From NCBI RefSeq assembly GCF_964204645.1, contig NC_134035.1, positions 13,238,451 through 13,302,450 on the forward strand: DNA of 64,000 bases. The letters are read 5' to 3'. Both the position numbers and the translations under genes were made by a program. The DNA is from Tubulanus polymorphus (taxonomy: Eukaryota > Animalia > Nemertea). Below, piece after piece: positions 1 through 64,000 of the stretch. Numbering within the stretch: the first letter of the stretch is position 1; every line of letters starts with the position of its first letter. Below the pieces are notes generated by a model. It searched no databases, was not told the origin of the DNA, and was given only the letters and a program-made list of their open reading frames with translations.

Positions 1-1172
1 CACGCGGCGGCGGTGTGCGGCGGCGGCGGCGGTGTGCGCACGTGGCTGTGATATCAATGCGAATAAGGTATAAACAACGCCTGAGAAAGATGTTCAGATT
101 GTTTACCAGGATAATGTTCTCGGGGACCATTAGCGAGCGCATCTAATGCGTGGTGTCGTGTCTACAGTGTAAAATACAGGTTGACAAATTAATACAGTCA
201 ATATCGACTATACTACTAAACAGACCATTATCAGCAAAACGCATCATCACTAGAGTATTTACTACACGATTGGATCTCCGCGAAGAGCGTGACCTACTAA
301 CACCCAACAGCACATTCTTGCTACCAAGTTCTGAATTTTGCAGGGGTCAGTCTTATTCAAGATTTGGTTCTAATCATGGATGTCATAAACTGTCATTAAA
401 TGGTATATCTCATGGAAAAAAATCAACTTTGAGTAAAAGCTACCCACTGAGAGATATTATAAAGTATTTAGGCCTAAAAATGAACTTAACTTATCTTTTA
501 AATGGCAATCTCATAAAGAATCAACTTTGAATATACCCCTGTAAAGTACTTAGGCCTAAAAAGGAACTTTATAACTCGGAGACTAATTAAAAGTCTATCC
601 CATGAAGTGACCTTCACACACCTACGTACATACTCGGTAGTGAATCTTTCATATATCAACGAAAATGTTCGTCACATGAATATTTCAGTAATTATTCGTT
701 TGATGACGGTTTTTGTGATGTGGACGAAATGGAATATTTGATGTTGATGCGAAGCACGTGTTGTAAAGAATTTAGAAAAATAAAAACAATAGCAATTCAG
801 ATAATATTTCCGTAACTCCTTTTAATGTCGAATAAAGCAATCAAAACACATACTACCAGAGAACGAAAATTATGTCGGGAATATTTAGGATATTTCTGGT
901 GTCGGCTTTCATTTTATTAGTTTTCCCGACAGGCTTCGGCTCTGCGCATGCGTATTTCGTATCTTGTATATTTTCACGTTTTCCGGTGTCAGCCATTAAA
1001 CAAGAGTCTGAGTCGACAGAAATTTAGTCGTTGTCGTTTTCGCTCTGTTCTGTTTTAATTGTTCGTGAGCGACAAGTTCTGAGCCGAGAGAGAGAGACGA
1101 TACCGATGAGTTAATGGATAGAACATGACAATGGAAACTCTACAAGCAAATAATGGCCATCAACGGTTACCG

Positions 1173-1454
1173 CTCGGAATAGTTTCCCATAGACGAGTGA
1201 CTGTCTATATTTGAAACCTCTCGGAATAGTTTCCCATAGACGAGTGACTGTCTATATTTGAAACCTCTCGGAATAGTTTCCCATAAACGAGTGACTGTCT
1301 ATATTTGAAACCTCTCGGAATAGTTTCCCATAGACGAGTGACTGTCTATATTTGAAACCTCTCGGAATAGTTTCCCATAGACGAGTGACTGTCTATATTT
1401 GAAACCTCTCGGAATAGTTTCCCATAGACGAGTGTGACTGTCTATATTTGAAAG
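1173..1454. repeat. 47-bp tandem repeat, about 6 near-identical copies
   Basis: Unit CTCGGAATAGTTTCCCATAGACGAGTGACTGTCTATATTTGAAACCT starts at 1173, 1220, 1267, 1314, 1361 and 1408, with no spacers. Confidence 0.95.
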
Positions 1455-3880
1455 CCGACAATATCTTCCGACGATTCGACGCAAGCGAAACGAGTTATTC
1501 TCAAAGCTGTCCTGAAAATGGCTCATAACGACAGAATTCAAAGAAAATCACCTCTCACGAGCAGCAGTCCTTCATTGTCTTATGTAATACATGCGCATTG
1601 TTATCGGGTATGCGGACCACGTGCTATAGACATTATGTCAACGCCGTACTGGCGGTCAAACAATGAGTGATTAGTATAATTATATATATACCCGTAAGAA
1701 TGGTTCACCGAACTAGGTGGGACCTCACTTTGTCACATATTATATTTCACCAGCTCGGCAGGGTGTCACAAAGATGACGTCACACACATGGTCGCAATTG
1801 CCTTAATATGTTTTTTTTTTCAACTGTCGGGCGAAAATAAACCTTTTAGCTATAAGTGTAGAATATCCGATCTTAGAAATGTGCGTCAACTTAATGGTCG
1901 GATTGTAGAAGGTATATACATCGATTGGATCGGTATTTAATAAAAGGACAGAAGATATTCTGTCAAAACACATTATACAGTCTTTCATAAATAAAAACAA
2001 CACTTAACTCTAAAATGATGTAAATATTTGTCTCGGTTGAAGTCGAGGCAGTAGATATAGATAATTCAATGATCATAAGATTGAGCTGCGCGCGCAACAG
2101 GCGTGTCCGCGAACTTCCGGCGATTTACGGCTGGCGATTTCCGCGGACGGTTCATTGTCGTGAAATAAGCACTTCCGGTTTTGTGAGAGATGTCTTTTGA
2201 ATTTTTTTAGTTTACAGCCCACCCCCTCCCTCCCCTCGCTTTCATCCGCCACCTCCTCGCCACAAACCGACCGGAGCTGTAATACAGATATTACTGTGAT
2301 TTATAACTAGGAGAATTGTTGCATTTAATATCAACGATGTTGTTTTTTTCTAAACAACGGTGAAGAGATTTTGAACGCGGTTTTAAGTTTCCAATCGATC
2401 TCAGGCTAAAATCGGTTGTTGAAATCTAAACCAATCAAATAAACAGCAGGGTCAAAAGTTGAGGAGTCTACTGTAACCCATAAACTAACATCATTCACAT
2501 GATTCTGATCAATTTCTTACAAATTGTAAATTTCTAATTGGTAATTAATTACTGAGTATAGTTCTACGGGCAGGATTCCATTGCTATTTCACGAGACAGC
2601 GACGGCCGTATTTACGAATAAGGGGACCCGGATGTGAACCCATTCGTGATGCGTGAATTAATTAGAACACGTAGAAAATAATTTCTACATCAGACTGATA
2701 AGAAAGTCACAATATTCGTGCGGTATTGTTAGCTTGATTCCAGACAATTTCTCAAATCACCTCAAGTCACCCATCTTCACCCGTCAAGGAATTCGAACCC
2801 ACTACGCTAAAGCTGTTCTCCGAACCCCTTGACCTCACGAGTCATTGGAGTCGTTACTAGCCGACCAGAATCCGGTCGTACCAATCACAGCGCTTGTAAC
2901 AAACCGTCAGTAGACTTCTGTTGGTTTTCCCGTTAAATTGACCAATCAGCGAACGTTTTACCGAACAAGGAAGTATTTCGCAAATCGACATATGACGTCA
3001 CGCGCAACAGCGCCAGTAATGAAATCACGCTTCGAGAGGCCAGGGGGCTGGTGGAAGCGAGTTCGGGAGTGATACCGGACTCCTGGCAAGCGAGGATGCA
3101 AGTCACCCAATTCAAGATATCCAGAAAGAGTGCTACAGACCCAGTCCTTAATCTTGCCGCTACTATCAGGTTCCGCGATTTACACTATTCCGGAATAAGT
3201 AGAGCGTATTCTTGTCGAAACGAACGCACCGGGAGAATCCGGAATCGGTAAAGACCAATCGAAACCCACCAAACTCTCTCCACCGGCCGTTTCTAACGTA
3301 ACGTATCGTAACCTATTTCACAGTGTCGGCCATGAACTAGGTTCGAACTATAGCGACCGTGCTCGATCCCGTAGTCGACCATTTCCGGACTACAGTTCCG
3401 ACTAACTGACATTCGGATTCACTTAGTTCGACTAACTCCAATGAAAGAAGTTCGTCCTCGTCGAAACTAACGCACTAGAGGAGAATTTCACGAGTCCATT
3501 CGAAACCTGCCTTACAATAGGTTAAGCTTGAATCGCAGTCTTCGTTGACAACATGAAACCATGAAATAACTTACAGAAAAAAATTGAAATTAACGTCTTA
3601 ACATGGAACGGTAACATTAAGCTCTCAATGAGAAATATTTAAGAAACATGATTAAGCGAATTTGGTCCAAAGAATCATCAGAGATGTCATTTTGTATTTT
3701 TCCTAATGTGAGTGATCTGTTGTTCTCACAGAATCTATATCGATATTTTACAACCCACGCGGTCATATTTGTTTTCAAGGCGGAAAAAATGGCCGACTTT
3801 TAAATCTATTTTTCGTGTTTTGATGGTAAGAATGCTTAGAATGGTAAGAATCGATTAGGTTTGTCGTCGAACTGATAAAC

Positions 3881-4057
3881 CGACAGGCAAACCGACAGAC
3901 AGACAGACAGACACCAGACAGACAGACACACACACACACACAGACAGACTCCCAGATAGACGGACAAACCGGCAGACAGACGCACAGGCCGACAGACAGA
4001 CACACAGACAGACTGACACTCGACAGACAGACTCACACACAGACCGACAGACAGACA
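3881..4057. repeat. Compound (CAGA)n/(CA)n microsatellite
   Basis: Runs of acagacagac and cacacaca. They account for the spurious Cys/Val-rich minus-strand ORFs at 3775-4150. Confidence 0.9.
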
Positions 4058-4898
4058 AATTAAAATCGAATTGCGTTTAAACCTTGGAGACTTTTGCGGA
4101 ATAGATAAAAGCAAAAAACGACGACGAAAATCTTTCTCAACAAATCCCACATAGTTACCGGAATTTGAAACTTTTCAATCCTTAAGCCGTCGCTGCACTT
4201 TCGCCATCGAGAGAAATATTTACAGATTTGAGTGATCGATGATCTCGGTCAAAGGCTGAATTCCACGTCACTCAAAAAAAGAAGCGCTATCGGTAGTTTA
4301 ACGTATTGATGAACCCATGTAGAGTTCAATACGACCCCTAGCGGAGGAATGGATAATTAGTTTAGACCGTCGGGTGAGGATTATCTGATCATAAACGCTA
4401 CAGCTACATCTGAGAGTTCAGGGTTAGCCCTGTGTGAACCTAGGGGGGTCTGCGAAGCGATGACCATGGGACTGCTTCCACAAAGTGTTAATGCTATAAC
4501 CGTACTGAAAGGTCGCGTATTAATTACACGTCAACTTTTGGACGGGTATCGCGACGTGTAGCGGACATTTAGACGGGTTCCCGCTGATACAATTATCTAA
4601 TGTCAAAATATCTTGAAAATGACTTCCGCAATATTGTATAATAATTAGATGAACCTAGTGTTCAGGATTTTAATGAATGCCATGATCGTATTTTGTGTAA
4701 AATTGTACCTCATCGGGCGAGGCTGTATATTTCCATACAGACATTACGTGACTGGGCGAAACCTGATATTGATCCCAGAATTCAGAGTCCAACAAATGAA
4801 AACCCACAGTTGATATTAAAACGTTTATTGTCTGACAGTTTTGTTCATACAAACTCCATCATCAGAAAAACCAGATCTTCAAGAACGAATTCTGTAAA

Positions 4899-5000
4899 TT
4901 CGATCGCTGATCGCACTGTCTATTATATATGTATTCGATATCAAAATCGAACCCCTGTTTCGCTCCCGGCAGGTGTGTGGTGGGTTTGTATCGAGGACAC
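4899..5000 (+). repeat. Dispersed repeat; inverted copy at ~9036-9140 and a degenerate copy at ~13030-13112
   Basis: cgatcgctgatcgcac...aacccctgtttcgctcccggcaggtgtgtggtgggtttgta matches the reverse complement of cagacccaccacacctgtcgggagcgaaacagggg...gtgtgatcagcggtcga. Confidence 0.75.
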
Positions 5001-7535
5001 ACAACATATTCAAATCAATCAAATATTAATGATGGATCGGAAAATCATCCATATTTCCGGATCTGATTTTTTTCCTGAGTTTAACGTTACTGAACGCGTG
5101 ACCGAGTGGGTCAGTAATCGCCTGTTTCTGCTATTCTAATGCGCTCTTTGTAAATATATTCTCGCTAGTCTGACTCGCACCACACTGTCTTCTCCTGGAA
5201 TTTATATGATTCGAATCGTCTTTTATCGTTTTCAACCCGTAATTACTTTTTCAACTTGTTGCTCAACTCGGTAGGATATAAACGTAAGCGTTCCGCTAGA
5301 ATAAGACCCGGAATTATTTTCGTGGAATTAATATGATTTGTTGCTATCGATATCCCCGGGCCATTGAAGTCACCGTCATATTTTATCTTCCTTTGACATT
5401 TTTATTTAGCTTTAAGCTCTGCATATATACGCGTTACTTAAAAACATTCCTAAATTAATTCGCAGAAACTAATCCTTCCCTCAGCAGATCGGGACGACAG
5501 ATGAAAGGCGCCAATTGCAAAAGCGCCACGGGTTGCGTTGTGAGCTTTGAACAGTGATCTGGGGGTCTCTGAAATACGGTATCAGTCGAAATGCCATCAC
5601 ACTCTCACAATCTACCAATTAGATGGGACGTATCATACAAACACGGTGACTTGTAACACTCATTATGATTGGTTCGTAATACTGGTATTTTGAATACCGG
5701 CATGCATACGAACCGATCCAGAAAAGAGAAGAAATATCTTCACCCGACCGAAAAATCAGTTTGCGGGGAGGGGAAGAGATCTTCTACCCGTCCAGAGGGA
5801 ATAATGCATGGCATTCTAAGACATCATCATTATCAAAAATATATCAGTTGAGGAATATCTTTCTATCGTCGAGCGGTCCATGTGTTGTCCACCTACAAGT
5901 CTCGTCAATGGTTCATTCCATCATCCGGGTCGTCGACTCATTTCTCGAAAAACGTGTTCGCATATTCACTATTTGTTTTAATTCTCATCGAACAACAATC
6001 GAAAACCGATTAAAGCGATAAGTCTGAAGAGGCCGTCTTGTGAAATTTCTCCCGTTATATGCCACGGCACGTCATAATCATAACGGTTAAATCACGATAT
6101 TTGAAATTCAAATCGTTCCATGCAAATCGCGCTGACGATTTAAACGGATTTCGATAATTGCTCGAGTCAATATGTACGATCCGGTCGTCCCTGAAGTTGA
6201 CCGCTTAGAATCGACGTCCAAAAAGCTCGCAACTTTCACCAATCTGAGAAATGATTGACGGTAGGAAATGTGGACGATGGACTTCGCCTCATCTCTGCGC
6301 ACTACAACTGCAGTATTCGGAAACATGGTCCCGGGTCCTGTTGAGCCACGGAGCCAAGGATTTACCGAAACGGGAAAACGGGAAACGATGCGAAGGGAAA
6401 GTGTGGCCACTGACCATCGCGTATATCACTGTACAGAATAGAATGTTACCGCACAAAGTCATCAAGACATCGAATCGTGATTGAATAAATGCTTGTGACG
6501 ACGAGTTCGACTTCTACACAACTTACACAGCTTGACCAAGATAAACACTGTTACAAACGCGTAATTAGCGCCAACTAATTGTATAAACGACTCCCCTTGT
6601 AACAGCTCTCTGAAATTTACTAATTAGATTCCACTCACACACACAACGGCACAGTATATGAACCCTAAACTTCAGCAGATATTTCTATCTTAATGACTCT
6701 CTCACTCTCTCTCTCTCCTCCCTCTCCGGTAAGGAGACGAGCGTATGTGTCAATTCTAATGATCAAAATCAAGTAATTCCAGTAGTGAGATGACACCTGA
6801 GGGATCACAGTAATCTATCATAGACCCGAGGATCAGTGTAGCACATGTGGCTCAAAAGTTCAAAATTTCTTATATCAAAAGACAGGTCTTATATAACATG
6901 GTAACTCAGTAGCTGAGCGGTAGATGAACTAAAGACTCAGCAAATACGTAACCACGAAAACACACCAAACCCACGTCCACGCTAAACCTAAAGGCATATA
7001 AATACATTATGCTGAATATTGCTTTTTAAACCCGAAATTGAATTTGGCTCAAGATAATGTTATGAGTGACATTTTGCTTTAAAGAATTCACCGATATTTA
7101 ACATAAAGCTCCATAAAATGACAAACTGATAACGTAAGCGATAAGAAGAGTAAATTGTGCATTAACTTTCGGTATTCTGGTGTGTGAAACTGGGCCAGCG
7201 AACAAAACCTGGTGTAAACCGTCGGTCAATAAGAACAATGTCGTTAAGTTGTTGGTATCTATGATAACGTTTCACGTAGGAAAATTCACTACGGAATTTG
7301 TATACGAATTATTTTACCCCTTAAAGATCAAGTGCAGTAAAAAGATCGTATGATTGTTATTTATGTATTTCGTTATAAGTATCAATTCTAATTTCATTCC
7401 CCTCAAAGACGACAAATTGCGTAGAGACTTGATTCACAAAATATACCAAGTACCTTTCAAATTATCATTTGAAAGATATTTTTTGCTTCTTGTAGTTTTA
7501 TGAAGACGAGATGAAAAGAAACAGAGCGTACGTAC

Positions 7536-7825
7536 CTGGTATTTACGATAGAGCAGTGACCGCGGGTGTGATTGCTTTAGAGGCTGATGTTCCGAAGAGT
7601 CTCTTCTCTTGTCGCTGATGTATTACAGCAACCACTCAAACTCTTGTCGATTCAAGATAGAAAAAACTTCTTTTTGTGTTCAAATGTTAACCGTCAAACC
7701 GCTTTATATTCCTGATAATATCGAAATCTAGTTTACTCGCTGAATGACGTCGGAAAAGTGTTAAACGTTATGGCGCATGTTCTCTCGCGACTGTCTGAGT
7801 TTGGCTAAGAGACACGGCGACAAAT
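7536..7825 (-). other. Putative non-coding first exon/promoter of a divergent minus-strand gene; block re-used in the GULO duplication units
   Basis: Good minus-strand donor CCAG|GTACGT at 7536/7535. The block is repeated at ~9911-10146, ~18318-18596 and ~23561-23901. A candidate acceptor TCTTTCTCAG| lies at 81/80. Confidence 0.4.
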
Positions 7826-9748
7826 GTTCGAGCAATTTAAGTTCCCAATCAGAGTTTGCAAGACGCAAGTTTTGTGACAAAGCGAGTGGCGGTAACGGTA
7901 GCTAGCGTAGAGACGCGTAGACGGCTTGTTGCATCCCGTGTGTGACGTCACAGCGCGCACAGTCCACACGCAGCGGTAAGGTTTGACCTAACCAAAGAAA
8001 TAAGGGCCATCCCTAAACTATATGAACAAGGGTGGATCCGGGGGCTAATTATCAGGGGTGGATCCAGCTTACTTCTACTCTGCTGGAGCGGTACTCACGT
8101 GTGTAGTGCCCATCTATTTTCAAGTTCTGGCACGAGACATTTAAAATGGCAATCGAAAATGGGTAAACCTCTTATCTTAAATGAATAATTTTTAATTAAC
8201 AGGTTAAAACTTCATATTTTCTGGATGCAAAGAAGGATTTGATGCCCCAAATCGACTCAGATTGCATCAATCCCTGATTTTTTATGACATTATGTTCCCT
8301 TCCATAGCTGAACAGCACTCAGAAACCTAGGCTAGATGCGCCTCTGAACTTGTCAAATCCCAAAAGGGCACTTTGATGTCTAAAATGGCAGATGAAATAC
8401 AGGCTCTCATCTTGGAGTAATCATTGAATTACTCCAAGCTCTCATCGACCCAGCCAGGAGCCAGGATTTGTTAAGAATGGGTCCATATTCTGGCACGTGG
8501 ATAAGACACACAAGGGCTCAAAGTTAATTTCATGGTCAATTTTGATTCCATAGGATTTTTTTATCGACCTTCATTAACCCGCGTTATATCATCGAAACTA
8601 TATCAAATTGCACTTTACCGCGTGACCCTGTACGTAAATAGATCTTCGTCTAGATTCGAGGGTGACATTAATGTTCATATGAATGTATATATAGTATTCG
8701 AGGTCGAAGCGGGGGTTAGAATTCCACCTGTCATCGACGAATTGATCAGAAATTCTGGCGATATCGATTTTAAAGGTTTCATTCAGGAAGTTCTGTATCA
8801 ATTAAACCAATCAGCGACATCACGGAAACCATTAGAAAGCGGACGATGATTAACGAATGAATGGTCGCCTCCGACGAGCTCAATTTCACGTGTTATATAA
8901 CGTATCCTATTTATGTAATCATTATTTTCTTATCGCTATCAAAACAACTGTTCCATTTTTATCTTAAAATAGGGATTGTCCCTATGTTATTTATTTGATT
9001 AGTAAATTTCGTTAGACTTTCTTTTTTTTGATTGAGTGCTCCTTACAGACCCACCACACCTGTCGGGAGCGAAACAGGGGGTTTGATTTCGAAATCGGAA
9101 ATCGAAGTACAGATATAGTTGTGTGATCAGCGGTCGAGTTTATAAAAGTTTTTTGTTTAAATCGAAGTACCGATATAATTGGAAAATTCGGTTCCAGATC
9201 ACTCAAACAATCTGGCAAGCGACTGATTGGGGTCAACTTCCTTGGCTGCCTAATCTAAAACATCGATATTTTGGAAGTAGCTATATTGCAAGGTTGAAGA
9301 TCATTTCGTCCATTTTATATTTTTGGTCGTTTTCTACGTGTAAATCCGTAGTCCGATTGTTTATTTTAGTTTTTTCTCGGGTAGATGTTTATGTAGAAGT
9401 GCTCTAAGTTGATCGCCCCGCGTGTTGACTAGATTAAAGGAAGCACATTTCGAAATGCACAGTCCAAGGTCCGTTCCACTAGTACATAACACACCGGCGC
9501 TGATCACAGATAGACCTTGGAGTAATAAGTCTGATTCCAAGGATAGACAGACCAGACAGCAGCTGTCGATGATAACACTTACAAAAAACGGATTTCATAT
9601 TGACGCAAAAGATTCTATTACTCCGTCCTATTATTCACACTGTATAGTATATTGTATGCGTGCACGACGCTGGTGCGTTCATCGTAGATGATTCGAAATT
9701 GAAATAAAAATCGGATTATTCAAACACGTGTTTATAGAGACTGATAAA

Positions 9749-9856
9749 ATGACGATCGAAAAACGCGATGACTTCTATTTTGAGAACTGGTCGCGAACGT
9801 TTTCGTGTCGTCCTGAATTATATTTCACACCAGAAAATGAAGACCAGCTCAAACAG
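9749..9856 (+). other. GULO: Orphan duplicate of GULO exon 1 (alternative first exon or relic)
   Basis: ATG at 9749 gives [36 protein letters not shown], ending in an intact phase-0 donor CAG|GTAT and the start of intron 1. The sequence then jumps back into the promoter block at ~9911. Confidence 0.85.
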
Positions 9857-10354
9857 GTATATGTAATGTAGGCTCAACATTGTGATTATTTTTCTTGTAG
9901 AACCTTACAGAACTCTTGTCGATTGTAGATAGAAAAAACATTTTTTGTTACAACCACTCAAACTCTGTCGATTGAAGAAAGAAAAAACGTATTTTCTTTT
10001 GTTCAAATGTCAACCGTCAAACCGCTTTATATTCCTGTTAATATCGAAACTAGATTTACTCGCTGAACGACGTCGGAAAAGTGTTAAAAGTAATGGCGCA
10101 TGTTCTCTCGCGACTGTCTGAGTTTGGCTGAGAGACACAGCGACAAAAATTCGAAATTCAATTCTCCGTTTTAGAAGTGCATAGTTTATGTAAAATTTTT
10201 ATGTAACCGGATTTCATATTGAGGCCGCCGCATTTGTATTCCGTCGGTGGGAACTAACACTGGTATACTATATTGTGTGTGCACGAAATTGAAATAAATC
10301 ATCGGATAAAAGATCGGATTATTCAATGACGTGTTTCTAGCGACTGACGATAAA

Positions 10355-13300
10355 ATGGCGGCGATGGTCGAAATGACGGGCGAAAAATGCGATGACTTCT
10401 ATTTTGAGAACTGGTCGCGAACGTTTTCGTGTCGTCCTGAATTATATTTCACACCAGAAAATGAAGACCAACTCAAACAGGTATGTAATGTATGTAAGGC
10501 GGGTTTCAATTAGTCCCTTTAGATTCTGGAATCGTCCAAATACAATCTACCAATTCTGGATATAAGGTAATCGGGCTGGAACGCCTTAAACTAGATTAGT
10601 TTTATACGGCCATTGTCTGAAGCGGTCGGTAGAGAGTCTGGCAGGTTATGATTGGTCTCAACAGTTTCTGAACCAGAATGCACTCTCTACCTATTCCGCG
10701 ATTTCATAAACCGTAAACCTTATAGAAGCAACCGGTAGAGATTTTGATAGGTTTTTAATGGTTCGCACCGTTCTGGATTTCTTCTGACGCGTTCGTTTTA
10801 ACCAGAATACAAGTTCTACCTATTCGGGAATAGCGCAAATCTGTAAACCTGATAGAAGCGGCCGGTATATTGAAGCAAATGAAACAAACAACGAGGTGCT
10901 TTTGAAATAGACTCGAGTCTAAGCACCGAATAGTCTATGAGTTTTTCTCCATAATCGTGGTTTTGATCTTCAAAACGCAGCACACCGAATGTACTCTAAG
11001 CTCACGCCGAGGGCTATTCGCAAATTAAAACAGATATAAATCTTTAGACGTTAATTAGTTAAACAAATATTGTGGTGAAATGAACTCTGTCGGGATAAGT
11101 TACGACACTATCGAACTGAGTCACAAAAATGTACTACTTATCAATTATTTAACTGTAGTAAAGGACCCTGTTCCAGAACTGTGGAACTGAGTCCAGAACC
11201 GTGGAACTGAGTCCAGAACTGTGGAACTGAGTCCAGAACTGTGGAACTGAGTCCAGAACTGTGGAACTGAGTACAGAACTGTGGAACTGAGTCCAGAACT
11301 GTGGAACTGACTCCAGAACTGTGGAACTGAGTCCAGAACTGTGGAACTGAGTCCAGAACTGTGGAACTGAGTACAGAACTGTGGAACTGAGTCCAGAACT
11401 GTGGAACTGAGTCCAGAACTGTGGAACTGAGTCCAGAACTGTGGAACTGAGTACAGAACTGTGGAACTGAGTCCAGAACTGTGGAACTGAGTCCAGAACT
11501 GTGGAACTGAGTACAGAACTGTGGAACTGAGTCCAGAACTGTGGAACTGAGTCCAGAACTGTGGAACTGAGTCCAGAACTGTGGAACTGAGTACAGAACT
11601 GTGGAACTGAGTCCAGAACTGTGGAACTGAGTACAGAACTGTGGAACTGAGTCCAGAACTGTGAAACTGGAACCTGAACTGTGGATCTGGGTTCAGGACT
11701 GTGGATCTGAGTCCAGAACTGTGGAACTGGAACCTGAACTGTGGATCTGGGTTCAGGACTGTGGATCTGAGTCCAGAACTGTGGAACTGAGTCCAGAACT
11801 GTGGAACTGGAACCTGAACTGTGGATCTGGGTTCAGGACTGTAGATCTGAGTCCAGAACTGTGGAACTGAGTCCACAACAGTGGAACTGGATTTCTTATT
11901 TTGTATGATGTATGTAGTCTAGTACAACACCCACTTAAAAATACCACTGATAAACAAATATCATTGGGAACTAAATATGATTAGAACATTTGGAGACAAA
12001 ATTGATAAAAACCTAATCCAAATTTTGTATCTAAGGCGGCCAGCCTTGCAAGGATTCGATCTCGGACCTCTAGTCTATAATGCAGTGGTCTCAACCATTC
12101 GGCCAAGCTGACCGGTGTGATTGCTGACGTGCTCGACTGGAATTCATAGAGTGGAATCTCCAGTGACGTCATTATTCATTTGAATGGGAATCTCCTCATG
12201 TATGTCCCACAACTATCCATCCAGAACAGAACAACCAATCAATTCTAGAATCACAGTCCCCTTTATTAAAACAAATAAAACAACTAATCTAATCTCGAAA
12301 TCGTATCGAATACTTGTTGTTTGCGACAAAGTCACATGCAGACAAATATTGACCGTATTGAAAATGTTGTGTGGAAATCTTGAGTACTCGCGGTACTCAA
12401 GATCCGCCAATCTGGTAAAAAACTATGGACCTCGGTCCAAATTTACGGGATAAATGGTTTAAACATTGTGATTATTTTTCTTGTAGAACCTTACAGAACT
12501 TTATACAGATATTGTTTAAATTTATTTCTATATAACAGATATTAAGGTTAGCAGTTGACGAAGGCAGGACTGTTAAAGTGGTCGGACTGGGTCGATCGCC
12601 CTCCGATATCGCTTGTACCAATGAATACATGATATCTCTACAAAAATTCGATCGAGTCGTTGAAGTAAGTTAGAAAATCTGTGAACTGTAGACATTTCAA
12701 GCCTTTAAAACCTGGAGAAAATAAATAATCTGGTCTCGAGGGAAGATTTCTGAGAATCCAGTAAGAACTCCATCCCCGAATAACAGTTTCATTAGTGATA
12801 TAAACACGAGCACATAAACGCCTATATCATCACAAAACTGATGAAACTTTAATGAAATGTTAATTCACTCCCTGAAACGACTTTACTTATATATTTCAGT
12901 TCATCAGTATTTGATCGTGCCAAAATATGAAATACTCGATTTTCTTTTTCATTTTAAGGGATAAATATCCTTCTCATTTATTTCATTGAATTATTTTTGT
13001 GTTTTGATTTATCCTGATTTGGTGAGTTCCTTCAGAAATTCACCAGTCACACACCTACCGCTAACGAAACAGAATATTTCATTTTCTAAATCGGAAATCG
13101 AAGTACAGATAATATTAGAACTTGTAGATACATCTGACACGTGATAAATAAGACAGTGTCAGACATCTTATCGTTTACAGTTTGAGTACATATTAACAAC
13201 ATGAATGTGTCTAGTCATGTGACAAACACTATCATATTTAAATACTATCACGTATGACATGTTTTTATTTTTCTCTTATAACAGATTGATAATGAGAAGT

Positions 13301-16300
13301 TCACTTGTACCGCAATGGCCGGTATTTCAATTGAGCAACTCAATCACATCCTGAAAGATAGTGGTTTATCTCTCAGTCAGTAAGTATACCCCCTCGGCCC
13401 ACGTGTCCAGTCACCCAGTCACCTAGTCACCCAGTCACCCAGTCACCCAGTCATCCAGTCACCCAGTCACCCAGTCACCCAGTCGTCCAGTCATCCAGTC
13501 GTCCAGTCACCCAGTCACCCAGTCACCCGGTCATCCAGTCATCCAGTCACCCAGTCACCCAGTCACCCAGTCGTCCAGTCATCCAGTCATCCAGTCACCC
13601 AGTCAACCAGTCACCCAGTCAACCAGTCACCCGGTCACCCAGTCATCCAGTCACCCAGTCACCCAGTCACCCAGTCACCCGGTCACCCAGTCAACCAGTC
13701 ATGAAATGTTTTTTTTTTTATTTACAATTCAATGACTATTATATACGTATTAGCATTATTATTATCTGTAGATTACCAGCGATATCGGATATTTCATTAG
13801 CCGGGTTTATATCAACTGCAGTTCACGGTACCGGAGCTAAATTCGGTGTCTGTTCGACAAACGTGAGTTTAATCTGTGAATTATCATCAATCAACCAAAC
13901 TCTAGAAAGCAATCTCAAACACATTCTGTCCGATGTTCAATTGATCTGTGGTGAAGTAAAGGAAATGCACCCACCCCTTTACCACCCGATACGCACTTTC
14001 TACGATAAAAGATCCAGAACTAAAACAAGCACCTAATTTCACAGTTGCTGGTTCAGTTTGACCGGAATGGAATTAGTTGAAGCAATTTCCAATCGCGTTG
14101 TGTTTATTCGATATCATTTCTAAGGCTACAAAATGATACCTCGTTTCTCCGCAGCGGCCGGCTGATTTTCCAAAAATTTGATAAAATTTGTAATCAGTTC
14201 ATTTCATGGTTAGTTTGATTATGATTTAAAACAAACGTATGTATACAGGGGTAGAGATAGGCCGGGTCAACTTCTAAGCTCAGCAGGCGGAGAATAAGAT
14301 ATCAGCATTATATTGCCTTAACCTATAAGATCTTTAGAACCTGTCCCTTGCATGAAGAGTAATACATCTGTTATTATTGTTTTGGAAATATCAAATTGGA
14401 AATTTGCCACATAGATTGCTGTTTCTATATTTAATAAACCGATGTCACCGAAAATTTAATCTTAGGTAGATAACACAACAGTCACTTTTAAATCTATAAT
14501 TGACATTATATAAATTTGAGAGTAAAATCGTGATGTATCATTTTTTCAGGTTTTAGAAATTGATTTGATGACGAGCGACGGTGAAATTATCCACTGTTCA
14601 CGAGACGAGAATAAAGACGTATTTCTAGCGGCTTGTTGCAGTTTAGGATCGTTAGGTGTCATCATCCGAGCTAAAATACAGTGCGAACCTATATTTAACC
14701 TACAGAGAATCACCTACCCGGTCAAACTGGACGATGTATGTGTGCCATATTTTATGTTCAGTTATATGTGAGAATTGTGATGAAGATTTTTCAAGATTAA
14801 AAGAATATTGAAGAGCCGTAGAATAGTGGCACCTCTGTAACGCGGAGAACGGATAATAAGTTTAAACCCACTTTAAATAGGTCACTAGAGATCATTGTCA
14901 GTCACCTGATGATATTTTACAGTTAATCTAATATCTGAAAGGGAGACATCTATCTAAATCCCATTAATTCATAGCTATTTTACTGGATATGGGGCTTAGA
15001 TAAATCTTGAAATAGTCGGGATAGCCCCCCCCCCCATCCCGGTAGACTCTGGCGTGAAGAATAGAAAATCCGTTTATAACCCACAATATACAGATATATA
15101 GAGTCTTTTGATTCTATTTCTTGAAAAATGAAATTAGTTTTTAATCTTTTAAATTCTGTATATGATCGGTTATAAACTTATTGAATATTGAGGATCTATG
15201 CGTATTTCGACTTCAGTTAGAAATTACCAATGATTTTCACAGTAAGTTGGCATCATTTTCAATATATTTTCAAGGTGCTTGAGAATTTAGACGCTCATTT
15301 GAACGCATCGGATCATTTCGAGTTTTTCTGGTATCCATACACCGAATATTGTATCGCCTTTCACAACAAACGGACTGATGCTGAAAAGGTATATACATCG
15401 TTACATCTCCTCTAGAAATATTCATCTTTGAATAATGTCTCCATTCTAATATCTTTGACACGTGTTTTAACAGACAAAAACTAAAGCAAGTTGGTTCAGA
15501 CGGATTTTCATCGGATACTATCTACTGGAGCTTTTATATTGGTTCAGGTAAATTAATCAGTCTGGAGCCCGGGCCGTTATAACCCTCAGCCTGGGCTGCG
15601 TGAGAGCCCCGTCTTCACATGTGGTGTTCAGAACTTAACCTGAGACATTTTTGATTAGAAATGAACGAACACCAGATTGACGAGGATTCCAGACTGTAAC
15701 ACCTTTATAACGCCATAAGCCTAGAAAGGTTGCGTGGAAGAATCGTTTACACGTTCTTCTTTAGATAACCATTTTCTAAATGCACAATACCAAACAAAAG
15801 GTGCAACGTTGACAATATTGTCAACTGTTGTTTTATATATTTCCAGTTCATTTGTGCCGAGTTTAACTAGATACATCAATAGGCTGTATCTGTGGTTGAA
15901 TTCTGGTCACACGCGGACGGTAGACTGGTCGCCAAATATCTTCAACTTTGATTGTTTGATGAAACAATACGTGTTGGAATACTCGTTCCCGAGGTACGGC
16001 TCATTTCCCAAATAATCGATTATCTTACTGTAAGTTATCTTTCAATTTCAGGGAAAAGTTTAAGCGTTAAACGACTGAATTGTTGACCTCTCTGAAAACA
16101 CCAGGGGCTGCAGTTACTCACCTGTTGGTTTATAAGATAAATAGAATAAAAAGCTGGACCCGGGGTCCATTTCCAGGTTAATCTCATCTCATCTACTCGA
16201 TGATTATATCTACTAAACAAGTTTAAACGTCCGTGTCCATACACAGCTCACAGCTGAGCTGGTAGTTGACCAAATTATAACGCTAACGATTCCAGACCGT

Positions 16301-17458
16301 ATTTTAAAATGCTCCTCGAATCCGATAAAGCTGTGTAACTAGTCACTTTTGTAAAATGATTCTATAATTTTGTTTCTCGGTTTTTACAGAGATAAAACGG
16401 CGCTAGTTTTGAAAGAGTTACAAACTCGAATCATTCAGAATCATCACCAGGCGCATTTACCGATTGAAGTTCGGTTTGTGAAATCAGATGATATTTATCT
16501 GAGTCCGGCTTACGGCCGTGATTCTACATATATCAATATCATCAGCTACAGGTGACTACACAACTACTCATCTGCAGTTCAACTCTCCTCGCATCACTCA
16601 GTTCCTTTATGGACCCAGTTCCACAGGTCTGGAGCTAGTTCCAAAGTTCAGGGCCCACAGTTTGGCTCGACAGTTCTGGACCCAGTTCCACAGTTACTGG
16701 ACCCAATTCCACAGTTCTGGACCCAGTTCCACAGCTCATGACTTGCACAATTCCTTTATGGACCCAGTTCCACATCCCACTTCTAAAGTTCCACAGTTCT
16801 GGATGCAGTTCGACAGTTCTGTATTCAGTTCCGCTGGTCAGGATCCAGTTATATACCCGGGACCCCACAGTTCTACATTTCTTGGGCCTACTCCCAATCG
16901 GACCCAGGTCCATAGTCCATAATTCGGTTCAACGGTTCTGAGTCCTGCTAAACAATCATAGACCTTATTACGTGCACAGTTCTAAAAGCTTTCCTCAAAT
17001 TCTGCTCAGAACTGTGGAAGGAACTGAATGCAAACTGTTTAATTGTTTTAATTGACCGCGATCGTTACAGACCATATGGTAAAGCTATTCCACATTCTGA
17101 ATATTGGGCCGATTATGAGAAAATTGTACAAGAAATCGCTGGTAGACCGCACTGGGCGAAGGTAAGTTGAGGTCAGCAGACATTGCTGTATCATCGGAGT
17201 TCACTTAAAGCCACTATCTTACGCATTGAACCTGTGACACCAGTCATCAGGGAACCTCGATAACATTTGATATTCATGAAGTTTGATGTAGCTTTTCTTC
17301 CTTTTTGTTTATTGTAAATTGTCAAGGCGCACAGTATGGATTGTCATCAGCTGAAGCAACTCTACCCAATGTGGAATCAGTTCCACCGAGTTCGTGAGCG
17401 TTTAGATCCACGTGGAATATTCATGAATCGTTACCTGAGACAAGTGTTCGACAGTTAG
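10355..17458 (+). CDS. GULO: L-gulonolactone oxidase-like, copy 1 (447 aa, 11 exons)
   Basis: Exons 10355-10480, 12539-12664, 13285-13379, 13772-13862, 14550-14735, 15275-15388, 15474-15547, 15847-15993, 16390-16551, 17071-17161, 17327-17458. All introns are GT-AG and the 1344-nt frame is open. Motifs: [65 protein letters not shown] (VAO-family aldonolactone oxidoreductase). Confidence 0.95.
11163..11890. repeat. 20-bp minisatellite (CCAGAACTGTGGAACTGAGT)n in GULO-1 intron 1
   Basis: About 35 units. Related degenerate arrays occur at ~16610-16945, ~21850-22150 and ~27135-27440 (opposite orientation) and at ~62840-63010. Confidence 0.95.
12038..12113 (-). mobile_element. Degenerate tRNA-like sequence (pseudo-tRNA or SINE head)
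   Basis: Minus strand has an acceptor-like stem GGTCAGC...GCTGGCC, an A-box TGGCCGAATGG and a degenerate B-box GATCGAATCC. The anticodon stem does not pair. Confidence 0.6.
13407..13700. repeat. 9-bp minisatellite (CCAGTCACC)n in GULO-1 intron 3
   Basis: Tandem cagtcaccc/cagtcatcc/cagtcgtcc units; orthologous arrays occur in copies 2 and 3. Confidence 0.95.
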
Positions 17459-18080
17459 AGAGGGAGAGAGAGAGCAATTCATTACTAAAGTCTATCTATT
17501 TTTGTCTGGGATCGATTTTTCTGAAATCTTTTAATCTATTAAACACGACCAGTGAAACTGTGCAGTCTAATCATTAACACTATTGTTTTTTTATTCAATT
17601 TACACTGTATTAAATGATCGCTAAAAAATCTTCTTTATTTCTCTCGTGTTGAAAGAGAAATGATCAACCATTTTTGAATTATTAACTGTTTTCATGGCTA
17701 AAAACGATGATTTTTAAAATGATTTGAAAATTATTCTAAAATGTTTGGCATGAAATCAATATTGTTAAGATTGATTAAGTTCGTAAAATGGAGTCTGATG
17801 CAAATGAGTTGAAGAAGACTTCTTTGGAAATGCTTCAATATCATATTCACTCATAACAGCGATGTATATTAACATTGATTGCTTAATTGATACTATCAGA
17901 TTATATAAACTAAATAAAATGCAAATATAGACAATATATGGTTAGTTGTTAGTCGTATGTGTGGTTTTAGGGGTCCAGACTCCTGCCTCCGTATCGAAAC
18001 ACTCTTTAAAACAGCGCCGACAGATTGGCGCGACCAGTGGAACTTTTCACCAACGAGGGCTGTTAGGCGAAGCTCATATA

Positions 18081-18257
18081 CAGTGGAACCTCGTTACTGC
18101 GAACTTCACGGGAACAGAAAATCTGTTCGTTATAACCGATAGTTCATTATGTCCAGTATGAAATCAATCGAATTGTCTTTCAACGGACAAAATGCTATAT
18201 TTGGTTTATCCGATGAAGAACCGTTGTATCCGAGTTGGTTGTTACGAGGTTCCACTG
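18081..18257. mobile_element. Tc1/mariner (pogo/Tigger-like) MITE
   Basis: TIRs CAGTGGAACCTCGT...ACGAGGTTCCACTG, preceded by TA. Second copy at 23324-23500, empty site at ~28505 after copy 3, related relic at ~33722-33952. Confidence 0.8.
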
Positions 18258-18807
18258 TGTACGCATTTTCCCGGCATTTGAACCATATGAAATTTCGTTG
18301 GAAAGTGTGCAAACAACCCGGTATCTATGATAGAGCAGTAACCGCGGGTGTGATTGCTTTAGAGGCTGATGTTCCGAAGAGTCTCTTCTCTTGTCGCTGA
18401 TGTATTACAGCAACAACTCAAACTCTTGTCGATTGAAGAAAGAAAAAACGTATTTTCTTTTGTTCAAATGTCAACCGTCAAACCGCTTTATATTCCTGTT
18501 AATATCGAAACTAGATTTACTCGCTGAACTACGTCGGAAAAGTGTTAAAAGTTCTCTCGCGACTGTCTGAGTTTGGCTGAGAGACACAGCGACAAAAATT
18601 CGAAATTCAATTCTTCGTTTTAGAAGTGCATAGTTTATGTAACATTTTTATGTAACCGGATTTCATATTGAGGCCGTCGTATTTGTATTCTATCCGTCGG
18701 TGGGAACTAACACTGGTATAATATATTGTGTGTGCACGAAATTGAAATAAATCATCGGATAAAAAATCGGATTATTCAATGACGTGTTTCTAGCGACTAA
18801 CGATAAA

Positions 18808-21800
18808 ATGGCGGCGATGGTCGAAATGACAGGCGAAAAACGCGATGACTTCTATTTTGAGAACTGGTCGCGAACGTTTTCGTGTCGTCCTGAATTATAT
18901 TTCACACCAGAAAATGAAGACCAACTCAAACAGGTATATGTAATGAAGGCTCAACATTGTGATTATTTTTCTTGTAGAACCTTACAGAACTTTACACAGA
19001 TTATGTTAACAGATATTAAGATTAGCGGTTGACGAAGGCAAGACTGTTAAAGTGGTCGGACTGGGTCGATCGCTTACCGACATCGCTTGTACCAATGAAT
19101 ACATGATATCTCTACAAAAATTCGATCGAATCGTTGAAGTAAGTTAGAAAATCTGTGAACTGTAGACATTTCAAGCCTTTAAAACCTGGAGAAAATAAAT
19201 AATCTGGTCTCGAGGGAAGATTTCTGAGAATCCAGTGAGAACCCCCTCCCCGAATAACAGTTTCATTAGTGATATTAACACGAGCACATAAACGCCTATA
19301 TCATCACAAAACTGATGAAGCTTTATTGAAATGTTAAGTCACTCCCTGAAACGACTTTACTCTTACTTTCTCTGATAACAGATTGATAATGAGAAGTTCA
19401 CTTGTACCGCAATGGCCGGTATTTCAATTGAGCAACTCAATCACATCCTGAAAGATAGTGGTTTATCTCTCAGTCAGTAAGTATACCCCCTCGGCCTGTG
19501 TCCAGTAACCCAGTCGTCCAGTCATCCAGTCACCCAGTCATTCAGTCACCCATTTATCCAGTCACCCAGTCGTCCAGTCGTCAAGTCATCCAATCGCCCA
19601 GTCGTCCAGTCACCCAGTCGTCCAGTCACCCAGTCGTCCAGTCATCCAGTCGTCCAGTCATCCAGTCACCCAGTCGTCCAGTCACCCAGTCATCCAATCA
19701 CCCAGTCGACCAGTCGTCAAGTCATCCAGTCACCCAGTCGACCAGTCACCCAATCGTCCAGTCAACCAGTCGACCAGTCGACCAGTAGCCCAGCCATGAA
19801 ATATATTTTCTTCTTTACAATTCTAATGATTATTATACATGTATTATTACTATTGTCTGTAGATTACCAGTGATATCGGATATTTCATTAGCCGGGTTTA
19901 TATCAACTGCGGTTCACGGTACCGGAGCTAAATTCGGTGTCTGTTCGACAAACGTGAGTTTAATCTGTGAATTATCATCTATCAACTTCTGTCCAATGTC
20001 CAATATTGAACAATTTACCATATATAGATTGCTGTTTCCATATTTAATAAACCGATGTCACAAAATACATATATATATAACTTAATAAATAACAGGGACT
20101 TGAAAGTCTGTAATTATGATATAAATCTGAGAGTAAAATCGCGATGTTTCATTTTTTCAGGTATTAGAAATTGATTTGATGACGAGCGACGGTGAAATTA
20201 TCCACTGTTCACGAGAGGAGAATAAAGACGTATTTCTAGCGGCTTGTTGCAGTTTAGGATCGTTAGGTGTCATCATCCGAGCTAAAATACAGTGCGAACC
20301 TATATTCAACCTACAGAGAGTCACCTACCCGGTCAAACTGGACGATGTATGTGTGCCATCTTTTATGTTCAGTTATATGTGAGAGTAAAATCGAAAATGA
20401 ACTGATTTTCACAGTAAGTTGGCATCATTTTCAATATATTTTCAAGGTGCTTGAGAATTTAGACGCTCATTTGAACGCATCGGATCATTTCGAGTTGCTC
20501 TGGTATCCGTACACCGGATATTGTATCGCCTTTCATAGGAAACGCACTGACGCTGAAAAGGTATATACATCGTTACATCTCCAGAAATATTCATTTTTGA
20601 ATCGTCTCCATTCTAATATCTCTGACACATTTGTTTTAACAGACGAATACTAATGCAAGTTGGTTCAGACGGTTTTTCATTGGATATTATCTGCTGGAAT
20701 TTCTATATTGGTTCAGGTAAATTATCAATCTGCAACCAGAGCCGTTACCGCCCTCAACCTGGGCTCCGTGAGAGACCTCCGCCTTCATATAAGTGTTCAG
20801 AATTTTACCTAAGATATTTTGAAAATGAACTGAAAATACCAGACAAAACATTTTATCAGCATACTTTCAAAAACTGATCGTCCACACTTCACATGTGTTC
20901 AGTGCTTCACCTGAGACATTTTTAATTGAAAATGAACTACAAACATCAGACATTAGACATTTTATCAGCACACTTTCACAAACTGATTGTCCACACGTCA
21001 CATGTGTTCAGTGCTTCACCAGAGACATTTCAATTGAAAATGAACTAACGCCAGATTGACGTGGATTCCAAATTGCAGATTGACACCTTCATAACGCCAT
21101 AAGCCTAGAAAGATTGCTTGGACAGTGGCGTTGGAAGTGCAGTTTTTCAACTGGAAAAATTGTTTATAGTAATACTTTCTTCTTTAGATAACCATTTTCT
21201 AAATGCGCAAAACCAACTAAAATCGTACAACGTTGATAACATTGACAACTGATATTTTATATATTTCCAGTACATTTGTACCGAGTTTAACTAGATACAT
21301 CAATAGGCTGTATTTATGGTTGAATTTTGGTCACACGCGGACGGTAGACTGGTCGCCGAATATCTTCAACTTTGAAGTTTTGATAAAACCAGACGTGATG
21401 GAATACTCGTTCCCGAGGTACGGCTCATTTCCCAAATAATCGATAACCTCTTACTTGGGATCAATTTCAGGGAAAAGTTTAAGCTTAAAACGGCTAAGTC
21501 TGAATTTGTTGACTTCATTGAAAACATCCAGGCCAACTATTTGTTGACCAAATTTTGACGCCAAGATTCCAGACCGTATTTCAAATCTCCTCGAATCCGA
21601 CGGTGCTGTGTAACTAGTCACTTTTGTAAAATGATTCTATAATTTTGTTTCTCGGTTTTTACAGAGATAAAACGGCGCTAGTTTTGAAAGAGTTACAAAC
21701 TCGAATCATTCAGAATCATCACCAGGCGCACTTCCCGATTCAAGTTCGGTTTGTGAAATCAGATGATATTTATCTGAGTCCGGCTTACGGCCGTGATTCT

Positions 21801-22703
21801 ACATATATCAATATCATCAGCTACAGGTGACTACACAACTACTCATCCACAGTTCCCCTGCCCAGTTCCATAGTTCCTTTACGGACCCAGTTCCACAGGT
21901 CTGGAGCTAATACCAAAGTTCAGGGCCTACAGTTTGGCTCAAAGGTTCTGTGGATCCTGTTCCACAGCTCATGACTTGCACAGTTTCTTTATGGACCCAG
22001 TTTCAAAGGCCCACTTCGAAAGTTCGACAGTTCTGTATTCAGCTCGGCAAGTCTGAATATTCAGTTCTATACCCGGGACCCCACAGTTCTACAGTTCTAG
22101 ACCTACTTCCAGGACCCAGGTCCACAGTCGATCTGATTCAACGGTTCTGAGTCCTGCTAAACAATCATAGACCTTATTACGTACACAGTTCTAAAAGCTA
22201 TCCTCAAATTCTGCTCAGAACTGTGGAAGGAACTGAATGTGTACAGCGGGTAAAATATTCATTGTTCCCAAGCGCGATCGAGATAAAGCGACATTTAATT
22301 TGTTCACTGTTACAGACCATATGGTAAAGCTATTCCACATTCTGAATATTGGGCCGATTATGAGAAAATTGTACAAGAATTCGCAGGTAGACCGCACTGG
22401 GCGAAGGTAAGTTGAGGTCAGCAGACATTGCTGTATCATCGGAGTTCTCATAAAGTCAGTATCTTACGCATTGAACCTGTGACACCAGTCATCAGGGAAC
22501 CTCGATAACATTTGATATTCATGAAGTTTGATGTAGCTTTTCTTCCTTTTTGTTTATTGTAAATTGTCAAGGCGCACAGTATGGATTGTCATCAGCTGAA
22601 GCAACTCTACCCAATGTGGAATCAGTTCCACCGAGTTCGTGAGCGTTTAGATCCACGTGGAATATTCATGAATCGTTACCTGAGACAAGTGTTCGACAGT
22701 TAG
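18808..22703 (+). CDS. GULO: L-gulonolactone oxidase-like, copy 2 (447 aa, 11 exons; altered active-site residues)
   Basis: Exons 18808-18933, 19013-19138, 19382-19476, 19863-19953, 20161-20346, 20447-20560, 20643-20716, 21271-21417, 21665-21826, 22316-22406, 22572-22703. Exon lengths equal copy 1; no stops or frameshifts. Motifs [28 protein letters not shown]. Confidence 0.93.
19502..19795. repeat. 9-bp CCAGTCACC-type minisatellite, GULO-2 intron 3
   Basis: Degenerate tandem cagtcgtcc/cagtcaccc units. Confidence 0.9.
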
Positions 22704-23323
22704 AGAGGGAGAGAGAGAGCAATTCATTACTAAAGTCTATCTATTTTTGTCTGGGATCGATTTTTCTGAAATCTTTAAATATTTTAAACACGACCAGTGA
22801 AACTGTGCAGTCTAATCATTAACACTATTGTTTTTTTATTCAATTTACACTGTATTAAATGATCGCTAAAAAATCTTCTTTATTTCTCTCGTGTTGAAAG
22901 AGAAATGATCAACCATTTTTGAATTATTAACTGTTTTCATGGCTAAAAACGATAATTTTTAATGATTTGAAAATAATTCTAAAATGTTTGGCATGAAATC
23001 AATATTGTTAAGATTGATTAAGTTCGTAAAATGGAGTCTGATGCAAATGAGTTGAAGAAGACTTCTTTGGAAATGCTTCAATATCATATTCACTCATAAC
23101 AGCGATGTATATTAACATTGATTGCTTAATTGATACTATAAGATTATATAAACTAAATAAAATGCAAATATAGACAATATATGGTTAGTTGTTAGTCGTA
23201 TGTATGGTTTTAGGGATCCAGACTCCGGCCTCCGTATCGAAACACTCTTTAAAACAGCGCCGACAGATTGGCGCGACCAGTGGAACTTTTCACCAACGAG
23301 GGCTGTTAGGCGAAGCTCATATA

Positions 23324-23500
23324 CAGTGGAACCTCGTTACAGCAAACATCGCGGGAACAGAAAATCTGTTCGTTATAACCGATAGTTCATTATGTCCAGT
23401 ATGAAATCAATCGAATTGTCTTTCAACGGACAAAATGCTATATTTGGTTTATCCGATGAAGAACCGTTGTATCCGAGTTGGTTGTTACGAGGTTCCACTG
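23324..23500. mobile_element. Tc1/mariner (pogo/Tigger-like) MITE, duplicated with the GULO unit
   Basis: Near-identical to 18081-18257, same TIRs. Confidence 0.8.
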
Positions 23501-24113
23501 TGTACGCATTTTCCCGGCATTTGAACCATATGAAATTCCGTTGGAAAGTGTGCAAACAACCCGGTATCTATGATAGAGCAGTAACCGCGGGTGTGATTGC
23601 TTTAGAGGCTGATGTTCCGAAGAGTCTCTTCTCTTGTCGCTCATGTATTACAGTAACCACTCAAACTCTTGTCGATTGTAGATAGAAAAAACATTTTTTG
23701 TTTCAACCACTCAAACTCTTGTCGATTGAAGAAAGAAAAAACTTCTTTTCTTTTGTTCAAATGTTAACCGTCAAACCGCTTTATATTCCTGTTAATATCG
23801 AAACTAGATTTACTCGCTGAACGACGTCGGAAAAGTGTTAAAAGTTATGGCGCATGTTCTCTCGCGACTGTCTGAGTTTGGCTGAGAGACACAGCGACAA
23901 AAATTCGAAATTCAATTCTTCGTTTTAGAAGTGCATAGTTTATGTAAAATTTTTATGTAACCGGATTTCATATTGAGGCCGTCGTATTTGTATTCTATTC
24001 CGTCGGTGGGAACTAACACTGGTATAATATATTGTGTGTGCACGAAATTGAAATAAATCATCGGATAAAAGATCGGATTATTCAATGACGTGTATCTAGC
24101 GACTGACGATAAA

Positions 24114-27100
24114 ATGGCGGCGATGGTCGAAATGACGGGCGAAAAACGCGATGACTTCTATTTTGAGAACTGGTCGCGAACGTTTTCCTGTCGTCCTGAA
24201 TTATATTTCACACCAGAAAATGAAGACCAGCTCAAACAGGTATATGTAATGTAGGCTCAACATTGTGATTATTTTTCTTGTAGAACCTTACAGAACTTTA
24301 CACAGATTATGTTAACAGATATTAAGATTAGCGGTTGACGAAGGCAGGACTGTTAAAGTGGTCGGACTGGGTCGATCGCTTACCGATATCGCTTGTACCA
24401 ATGAATACATGATATCTCTACAAAAATTCGATCGAATCGTTGAAGTAAGTTAGAAAATCTGTGAACTGTACACATTTCAAGCCTTTAAACCTGGAGAAAA
24501 TAAATAATCTGGTCTCGAGGGAAGATTTCTGAGAATCCAGTAAGAACCCCCTCCCCGAATAACAGTTTCATTAGTGATATTAACACGAGCACATAAACGC
24601 CTATATCATCACAAAACTGATGAAACTTTATTGAAATGTTAAGTCACTCCCTGAAACGACTTTACTCTTACTTTCTCTGATAACAGATTGATAATGAGAA
24701 GTTCACTTGTACCGCAATGGCCGGTATTTCAATTGAGCAACTCAATCGTATCCTGAAAGATAGTGGTTTATCTCTCAGTCAGTAAGTATATTTACCCCCT
24801 CGGCCTGTGTCCAGTAACCCAGTCGTCCAGTCATCCAATCGCCCAGTCGTCCAGTCACCCAGTCATTCAGTCACCCATTCACCCAGTCACCCAGTCGTCC
24901 AGTCATCAAGTCATCCAATCGCCCAGTCGTCCAGTCGACCAGTCGACCAGTCATCCAGTCACCCAGTCACCCAGTCACCCAGTCACCCAGTCATCCAATC
25001 ATCCAGTCACCCAGTCGTCCAGTCACCCAGTCATCCAATCACCCAGTCGACCAGTCGTCAAGTCATCCAGTCATCCAGCCATGAAATGTATTTTCTTATT
25101 TACAATTCTAATGATTATTATACATGTATTATCATTATCTGTAGATTACCAGTGATATCGGATATTTCATTAGCCGGGTTTATATCAACTGCAGTTCACG
25201 GTACTGGAGCTAAATTCGGTGTCTGTTCGACAAACGTGAGTTTATTCTGCGAATTATCATCAATCAACTTCTGTCCAATGTCCAATATTGAACAATTTAC
25301 CATATATAGATTGCTGTTTATTAAGTAATATATATGTATTTTGTGTGACATCGGTCTTTCAAATATGGAAATAACAGTCACTTTTAAATCTATAATTGAT
25401 TATATAAATCTGAGGGTAAAATTGTGATGTATCATTTTTTTCAGGTATTAGAAATTGATTTGATGACGAGCGACGGTGAAATTATCCACTGTTCACGAGA
25501 CGAGAATAAAGACGTATTTCTAGCGGCTTGTTGCAGTTTAGGATCGTTAGGTGTCATCATCCGAGCTAAAATACAGTGCGAACCTATATTCAACCTACAG
25601 AGAGTCACCTACCCGGTCAAACTGGACGATGTACGTCGGCCATCTTTTATGTTCAGTTATATGTGAGAGTAAAATCGAAAATGAAATGATTTTCACAGTA
25701 AGTTGGCATCATTTTCAATATATTTTCAAGGTGCTTGAGAATTTAGACGCTCATTTGAACGCATCGGATCATTTCGAGTTGCTCTGGTATCCGTACACCG
25801 AATATTGTATCGCCTTTCATAGGAAACGCACTGATGCTGAAAAGGTATATACATCGTTACATCTCCTCTAGAAATATTCATCTTTGAATAATGTCTCCAT
25901 TCTTATATCTCTGACACGTGTTTTAACAGACAAAAACTAAAGCAAGTTGGTTCAGACGGTTTTTCATTGGATATTATCTGCTGGAATTTCTATATTGGTT
26001 CAGGTAAATTATCAATCTGCAACCAGAGCCGTTACCGCCCTCAACCTGGGCTCCGTGAGAGACCTCCGCCTTCATATAAGTGTTCAGAATTTTACCTAAG
26101 ATATTTTGAAAATGAACTAAAAATACCAGACAAAACATTTTATCAGCATACTTTCAAAAACTGATCGTCCACACTTCACATGTGTTCAGAACTTCACCTG
26201 AGACATTTTTAATTGAAAATGAACTACAAACATCAGACATTAGACATTTTATCAGCACACTTTCACAAACTGATTGTCCACACTTCACATGTGTTCAGTG
26301 CTTCACCAGAGACATTTCAATTGAAAATGAACTAACGCCAGATTGACGTGGATTCCAAATTGCAGATTGACACCTTCATAACGCCATAAGCCTAGAAAAA
26401 TTGCTTGGACAGTGGTGTCTGAAGTGCAGTTTTTCAACTGGAAAAATTGTTTATAGTAATACTTTCTTCTTTAGATAACCATTTTCTAAATGCGCAAAAC
26501 CAACTAAAATCGTACAACGTTGATAACATTGACAACTGATATTTTATATATTTCCAGTACATTTGTACCGAGTTTAACTAGATACATCAATAGGCTGTAT
26601 TTATGGTTGAATTTTGGTCACACGCGGACGGTAGACTGGTCGCCGAATATCTTCAACTTTGAAGTTTTGATAAAACCAGACGTGATGGAATACTCGTTCC
26701 CGAGGTACGGCTCATTTCCCAAATAATCGATAACTTCTTACTTGGGATCAATTTCAGGGAAAAGTTTAAGCTTAAAACGGCTAACTTTGAATTTGTTGAC
26801 TTCATTGAATACATCCGGGCCAACTATTTGTTGACCAAATTTTGACGCCAAGATTCCAGACCGTATTTCAAATCTCCTCGAATCCGACGGTGCTGTGTAA
26901 CTAGTCACTTTTGTAAAATGATTCTATAATTTTGTTTCTCGGTTTTTACAGAGATAAAACGGCGCTAGTTTTGAAAGAGTTACAAACTCGAATCATTCAG
27001 AATCATCACCAGGCGCACTTCCCGATTCAAGTTCGGTTTGTGAAATCAGATGATATTTATCTGAGTCCGGCTTACGGCCGTGATTCTACATATATCAATA

Positions 27101-27990
27101 TCATCAGCTACAGGTGACTACACAACTACTCATCCACAGTTCCACTGCCCGGTTCCATAGTTCCTTTACGGACCCAGTTCCACAGGTCTGGAGCTAATAC
27201 CAAAGTTCAGGGCCTACAGTTTGGCTCAAAGGTTCTGTGGATCCTGTTCCACAGCTCATGACTTGCACAGTTTCTTTATGGACCCAGTTCCAAAGGCCCA
27301 CTTCGAAAGTTCGACAGTTCTGTATTCAGCTCGGCAAGTCTGAATATTCAGTTCTATACCCGGGACCCCACAATTCTACAGTTCTAGACCTACTTCCAGG
27401 ACCCAGGTCCACAGTCGATCTGATTCAACGGTTCTGAGTCCTGCTAAACAATCATAGACCTTATTACGTGCACAGTTCCAAAAGCTATCCTCAAATTCTG
27501 CTCAGAACTGTGGAAGGAACTGAATGTGTACAGCAGGTAAAATACTCATTGTTCCCAAGCGCGATCGAGATAAAGCGACATTTAATTTGTTCACTGTTAC
27601 AGACCATATGGTAAAGCTATTCCACATTCTGAATATTGGGCCGATTTTGAGAAAATTGTTCAAGAAATCGCTGGTAGACCGCACTGGGCGAAGGTAAGTT
27701 GAGGTCAGCAGACATTGCTGTATCATCGGAGTTCACTTAAAGTCAGTATCTTACGCATTGAACCTGTGACACCAGTCATCAGGGAACCTCGATAACATTT
27801 GATATTCATGAAGTTTGATGTAGTTTTTCTTCCTTTTTGTTTATTCTAAATTGTCAAGGCGCACAGTATGGATTGTCATCAGCTGAAGCAACTCTACCCA
27901 ATGTGGAATCAGTTCCACCGAGTTCGTGAGCGTTTAGATCCACGTGGAATATTCATGAATCGTTACCTGAGACAAGTTTTCGACAGTTAG
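24114..27990 (+). CDS. GULO: L-gulonolactone oxidase-like, copy 3 (447 aa, 11 exons; altered active-site residues)
   Basis: Exons 24114-24239, 24319-24444, 24687-24781, 25145-25235, 25445-25630, 25731-25844, 25930-26003, 26558-26704, 26952-27113, 27603-27693, 27859-27990. Frame intact, introns GT-AG. Motifs [28 protein letters not shown]. Confidence 0.93.
24811..25080. repeat. 9-bp CCAGTCACC-type minisatellite, GULO-3 intron 3
   Basis: Degenerate tandem units, as in copies 1 and 2. Confidence 0.9.
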
Positions 27991-29358
27991 AGGGAGAGAG
28001 AGAGCAATTCATTACTAAAGTCTATCTATTTTTGTCTGGGATTGTATTATGTATTTCTCTCGTGTTGAAAAGAGAAATGAACAACCATTTTTGAATTATT
28101 AACTGTTTTCATGGCTAAAAACGATAATTTTTAATGATTTGAAAATAATTCTAATTGTTTGGCATGAAATCAATATTGTTAAGATTGATTAAGTTCGTAA
28201 AATGGAGTCTGATGCAAATGAGTTGAAGAAGACGTCTTTGGAAATGCTTCAATATCATATTCACTCATAACAGCAATGTATATAAACTTTGATTGCTTAA
28301 TAAAACTAAATTGATACTATACAAATTATGTAAACTAAATAAAATGCAAATATATATAAACAATCAATGATTAGTTAATAGTCGTATGTGTGGTTTTATG
28401 GATCCAGACTCCGGCCTCCGCATGGGAACTCTCTTTAAAACAGCGCCGATAGATTGGTGCGACTTGTGGAACTTTCATAAACGAGGGTTGTGAGGCGAAG
28501 CTCATATTAATACGCATTTTAAAACCATTAACGTTAAAATGGGGAATCTAATTGGCTAATAAAAGCATCATCCTGAACCCGCGCACCCGGTCTGGTGTGG
28601 CAGGGTTTCGTGCCGTGGGTGAGTGTAACGATGTCATCGGTTTCGAATCCCAGCGGGGAACCCTGGCATCGGTCGAGGAGAGGAGGACAACAACCTGCAG
28701 CAGCTCTGACCAATCACAAACCGTAAACCGTAATATACGGGATTCGAACCTGATTCGAATACGCGTCGCGCAATTCGTCTCCCGCTTGTTCCGATGAAAA
28801 CTGTTACGTAATAAATCCTAAATCGGTTCCAAAATTCACTTTTAATTACAATTTTTAAATGTACTACAGGAATTACTCACCTTCAACACGTGCATGACCG
28901 ATAAAGAACCGTGAAAGTTTTAAATTTCATGCCCCACGTGACGGATCGACCCTAGTGAACCTGAGATGTACATTATATTTCGAACATGAAACCAATCAAA
29001 GAAATACGAACCACAAATATGTGACCCATCTGAAATACGTGAACACTGCATTGACATTGACATAGGTAGTTTAGTAGTGATGTTTCATTAGCGGAATAGA
29101 TGTACTCATCGGAGAATTTGTGATGAACCAAAATCATTAAAATCCTTAAAACTGAAATATTGTTTTGACGAATGGCTCTGAATTAATTCTGTGTTAAGTT
29201 TTTTTGGTGACATTCTGGATCTAGTTCCGCACAGTTGTGAGCAAGAGTTAACAACTCCGAGTTGAAATTAGTTCATTTTCAATGAGTTAAACTCTGAATC
29301 CGTGTCAACAATTTTCTTTTCTGTGTCGAGTCGTGTGGAGGTATTTATTTGTTTGACA

Positions 29359-31769
29359 ATGCGATTTTTCATAAAGTTTGGATTTATCTTCACTGTTTGT
29401 TACTGTTTCTTGTTGATACAATGTCAGACTACGACAGGATTCTCCTCCGCTACAAGTGCAGGAAATGGTAGGTGGTAGCACAAAATCAAAATGGCAGGCA
29501 ATATTTTAAAAGGGCACTATCCCCTTCAGATGCAATTGTGAAGCACTTGGGATTCTTTCCACCAAATAAAAACAGAGTAATAATTTTCGGGGGCACTTAG
29601 AAAATCTAGAGGGTAGCACGTGCCCCGTGCGCTACCCCCTAGATCCGCGCCTGGGATCTCATCTAGTAGGCCTACTGAACTGAGCCGGGTGAAACTGGAA
29701 CTATCTGGTCTCTCACTCAGAGGCAAGGCATAGCCACTCCTGCCTGTTGGATAGTCCACGCACAGCCAACGACAGACGATCAACATCAGCTAGAAAATCT
29801 TAAATTCAGTTTCTTTTCTTCAGGGACTGCGAATTGTACGGCTTATTGTAGCATGTACGACACTTGGCATGAAACGACTACTTGTAATACAACTTACTGT
29901 TGCGGGAATGCAACCATGAAATTCTGCTGCGGAGAATTAGAATTCAATATCACAGCTATAGATAATAAAGCTGGTAATGTGATGGGAGATTGTGGAGATT
30001 CGACGTAAGTAAAATATCAAAAGATCAGGGTGGATCCATAGCACTATACTAAACAAGGGGATACCTTTTTCAAAATTCCGATATGTTTCTCACCATCGCC
30101 CGGGTTCTTCTCAGTTCACAGGAAATACTTTTAGAAGGACTCCACATCCACTGGCTTTTTATCATTTACTAGTAATTGCCTTTCAGCTCAAGGGTGTCCT
30201 ATAAGATGGCCAAATACTGGCTGACTGTGTTGGATCCGCCCCAGAAACGGTACATTAAAACATGTTCAAGTTTAAATAGACTCATTTTTAGAATAATAGT
30301 GTGTTTTGTCAAAACCTCTCGTCCAGACTGTGGCAGATTTGTTCAGAATGCACGTTTCAGTGACTCCAACTCGACCCTGTTCGAATCCCACAGATATTCA
30401 TATATTCCCGCGCGGAGTTTGGTGGCAGCACTGTATGGTCCCCTAGCGGAATTTCAGCGAACAATGCCGCGGGTTGTCACGGTCCAGACCGAAGTCCGTT
30501 TCCACTTTTAGAAAATTGATTTTTACGGTAACACTAGTGCATCGACTTCTACATCAACATCTACCCGAGAAAAAACAGTGCATCGTACCATCGTGTCATA
30601 AAATCAGATTCTTCCCAACGATAGATTGATGGATTAGGAGAGTCATAACGGAACTGCTGACCCTAACCCTAATAATCTTCACTGTAACCAACACCGGTCC
30701 GGCGCCCGCCCGCATATTACGTTAGTTCGCGGAAATTCTGCAAGGCGACCGTATGGTGCTGCCTCCATGTCATGTCCTTGATGTAGTAATGAGGGTTCGG
30801 TGATTGGTTAACGATGGCCACTTGGCACACCCCGCGGAATATAGAATTTTGACAGATATGACGTAGAGGTGCCAAAAATTAAAAGGAAACTAGTTGCTCC
30901 GATTCAAATCCAAATGAACCTTTCTAAAACAGATTTGTTTAATGTTAACTATGAAATGGGATCGGAACCTTGCTAATAAATATTGAAGTTTTTACTGGGT
31001 TGTTTATTTGTATTTTTTAAGGGATACAACTTCAGTGGTTTGGACGATAATACCGGTGATAGTGGCAGCGATTTTAGTCGTGATCGTTGTAATAGTTCTA
31101 ATATATCTCACCTATAAAGAGGCCATGAAACGAGGTAAATAGATCTAAAATACACTATCACCCATCCCTGGTTATCTGTGATATCCCCCGCACCCTCGTC
31201 TCTATCAGATTACCCCCACTACACGAGTTCACAATGTCATCTACTGGATTGTTTAGATGATCGGCTCTCTCTCTCTCATTGATCGACAATATGTCAATAT
31301 CTAGAGAAAAATAAAATGGTACCAGTAACCTAATATCAGCATAATCACCTACATCGGGAATCTCAGGATTAGAAAGAACATAGAACTCAATCATTTGATT
31401 TGAGTTCTATGGAAAGAAGTATTTAAGGACGGCCTGGGGTCCCTTGGGTGTGCTGTAGCTGGACACTGATGGTGCCAAGTCCCTGTAGATCTGCTATAGG
31501 ACACTGATGGTGCTAGGTTAGTGTGCTAGGACAGGTCTCTGCAAAGGTGCTTAGAGGATACTGCTGCTGGTACTAAACATAACTATTTTGCTTTTTTTGA
31601 TTCCCAAGTGGAGAAGAAATCACTGGCAGTACTAGGGGCGTACACTGGTGGATCGCTGGATACTCTAGATACCGACTTAGACGGCGGATCCACGGATCAG
31701 GACGCACAGAATCTGCCTCTCGCTAAAAACAAACGACCAACTCCTTCATACGAATCATTTGACAATTAA
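29359..31769 (+). CDS. Shisa-like single-pass type I membrane protein (187 aa, 4 exons)
   Basis: Exons 29359-29467, 29824-30004, 31022-31134 and 31609-31769 splice in frame. Signal peptide MRFFIKFGFIFTVCYCFLLIQC; Cys-rich ectodomain CTAYCSMYDTWHETTTCNTTYCCGNATMKFCC...C; TM segment VVWTIIPVIVAAILVVIVVIVLIYLTY; tail ending PTPSYESFDN. Confidence 0.8.
30027..30243. mobile_element. hAT-like MITE (CAGGG(G)YGGATCC termini)
   Basis: cagggtggatcca...tggatccgccccag. Related termini occur at ~8030-8346, ~29640, ~51960 and 53348-53423. Confidence 0.55.
30401..30843. mobile_element. Degenerate MITE with long imperfect TIRs in Shisa-like intron 2
   Basis: tatattcccgcg...ggcagcactgtatggtcccctagcggaatttcagcgaac versus the inverted gttcgcggaaattctgcaaggcgaccgtatggtgctgcc...ccgcggaatata. 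Confidence 0.6.
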
Positions 31770-34142
31770 ACCACGATTTATAAAATACCGACTACAAAAA
31801 TAAAGTTAAGTTTAGTAAAAGACAATGTTTGTAGTCATTTGTCTTGTATCAACCAATTTATTTCGTTTGTGATAACAACCCATAGCAATTGGTAAAACCC
31901 TTCTAAAGATGATTTCAATCCCGGGAAAAATAAGTGCCCTTTGGTTTATGATAAAGATTACGTAATACGTTCTATAATTCATGTCAAATATTAGATAAAC
32001 GCCTACAGAACTGAAAACAAAGACTCGTGATGGGGAGTTCCATGCTGTACGATATTTCACCGCTATCAGGTCAGATATCTGTGCGAGGTAATCAAACCCT
32101 GGCAAGCGAGGGTATTGGGGTGAACTTCCTCGGGAGGAATTCAAACTCTGGTATTTTCTCTCCAGCATTTCTGAACTCCACGTAGAGTTTGTTCAACCTT
32201 TCACGATTGGATATTTTCACAACCCACAAATACATCCGACAATAAAAGCTAACCACCAACGATTAGGTAACGAATTAGTTCAACCTCTATCGAGTCTGTG
32301 AATCACGATTAAAGTTTTGACTACAAGAAAAACTAAAACGATACTATTTCTGAGAATGATGCAATCATTATTTTATTTTTATCACTTTTCGTCGACGAAA
32401 AAAAAAAACCATTAAGAATTTCTTTCTGTTTCATATAATCATGAATGAACGTACTTTTATATCTAATAACTAAGACATCGTTAATCCTCTGATCAAGGAT
32501 TAACTAATCCTGTTAATCTTCAATGATGATCCTCGGATTTGGGTGACAAAACAACAAAATGTATTCGATCGATTTTCTACACAGCGAGTTAATTAAATAT
32601 ATACAGAATCATTATAGAACAGTCATCACAGATGATGTCATCGAGTCCAGCTACAAAATACATGAATCAACAAGACATTTAAAGTGTTTCAGGGATCGAT
32701 CCAGTTTCAAAGTACCGAGTTTTGACTCGTTGTTGAGAAGAGATATCGAAAAAGATCTTAAGCCTTTCTTTCAACTAGGACTTAAACCGTAACTCACAAC
32801 TGTGAAACTGTACCATGAAGTTAAGTCACTTAACCATCTCCATTAGAACATAAGAATGGGCACCATTGCGGGTCCCACGTGTTACCCCTGCTCGTCCCAT
32901 GTATTATTTATGGGTATCATACCCCGTAAAATCTCTGCAGTTAAGTGAAGAACACATAAAGATGTATTTTGAATATCATCGTTTTTAGCTACAAAAATAA
33001 TTCGTATTTTTTTCGATGTACGGGATGTTTTTATAACAATAATCTGTGACGAGTTATTAATGATTTAACAATTCCTCGTTCATTTCTTCGATTTTCCGCG
33101 TTTTTAAATATTTACAATATTTATAAATTCATAAACAAGAAGCAGTTTTGTCATCATCATCGTCATCACCGAAATAATCATTAAACTTTCAACAATATCT
33201 CCACGCTGCCTCAAACCGCGGGCCTACAAGTGACTAAATAAAATTCCGCAAGCGTGCTTTAGTGTTAACTGGCGGTGAAAAACAATTCAATCATAAATCA
33301 ACAATTTTCATCCTTGTTTTCATTCGATTCATTGAATTATTATTTTTACCAGTAATTTCTTCCATTTTTTTAAATAAAATGCAATAATTCCATTTTATCA
33401 TTATTTTCGATCATTTGAAGATAATTCACAATTGAAGCAAAAAGAATATTTTCAACGCATGTTCTCTTAAATACATTTCAACCGCGAGTATAATAATGCA
33501 GCAATCAAACGTCATTACATTGAACCTTTATCAATGTGCGAGCATTTTTTTTTAATTTAAAATGTTTACCTTGTATCCTTGTAGATAACACAGGCGTTAC
33601 TAATTTGTCATTTCATTGACTAGAATATTGTGATGAGATGTGAAGCTAAGTTAACAGTATCTGAGAGAGACATAAATAGTGATTGAGCTGAGATCGAAGC
33701 AAAGTAATCTATATGTGATGTTACCTCGTTACAACAAACTTCAAGGCATCAGAAAATCTGTTCGTTATAACTGATAGTTCTATTTATAGAGTGGAACCTC
33801 GTTACGGAGACCAGAAAATCTGTTAATTACAACTAATAGTTCGCTGTATCCAGTATGAGACAAATTCTGTATCAAACTTGATGCGAAATCTTTATTTTGT
33901 TTTAAATGATAAATCTTCATATCTGTGTTTGTAAGTTTAAGGACCCACTGTATAAAAAAGCAAGCAATCCATTTAATATATCTACGGTAGCTGTTGATTC
34001 TAAGTAGAAGCGTAGTCTTTCAGTAAACCGCCAGTCTCCTCCCTCTCTCTCTCTCTCGCTCACTCCTCTCTTAACCTCCGTAGTTGGTCTTCAGTTGAAA
34101 TGCGAATTGGTGACGAATAATGTGTCGAATGGATCATATTAA

Positions 34143-37100
34143 TTACTGATTTTTGCATTCGCCCGGGTTGCCTTCGGTTGGCGCCTGTAAAAAATTAAAC
34201 ATCGAAAACGACGTTGGTTAAAAAGAGATCAAAAGCTGTAAGAAGTATCTCGGACAATAATAGTGTCATCATACAAACAACATGCATAATACATGCTTCG
34301 GATAAACTTGAAATGTTTCTTTTTTTTGTAGTGAAATTTACACCATCGATATCAACTACCGCAGACTAGGTAAATAACTCATCAACCGATCAAAATAGCG
34401 GGGATATACAAGATACAACCACCAGGTGGCGCTACCAACATCTTTCTAAATAAGCGATACATGAATCGGTGAGAAGAGTTGAACAATTTTGTCGCAAAAT
34501 CGTTGGAGGAAAAATGTGGCCTCGCTTTTATCGGCAATCAAGATCATCCTTAGTTTTACTCGTGTATTATTGTTTAAATAGCATGAACAATGTCATCAGG
34601 CTCCCTACAGATCTTGGATAAGGAGTTTTAACAAGGAGAAAATTAAAAAATTTGAGGAATTAGTAGCAGATCTGCGCCGCTATCTGAGTGAACAATCTGC
34701 TAGTTATGAAATTCGGAGGAACTTAAGGGCTATTTAGCAATTTAACTCAGGAACCTATGTAGTAGCCAGACCCCGTTCTGAATCCCTGACTAATCACATA
34801 TACACTAATCATGCACAATACTATAACTTATAAGAGACGGACACTGAAGTGAATTCTAGAATCCGAAGAATCCCAGGATTTTAAGCACAACAACTCAATA
34901 ATCAGCAGCCAGTGGTAATTAAAATTGAACTGAAATACTACCTAGAGTTTCCAACTGTTTGGCCCTATATCGAAAAACATGAATGAATTTCAATAGTAGC
35001 TACCAATAGTAGTTGACTCTAATAGAGAATCATTTACACAGCTATCGACCTGCAACCTGAATCACAGTCCCACAGTGAACATCTGAAGGGTAAGGGTACT
35101 TACAGATCAACAAACTCAAAATTGACCGATGTATTTTCTGGATGGACTGTTTTTTATCAAAAGGTTCTTTGTGTCAGTCAGCGCCAGCAATAGCAAGACA
35201 CCAAAAATTCCAAATTCTCTGACCTCAAGTAGAGTCAGAATTCCCAGATTTTCACAACAGAAAAAAAAAACAAATGCAGATTTTCCCCAATTCGTAAGAA
35301 CCCTGTAAGGGGGGAGGGGGCAAGGTTCCAAGCTAAGGGGGGTTCGACATCACGTTGCAGATTGATACCTGTGTATCACCGTGTATCACTAGTCAACAGT
35401 GTTCATTGTAATACCGATAACGAAGAGAAGACAAATGATCTCTTACCGGAACGTAATCTGGATCTTGGTCCTCATCTTCATCTTCATCATCTCCCTGAAT
35501 TTAGAAACAGATAGTTATAGAAAATTATCTGTCCCCAGTAAAATGTGAATTGTTCTACTCATATTTGCGTCGGATTCAAAAACTCCAGTAAGCCTGATAG
35601 ACTAATTCAGACAAGGCCAACTCAAGACTTTGACTAATTCATACAAAAACTAAATCATTTTCTGATTTTAACATATTTTGTCTCAACTCGACCGAGGTTC
35701 AACTTTGTACTAATGGCATCAAGTTATTTTACTGGTCGTAACAGTGGCGATATAATGAAGACAGAATTACTGAATTTATAAAATAATCTAAACTTACATC
35801 ATCTTCCTCATCATCATACTGAAAAACACAGAATAAAACAAATATACAATCAAATCAATTATCAACGAGGACAGTTGGAGAGGGCTGGATAACTGAACAC
35901 TGAACTAAATCGTTTCATCAGGGCCCCAACAGATCAGTCATTCCTGATATACAACATCTCCACAGATCGGTCATCATTAGATATAAGATCTCAGAGTAAG
36001 AAAGGAGAAAATATCAACGAAGGATGATAAATTAAACTGACCTCATCATCGTCATCTTCTAACGCTTCACCAGTAAAATATAACACAGCACGAGGTACAA
36101 TACGTTCTCTGATAAAATGTCCGATTTCAAAATCAGCGGCTAACAATGTCTCGGTCTCTTCATCTAATTCTTCATCTTCATCACCGCCTTCAGGAGCTAC
36201 AACAATTACAAACACCATCAATTCATTTAATCATCATTTACATCCAGGGGAACAGACAAGGTACAGCAGGCGGCAGATTGTCTGAAGGGGTAGGGTCCAG
36301 ACTGCCGAAGCTCTGATCTAAGGGTACAGACTCTAGGGTTCAGTAGGCTGCAGATTGAGGGGGTAGGGTCCAGACTGCTGATGCTCTGATCTAAGGGTAC
36401 AGACTGAGTCCGGTAAGCTGCTGCAGATTGAGGGGGTAGGGTCCAGACTGCTGATGCTCTGATCTAAGGGTACAGACTGAGTCCGGTAAGCTGCTGCAGA
36501 TTGAGGGGGTAGGGTCCAGACTGCTGATGCTCTGATCTAAGGGTACAGACTGAGTCCGGTAAGCTGCTGCAGATTGAGGGGGTAGGGTCCAGACTGCTGA
36601 TGCTCTGATCTAAGGGTACAGACTGAGTCCGGTAAGCTGCTGCAGATTGAGGGGGTAGGGTCCAGACTGCTGATGCTCTGGTCCGAGAGGGTACAGACTC
36701 TAGGGTTCAGTAGGCTGCAGATTGAGGGGGTAGGGTCCAGACTGCTGATGCTCTGATCTAAGGGTACAGACTGAGTCCGGTAAGCTGCTGCAGATTGAGG
36801 GGGTAGGGTCCAGACTGCTGATGCTCTGGTCCGAGAGGGTACAGACTCTAGGGTTCAGCAGGCTGCAGATTGATAGTTTACCTGTTGGTGGATTGAAGAA
36901 ATTAAAGAATGAATCATTTTGCACTTGTTTCGTCACTTGTCGAATTGTTCCTTTGTTTTTATGTTTTTGAGTTTTTTTCACAGTTTTCTTCGTGACGTTT
37001 TTGCCCTTTTTCCAGTCGATTGTGCACCTGAAGAAACATTAAATAACAACAATGAATCAGTAATAAATGACTTTAAAGTGGGACTTTTCTTTTTAAAATC

Positions 37101-40100
37101 GGAAATCAAAGTTTAGATATAGCTGGATGGTCAGTAGAATAAAGATGTCCGAATTGATGAGTCAAATCAGAGCAGATGATCCGACTTGCAAAGAAAATTA
37201 TTCGAACTGGACTAAGCTCATCTCGAGCTCATCACAGGGTGAATACGGTAACGTACCCGGTGCATTTAATAATTTCCGGTCCTTCGTAAATAAACGGATC
37301 ATCGTCATCCGGTCCGACGCGTAGTGTGTACTGTTTCGTGAGGATTTTATTTGTAAAGTAATCGTTCGCACTGAAAACGAATTCTAACGTAAAACCCTGA
37401 AAACGAAAAACAGACGAACGACATTTAATCGACATTTTATAAATAATGACAGGCTCGTATTTTCATGATCTATCAGTTCACAGTCTCTACTGAAAGTGCT
37501 GGTTTGCGATACAGGGTGGCGCTTATTTCCGCCCATCTACAAATTCCCCAAGTTTTTCCAGATTTTTCCATGTGATTACAGAAAATTCCCTCAGAATCAG
37601 AGAAATTTCTAGGTTTTAAATGTTAAGCCTAGCGCACATCGACACTGCGATTGGAGACAACTAGTTGCAAGGCAGTTTTCAGCGCATGAGAGGAACTGGC
37701 TGGATACGATCAGTTGCTCGAATGTGTCGATGTGAGCGAGCTTACGATTGGTAAGCGTCGATCTATCTCCAGTTCCAGCCAGTTGCCCATGTTCTACTTT
37801 TGAGCAACTAGTTGTACTCGATCGCAGTCATATCCGTCGATGTGCGCACTCTGGATCTCGACGATCGACACGCGCCATGCAGTTGCTGCAACTGACCGGT
37901 TGTAACTAGATTTCGATGGGGTAATCGTTCGGTAGCAACTAGTTGCCTCCAATCGCAGTGTCGATGTGCGCTAGGCTTTACAATTCATTCATTTTTCATC
38001 GAAGCATGAACTGATAAAGAAACACGTGGTCAATTATCCGAATTAGTGTCCAGGACAGTAGCGCCACCCAGTGTGACCGGTTCGCGATAAGACTTACGAT
38101 CGGTTCTTTATCTTGATGTTTAACTCTAATATCCTGTAGATGATTGATGATTGGTCGATCATGCTCCTGAACCATATCGGCCAACATCTCCACGTTATTG
38201 AATACGGTTAACCAGAAATATGGAATGCCATTCGGATTCTCTGAAATAGAAACAGGAGCAATTAAAAAACAGAATTCAAACTGACTGCTTCTCCCTCGAG
38301 GGACTGAGTGCCATTCTCCTTTACTCTCTTTCCGGGGGGATCATAGAAATATTGTTTGACCTTCCTCCTTCTTCTCTTCACTTTCTTCTTCTTTTTTCTT
38401 ATCACCCTCGCCCTCATCCTCAATGGCGGCTTTAGTTTTCATTTCTTCCTGTAAGACATCAGGAGCTTTCGTCTAGAATGTTAAACGAACAATTTATTCA
38501 TAAAGCCTTCGATAATGAATTGGGCAGTTTCTCGTGTCACTCGTCACCAGCAAGAGCAATTACTCTATGAATCCCAAAATCACTTTAATCTGTTCCTTGT
38601 CATCAGCAATGTAAAACAAGTCACCAAAAAATTCAAATTCCCTGATTGAATTAAGATATCTTCAGCAGGGGCTGTTTGTTATCAAGAGGTTCCTTGTGCC
38701 ACTCATCACCAGCAAGAACAACAAGACACCAAAAATTCAAATTCCCTGATTAAATTATAAGATATCCTCAGTGAGGGCTGTTTGTTATCAAGAGGTTCCT
38801 CGTGTCACTCATCACCGGCAATCACAACAAGACACCAAAAATTCAAATTCCCTGATTAAATTATAAGATATCCTCAGTGAGGGCTGTTTGTTATCAAGAG
38901 GTTCCTCGTGTCACTCATCACCGGCAATCACAACAAGACACCAAAAATTCAAATTCCCTGATTGAATTATAAGATATCCTCAGTGAGGGCTGTTTGTTAT
39001 CAAGAGGTTCCTTGTGCCACTCATCACCAGCAAGAACAACAAGACACCAAAAATTCAAATTCCCTGATTAAATTATAAGATATCCTCAGTGAGGGCTGTT
39101 TGTTATCAAGAGGTTCCTCGTGTCACTCATCACCGGCAATCACAACAAGACACCAAAAATTCAAATTCCCTGATTAAATTATAAGATATCCTCAGTGAGG
39201 GCTGTTTGTTATCAAGAGGTTCCTCGTGTCACTCATCACCGGCAATCACAACAAGACACCAAAAATTCAAATTCCCTGATTGAATTATAAGATATCCTCA
39301 GTGAGGGCCGTTTCTTATCAAGAGGTTCCTTGTGCCTCTCATCACCGGCAATCACAACAAGACACGAAAAACTAAAATTCAAGATATCCTCGGTTTCTAA
39401 TCTATCAAGAGGTTTCGTGTGGCAACAAAGATACCAAATTTCGAAGATTTTTCCCCGACGATTCGGACATTTTACTTACAGCTAATTCATCCTCATCTTC
39501 TTCCTCTTCATCAGACGGCCAATCACAATCTGAATCGGTCGGCTCGACGGCACCAGTCACTACTTCCTTCCTCTGTACAAATATACAAATAACTCATTAT
39601 GTTATAATTCATTCATTTTACAGTAAAATCAAACCGTATTAAGAAACCATGTGGACAACAATAGAATCCAAATTCCCCGAGTTTCCAAGGTTTTTGGTGG
39701 AATTTTTCGACGTCTCTAATTTCATCTGATTACCCAAGTTTTCCGAGTCAGTAGATACCCGGCTAAATTGTGCCACAACGTGATACAGGGAACGGTGAGG
39801 ATCATCAATTCTTACCTTCAAGAAATAAGGATCGTACAACGCTGCGTATTTACATTCCAGTTGGTGAACTTCCTCATAAAACTGAGCTTCCAACTTCATC
39901 GTTTCAAACTGCATTTTCTTCAAAGCTTTAACTCTTCGTTTCACCGGCTTCGGAAGGCTGTGAAAAATACATATATATATATAAACATTGATTGAAATAC
40001 ACAAGACTCTACACTCCAACCAGGGCCCAGTTTCACGAAAAAGTGTAAGCTTAAAACAGTTAAGTTTGAATTGTTGTCCTCATTGAAAACATGAAGTAAC

Positions 40101-42394
40101 CAATGGCAATTAATCAAAAAATTTTAGTTAAACTTTCTCGTGAAACTGGCCCCAGGAGATAATATAAAGCTGATTATCTCCAGGGCCTGCAGTTGCTCCA
40201 ACCGGTGGATAGTTGACGTGGTGACAATTAAAGTACACTGTTACTCTCGGTATTTATTCACCGCTTATCGTTAACCATCTTTTGAGCAACCGACCGCAGG
40301 AGAGAACTGAATAACAGGATGCGTGTTAAAATATTCCATCCCCTCTGGACAAATCAGTCTCAAGTCGAACAAATCTCGTCCAAACAGATCTCTAATCCAA
40401 CCAGGAGATATTAAGCTGATTATCTCCAGGATAGAACTGATAAGAGCAGGATGTGTCGAAATATTCCATTCCCTGTAGATATAATATCAATCTCAATGAA
40501 TTGTATCATCAGAAACAAAGAAAGCTTCCAAACTCGAGAAATAAACTGACACTTCACAGTAAGAGACGATGATCTCTTAGAGACCAACCTCAAATATTTG
40601 GCTCGAGCCTCATTGGAGTCGGTCCAATCATCGTCCTGATCGGCGCGACGAGAAGAACGAGGATGATAAGAATGATTTGGACAGCAAGACTTCCGATGAC
40701 AAGACGACATATTTCGAAAACGTTCTTATTTCTTCAAGTGCGAGATAGAAAGTGAAGACGACACTGCACCAGGAGCAGCTGCCCGTGCAGGAGCAGCTGC
40801 CTATGCACGTTTGATGGTGCAATATATTACTTGGTAACTTATTTTTGACCGACACAATTTTTTGAATTTGTACAATATCTCAATTATACTATCAACTCAA
40901 TATCAAACAACATCGTAACAGATTAAAACTGAAATCACATTCGAGAGGCGCATTTGAAGGAGGCACAGTATATTTGGGGGGGGGGGGGTAATTTGTCACA
41001 CACAAAAATAAATAGCTATGAATATTAGAATGTTAATTAGTAATGAGCAAAACAGATGTTACTGATAAGAGACACATGTGTGGCTAATATTCAATAATTA
41101 ACAGCTGTTTATAACATAACAACTGTTTATAGAACATTCCACGGGTGACTAATCAACATTTCTTATTCATATATAACAACCACTCGAGAAGACTCTCTCT
41201 ATCTCTCAACACATGTCACACACATCATCTATCAGACACAGACTTTCAATATTACAAATCCACCTGGAGCCACCCACTTGAGACGGATGCACTAAATAGA
41301 TTTGAATATTACTGGAGCCATCCACTTGAGAAAGGGGAAAACGTCAATGATCTACACATTAAACATTGATCTTAGAAATAACTATTTTCGAGTCGTCCAA
41401 ATGAGAAAACATCCATAGTTCAGCGCTTAAATAATTCTAGATTTTAAAGTTCCACTTTAATAATAATAATTAATATATGGCTTATACAGCGCTAAATCCA
41501 GCCAGGCTGCTCAGAGCGCTTTACATTTTTCGGTATTATTACCCCGGCCAATTTTCTACTCTAACATGTATCAGTCATCTCTCTTTGGGGAGAAGTAACA
41601 CCGAGCTGCTAACAAACGCTCAGGAGTCATCTATCAGGCCAGGTACCCATTTACTCCTGGGTGGAGTGAGGCAATGAGGATAAGTGTCTTGTCCGAGGAC
41701 ACTACAGCAATGTACGGGGTTCGAACCCGCGACCTGGCTTCCCAGAACCGAACGCTCTAACCACTAGGCCACAACACTCCACAGAGTTCTGGGTTCAGTT
41801 CCACACACAGATGTTGAGCCAGTTCTAATATATCTAAAATCAGTTCAATCATTAATACTGTATCCAGTAACTGATAAATAACATACCTCTGTATATAACC
41901 TCCTGACAGCCCGACGAGACCTTGTAAACGACCCTGAATTGCGTTGAGTACATTCGGATCTCTCATGAACCTGCCGGCTAAATCGTTAGCAGTAATGGCG
42001 CCGTCTCCAGCTGAAACTATGATTTCACCAGATTCAACATCTTTCGTAGAATCGTCCGCTGTCTTCGCGTCGGTCTCCGCTCTGAGTAAATAAACATAAA
42101 TTCCTCAATTAAATACTCCGAAATCATGGGCGAAATCATGGGCGGACCCCGGAGCAATATAAGAGTTCATAGTGGTCTTATAAACTAAAACAGACTGGGA
42201 CTTTGAGGGACGCAAGGGCTCTCCCTCCCATCCGCTCAAACTTTTTTGCAAGAATCAAAATTTATCTATCGATCAGTCAGTCAGACAACAATGTCTTTCC
42301 TTACACTACACAGGACCTACCAGTACAAATGGTACGCCTAAATCTAAATAAAAATCAGCAAAATTTAAAATACTTACTTGTTTTGATCTGCCAT
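34143..42394 (-). CDS. NAP1L1: Nucleosome assembly protein 1-like (409 aa, 12 coding exons)
   Basis: Coding exons 42394-42378, 42081-41887, 39957-39816, 39572-39480, 38448-38361, 38240-38098, 37396-37257, 37027-36882, 36196-36042, 35818-35798, 35494-35447, 34184-34143. Motifs SLPKPVKRRVKALK, GIPYFWLT, IDWKKGKNVT, DSFFNFF, ADFEIGHFIRERIVPRAVLYFTGE, acidic tail, C-terminal CKNQ. A non-coding exon 1 donor lies at 42620/42619. Confidence 0.96.
36272..36872. repeat. 73-bp minisatellite, about 8 copies, in a NAP1 intron
   Basis: Unit CTGCAGATTGAGGGGGTAGGGTCCAGACTGCTGATGCTCTGATCTAAGGGTACAGACTGAGTCCGGTAAGCTG, e.g. at 36421 and 36494. Confidence 0.95.
37626..37977. mobile_element. PIF/Harbinger-type MITE with TTA TSD
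   Basis: TTA|AGCCTAGCGCACATCGACACTGCGATTGGAGACAACTAGTTGC...GCAACTAGTTGCCTCCAATCGCAGTGTCGATGTGCGCTAGGCT|TTA; 43-bp TIR with one mismatch. Confidence 0.9.
38530..39440. repeat. 106-bp tandem repeat with trimeric higher-order structure
   Basis: Unit CAAGAGGTTCCTCGTGTCACTCATCACC...GAGGGCTGTTTGTTAT (39001, 39107 etc.). A solitary degenerate copy lies at ~35143-35225. Confidence 0.93.
40021..40155. mobile_element. Harbinger-like MITE (CAG|GGCCCAGTTTCACGA TIR)
   Basis: cagggcccagtttcacgaaaaag...ctttctcgtgaaactggccccag. Relics at ~16040-16095, ~21460-21530 and ~49209-49273. Confidence 0.7.
41457..41780 (-). mobile_element. tRNA-derived SINE with CORE-like central domain and L2-like tail
   Basis: Minus strand: A-box TGGCCTAGTGG, B-box GGTTCGAACC, core GTGTCCTCGGACAAGACACTT...CTCCACCCAGGAGTAAATGGGTACC, tail GTAAAGCGCTCTGAG...TAGCGCTGTATAAG followed by (TTA)n. 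Confidence 0.85.
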
Positions 42395-42619
42395 TTTTCA
42401 CCAGTGATTCTAAAAACAAAGATCAAAATGTTTTATCAATTTGCACGGGAGAGGCAGCTGCAGCAGGCTGTGGCAAGCGAATAATGCGTAGAGAAAGCTG
42501 AATTTCTCATCTATTCGGCAACCGCAAACATCGATCAGATATTCTCCGAATACGGAGATGGATATAGAACCGGATTAACATGATTTAAACCGGTTTCAAT
42601 AAAATCAAACTCGACTTAC

Positions 42620-42790
42620 CGTCAAATTACTGAACTATTAAAATCTCTATACAAAACACATGTGAGACGCAATGGCGGTAAAAGGACTGAGAATTCCGTA
42701 ACGCGATCGGTGATTGGTTCACAGCCGTCATCGACAAATATCTCGACCAATAGCTAGCTAGCTTACATAGTGACGTGTGCGGCCTAAAAT
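42620..42790 (-). promoter_or_regulatory. NAP1 non-coding exon 1 and promoter
   Basis: Donor CG|GTAAGT at 42620/42619; CCAAT boxes in both orientations at ~42713 and ~42747; CRE-like GTGACGT at ~42770. Confidence 0.55.
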
Positions 42791-43259
42791 ACGGTTTAGG
42801 TTCTGTGTAGTAGGATCGAAAAACACGGTTTTGGCAATAGATGATTATTTATTTCTATCGGGCCGGACAGATTTCTTTAGTAGGTGTTCAACGTAAGTTC
42901 CTCGGTCGTTGCATGTGTTTAAAACGACATTCTCTTGGTAAAGATGAATTGGATAGAATTCAACTGCGACAGTTTTAGGAAGAAGTAGAATCAAAACCAG
43001 CGTCCGCTGACTCATAACTCCAAAAGAGGGACCCGTTCTGACCTCAAATCTGGCTCAATCCTATTGATGACATAGCCCTTTCCTGGCCTCATTAAATGAT
43101 CATTTCTCACAAAAAATGTCTAATTTCTTCTTTTCTAAACATACACAACGTGGTGTATGACAACAATTTATTATTTACAAGAAAACTAAATGAAATGAAA
43201 AACATGTAGAAAATAAAGTTCTCTAATTTAATTCAACAAACTGTTAATTAATTATAATT

Positions 43260-46200
43260 CTAAGGTTTAAATGCGTAGTTAAACTGATTTGAAAATCGAT
43301 CATTAACCCGTTTAGAATCAATTGAATCCATAGCTGAATTGACTCTCTTTTGAACGGCCCTGAAAAACAATATACCGGTTACATTAGAAATTGCATTCGA
43401 AATCTAATTGAGAAACAATGTAGACTGATGGCGCCTCTAAGATGATCTTTACTTGGATTTCCAAATTTCAAAATTAAATCCCAATGTTTACAATACTCAG
43501 TATTCGCCAGCGTTTACGAGCAAAATCCACAGTTGATGATTTAACAGTTTATTCTGATAGTTTCGAAGTTTTGACTAAACTCCAGAAACAATTGAGTTAT
43601 AAGTCAAAATTTTGAAACCGTCAGAATACATTGTTAAACTGTCTATTTGCTCATTAGAACAATCAATGTTCAGTTTTCCTTCGATTTTAACTTACTTATT
43701 AAATATTCTCGTTGCCAATCGAGTTCTAGTTGTATTTTGTCGTTTTTTGATATCCGTCAAACCCGAATGATCTTCATGTTTGCCTTTTTTCTTTTTGCCC
43801 TTTTTCTTCGTCGGAAATAGTTTTAAGCCTTTCGCCGCCTCAATGTCTCTCAGTAGTTCGGGGTCCTCCCAAGCCGGTAATTCTTCTCTATCTATAACAA
43901 TAAATAGAGGATTTAATAGCAGTACATAAAATTATACAGTTAACCTCAGACATTGTCAACACGGCCTTTTGACCAACTTGAACAAGGGATCATTCATTTA
44001 TTACGTACGCATAAAATTTGAACTTTTCAACCCCCCTCCCCCTCTGTACGCAAAATCGGCCAATTTTGCATATACATTAAGCATTACAGTACGCAATTGC
44101 ACTGACCCCTCCCCCTCCACTAATGCAGTAAAGTACGTAATAAATGAATGATCCCTTACTCAATTCATTTTCTGATTTCCGGAAATAATTTTCAATCCTC
44201 AACTCAGACCAATTTTGCCAGTCCGAGTAAATTCATTTGATAATATTATTTCATATTCAGTGAAAGTCAGCAGTGGAACATTGTTAATCTAGGTATATTT
44301 TCACCTTTCTGTTTGCCCTTAGTTTTAGTCGGTAGTTGTTTAGGGTCAGCAGGTTTTCCTTGTTCGTCGCGAGGAATTATCTTACCATGAAACGGACACT
44401 GAAACAAATAAAACATCAGATTTACTACATAGCATAAGTTGTTGCTCCATCATTGAGATAAGATTCGACTCAGATTTATCTCAATGAAAATGAACTGATT
44501 TTTAATAACAGATTTAACTCTTACTCATATGTAACTGTGGAACTGGATCCAGGGCTGAAGACATTGAAAATATACTAATTTTGACTCTATAGTTGAGCTA
44601 GGTTCAGTTCCACAGTTCTAAGTTAAGATTTGACTTTTTGGTTTTTAAAACATTTGAAATTAACAAGATGAACTGAGAAGGAGAGAATCCCACAATGATA
44701 ATAAAAAGTCCGAAAATGAAACTTCGAGATAGTAGTTTATTTCAACGTTTCAACTATATCCTAATAGTCATCTTCAGGAATAATTATAAGTAATTAATAA
44801 TCATTAGTATTAGGATATAGTCGAAACGTTGAAATAAACTACTATCTCGAAGTTTCATTTTCGGACTTTTTATTATCATTGTGGGATTCTCTCCTCATCG
44901 CGTCAACACGGATATTGTGTTCTACCTATCGTGATGAACTGAGAACTGTGTAGAGGTTAAGTTACCTTTACTCTGTCCATGCGTTCACATAGTTTACCAT
45001 TTGGCATCGGTGCACGACATTTCCATTTAATCGGTTCAATCGGACAAAAATGCATTTTACGACTGGTCAAAGATTCCATTGTTTGCTGCAATAGAAACAA
45101 ACAAAACCAATCAATCAACAACAGACGGTGATTACGTTGCTAAGACCATAGGTGTGTGAGAGCGCAGTTGTCGCAATGTGACTCTAATCTGAAGACTGAT
45201 CACAAGTTGTTAGATTGGCTATAGAACTAATTAAGAAGGTCTTAGACTGGTCAGTCACGACTGTACAACTGGCACCAAGGCTCACAGCTTTGAATCCTGA
45301 TGGCCTATCCGAGGTGAACTAAGAAGGTCTAGCTTCTCTTGGAGTCAGACGATATTTCACTTACAGGAGAGACAAATTCTTCATTTTCGATCGGGGTCCA
45401 AAAACGATGAAGAGAATCATATCTGAAAATATTCAAGTTGAGAATATGAGTTGATGGATTAATTATAGAACTAGATGGTCATGAATTGCTCCTGAATCTA
45501 AGGCACTGACTGCGTGAATATAGTCAGAGTCTTTTCTTCAATTCCTCGCGCATAAATTATTGTTACACTGACTATATATTATGTAATAACTATTATGTCC
45601 TGTAATAATCTCTGTACCAACTTATTTATGCAAAATAAATAAATCAAATAAATGACTTTTACTGTACATGCATATAAATAGCGAACATGAATTGTTAGAT
45701 CGAATAAAGAACTATGTTGGTCTTAAAACAACTTTGAAACTTTGTCCTTGTAAATGTCTTACTTGATCAGTGACGGAGGAGCAACGTCTTCTCCCCAATA
45801 ATGTAAATCCATATCGAACGGAACGACCGGAGCTATTTTCAGTAACTCGTCTCGACGCGAACTCGTTGCCGGGTCAGTGGTGGAATTCATCGGTGGATCG
45901 CTGCACGAGGTGGATGTGGATGGTTGTGGAGCAACGCGGGAGGAAGATGTGGATGGTTGAGGACTAGTTGTTTTACCGACAGGAGCTGGTGATGTCGCGG
46001 TTTTAGTTGAGCTTGTAGAAGGACTGCAAATGAAATTCAATTTTTAAAGTGAATATTAACAAGTTGAAGATTTGATTGTGAGCGTAAAATAAATCAATGA
46101 AATCCTATAGTTAAATTCCTGTATTCATTTACAAGATTATGATGCATTCCACCAGATTCAGTCAGTGAAATCGAACTTTAGCTAATGTACTACAGAAACA

Positions 46201-49200
46201 TTTACGGGTCTTGTATCTTAACTTTAGAGTTTAAAGTCATCGGAAGAAATTGGTTGGTTGTTTTTTGCGTTATGCCATTTGGATCTTGGTTTCCCAAGAC
46301 TAATAACCCTCTTGGATTATTCATTTAACCTCACGACGGAACCACAGCCTTTGAAGTGTTACCCGCGCACGGTAAGCAGCCAGCAGGACTCGAACCCACT
46401 TATCACTCAGCACTGATAATGGACGCAACAGCATCACGCCTTATCTCACTGAACTACTGAAGCCGCTTGTGAAATGAACAAATCTCTCTGATTTTAACTC
46501 TAGAGTGCGCTAGCTGCGTAGGTGACTGTATCCGACGCTCTACTCTAACACTGTAATACCTGTTTGAAGATTTATTCCGATCTAGTATCGCCCGTATGTT
46601 CGGCACGGCGCTCGTCGGATCCTGTAATTCTTCATCGATTCGTTTCGAATTATTATTGATCGTCCATTCCGACGACGATTTACCGTTCGATGATTCAGTC
46701 ACCAGGGGGCGTTTTACTCGTTCAGCTCCTAACAACGACAAGATTCGAACGTTAATCTAAAACTGATTTCTCTTAAGCTAACGATAAAGCTATGAATACT
46801 GATAATCTCACCGGAACCGGTTTGATGCGGAGTTAAAACAATTTTTCCAGTTATTTTCTCGATTTTCTTTTGATTAATCTCGAATTTATACTTCAAATCA
46901 ATAATCTCCTTGACGACGGTCTGAGAAGCTCCGATTTTAGACAATCTCTGAAAAATGAACGATCGATAATTTTACAAACTAACGTTAATTCACAGAAACA
47001 AGTTACAACGACGAAACCTTAGAGATTGAAATCCGGCGCCAAACTGTGTCTAGTGATACCGTGAAACTCATACTTAAGTCATCAGAGTTTAGGCAACTTA
47101 TCCTAATGATGACTTATACTTAGTAAATACGAATCGGGATTCAACAATAGAGCGAGTACGAGTTACCCCTAGATCAACCCTAAACTAACCTCCAACCATT
47201 TAGAACAAACTGTAACGTAACGCGCCGATATTTTAAAGAAATCTTTCAGATTATCGATCAGCACTTTATTATCGTTCGTTTCGGCAATCTGTCGCGATAC
47301 GTGAATATCTAACGAGTATCGCCACGAGCCGAGTCCATGAGTGCGTAAATACTCCGAGTCTGACCGACTTATCTCGCTAGCGCCATCTACTGACAGATCG
47401 GGAACCGATTCTAGATCGCTATGATCCGAGTCGCTGTCTTCGTCGTCGTCGGCAATCCGAGGAACTCCAATTCGCGATTCCGGGTGATCGATATCGAACG
47501 GTTTTTTAAAACCATCATTGTCACCGTTGGTTACAGTCGTCGTCTGTTGCGCGGCGGGGAATTCCTCTCCCTCTCCGGGAAGTAAAAGATTATCCAAGCT
47601 TAATTTACACCGAGATGACGATGTTGCCGCGGCGACCCATGAATTCACGTCCTGATGTTTGTTCGATTCAGGAATATTTCGCGTTATCGATTCGGCGTTT
47701 TTCGAATTATTCTCGTCGTCGTCGGTTACTGACGTTGTTTGTTGCTGCGTCGTCGGGCGTAGGATTTTGTCCCAATCGATTTGAAAATCGGGATCCGGTG
47801 AAATGAGTTCGATGCAGCCATCCGTCTGCTTTAGACAATCCAACATATCGGTCTTCTGTTCTACAAAACACAATCAATAATCTCCAACTACAATATGAAA
47901 CACATCTCAGTTATGTATTGGACAATATTGACTTAAGTCAAGAATTGGTCTCAAATTTTTAAAGACTTGTCTTAAGTTGTTAGATTGGTTATAGAACCAA
48001 AATGAGCTTAGATTGGTCTTAAGTTATTAGATTGGTTATAGAACCAAAATGAGCTTAGATTGGTCTTAAGTTATTAGATTGGTTATAGAAGCAAAATGAG
48101 CTCAAGACTGGTCTTAAGTTGTTAGATTGGTTATACAACCAAAATGAGCTTAGACTGGTCTTAAGTTGTTAGATTGGTTATAGAACCAAAATGAACTTAA
48201 GACTGGTCTTTTTAAGTTGTTAGATTGGTTATACAACCAAAATGAGCTTAGATTGATCTTAAGTTGTTAGATTGGTTATAGAACCAAAATGAACTTAAGA
48301 CTGGTCTTTTTAAGTTGTTAGATTGGTTATAGAACCGAAATGAGCTTAGACTGGTCTTAAGTTATTAGATTGGTTATAGAAGCAAAATGAGCTTAGACTG
48401 GTCTTTTTAAGTGGTTAGATTGCTTATAGAAGCAAAATGAGCTTAGATTGGTGTTACTCTGTGAGGCATATAGATAGACTATGAGATACATCGATACTCT
48501 TCTGCAATATGTACGAATCTTTTTTTATATCAAACAATAGATATCAAAGAAAATCATAATCTATAGAATTTTACAAATCAGAGCACCGTAATTACTTAGT
48601 AATAGATAGAAACAAACGAACCTTGAATTTCATTTTCAATTTTTTCTAACAGTAAAGTTTGAACTCTTAGACGTTTTATCTGATCGGCCTCTTCTCGAAT
48701 CCGTTCTGCGTTCGTTCGGACTCGAATCGCTTCGAACTCAACCTGAAAATCAAAACATAACATTCAAGTTGAACTCATTATTCACACCGGGTTTTAGAGG
48801 GACGGCCACAACCCTTTTATTATCATATCCATCCCTCTGAAAATCAGCCACCACTTATAAGATATCTGCAGCTCCTGTTAGAGATATTTGGGGGATTGAA
48901 AGCCTTGATAATTCAGCAGCCACAATGTCATACACTTAACAATAAATGCAGCACCTATAAATCCCAATATACGGAACACTGGAACTATGTAGAATTGTTA
49001 CTCACCTTTTTACAGTTGCGTAGATAATTATATCCTAGTTTTAATCGTTTATAAGTCGAGCCAAACGTATCTTGCCATTTTTGTATTGCTTGAATGGCTT
49101 TCTGTTTGAGAGATCGTGCGACTGGTTTTGGAGGAGGCAGCGGATTGTCATTGTTTATTTCTATAGAATTCAAAAATGATGATCAAACCATTGATCAATT

Positions 49201-49885
49201 GAAAGTTACAGGACCCAGTTTCACGAAAAAGTTCAAGCCTTAAACGGTTAACTTTGAAGTGAAACTAGGTCCAGTTGATATGCACTTTACTGGAACAAGA
49301 TTCTATTCTAGAACTAGATTCAGTCCTAATGATTGATTACCTGCCGTTAATTCTAAGAATTCATTGAAATCTGTGAGTAATAATTCTCTAAAACAATGAG
49401 ATCGTTCGAACAATTCGCTGATCATCTGAAACGCTGACAGTCGAATTTCACTATGATCTTTCTGTAATTCGGTCAGACACAGATAGTAAGCATGTTTTAC
49501 GTAGACATCTCCTTTCCTAAAAATAGATAATAAAACATTAGTAGTGAACAGAGGCCGCAGAGTGACCTCGATATGAGGGGGGAGGGGGGGGGGCTACGGT
49601 GGGCTACTGGAAGGGCATCTGGGATCACAAGCGCACTAAAATGATGAATGGGAAAACTGTCTCATTCATTGACTGATAAATACATTTGCAATCGAGTGTC
49701 AATAAATCTTTTTTGAATTTTTGAATTGAATTGAATATCAAATCACTTTCTTCTTACCTGCAAATTCTCTTGAAACTTTTCATCAGACCTTCGTCGAGTT
49801 TCATTTGTCCAGAATGCGTCAGCTCCTCGACATATTTAGCCATTTCCTGACACAGTCCATGATCCAGAGCTTCACTACTAGTCAT
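43260..49885 (-). CDS. UVSSA: UV-stimulated scaffold protein A (about 794 aa, 13 exons)
   Basis: Exons 49885-49758, 49516-49341, 49160-49006, 48742-48622, 47860-47190, 46947-46812, 46728-46560, 46023-45763, 45422-45365, 45085-44966, 44398-44305, 43891-43696, 43359-43260. Motifs VEELTHSG, HSEIRLSAFQ, PLPPP, LGYNYL, HGLGSWRYSL, DPTSA, APVVPFDMDLHYWG, HRFW, zinc finger CRAP..LCERMDRVKCPFHG, FSNQFNYA. Confidence 0.95.
43986..44155. mobile_element. Harbinger/Tourist-like MITE
   Basis: 23-bp perfect TIR GGGATCATTCATTTATTACGTAC...GTACGTAATAAATGAATGATCCC. Confidence 0.85.
44680..44932. mobile_element. Penelope-like retroelement fragment with inverted structure and 13-bp TSD
   Basis: 87-bp inverted arms at 44680-44766 and 44808-44894 (one mismatch), flanked by the direct repeat GATGAACTGAGAA at 44667-44679 and 44933-44945. 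Contains a hammerhead core. Confidence 0.75.
44737..44784 (-). ncRNA. Minimal type I hammerhead ribozyme motif
   Basis: Minus strand reads TTATTC-CTGAAGA-T-GACTA TTAGGATA TAGTT-GAAA-CGTT-GAAATAA: CUGANGA/GAAA core, stem II and a palindromic AACGTT helix III. Confidence 0.65.
46300..46467 (-). mobile_element. Degenerate tRNA-derived SINE
   Basis: Minus-strand A-box-like TAGTTCAGTGAG and B-box GGTTCGAGTCC. A similar B-box relic lies at ~2785-2850. Confidence 0.5.
47940..48452. repeat. ~46-50-bp minisatellite, about 10 copies, in UVSSA intron 4
   Basis: Unit GACTGGTCTTAAGTTGTTAGATTGGTTATAGAACCAAAATGAGCTTA. The same motif occurs inside elements at ~45165-45275 and ~57270-57490. Confidence 0.9.
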
Positions 49886-50157
49886 ATTTCTACCAATAAA
49901 ATAATATTCTTAATTCTTTATTTCCGGGTTTGGTTTTCCCGTAAACCTACTTCCGGGTTTCCCAATCAATTCAATTTGAAATTTATTGCTTCAATATGAA
50001 ATTGCCTTTGAAAAGTAATACTAGTAAAACAGAGCAGTAATGAACCATACTCGAGTAAAATATCCAGAAATATTTCCAGTTCTCAAACAAAAGAAATCAT
50101 AGAAATTGAAGCGTTCTAACGAGGGAATCCCTGGACGGCAGGTCATGTGATCACAAA
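49886..50157. promoter_or_regulatory. Bidirectional promoter shared by UVSSA and LCMT2
   Basis: Only 272 bp separate the divergent ATGs. Contains a repeated TTCCGGGTTT (ETS-like) at ~49922 and ~49951 and a CCAAT at ~49962. Confidence 0.75.
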
Positions 50158-53100
50158 ATGTCTGCGCCCATGGATGACACTAATTTCAACTCGAATATCG
50201 ACAGTTCGACGAATTCTGAGGTTCTTTCATCGAGAAAATCTGCAAATAAATGTAAAACACCTAAAACTAGAAATGACACTGCGGTATGTTACATTGATTT
50301 TAGTTTCCCGTCAATCTGGTGGCCCAACAGACAAGTCTTCAATTTATTACTAACTATTGCGTCTTACACTATTTATTCAGCAGAGCGGCTTACCTCTACT
50401 TACTAACCTTTTTAGTCTAAATTCCAGTTGTTACGGGTTCCTTCTTAAACAGCCCTATTTCTGTACAGTGATACTACTTGTCTGAATATGAATACACGAA
50501 ATGGGTTACCCTAGCCTAGTGACGAAGGTCCCTGCGCCTAATCGTTGGTCGTAAGCTTTTATTACGTCATTGCTCATTTTCTCATAATGATAGGTTCGCG
50601 GTACGAATGATAACAGTATTTTGAGTAAATGTTCGATGGCGAATCTCGGATATTTCGACGATGAATTCTTGCAGTATTTCGTGTGTAAAAAAGTGCGACG
50701 TGCGCCACTTATAAACAGGTTCGTATCACATCCTAGCAACTCGCTTAATTATCTTCTGACATAAGGCTAAAATAAATTTTTTGTTTCAGATGTTATTTCA
50801 TCCGCTCGTCGGCCATTGATTACTCGCTGAAAACCTTCGTGAAAGAAATATCCGGAAAAAAACAGGTATCAAAATCAAAGTTATCTTTTAAATTTATTCA
50901 TCATATCAGGGTTCTAACAGAGCGGGGAAAATTCTCTCAACCCACGCAGGGCATTACTAGCCGGCTCTCTGTTTCTTTTTTCCACAATTTGGGAGAGAGA
51001 CCACCTTCGACCGAGAAAATCTGTCGCCGGGTTCAAACCCATACAGTAAACCCTGGATTGACGTGACCAGTGACCGGCAGCTAAAACCACTCGGCCACTG
51101 TGGCTCACATCTTATAATTTGTCAGGGTCTAGAGAAATATTGGAATTTTGGGTTCCCTGATTTGTAAGAACCCTATGATATTTGATGACAATGATTTCGT
51201 TGATGTTAATTATGATTATTGTTTATATCTATATAGATAATTTCACTCGGTGCTGGATTTGACTCTTCTTACTTCCGTCTAAAAAATCAAGGTCTTCTAA
51301 AAGATGTGATATTTTATGAGGTAAAATAATTGATCGCGAAACACAATTTCTAGCGTATTTGACCACTCTATAAATTCACTGTCTCTCCTGAAATGATTTA
51401 ATTATAGATAGATTTTATTGAAAACGCTCAGAGGAAAGCGAATCTCATTCGTAACTGTGAATCATTAAACGGTTTGATTCAGGAATCAGAAATACCAGTC
51501 GCACTCCAGCCTTACACAGGTAATTCATAGAAATTCTAGTTTGATTTATGGAGTTCTAAAATTCCTCTTTATTCGGTGCCGGTCAATTCAGTAACCAGCT
51601 CGAGTCTGTCCGAATTTGTTCGAGTTTATTTGGAATAATTTGCCAGGATTCAACTCCTTCTTCATGGGTAAAATAATGAATCTGATAGACTTCAAACATT
51701 GAAAACAAACTCAGGTTTAACCTTACTTAAAACTGTGGAACTGGATCCTGATTCTATACTTGCTCGAGTCTGTTCAATTTGTTCGAATTTATTTGGAATA
51801 ATTTTCCATCCTCATGGGGGTAAAATTATGAAAGTGATAGAGTTCAAACATTGACAACAATCTCAGGGTTAAACCTTACTTAAAACTGTGGAACTGAGTC
51901 CTGATTTATATACTTGCTCAAGTCGTTCAAATTAATTGGGCATAATTTTCTTGTTTCCCTGGATCCACCCTCGACCTGTTACTCCGAACTTGATCCTGAT
52001 TCTCAACTGGCTCAGATATTTAAGGCAGGGTTTACTGTAGGTAAAATATCTCTTGTTTATTTCAGGTATTTACTGCGATGATTACCGATTACTAGGTATA
52101 GATCTAACGCAGTTACCTCTACTGACCAGTTGTCTAACTGAATGCGGTATCAATCTATCTATTCCTACATTACTACTATCAGAATGTGTGATGACTTATA
52201 TGGGACACAAAAGGTACGATCGAAAATAATCAATTTCATTATTCTGCGTGAAAATATGCAGATGTATGAAGTATGGGTAGATGATGTACGGGTTCCCCTG
52301 AACAACGGCTAGCTACCAGGACCCAGTTCCACAGTTGTGAGTTAGAGTTAACTCAGAGTTAAAGTTAGTTCATTTTCAATGAGTTAACTCGGAGCTAAAT
52401 CTTAACTCGCAACTGTGGAACTGGACCCTGACTATCATCATCTGTGTGGTTTGTGTTGTAGGGCTTCCTCATTGATACAGTGGGCCAGTGATATGTTTCC
52501 TGATGCAGTATTTGTAACATATGAACAGATCTTTCCTTACGACACTTTCAGCAACATAATGTATGTATTCAACACCTCTACTCCAAAACTCTCAAACAGA
52601 CTGTGTCAAACTCACTCAATCTTATCATCTCTTATTCTTTCTATTATATACTACAGGTGTAATCATTTTAAAAAGTTCGGATCTCCGTTAAGAAGTATAA
52701 CCGTCTATCCAAATCCACAAGATCAGATTCAACGCTATAAAAAACTTGTAAGTAATCAATTTCAATCGTGTCTTGATAATGTAAAATCTCACACTCAGAA
52801 AGAAACTAGAGTAACAAAAAAAGAGTTTGATACTCGTGGACCCAGTTCCACAGTTCTGAGTTAGATTTGACTCTGTGGAACTGGCTCCTGAAGCTGACTA
52901 TGAGGATATAGTCGATACATTGACAATAAAACATTAAGAAAACCTTTCTGACTCTGATATTTAATTTTCATTTGTATTGCGAGATTTTATGTTATCGTTA
53001 CAACATCGACTCATGGACTCTATGATTCTTTTATGAAACAGAATTCATCAAAAAACCGATGATAAGTCGGATGTTTTAAGTATGCGTTTCTATTCAGGGA

Positions 53101-56100
53101 TGGAACGAAGCCGTTTCTATCGATATGAATCAATTTTACCATTGTTTCGTCTCCGATGACGACAAACGACGAACGAAATCGCTAGAAATATTCGACGAAT
53201 TCGAGGAATGGCATTTAACCAATAATCATTATTCGATATTGTTCGCTTCGAGAGGCTCGGCGTGCGATATCAGGGGTTTATTTAAAATAGGTCGGTATCA
53301 ACTAACATCTATTTCAACTTGTTTTCAAAGACGTTGGGCATCCTCCCCAGAGGTGGATCTAGAAATTCAGCTTGGGGCTCACACTAATCATTCTATGGCA
53401 GTTGGCTGCTGGATCTGCCCCTGGGATTGGCAAAAAATCATCTCTTAGGCAAAAAGATGATACCTTGTTTCTCATAATCAGCCAGGTTCGAACTTGTCAT
53501 CTTTTGAGCTCAGCAGAAATGAGAGATGAGGTATCAATTTTTGAAATGAATTAAGTCTGAAATTAGTCTTCTTAGATACGTAAATCATCCATAGATTTAT
53601 CACTACAACTTTACATGTCGCCGATTCTTTAACAGGTTGTCAACCGGTCGAACCAATGAAGTTTCCGGAAAGCGTTCCTCGTATTGAAATAAAACCGGGC
53701 AGTTTTAGCGCGGATGCCGTGCTACGTTTCGGTCACGCGACGGTAACCCTCGGCAACGACGCGGTCATGGTAACGGGTGGTTTCGGAGATGTACGCGGGA
53801 AACATCAGAAGATTCGAGATACGGTCGTATTCGATGTGAAAGGGTTAAACAACATTACAGTGGAATCAACTACTGCTGATATACTGGGTGAGTTTACTAT
53901 CACATTTAATGATCTCATAGGAGGATTTATGGAGGCAGCCATAGTGGTTTATAGTTGTATTAAACCTCTCTTTTAATGAGCTAAAGTTTGAAATTTTTTT
54001 GGGTTAGGCTACTCCTGTAACCAGGGATTTCAAAGCTACAGACAAGACCCTATACTGAACATTATGTCTGCCTTGTTGTACTTAGAATAACTCCCTCAGA
54101 AGTTACAATTTCAGGATAACCACCTACCGATAATCAATTTCTGAGCTTGCCAGTAAAAATTGTTTGCTCCATAAAATCCCTTTATGGCATCAACTGACAT
54201 GTCTGATATTATAGTTAATTTGATGATGTCATACGGATGGTTAATGGATACGGCCATATTGGAAAGTTATAAATACGTAGTTTACACTATTTCCAGTCTT
54301 GATGAGTAACATTAAGAGAAACCCGCAATATATCAATTTAAACAACTGCTATTGTATTCTCATGTTTCGAGGGAAATCCTTTCACCGATCTTCAGAGTTT
54401 ATCTGAAAAATTATTTTTGAAAAACTATTCTTGAAAAAAACTTGTTGTACGTATATATATATATATATATATATTTCACAGGTGTTCGGTTGTTTCATAC
54501 GATGAACTCGATCGATGAGAATCAGTTGATTATATTCGGAGGACGAACTTCACCGACTCATCCACTCGACGATCTCATTATCTGTGAACACTCAACGTCG
54601 CGCGATAGAACAACCGTTCATTTAAACTATACATCGATCAGTTCCTCGACCACTACAGGAGAAACGTGTACCGCCAGGTGGCGCCATACTTCAAATATTG
54701 TTCGAATAGAAGGTAAAACCAGGGGCTGAAATTTCTCACACTTTGTTTAGAGACGAATGGTGGATAAATGCAGTAGTGACAATTGAAATCGCATTACCAT
54801 GGTATTATCAACCTGTTAACTGCGACCAACTTTTTGTAACTAGGCCCTGTAGGTAGGAGCAGACAGATAACGAGGGGTGCTTACAGGGTCACTCATCCTG
54901 TTCAAAATTGCATCTTTTTGGATGAATTCCTCAAAAATATCTTTAATCTAAGTCCAATGATGGATTGCTGCTCGTAGCCTTCTGCGTCGCTGCTTTATCA
55001 GTGAGGAACTTCCTTCCCCTTCTTTTGAACCCCGACCTCCCAATTTTCCTAGATGCGTCCCTGCTGGCTCCAGGTGTGCTCACAGACCTCATTATTTCTT
55101 GCACAATATCTGCATAGAACCTTCTATGATTTGTAGACAAACCCCAGCTACAAGTCAATGGTTGAAGCGCGATCATCGTAATAATTAAATAGATTATCAT
55201 ATTAGTTATTATTACCCCCATGATTTACAGCAGATAATGAAATATAGAATGAACTATTTATAGGTGAAATTTGTCTATTGATTTACGGAGGGTGTGGCGA
55301 AAAACAAAGTGTACTGAACACGTGTTATTTATTCAACATTTCAACTTCTCATTGGAAAAAGGTAATGAAGATTATCATTCGCAAACTGAACATTTTATCA
55401 ATGGTTATTGGGCTAAACCCACAGTCGATGATATTATAGTTTATTGTGACAGTTCCCCAAATGATGAGGTTTAGTTAAAAATTCAAAACAGTCAGAATAA
55501 ACTGTTAAATCATTAACTGTGGGTTTTGTTCAACTCTGAAATACTGCGATCAGTCTCGACAGGTCATCAATTATACACAGTACCAGTATATTTTGTTAAC
55601 TATTTCTAGATTGAGTTGAAATGTGCTGATGCTGCTGATGAAGATGTCCATCTCCCCGGTCTCCACTCTCACACCAGTTCTCTGTATAACGATGATAAAC
55701 TGATTATAGTCGGAGGTCTCAATTCCGATTTACGACCTACAAATGCTATATATACGTTACAAACAACATCGTGGATCTGGTCGAAACTATCAACTAACGG
55801 TCATCTTATACCTAGGTAATATCTCGTACGGACCCGTAGAGACCCGTAGGTACAGATTTAGGGGGTGGTCTCGGAGCCTTCCCATCGTGGTTGCCCAGTT
55901 CATCTCAAGACAGATCGTTAAGATGTGGAAATCCGACACATATCCTCCCAAAAATTGCAACCTTTTCAATGTATTTCTTGAAAAATATCTTATACCTAGG
56001 TAATATCCCGTAGAGACCCATAGAGACCCGTATGGACAGATTTAGGTGGTGGTCTCGGGGCCTTCCCATCGGTGTGGTTGCCCTGTTCGTCAACACAGAT

Positions 56101-57218
56101 CGTTTAGACCTGGAAATCCGACACACATCCTCCCAAAAATTGCAACCTTTCAAAAAAATATCTAAAAACCAACATCGAAGCCATTTGGAACCCTAAAAAG
56201 AGGCATTTGACTTGCTGCTGACAAATATCTTTTCTTTTCTCAACCCCAGCCTTCCAATTTTCCTCGATCAACCCCTGAATATAGCAGTGACTGCTGGGCA
56301 GTTGAATTCGAATTTATTCATAAATTTCTTGTAACGAAAAGTAAATGTTGATATATTTTCCAGGTACTCGCATTCAACTCATGTTTACGAAGATAAACTA
56401 TTGATTGTGGGAGGTGTGACCGTTGAACATTATCCACCACCAGGTGTCGCTATTGTAGATCTGAAATCAGGGTTCGTCCATGAATTCCCACTTCCGGTAA
56501 GTGTAGAAGGAGCTGAACTATTTTAATTTTAGACTTTCATGATCTCTGGTTCTACTGTCGAAAATTTCGATTTGAAAAGTTTAAGGAGGTTGAAAAATGA
56601 ACTGATTTCGACCTGTGGAAACTTTGTTATGATATATTCTAGAACATGAAGTGTAGCTCCATTCAAAGTAAATAAGGGCTTATTATCAATAATCATCGAC
56701 AAAGTTTCTTTTTCAAATATCTTGTATTAAGGCATTGGAATCTTATTTTTCAAGACCGTTTTCTGTTTTCCCATACCTTTTTGATTTGCATTGAAAAGGA
56801 CTTTCTAAAACTTGTAAGAACCATGTAAATTGTAATTAAATAAGCGTGTTCATATTTTCTTGGTTTGTATTTGTAGTCATATTCTCCTGAACATCCGTTG
56901 CTGTTACACAACCATCGCAGTCTGATTCTCACCGGCGCTGATGGAAACAATTCGACCACCACCGCAGCAGCAGCAACAAGAGCACCAGTACCACCAGCAG
57001 GAGCAGCAGCACCAGTACCACCAGCAGGAGCAGCAGCACCAGTACCACCAGCAGGACCACCAGCAGGAGCACCACCAACAGCAGCAGCAGATCAATTAAA
57101 ACTTCTAGTCATCGGCGGTGGTGGAAACTGTTTTACTTTCGGAACGCACTTTAATCAAACTCCTGTTTATTTGGACGTTACTCGGTGTTGGCAGTTTTAT
57201 GGAAATCACGGCTCATAG
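50158..57218 (+). CDS. LCMT2: tRNA wybutosine-synthesizing protein 4 / leucine carboxyl methyltransferase 2 (about 771 aa, 15 exons)
   Basis: Exons 50158-50283, 50594-50718, 50790-50865, 51237-51320, 51408-51519, 52066-52213, 52462-52560, 52657-52747, 53098-53290, 53636-53887, 54482-54712, 55264-55361, 55610-55815, 56364-56496, 56877-57218. LCM-domain motifs VRGTNDNSILSK, RRAPLINR, QIISLGAGFDS, PTLLLSECVMTY, FDEFEEWH; kelch repeats RFGH, IFGGRTSP, RWRH, RYSH; C-terminal GGGGNCFTFGTHFN. Confidence 0.94.
52317..52430. mobile_element. Harbinger-like MITE with GGACCCAGTTCCACAGTT TIR
   Basis: cag|gacccagttccacagttgtgagttag...ttaactcgcaactgtggaactggacc|ctg. A shorter copy lies at 52838-52890 and fragments at ~29215-29300, ~44460-44550, ~51730 and ~51885. 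Confidence 0.75.
56970..57065 (+). repeat. Coding 27-bp minisatellite encoding (APVPPAGAA)x~3 in the last LCMT2 exon
   Basis: GCACCAGTACCACCAGCAGGAGCAGCA is repeated in frame. Confidence 0.9.
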
Positions 57219-59486
57219 CAGAGCATCAGCTTACAAAGTGTTTGATTTAATGTTGAACTATATGATCACTGGATTCAGTTGCACAGTCGCTAGAAAGTTG
57301 TCTAAAAAATCTTAATTCTGGTCTTAAGTTGTTAGAAAGGCTATAAACAAAATGAGTTTTACTGGTCTTTAAGTTGTTAGATTGGTTATAGAAACAAAAT
57401 GAGCTAAGTCTGGTCTTAAGTTGTTAAAATTGGCTATAGAACCGAAATCAGAATTGTCTTTGTTGAAGACTGGTCTTAAATCTAAGACGTGATTACGCGT
57501 AGCAAGCCTCTAAATAAGAAACACTGTATTGAAGTTAACAATTGTGCATTAGTTCTCAATCTCAATAAATGGAGTGTCCCGGATTCGAATTTTATAGTTA
57601 CTCATGCTGATTCTGAGTGGATTCTCATTCATACCCAGTCCATGTTTCCCCGCGATCCAGCCCATCGTCGATATTCGACCGTCGACTTTATTCGGATCAT
57701 TTGGAACCAACAAAATTCACCCGGTTTGCTGGAAATCCGGATTATTGGTCATTTCTTGTATATTAATGAGCAATAAATGGACTGCAAATATTGTCTGGAT
57801 TAGACCAAAATATGGATTCAGGCGATCTGAATTTATAGCGGGTTTTACTGTATTTGAAAGTTTATCGATGATACAGTAGACTCCGCTTAATTCGGTCATT
57901 TGGAAGCAACAAATTTAATCCGGTTTACGAGAAATCTGGATTATTGGTCATTTCCTTGTATATTGATGATCATGGACTACAATTATTGTCTGGATTAGAC
58001 CAAAATATGGATTAAGCCGATCCTGGTTGGCCGATTTGGATTAAGCCGATTTGGTGTTTTGACAAGTAGAAAAACGTCTCGGATCTATAGACGACGAAAC
58101 GCGTCGACCAAAACAGAATCGATTTACATATAATCACGTTGCGAATATTCGAGATCCATTGATTTCAAAAGTAGCCCAAATTACCGTTATTATTATCACG
58201 AAATTATTACTGAATTGTCAATTTATGTTCGATACAGATTGTTAGGTCATAAGCTATTTTATGGTCAGCACGTTTCTTTATTGCACCATCAATGCAGTCG
58301 TACCGGAGGGTCGGGTAGCGACGAACCCCTAAAAATCATCAAAGTGGCGTTTCGGTTGGGCCAGTCAATACATTTGGGGCAAGACTTTTCGAAATTTGGA
58401 TACTATTTTCAAGTTTTACAGTAGATTGCCTGAAATTATAGGATCTGGTCGCACCCTATTAAGGTCTGGTTTTTGGGTCGACTTTTTGGAATATCTTTCC
58501 TGCCATATGATTTTTATAGTCCTCTATAGTCGAACCCGTACGTCGCTTTGTCCTTGCGACGTGGCAGTGTATTTCCCAGTACAGATGCGAAAATATTAAT
58601 GAAACCTGTTTGAATAAATGTCATCCAAGAACATAAGGATTCCACCAAAACCTTTTGTTACTTTAAGATATTCTTGATTCGCTGAAAAAACAATGGAGAA
58701 ATTGAGATGAGAACTGGGCGATCACCGGGACGCGTCTCCAGTCGCCACCGTCACTTCAACTCAGATATATGTGAAATTAAACAACTTCCCATGAAAATAT
58801 TTACAAAATTGATATAAAGATTATCGGAAATATAAATAGTAATCATGTAATAAAGTTTGTTAGGTGTAAATTATTGTTTGATTTCGCCAGGGGTCGATTT
58901 AGAAAAAGGACCCGAGTTCGGCGTCATACCGCGTCTGACGAAACTGCTCTGGTAGGGTCAAAATAAATCGTCAAATTCCACCAGTTTTACCGCTCCAAAT
59001 TTCACAAAACTTCGTCAGTTGATAGAAAACAACATTATCTTTCATCTGAAATAATAGTTAGATGGATTTCGAGATGCGAAACGTATTAATTTTTAGCTTT
59101 AGAACAAAGTTTTATTTTATTGTCCGCGATTGTCTTCAAACAACTGAGATTTCGATACCGTTAATGAATATGAAATATCGATTTGATCACATAGATTGAT
59201 AGAGTCAGATCTTGGCTTTCAGAATATGTTAGTTATGTTTGGGTTTGAGCGGTGATAATTCGAGAAATTAACCGTTTATGAAAATCATCCAGCACAAAAT
59301 CCGCGTCGGTGAATTCAGCTGAATAGAATCGAGCGCTCTGCGCGTAGCAGCGGTACGTGCGCGTCGGCAATAGTTGAACATATACAAGCGCGTATCGGCT
59401 GAACGGACATCACTCGAACTGTAGAAACCGTTCATTCAACACGTCGCGTTCTGATCTACGAGATTATCAACTCAACTACTACAACC

Positions 59487-60089
59487 ATGTCTGACGCCGT
59501 AGCCGCCGCTCCAGCCTCGCCCGCTAAAAAGGCCGTTGCAAAGAAGACCGCGAAACCGAAAGCTCCGGCCGCTCATCCCCCGTTCAACGTCATGGTGAAA
59601 GCCGCTATCACCGCCTTGGGAGACAAAACCGGATCGTCTCTGGTCGCCATAAAGAAGTACATCGCCGGACACTACAAGGTCGACATCGAACGTCAAGGCA
59701 CCTTCATCCGTAAAGAACTGAAATCCGGACTCGAGAAGGGAACTTACGTTCGTTACATGAACAAAGGTCAAGGCGCTTCTGGACGTTTCAGATTGAGTCA
59801 GGGAGCGAAGAAAGAAGAGAAAGATGCCGCCAAACCGAAGAAAGTCGTAAAGAAACCAGCCGCCAAGAAGGTCACCAAACCTAAAGCAGCTAAACCGACG
59901 AAAGCGAAGAAGCCTGCCGCTAAGAAAACAACCGCCAAGAAAGCGACGAAAGCTTCGCCGAAAAAGAAAGCTGCGGCCAAGCCTGCCAAGAAAACCAAAA
60001 CTCCAACCAAGAAGGCAGCAGCCAAACCGGCCAAGAAAAAGACTCCAGCGAAGAAAACCGCCGCTAAGAAAACTGCAGCAAAGAAATAA
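59487..60089 (+). CDS. H1: Linker histone H1 (200 aa, intronless)
   Basis: Globular domain [31 protein letters not shown]...[10 protein letters not shown]; Lys/Ala/Pro-rich tail with SPKK and TPxK motifs. Confidence 0.98.
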
Positions 60090-60121
60090 ATGAATTCGAC
60101 GGTCTTTTGAACTCTTGAATC

Positions 60122-60158
60122 GGTCCTTGTCAGGACCACCTAAAACTCCCAGAAAGGG
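60122..60158 (+). terminator. Replication-dependent histone 3' stem-loop and purine-rich downstream element
   Basis: GGTCCT-TGTC-AGGACC (60122-60137) followed by ACC, then CAGAAAGGG at ~60150. Confidence 0.85.
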
Positions 60159-62839
60159 CCGGTGTTATGACTCCTGCCTCGCTGTTAATGCTTCCTCCTA
60201 GTTATAACTTGTTGTTTATTGAAAGTAAATCTTTTATTATCATGAAAATTCCCGCAACAGTAATTTTTTTGCCCATACCCTTAAGTTTATACAACACGTT
60301 CTGTATTCTAAGGCTGGGTTCAACCTTGGGAGTAAACATTTTTGACTAATGGGAACATCCGAAGTTCTTTCAATAATCTATTGTTCCCTGCCCTTTAGTT
60401 ACAAGGTGGTAGTTGTGGGTACCAATTCGGGTTGTCTTTGTCAGATGGGCAGCTCAGTCTATATGGGCCAATAGCGGATTAACAAGCTTCGAGTGTTTGT
60501 TGAGTTTAATTCACTCAAACACTAGGGTAAGCAGGTTTCGACCTAGCGCGCTGCTAGGTTCAGTATGTCTCCTAGTGTTGCGCTCTGATGGTGGACAGTT
60601 CGTTTTCTTTCTAGTTTAGCGATCATCATAGCGACGTAATTGTCGAAACATCGAATATCGTCCTCGATATCTCCGGCTGGTGGGCAGATTCTCAGGTCGG
60701 TGAGCTGCGGTGCAGATTCGAATCGTTTCTGCGCCGCCGGCAATAGACCCAGTTTAGCCAATAGTCGATCTGTCAAAAATAAAAACACAATGTCATGATA
60801 ATTCATATTCTAATAGCGCACTCCTATAGAGCGCTTTATATCGGTCGGTATAGAATAATTATCACCCGATAAAATGCTCAGAGAACTAGAAGACAATGAC
60901 AGTAAACCGTTTACTGGTCACTGCTTGTTTGTACATGGAATTACGATAGATGGCGCATTAGTCAAACGGTGCACTTCAAGTACGTTGGATTCCCTAACTC
61001 CATGATTTCCTGGTGCCATTTGCTCAAAAGTTGGTTAGAGTTTAACTAGTCGATAGTTGACCTAGTGACACATATACAATCAAATGTTTACTCCGGTATT
61101 TATCCACCGGTTATCTTTAACCAACTTTTGAGCAACTGCAGCCCCTGATTTGTAATTTGTATAATCATTTCTAGCAATAAATTACAATAGATTCACGATC
61201 GATCACTGTAGATGTCTCTTACGTTTATCAAAAGAAGCTGTTGAGAATTGAACGCAGATCAGTAAAACTGCGACCACCATTAAACACTTCTGACGACGAC
61301 TAACGAGAGACATGATTTTCAAAATTCACCTGAAATTAAAAACTTCGAATTATCTTCAAACTCACGATTTATGACAACATAGATATAAAGTGGTCTTGTA
61401 TTGTGGATTTCGTAGGTACAGGCCGATAGGCAAATTAAACGATTGAAACCCAGTCACACCAGCCCCACTGACCCTCAGACACAATCTCCAGCCCCACTGA
61501 GACTGAGACACAAACTCCATTATAAGCCCAGTCCAACCACCCCTATGAGACAAATCCCAGTCCCATGGATTCGTGAGACCAACTCGTTTGCCTATGCCGG
61601 AGTTGTATTACTGGCACTGAAGTTCACACTCTTTCTCAGATCGAACTTGTTCAAACGCTCAAAGGACATCTATAGTAAATCATAAAACGCGCATACACGA
61701 CTATTGACCCCCGTGTCGCCATATCTGTTGTCAAACATCAAACTGCAGGTCATGGACCTTAATCGCATTCTCAAAATTAGTGAATCCTACGCACGCCCGC
61801 TGTCCTTACAAACTGACCCCTCGCCCAAGATGACCCCTGGCCTTGGTGCGTTACTCAAAGGTTGGTTTGAGGGAACCAGTAGATAAATGAGACTGAGACA
61901 ATTAAAAGTTCATCGTTACTTTTGGTCGACGGTCCCAGTGAGCCTGTTTCTGATTAAGGGGTGTGAGAGGTGCCGGGTGAAGGGGTACCGGGACACGAAC
62001 GAGAATTGCGCAGGATTTCAAAACTGAAATCAAACGTACGAAATTATGAATGATATTTCAAGTCGAGATTAATAAGATCTGTGAGATTATCGAAAAATCT
62101 CAAGAATGGATTAAGCCGATGTGATATACGTCGCGACAGGATTAAAACCACGCAATAATAAAACTACCGCATATATAGCGCGCACTGTAATCAATAATAC
62201 TAGACCGGAACACTTTTAACTGTCACGTTAAGAACACTCACTGGCGACGAATAGACCCTCAGATCACTACAGGATATTAATCATTTCACCGTTAAGCAAA
62301 TTAAACATGTATTACTAAGAGTATACAGAATTCGCTGAGTTCTCGATCAGTGCATTCTATAGTTATATTGCAATAGACTGAAATATTGTCAAGTATTTCG
62401 TCTAATTTATATCAATTGTTCATTAAATTAAAAGTCAAATGGTCCGTTAAGGGCTGGTGCCACTTTGAGGAGCGTATTCAAATATCCAAGTATATTACAA
62501 GAAAATCTTACTCAAATACCATTACCAGGGGGTAGGGGGTAGGGGCGGTTTAAACATCATAGCGTCGGCCCCCCTGCCTTTCTGGTGGATTAAGAAGCAA
62601 TATAAAGATCACGGGGGCCGATCATAGACAACTGCGCGAAATTATGTTGTAAAACGGCTCTTAATTAATAATATCAGGACAGATAATTCCACAGTTGACG
62701 AATAGTTTTGTTAGAAAACAACTATTCCTGGAGATGATTATTAGGACGTAGTCGAAATGTCGAAATAACTATACAAGCTTGAGGAAAGGTTCAATTTTGT
62801 TGAGGTTTTGAGGGAAGGCCGTATAAGGTCAAGGTCTGC

Positions 62840-63010
62840 CTGGATCCAGAACTGTGGAACTGGGTCCAGAACTGTGGAAGTGGGTTGTTTACTGTGGAAC
62901 TGTATTCAGAACTGCGGAACTGGATCCAGAACTGTGGAACTGTGTCCAGAACTGTGAAACTAAATCCAGACTTTGTGGTACTGGGTTCAACTGTGCCCAG
63001 ATGGAACATT
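62840..63010. repeat. Degenerate 20-bp CCAGAACTGTGGAACTGGGT array
   Basis: Same monomer family as 11163-11890. Confidence 0.8.
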
Positions 63011-64000
63011 ACAAATTGTCCTTGAACGAACTTTCGTTACATAAATTCTTACAGTACATAATTTATAATTTGAATAGTCAAATGTTGGCAGCGATCGTAG
63101 TAATCTATTATCACAATTACAAGTCGTTATTATCGGCGCTTTTATCTGATATCAAACAAAGCCGAACTATATCGTGTACTTAAGTCGACAGTTTGAGAAT
63201 GTTTATTTCAGCATTTTCAATCGACGAATTTAAATCACCGAAAACTACTTAGAATCGAATCGAATTTATACAATTGAACACCACGCATTTATCAAAACCT
63301 TATCTATATAAAATCTTTGAAAGTTATGTCTCTCTTTTTCTAGCCTACGATCTTTATTCATATGATAATTATTTGACGTTTTCTCGCGGTCTCGTTTGTC
63401 ATTGAATTTGTTTTACCCAACTGTTCTATCTATTTTTGCAGAAATCCTTACAATGTGGGAAACTTGATAATCGGTTCAAAGAAGTAGAATAGAACCCCCC
63501 CCCCCCCCCCATAGACTCAGACATAGAGAACATAGAGATGTTGCTCCCCATTGATCGGACAGACAGTGACTGTCTGATATCAATACAGTTAAAACCTAAA
63601 ATATCACGTAAGAAAAAAAAAGAAAAATATTGTGGGTTTTCACTTCATTGTAAATTTAATAATATAATTTCAGATAAAAGATTCAAAAACGAAATTTATT
63701 GCTCAATAATTCGACTAAAACGACGTTTCACCTGACGATCGTCCCCAAATAAAGATCGTAGCGTAGTGGTTTTTCAATTTTTGATTTAAATGAATTAATT
63801 TCGTTTTTAATTATTTGAATTCGTATATATTGGGATTTGATGTTAATATCCTAACAAATCATGAACATGTAACTAACCTTTTGACTCCGTCAACGGCGTG
63901 GAAATCGTAGACTTATCCTGCGGTTTATCTGAATTATGTGACTCTGACATTTGGTTTTAATACCCGCTGCAACTGCTGCTGAAGGTGTAGTGTTCATATG

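What the first reader, a model, noticed from the sequence alone, without database searches (positions are those of the whole stretch)
21361..21750. GULO copies 2 and 3 have a rewired substrate site (Cys->Val, Glu->Gln): candidate new enzyme
Seen in sequence: copy 1 FNFDCLMKQYVLEY becomes [14 protein letters not shown] in copies 2 and 3, with 7 nucleotide changes in 9 codons, all non-synonymous (Cys307 TGT at 15953 to GTT at 21377/26664). HLPIEVRF becomes HFPIQVRF (Glu346 GAA at 16466 to CAA at 21741/27028), while the rest of exon 9 is identical apart from one silent change. Other shared changes flank the flavin site (RSPS->RSLT, LPA->LPV) and FEFFW->FELLW. Established knowledge: the equivalent residues of Arabidopsis GALDH (Cys340 in FDC; Glu386/Arg388 in PIEQR) govern lactone binding, and changing Glu386 shifts substrate preference. 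HWAK and the reading frames are intact. Inference: copy 1 retains ascorbate-type synthesis and copies 2/3 were selected for a different substrate, making this an undescribed neofunctionalised aldonolactone-oxidase cluster.
Basis: partly seen in the sequence, partly recalled or inferred. Interest (0 to 1): 0.85.

Follow-up and report, generated by a model that had tools for sequence, protein, structure and literature searches.

The report
Ribbon-worm GULO copies with rebuilt pocket
A ribbon worm carries three side-by-side copies of the vitamin C-making enzyme gene, and two of them, still intact and kept by selection, have swapped exactly those residues that grip the sugar substrate, so they probably do a different but still untested job.

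Summary
The window is from Tubulanus polymorphus (Nemertea). It holds three tandem GULO-family genes, each with 11 coding exons and 447 aa, all GT-AG, with no stops. They are identical to the RefSeq models XP_074659920.1 (c1), XP_074660284.1 (c2) and XP_074660609.1 (c3).

Copies 2 and 3 share 21 residue differences from copy 1. Five of these fall on the 12 published active-site residues of aldonolactone oxidoreductases: P63L, A119V, C307V, Q311P and E346Q (P = 9e-5). Cys307, Gln311 and Glu346 are conserved in 126/127, 127/127 and 128/128 animal-type homologues.

The hydride-transfer residues (Arg348, Lys404, HWAK) and 47 of 48 other invariant positions are untouched. The c2-c3 comparison gives omega 0.18. 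Exons 8 and 9 are identical in c2 and c3 although the flanking introns differ.

So c2 and c3 are maintained genes with a specifically rebuilt substrate pocket, not decaying copies. Whether they have a new substrate, changed kinetics or no catalysis cannot be decided. No RNA data exist, omega above 1 is only weakly indicated in the loop (P = 0.04), and nothing has been assayed.

All three copies also lack the FAD-linking His, the oxidase Gly and Arg224.

Verdict: a new variant of a known kind, of moderate interest.

The parts
10355..17458 (+). Copy 1 (c1), GULO-family gene, 11 coding exons: 10355-10480, 12539-12664, 13285-13379, 13772-13862, 14550-14735, 15275-15388, 15474-15547, 15847-15993, 16390-16551, 17071-17161, 17327-17458. 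It encodes 447 aa and keeps the canonical substrate contacts Cys307, Gln311 and Glu346.
   Evidence: Splice sites and frames. Identical to RefSeq XP_074659920.1 (P0162). Pfam FAD_binding_4 and ALO.
9749..9856 (+). Duplicated alternative first exon of c1 (E1b, begins [11 protein letters not shown]), followed by a GT donor. It is used by RefSeq isoform X2 (441 aa).
   Evidence: P0272 = XP_074659921.1.
18808..22703 (+). Copy 2 (c2), 11 coding exons: 18808-18933, 19013-19138, 19382-19476, 19863-19953, 20161-20346, 20447-20560, 20643-20716, 21271-21417, 21665-21826, 22316-22406, 22572-22703. It encodes 447 aa with a remodelled pocket.
   Evidence: Identical to XP_074660284.1 (P0271). AlphaFold2 model pLDDT 95.3. 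Best structural match 8QNB.
24114..27990 (+). Copy 3 (c3), 11 coding exons: 24114-24239, 24319-24444, 24687-24781, 25145-25235, 25445-25630, 25731-25844, 25930-26003, 26558-26704, 26952-27113, 27603-27693, 27859-27990. It encodes 447 aa with the same remodelled pocket as c2.
   Evidence: Identical to XP_074660609.1 (P0270).
21374..21400 (+). c2 codons 306-314, the gating-loop patch (E V L I K P D V M). Val307 replaces the loop Cys and Pro311 replaces the loop Gln. The same letters stand in c3 at 26661-26687. c1 has D C L M K Q Y V L at 15950-15976.
   Evidence: The loop corresponds to vGalDH residues 337-344. Cys is found in 126/127 and Gln in 127/127 animal-type homologues.
21741..21743 (+). 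c2 codon 346, CAA (Gln), in place of the invariant Glu of the P-x-E-x-R motif. c3 has it at 27028-27030. c1 has GAA at 16466-16468. Arg348 (21747-21749) is kept.
   Evidence: Glu is found in 128/128 animal-type and 91/92 more distant homologues and in essentially all of 150 representatives.
19073..19078 (+). c2 codons 63-64, Leu-Thr in place of Pro-Ser directly after the flavin-linking position. c3 has them at 24379-24384. c1 has CCC TCC at 12599-12604.
   Evidence: Pro is found in 127/127 and Ser in 126/127 homologues. Pro56 (mouse) is a listed active-site residue.
19870..19872 (+). c2 codon 119, Val in place of Ala, next to the oxygen-gatekeeper position. c3 has it at 25152-25154. c1 has GCG at 13779-13781.
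   Evidence: It corresponds to mouse Ala112 and vGalDH Ser114 in the active-site table.
12593..12595 (+). Codon 61, Arg in place of the FAD-linking His, in all three copies (c2 at 19067, c3 at 24373). All three copies also have Pro118 (13776, 19867, 25149) in place of the oxidase Gly, and Glu224 (15320, 20492, 25776) in place of Arg.

Best explanation
In the nemertean Tubulanus polymorphus, a lineage-specific tandem triplication produced three GULO-family (aldonolactone oxidoreductase) genes. The gene was already atypical before it duplicated.

Copy 1 keeps the full set of residues that contact the lactone substrate. In the common ancestor of copies 2 and 3, the substrate-contact residues were replaced:
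- the two gating-loop residues that close over the sugar (Cys to Val, Gln to Pro);
- the invariant Glu of P-x-E-x-R (to Gln);
- two residues beside the flavin (Pro to Leu, Ala to Val).

The FAD-binding scaffold and the Arg-Lys pair that drives hydride transfer were left untouched. Both copies have since been kept by purifying selection.

The most likely reading is that c2 and c3 are still FAD enzymes of the same fold and chemistry (oxidation of a hydroxyl next to a carbonyl), but with altered substrate recognition and gating: a less polar pocket without the carboxylate.

Shown here: the gene structure, the substitutions, their location on published active-site positions, and the selective constraint. 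Inferred: retained catalysis and a changed substrate. Which substrate is unknown.
For: Gene models and identity:
- Three models of 11 exons and 447 aa, all GT-AG, no stops, identical to RefSeq proteins.
- These are the only GULO-like loci in the 268-Mb genome.

Placement of the changes:
- 21 shared c2/c3-versus-c1 differences. Five lie on the 12 active-site residues of Boverio et al. 2024, Suppl. Table 4: P = 9e-5, or 0.0013 with clustered changes as single events.
- Polarised with outgroups, 8 changes are derived in c2/c3 and 5 of those are active-site. Six are derived in c1 and none is active-site (Fisher 0.028).
- Among 55 positions at least 95% conserved in 128 animal-type homologues, c2/c3 changed 4 of 7 active-site positions. 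They changed only 1 of 48 others, and that one (Ser64) adjoins Pro63 (Fisher 5e-4).
- The Cys-Gln-Glu-Glu-Arg-Asn-Ile-Lys contact set is otherwise invariant in all animal-type sequences sampled.

Structural meaning:
- In the substrate complex of vGalDH, gating loop 337-344 closes. Cys340 and Gln344 bind O1 and O5, and Glu386 H-bonds the ligand.
- Glu386 is needed for substrate binding and preference.

Selective constraint:
- c2-c3: 8 non-synonymous and 12 synonymous differences, omega 0.175, binomial P = 1.8e-4 against neutrality.
- Exons 8 and 9 are identical in c2 and c3, against 5.0 changes expected at the intron rate (P = 0.0065).

Fold:
- The c2 model has pLDDT 95.3 and pTM 0.92. Its best match is 8QNB, with TM 0.89.
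Against: - There is no expression evidence. The only public runs holding the locus are DNA contigs without splice joints, and no transcript contig encodes these proteins.
- Positive selection is not demonstrated. Gene-wide omega between c1 and c2/c3 is 0.27-0.31. The loop-local excess is marginal (P = 0.04), and 5 of 12 active-site changes is also roughly what full local relaxation could give.
- Glu to Gln at a residue invariant in 219 of 220 homologues could simply cripple catalysis.
- Gene conversion is active in the cluster: the 3' 1.36 kb is 98% identical between c1 and c2. It may distort the omega estimates.
- The three adjacent changes at codons 306-307 may be one mutational event.
'Lines the pocket' therefore rests on alignment to the solved GalDH complex.
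Confidence: 0.5

Rival explanations
1. c2 and c3 are catalytically weakened or dead 'pseudoenzymes'. They are kept for a non-catalytic role such as binding, scaffolding or assembly, with selection on the fold but none on the substrate contacts.
For: - The Glu is invariant in 128/128 animal-type and 91/92 distant homologues, and it is needed for substrate binding.
- Both loop contacts are lost as well.
- The fraction of active-site residues changed (5 of 12) is compatible with local neutrality.
- There is a precedent: plant GLDH sits in a respiratory-complex assembly intermediate (PDB 7A24, listed).
Against: - 47 of 48 other invariant positions are intact, including Arg348, Lys404 and the His and Trp of HWAK. 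This is unexpected if catalysis had been abandoned.
- Exons 8 and 9, which carry the new residues, are themselves conserved between c2 and c3 (P = 0.0065).
Confidence: 0.2
2. c2 and c3 still oxidise L-gulono-1,4-lactone to ascorbate. They are isozymes with altered kinetics, regulation or oxygen reactivity, and the changes are partly compensatory within a lineage whose site was already rearranged (H61R, G118P, R224E).
For: - In the L-gulonolactone complex of the G413N GalDH variant, Glu386 swings to Arg219 and no longer H-bonds the ligand.
- Tubulanus has Glu at the Arg219 position in all copies, so Glu346 to Gln could relieve a charge clash.
- Cys to Val also occurs in the Capsaspora protein annotated as L-gulono-gamma-lactone oxidase and in a Romanomermis homologue.
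- The GULO-type Asn369 is retained.
Against: - Gln311 and Glu346 are never replaced in any other animal-type sequence sampled.
- Three ligand contacts were lost at once.
- c1 keeps all of these contacts despite the same H61R, G118P and R224E background.
Confidence: 0.2
3. c2 and c3 are young redundant duplicates on the way to becoming pseudogenes. The active-site hits are the first disabling mutations.
For: - No expression data exist.
- The duplicates are recent (dS about 0.09 to c1, 0.04 between c2 and c3).
- Disabling substitutions often precede stops.
Against: - Both copies keep 11 exons, every splice site and the full frame.
- Omega between c2 and c3 is 0.18, significantly below 1.
- Exons are three times less diverged than introns.
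- Two independent copies have kept the same derived site with no further changes.
Confidence: 0.08

Closest known systems
[quoted passage not shown]
   Same: The same two Pfam domains (FAD_binding_4 and ALO), the same length and exon-level collinearity. HWAK, Arg342, Lys398, Asn363 and Ile365 equivalents are present, with about 45% identity.
   Different: All three Tubulanus copies have Arg for the FAD-linking His54, Pro for the oxidase Gly111 and Glu for the conserved Arg at position 224. c2 and c3 additionally replace Pro56, Ala112, Cys300, Gln304 and Glu340.
Plant L-galactono-1,4-lactone dehydrogenase; solved ancestral vGalDH (PDB 8QMY, 8QNB, 8QNR; Boverio et al. 2024, PMC11099136)
   Same: It is the best sequence and fold match among solved structures. 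Like GalDH, the Tubulanus proteins lack the covalent-FAD His and the Gly that enables reaction with oxygen. c1 shares Cys340, Gln344, Glu386, Arg388 and Lys456.
   Different: About 25% identity. c2 and c3 lack Cys340, Gln344 and Glu386. The Tubulanus proteins have the GULO-type Asn at the Gly413 position.
Romanomermis culicivorax (nematode) GULO-like protein A0A915ILK4 (P0077)
   Same: It has a partly parallel set of changes: no FAD-linking His (Tyr instead), Pro at the gatekeeper, and a loop reading E-V-x-I-K...M-E-Y with Val for the Cys.
   Different: It keeps the loop Gln and the invariant Glu, has HLAK instead of HWAK, and is only 38.6% identical to c1. Its function is also unknown.
Alditol oxidase (Streptomyces AldO, PDB 2VFR) and bacterial ALO-domain oxidoreductases
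   Same: The same fold (TM 0.76-0.78), with the Glu, Arg and Lys retained. They show that this scaffold serves other polyol and lactone substrates with a different loop (Arg and Phe at the Cys and Gln positions).
   Different: About 20-37% identity. They keep the Glu that c2 and c3 have lost, and the c2/c3 loop is not of the bacterial type.

Membership tests
Aldonolactone oxidoreductases (VAO/PCMH flavoproteins with an ALO domain) | N-terminal FAD_binding_4 (PF01565) plus C-terminal ALO (PF04030) domain | tested here: met
   Exon-wise hmmscan of c2 found FAD_binding_4 on exons 2-3 and ALO on exons 6, 8, 9 and 10. Both domains are precomputed for the P0162 cluster, which contains c1, c2 and c3.
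Aldonolactone oxidoreductases (VAO/PCMH flavoproteins with an ALO domain) | HWXK motif, and the Arg-Lys pair that stabilises the substrate 2-alkoxide (vGalDH Arg388 and Lys456) | tested here: met
   HWAK at 401-404 and Arg348 are present in all three copies. Their role is described.
Aldonolactone oxidoreductases (VAO/PCMH flavoproteins with an ALO domain) | Two-domain VAO fold | tested here: met
   The c2 model has pLDDT 95.3 and pTM 0.92. Foldseek's top hits are 8QNB, 8QNC and 8QMY with TM 0.85-0.89.
Canonical animal GULO (EC 1.1.3.8) | His for the 8-alpha-N1-histidyl covalent FAD link (mouse His54) | tested here: not met
   Arg61 in c1, c2 and c3. His is found in 115 of 126 animal-type homologues.
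Canonical animal GULO (EC 1.1.3.8) | Oxidase-enabling Gly at the flavin N5-C4a gatekeeper (mouse Gly111) | tested here: not met
   Pro118 in all three copies. Gly is found in 120 of 127 homologues. Its role is described.
Canonical animal GULO (EC 1.1.3.8) | Substrate-contact residues Cys300, Gln304 and Glu340 (mouse numbering) | tested here: not met
   c1 meets this feature (Cys307, Gln311, Glu346). c2 and c3 do not (Val, Pro, Gln). These are the only exceptions among the animal-type sequences sampled, apart from one Cys-to-Val in Capsaspora.
Canonical animal GULO (EC 1.1.3.8) | Asn at the GULO-versus-GalDH specificity position (mouse Asn363) | tested here: met
   Asn369 in all three copies. 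Its role is described.
Canonical animal GULO (EC 1.1.3.8) | Oxidation of L-gulono-1,4-lactone to ascorbate with O2, producing H2O2 | not testable with these tools
   This needs a recombinant enzyme assay.

The most novel reading that the evidence does not exclude
c2 and c3 are the first animal GULO-derived paralogues to have acquired a new enzymatic function. They would be a flavin oxidoreductase that keeps the Arg-Lys hydride-transfer machinery but recognises a different, less polar or differently hydroxylated substrate. This would be achieved through a rebuilt gating loop (Val307, Pro311) and a neutralised Glu (Gln346). The change would have arisen by tandem duplication in a palaeonemertean whose ancestral enzyme had already given up covalent FAD and the oxidase Gly.
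Probability: 0.4. Interest if true: 0.7.

Novelty: new variant of a known kind. Interest (0 to 1): 0.52.

Why it matters
Aldonolactone oxidoreductases are described as having a 'remarkably well-conserved catalytic cavity' from plants to animals. In animals, GULO is usually discussed only as present or lost.

Here a natural, selectively maintained pair of paralogues replaces three ligand-contacting residues that are otherwise invariant, and a canonical-pocket sister copy lies 5 kb away. This offers a compact natural experiment with three proteins differing at 21-27 positions. It can show how substrate recognition, loop gating and flavin reactivity are encoded in this family.

It may also reveal an unknown metabolite-forming step in nemerteans. 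If the copies prove inactive, they show how a vitamin C enzyme is retired or re-used without losing its fold.

Tried and rejected
- A single-exon search of solved structures gave only spurious repeat-protein hits. It was replaced by a search with the full RefSeq protein.
- The first fragment alignment (A1) misplaced exons and was not used. A2 served only to reach full-length database proteins.
- Expression: the only three runs holding the locus (X1-X3) are DNA contigs that run through introns and show no exon-exon joints. Expression therefore could not be tested, and this says nothing about silence.
- Gene-conversion donor: the derived 33-mer occurs only in c2 and c3, and no fourth GULO locus exists. 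Import from another paralogue is rejected.
- Overall rate acceleration of c2 and c3 is rejected: 8 derived changes against 6.
- A branch-site dN/dS test could not be run. There is no codeml or HyPhy, and the nearest outgroups are at most about 55% identical in protein, so synonymous sites are saturated.
Mapping therefore rests on alignment to 8QNB and 8QNR and on the published contact list.
Exons were searched one by one by reference. The full-length steps used database proteins P0162, P0270 and P0271, which match the exon models exactly. Codon comparisons were made position by position from coordinates.
Full report
**What is there**

The window lies on contig 11 of a 268-Mb genome. The proteins it encodes are identical to RefSeq entries of Tubulanus polymorphus, a palaeonemertean ribbon worm.

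Between 9.7 and 28 kb on the + strand lie three tandem units. I built exon models from stop-free stretches, a spider GULO used as a tblastn guide, and the splice sites. Each copy has 11 coding exons with identical exon lengths, 1344 nt and 447 aa. All introns are GT-AG and there is no internal stop.

The models equal XP_074659920.1 (c1 = P0162), XP_074660284.1 (c2 = P0271) and XP_074660609.1 (c3 = P0270) residue for residue. A duplicated first exon at 9749-9856 gives c1 a second annotated isoform.

Exon-wise Pfam scans find FAD_binding_4 and ALO. Six-frame searches of the whole genome find no other GULO-like locus.

Full-length work used the database proteins returned by the searches.

**The observation**

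All quoted letters are correct.

- Codons 306-314 differ by 7 nucleotides, all non-synonymous: DCLMKQYVL in c1 and EVLIKPDVM in c2 and c3.
- Exon 9 differs by E346Q, L343F and one silent change.
- P63L, S64T, A119V, F225L and F226L are also shared by c2 and c3.
- In total, c2 and c3 share 21 residue differences from c1.

**Where the changes fall**

HMMER aligns c3 to the solved ancestral plant GalDH so that residues 304-311 correspond to its gating loop 337-344. In that alignment Val307 corresponds to Cys340, Pro311 to Gln344, Gln346 to Glu386, Arg348 to Arg388 and Lys404 to Lys456.

In the substrate complex, the loop closes over the lactone. Cys340 and Gln344 bind its O1 and O5, Arg388 and Lys456 hold O2, and Glu386 H-bonds the ligand. 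[quoted passage not shown]

The paper's table of 12 active-site residues maps to Tubulanus positions 61, 63, 118, 119, 307, 311, 315, 346, 348, 369, 371 and 404. c2 and c3 differ from c1 at five of them: 63, 119, 307, 311 and 346.

- Five hits among 21 differences in 447 residues has hypergeometric P = 9e-5. With clustered changes treated as single events, P = 0.0013.
- In 128 animal-type homologues, Pro63 is found in 127/127, Cys307 in 126/127, Gln311 in 127/127 and Glu346 in 128/128. Glu is also found in 91/92 more distant members and in essentially all of 150 library representatives.
- No other animal-type sequence departs from the Cys-Gln-Glu-Glu-Arg-Asn-Ile-Lys contact set, except for one Cys-to-Val in Capsaspora.
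- Another nemertean, Lineus longissimus, is canonical.

**Direction and selection**

With outgroups, 8 of the 21 differences are derived in c2/c3 (63, 64, 119, 225, 307, 311, 312, 346). Six are derived in c1 and seven are ambiguous. There is therefore no general acceleration.

The kinds of site differ, however. Five of the 8 changes derived in c2/c3 are active-site residues, against none of the 6 derived in c1 (Fisher 0.028).

Of 55 positions at least 95% conserved in the family, c2 and c3 changed 4 of 7 active-site positions. They changed only 1 of 48 others, namely Ser64, which adjoins Pro63 (Fisher 5e-4).

Nei-Gojobori estimates:

| Pair | dS | dN | omega |
|---|---|---|---|
| c1-c2 | 0.090 | 0.028 | 0.31 |
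| c1-c3 | 0.090 | 0.024 | 0.27 |
| c2-c3 | 0.044 | 0.008 | 0.175 |

The c2-c3 estimate rests on 12 synonymous and 8 non-synonymous differences, with P = 1.8e-4 against neutrality. Exons are three to four times less diverged than introns. Exons 8 and 9, which carry the new loop and Gln346, are identical in c2 and c3, although 5 changes are expected at the rate of the flanking introns (P = 0.0065). The derived site is therefore being maintained.

Evidence for omega above 1 is weak. The loop has 7 non-synonymous changes on about 21 sites against about 3.2 expected at the intron rate (P = 0.04). Three of the seven changes are adjacent and may be one event.

The centre of the unit is 84-91% identical between c1 and c2. 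The last 1.36 kb is 98% identical. Gene conversion therefore operates in the cluster and may blur these estimates. The derived patch exists nowhere else in the genome, so it was not imported.

**Fold**

An AlphaFold2 model of c2 is very confident (pLDDT 95.3, pTM 0.92). Its best match is the ligand-bound GalDH structure 8QNB, with TM 0.89.

**Background of the whole trio**

All three copies share three departures:

- Arg instead of the His that links FAD covalently;
- Pro instead of the Gly that makes GULO and ALO oxidases;
- Glu instead of the Arg (vGalDH Arg219) towards which Glu386 swings.

I confirm it and add the other two. Loss of the His or the Gly also occurs in ticks, mites, myriapods and a tardigrade. 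Even c1 may therefore be a non-covalent, dehydrogenase-like enzyme rather than a textbook oxidase.

**Interpretation**

The pattern has three parts: intact genes, purifying selection, and substitutions confined to ligand- and flavin-contacting residues, with the FAD scaffold and the Arg-Lys-His machinery preserved.

This fits best with a still-active flavoenzyme whose substrate recognition and gating were rebuilt (confidence about 0.5). It does not prove a new substrate. The alternatives are:

- a maintained but catalytically weakened protein (0.2);
- an ascorbate-making isozyme whose changes compensate for the lineage's rearranged site (0.2);
- early decay (0.08).

Expression could not be examined. 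The only public runs with this locus are DNA. I found no paper on GULO duplicates in Tubulanus or on such a variant.

A nematode protein (Romanomermis culicivorax A0A915ILK4) shows a partly parallel loop (E-V-x-I-K...M-E-Y), Pro at the gatekeeper and no His, but it keeps the Gln and the Glu.

**Verdict**

The finding is a new variant of a known enzyme family, of moderate interest, and can be decided by expression profiling and a simple enzyme panel.

Noticed in passing
window 12593-12595, 13776-13778, 15320-15322 (c1); 19067, 19867, 20492 (c2); 24373, 25149, 25776 (c3): All three copies carry three shared departures. Arg replaces the FAD-linking His. Pro replaces the oxidase-enabling Gly. Glu replaces the conserved Arg (R/K in 124/125 animal-type homologues) that pairs with the catalytic-site Glu. 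The ancestral Tubulanus enzyme may therefore be a non-covalent, dehydrogenase-like GULO.
   Followed up: partly
window 9749-9856: A duplicated first coding exon lies upstream of c1 and has a GT donor. RefSeq isoform X2 (441 aa) uses it. It is a fourth partial copy of the 5' end of the unit (9616-9915 resembles 10240-10539).
   Followed up: partly
window 17064-18420 versus 22309-23663: The last 1.36 kb of the unit (exons 10-11 and the 3' flank) is 98.2% identical between c1 and c2, whereas the centre of the gene is 84-91% identical. This indicates recent gene conversion or homogenisation at the 3' end.
   Followed up: partly
window 13407-13701, 19501-19793, 24810-25082: Intron 3 of every copy holds a roughly 280-nt array of an 8-nt unit (CCAGTCAC, with a higher-order period of 40). 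It stays open in all three frames and mimics a long ORF.
   Followed up: no
window 20819-21048 and 26106-26335: Intron 7 of c2 and c3 (554 nt, against 299 nt in c1) contains two 109-nt repeat units. Their word depth in the DNA contigs is enormous (about 110,000 in X1), so this is a very high-copy dispersed repeat inserted after the split from c1. Bins 16600-16799 and 18000-18199 are also repeat-rich.
   Followed up: partly
window 11172-11889: A tandem array of 36 copies of a 20-nt unit lies inside the 2-kb intron 1 of c1. Intron 1 is only 79 nt in c2 and c3.
   Followed up: no
window 1169-1453, 36283-36847, 38615-39380, 47963-48456: Further satellite-like tandem arrays (periods 47, 73, 106 and 47/98 nt) lie outside the GULO cluster.
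   Followed up: no
P0077 (Romanomermis culicivorax, UniRef A0A915ILK4), not in the window: A nematode GULO-like protein shows parallel departures: Tyr for the FAD His, Pro at the gatekeeper, Val for the loop Cys, and HLAK. This is of interest because nematodes are reported to make ascorbate without a known GULO.
   Followed up: partly
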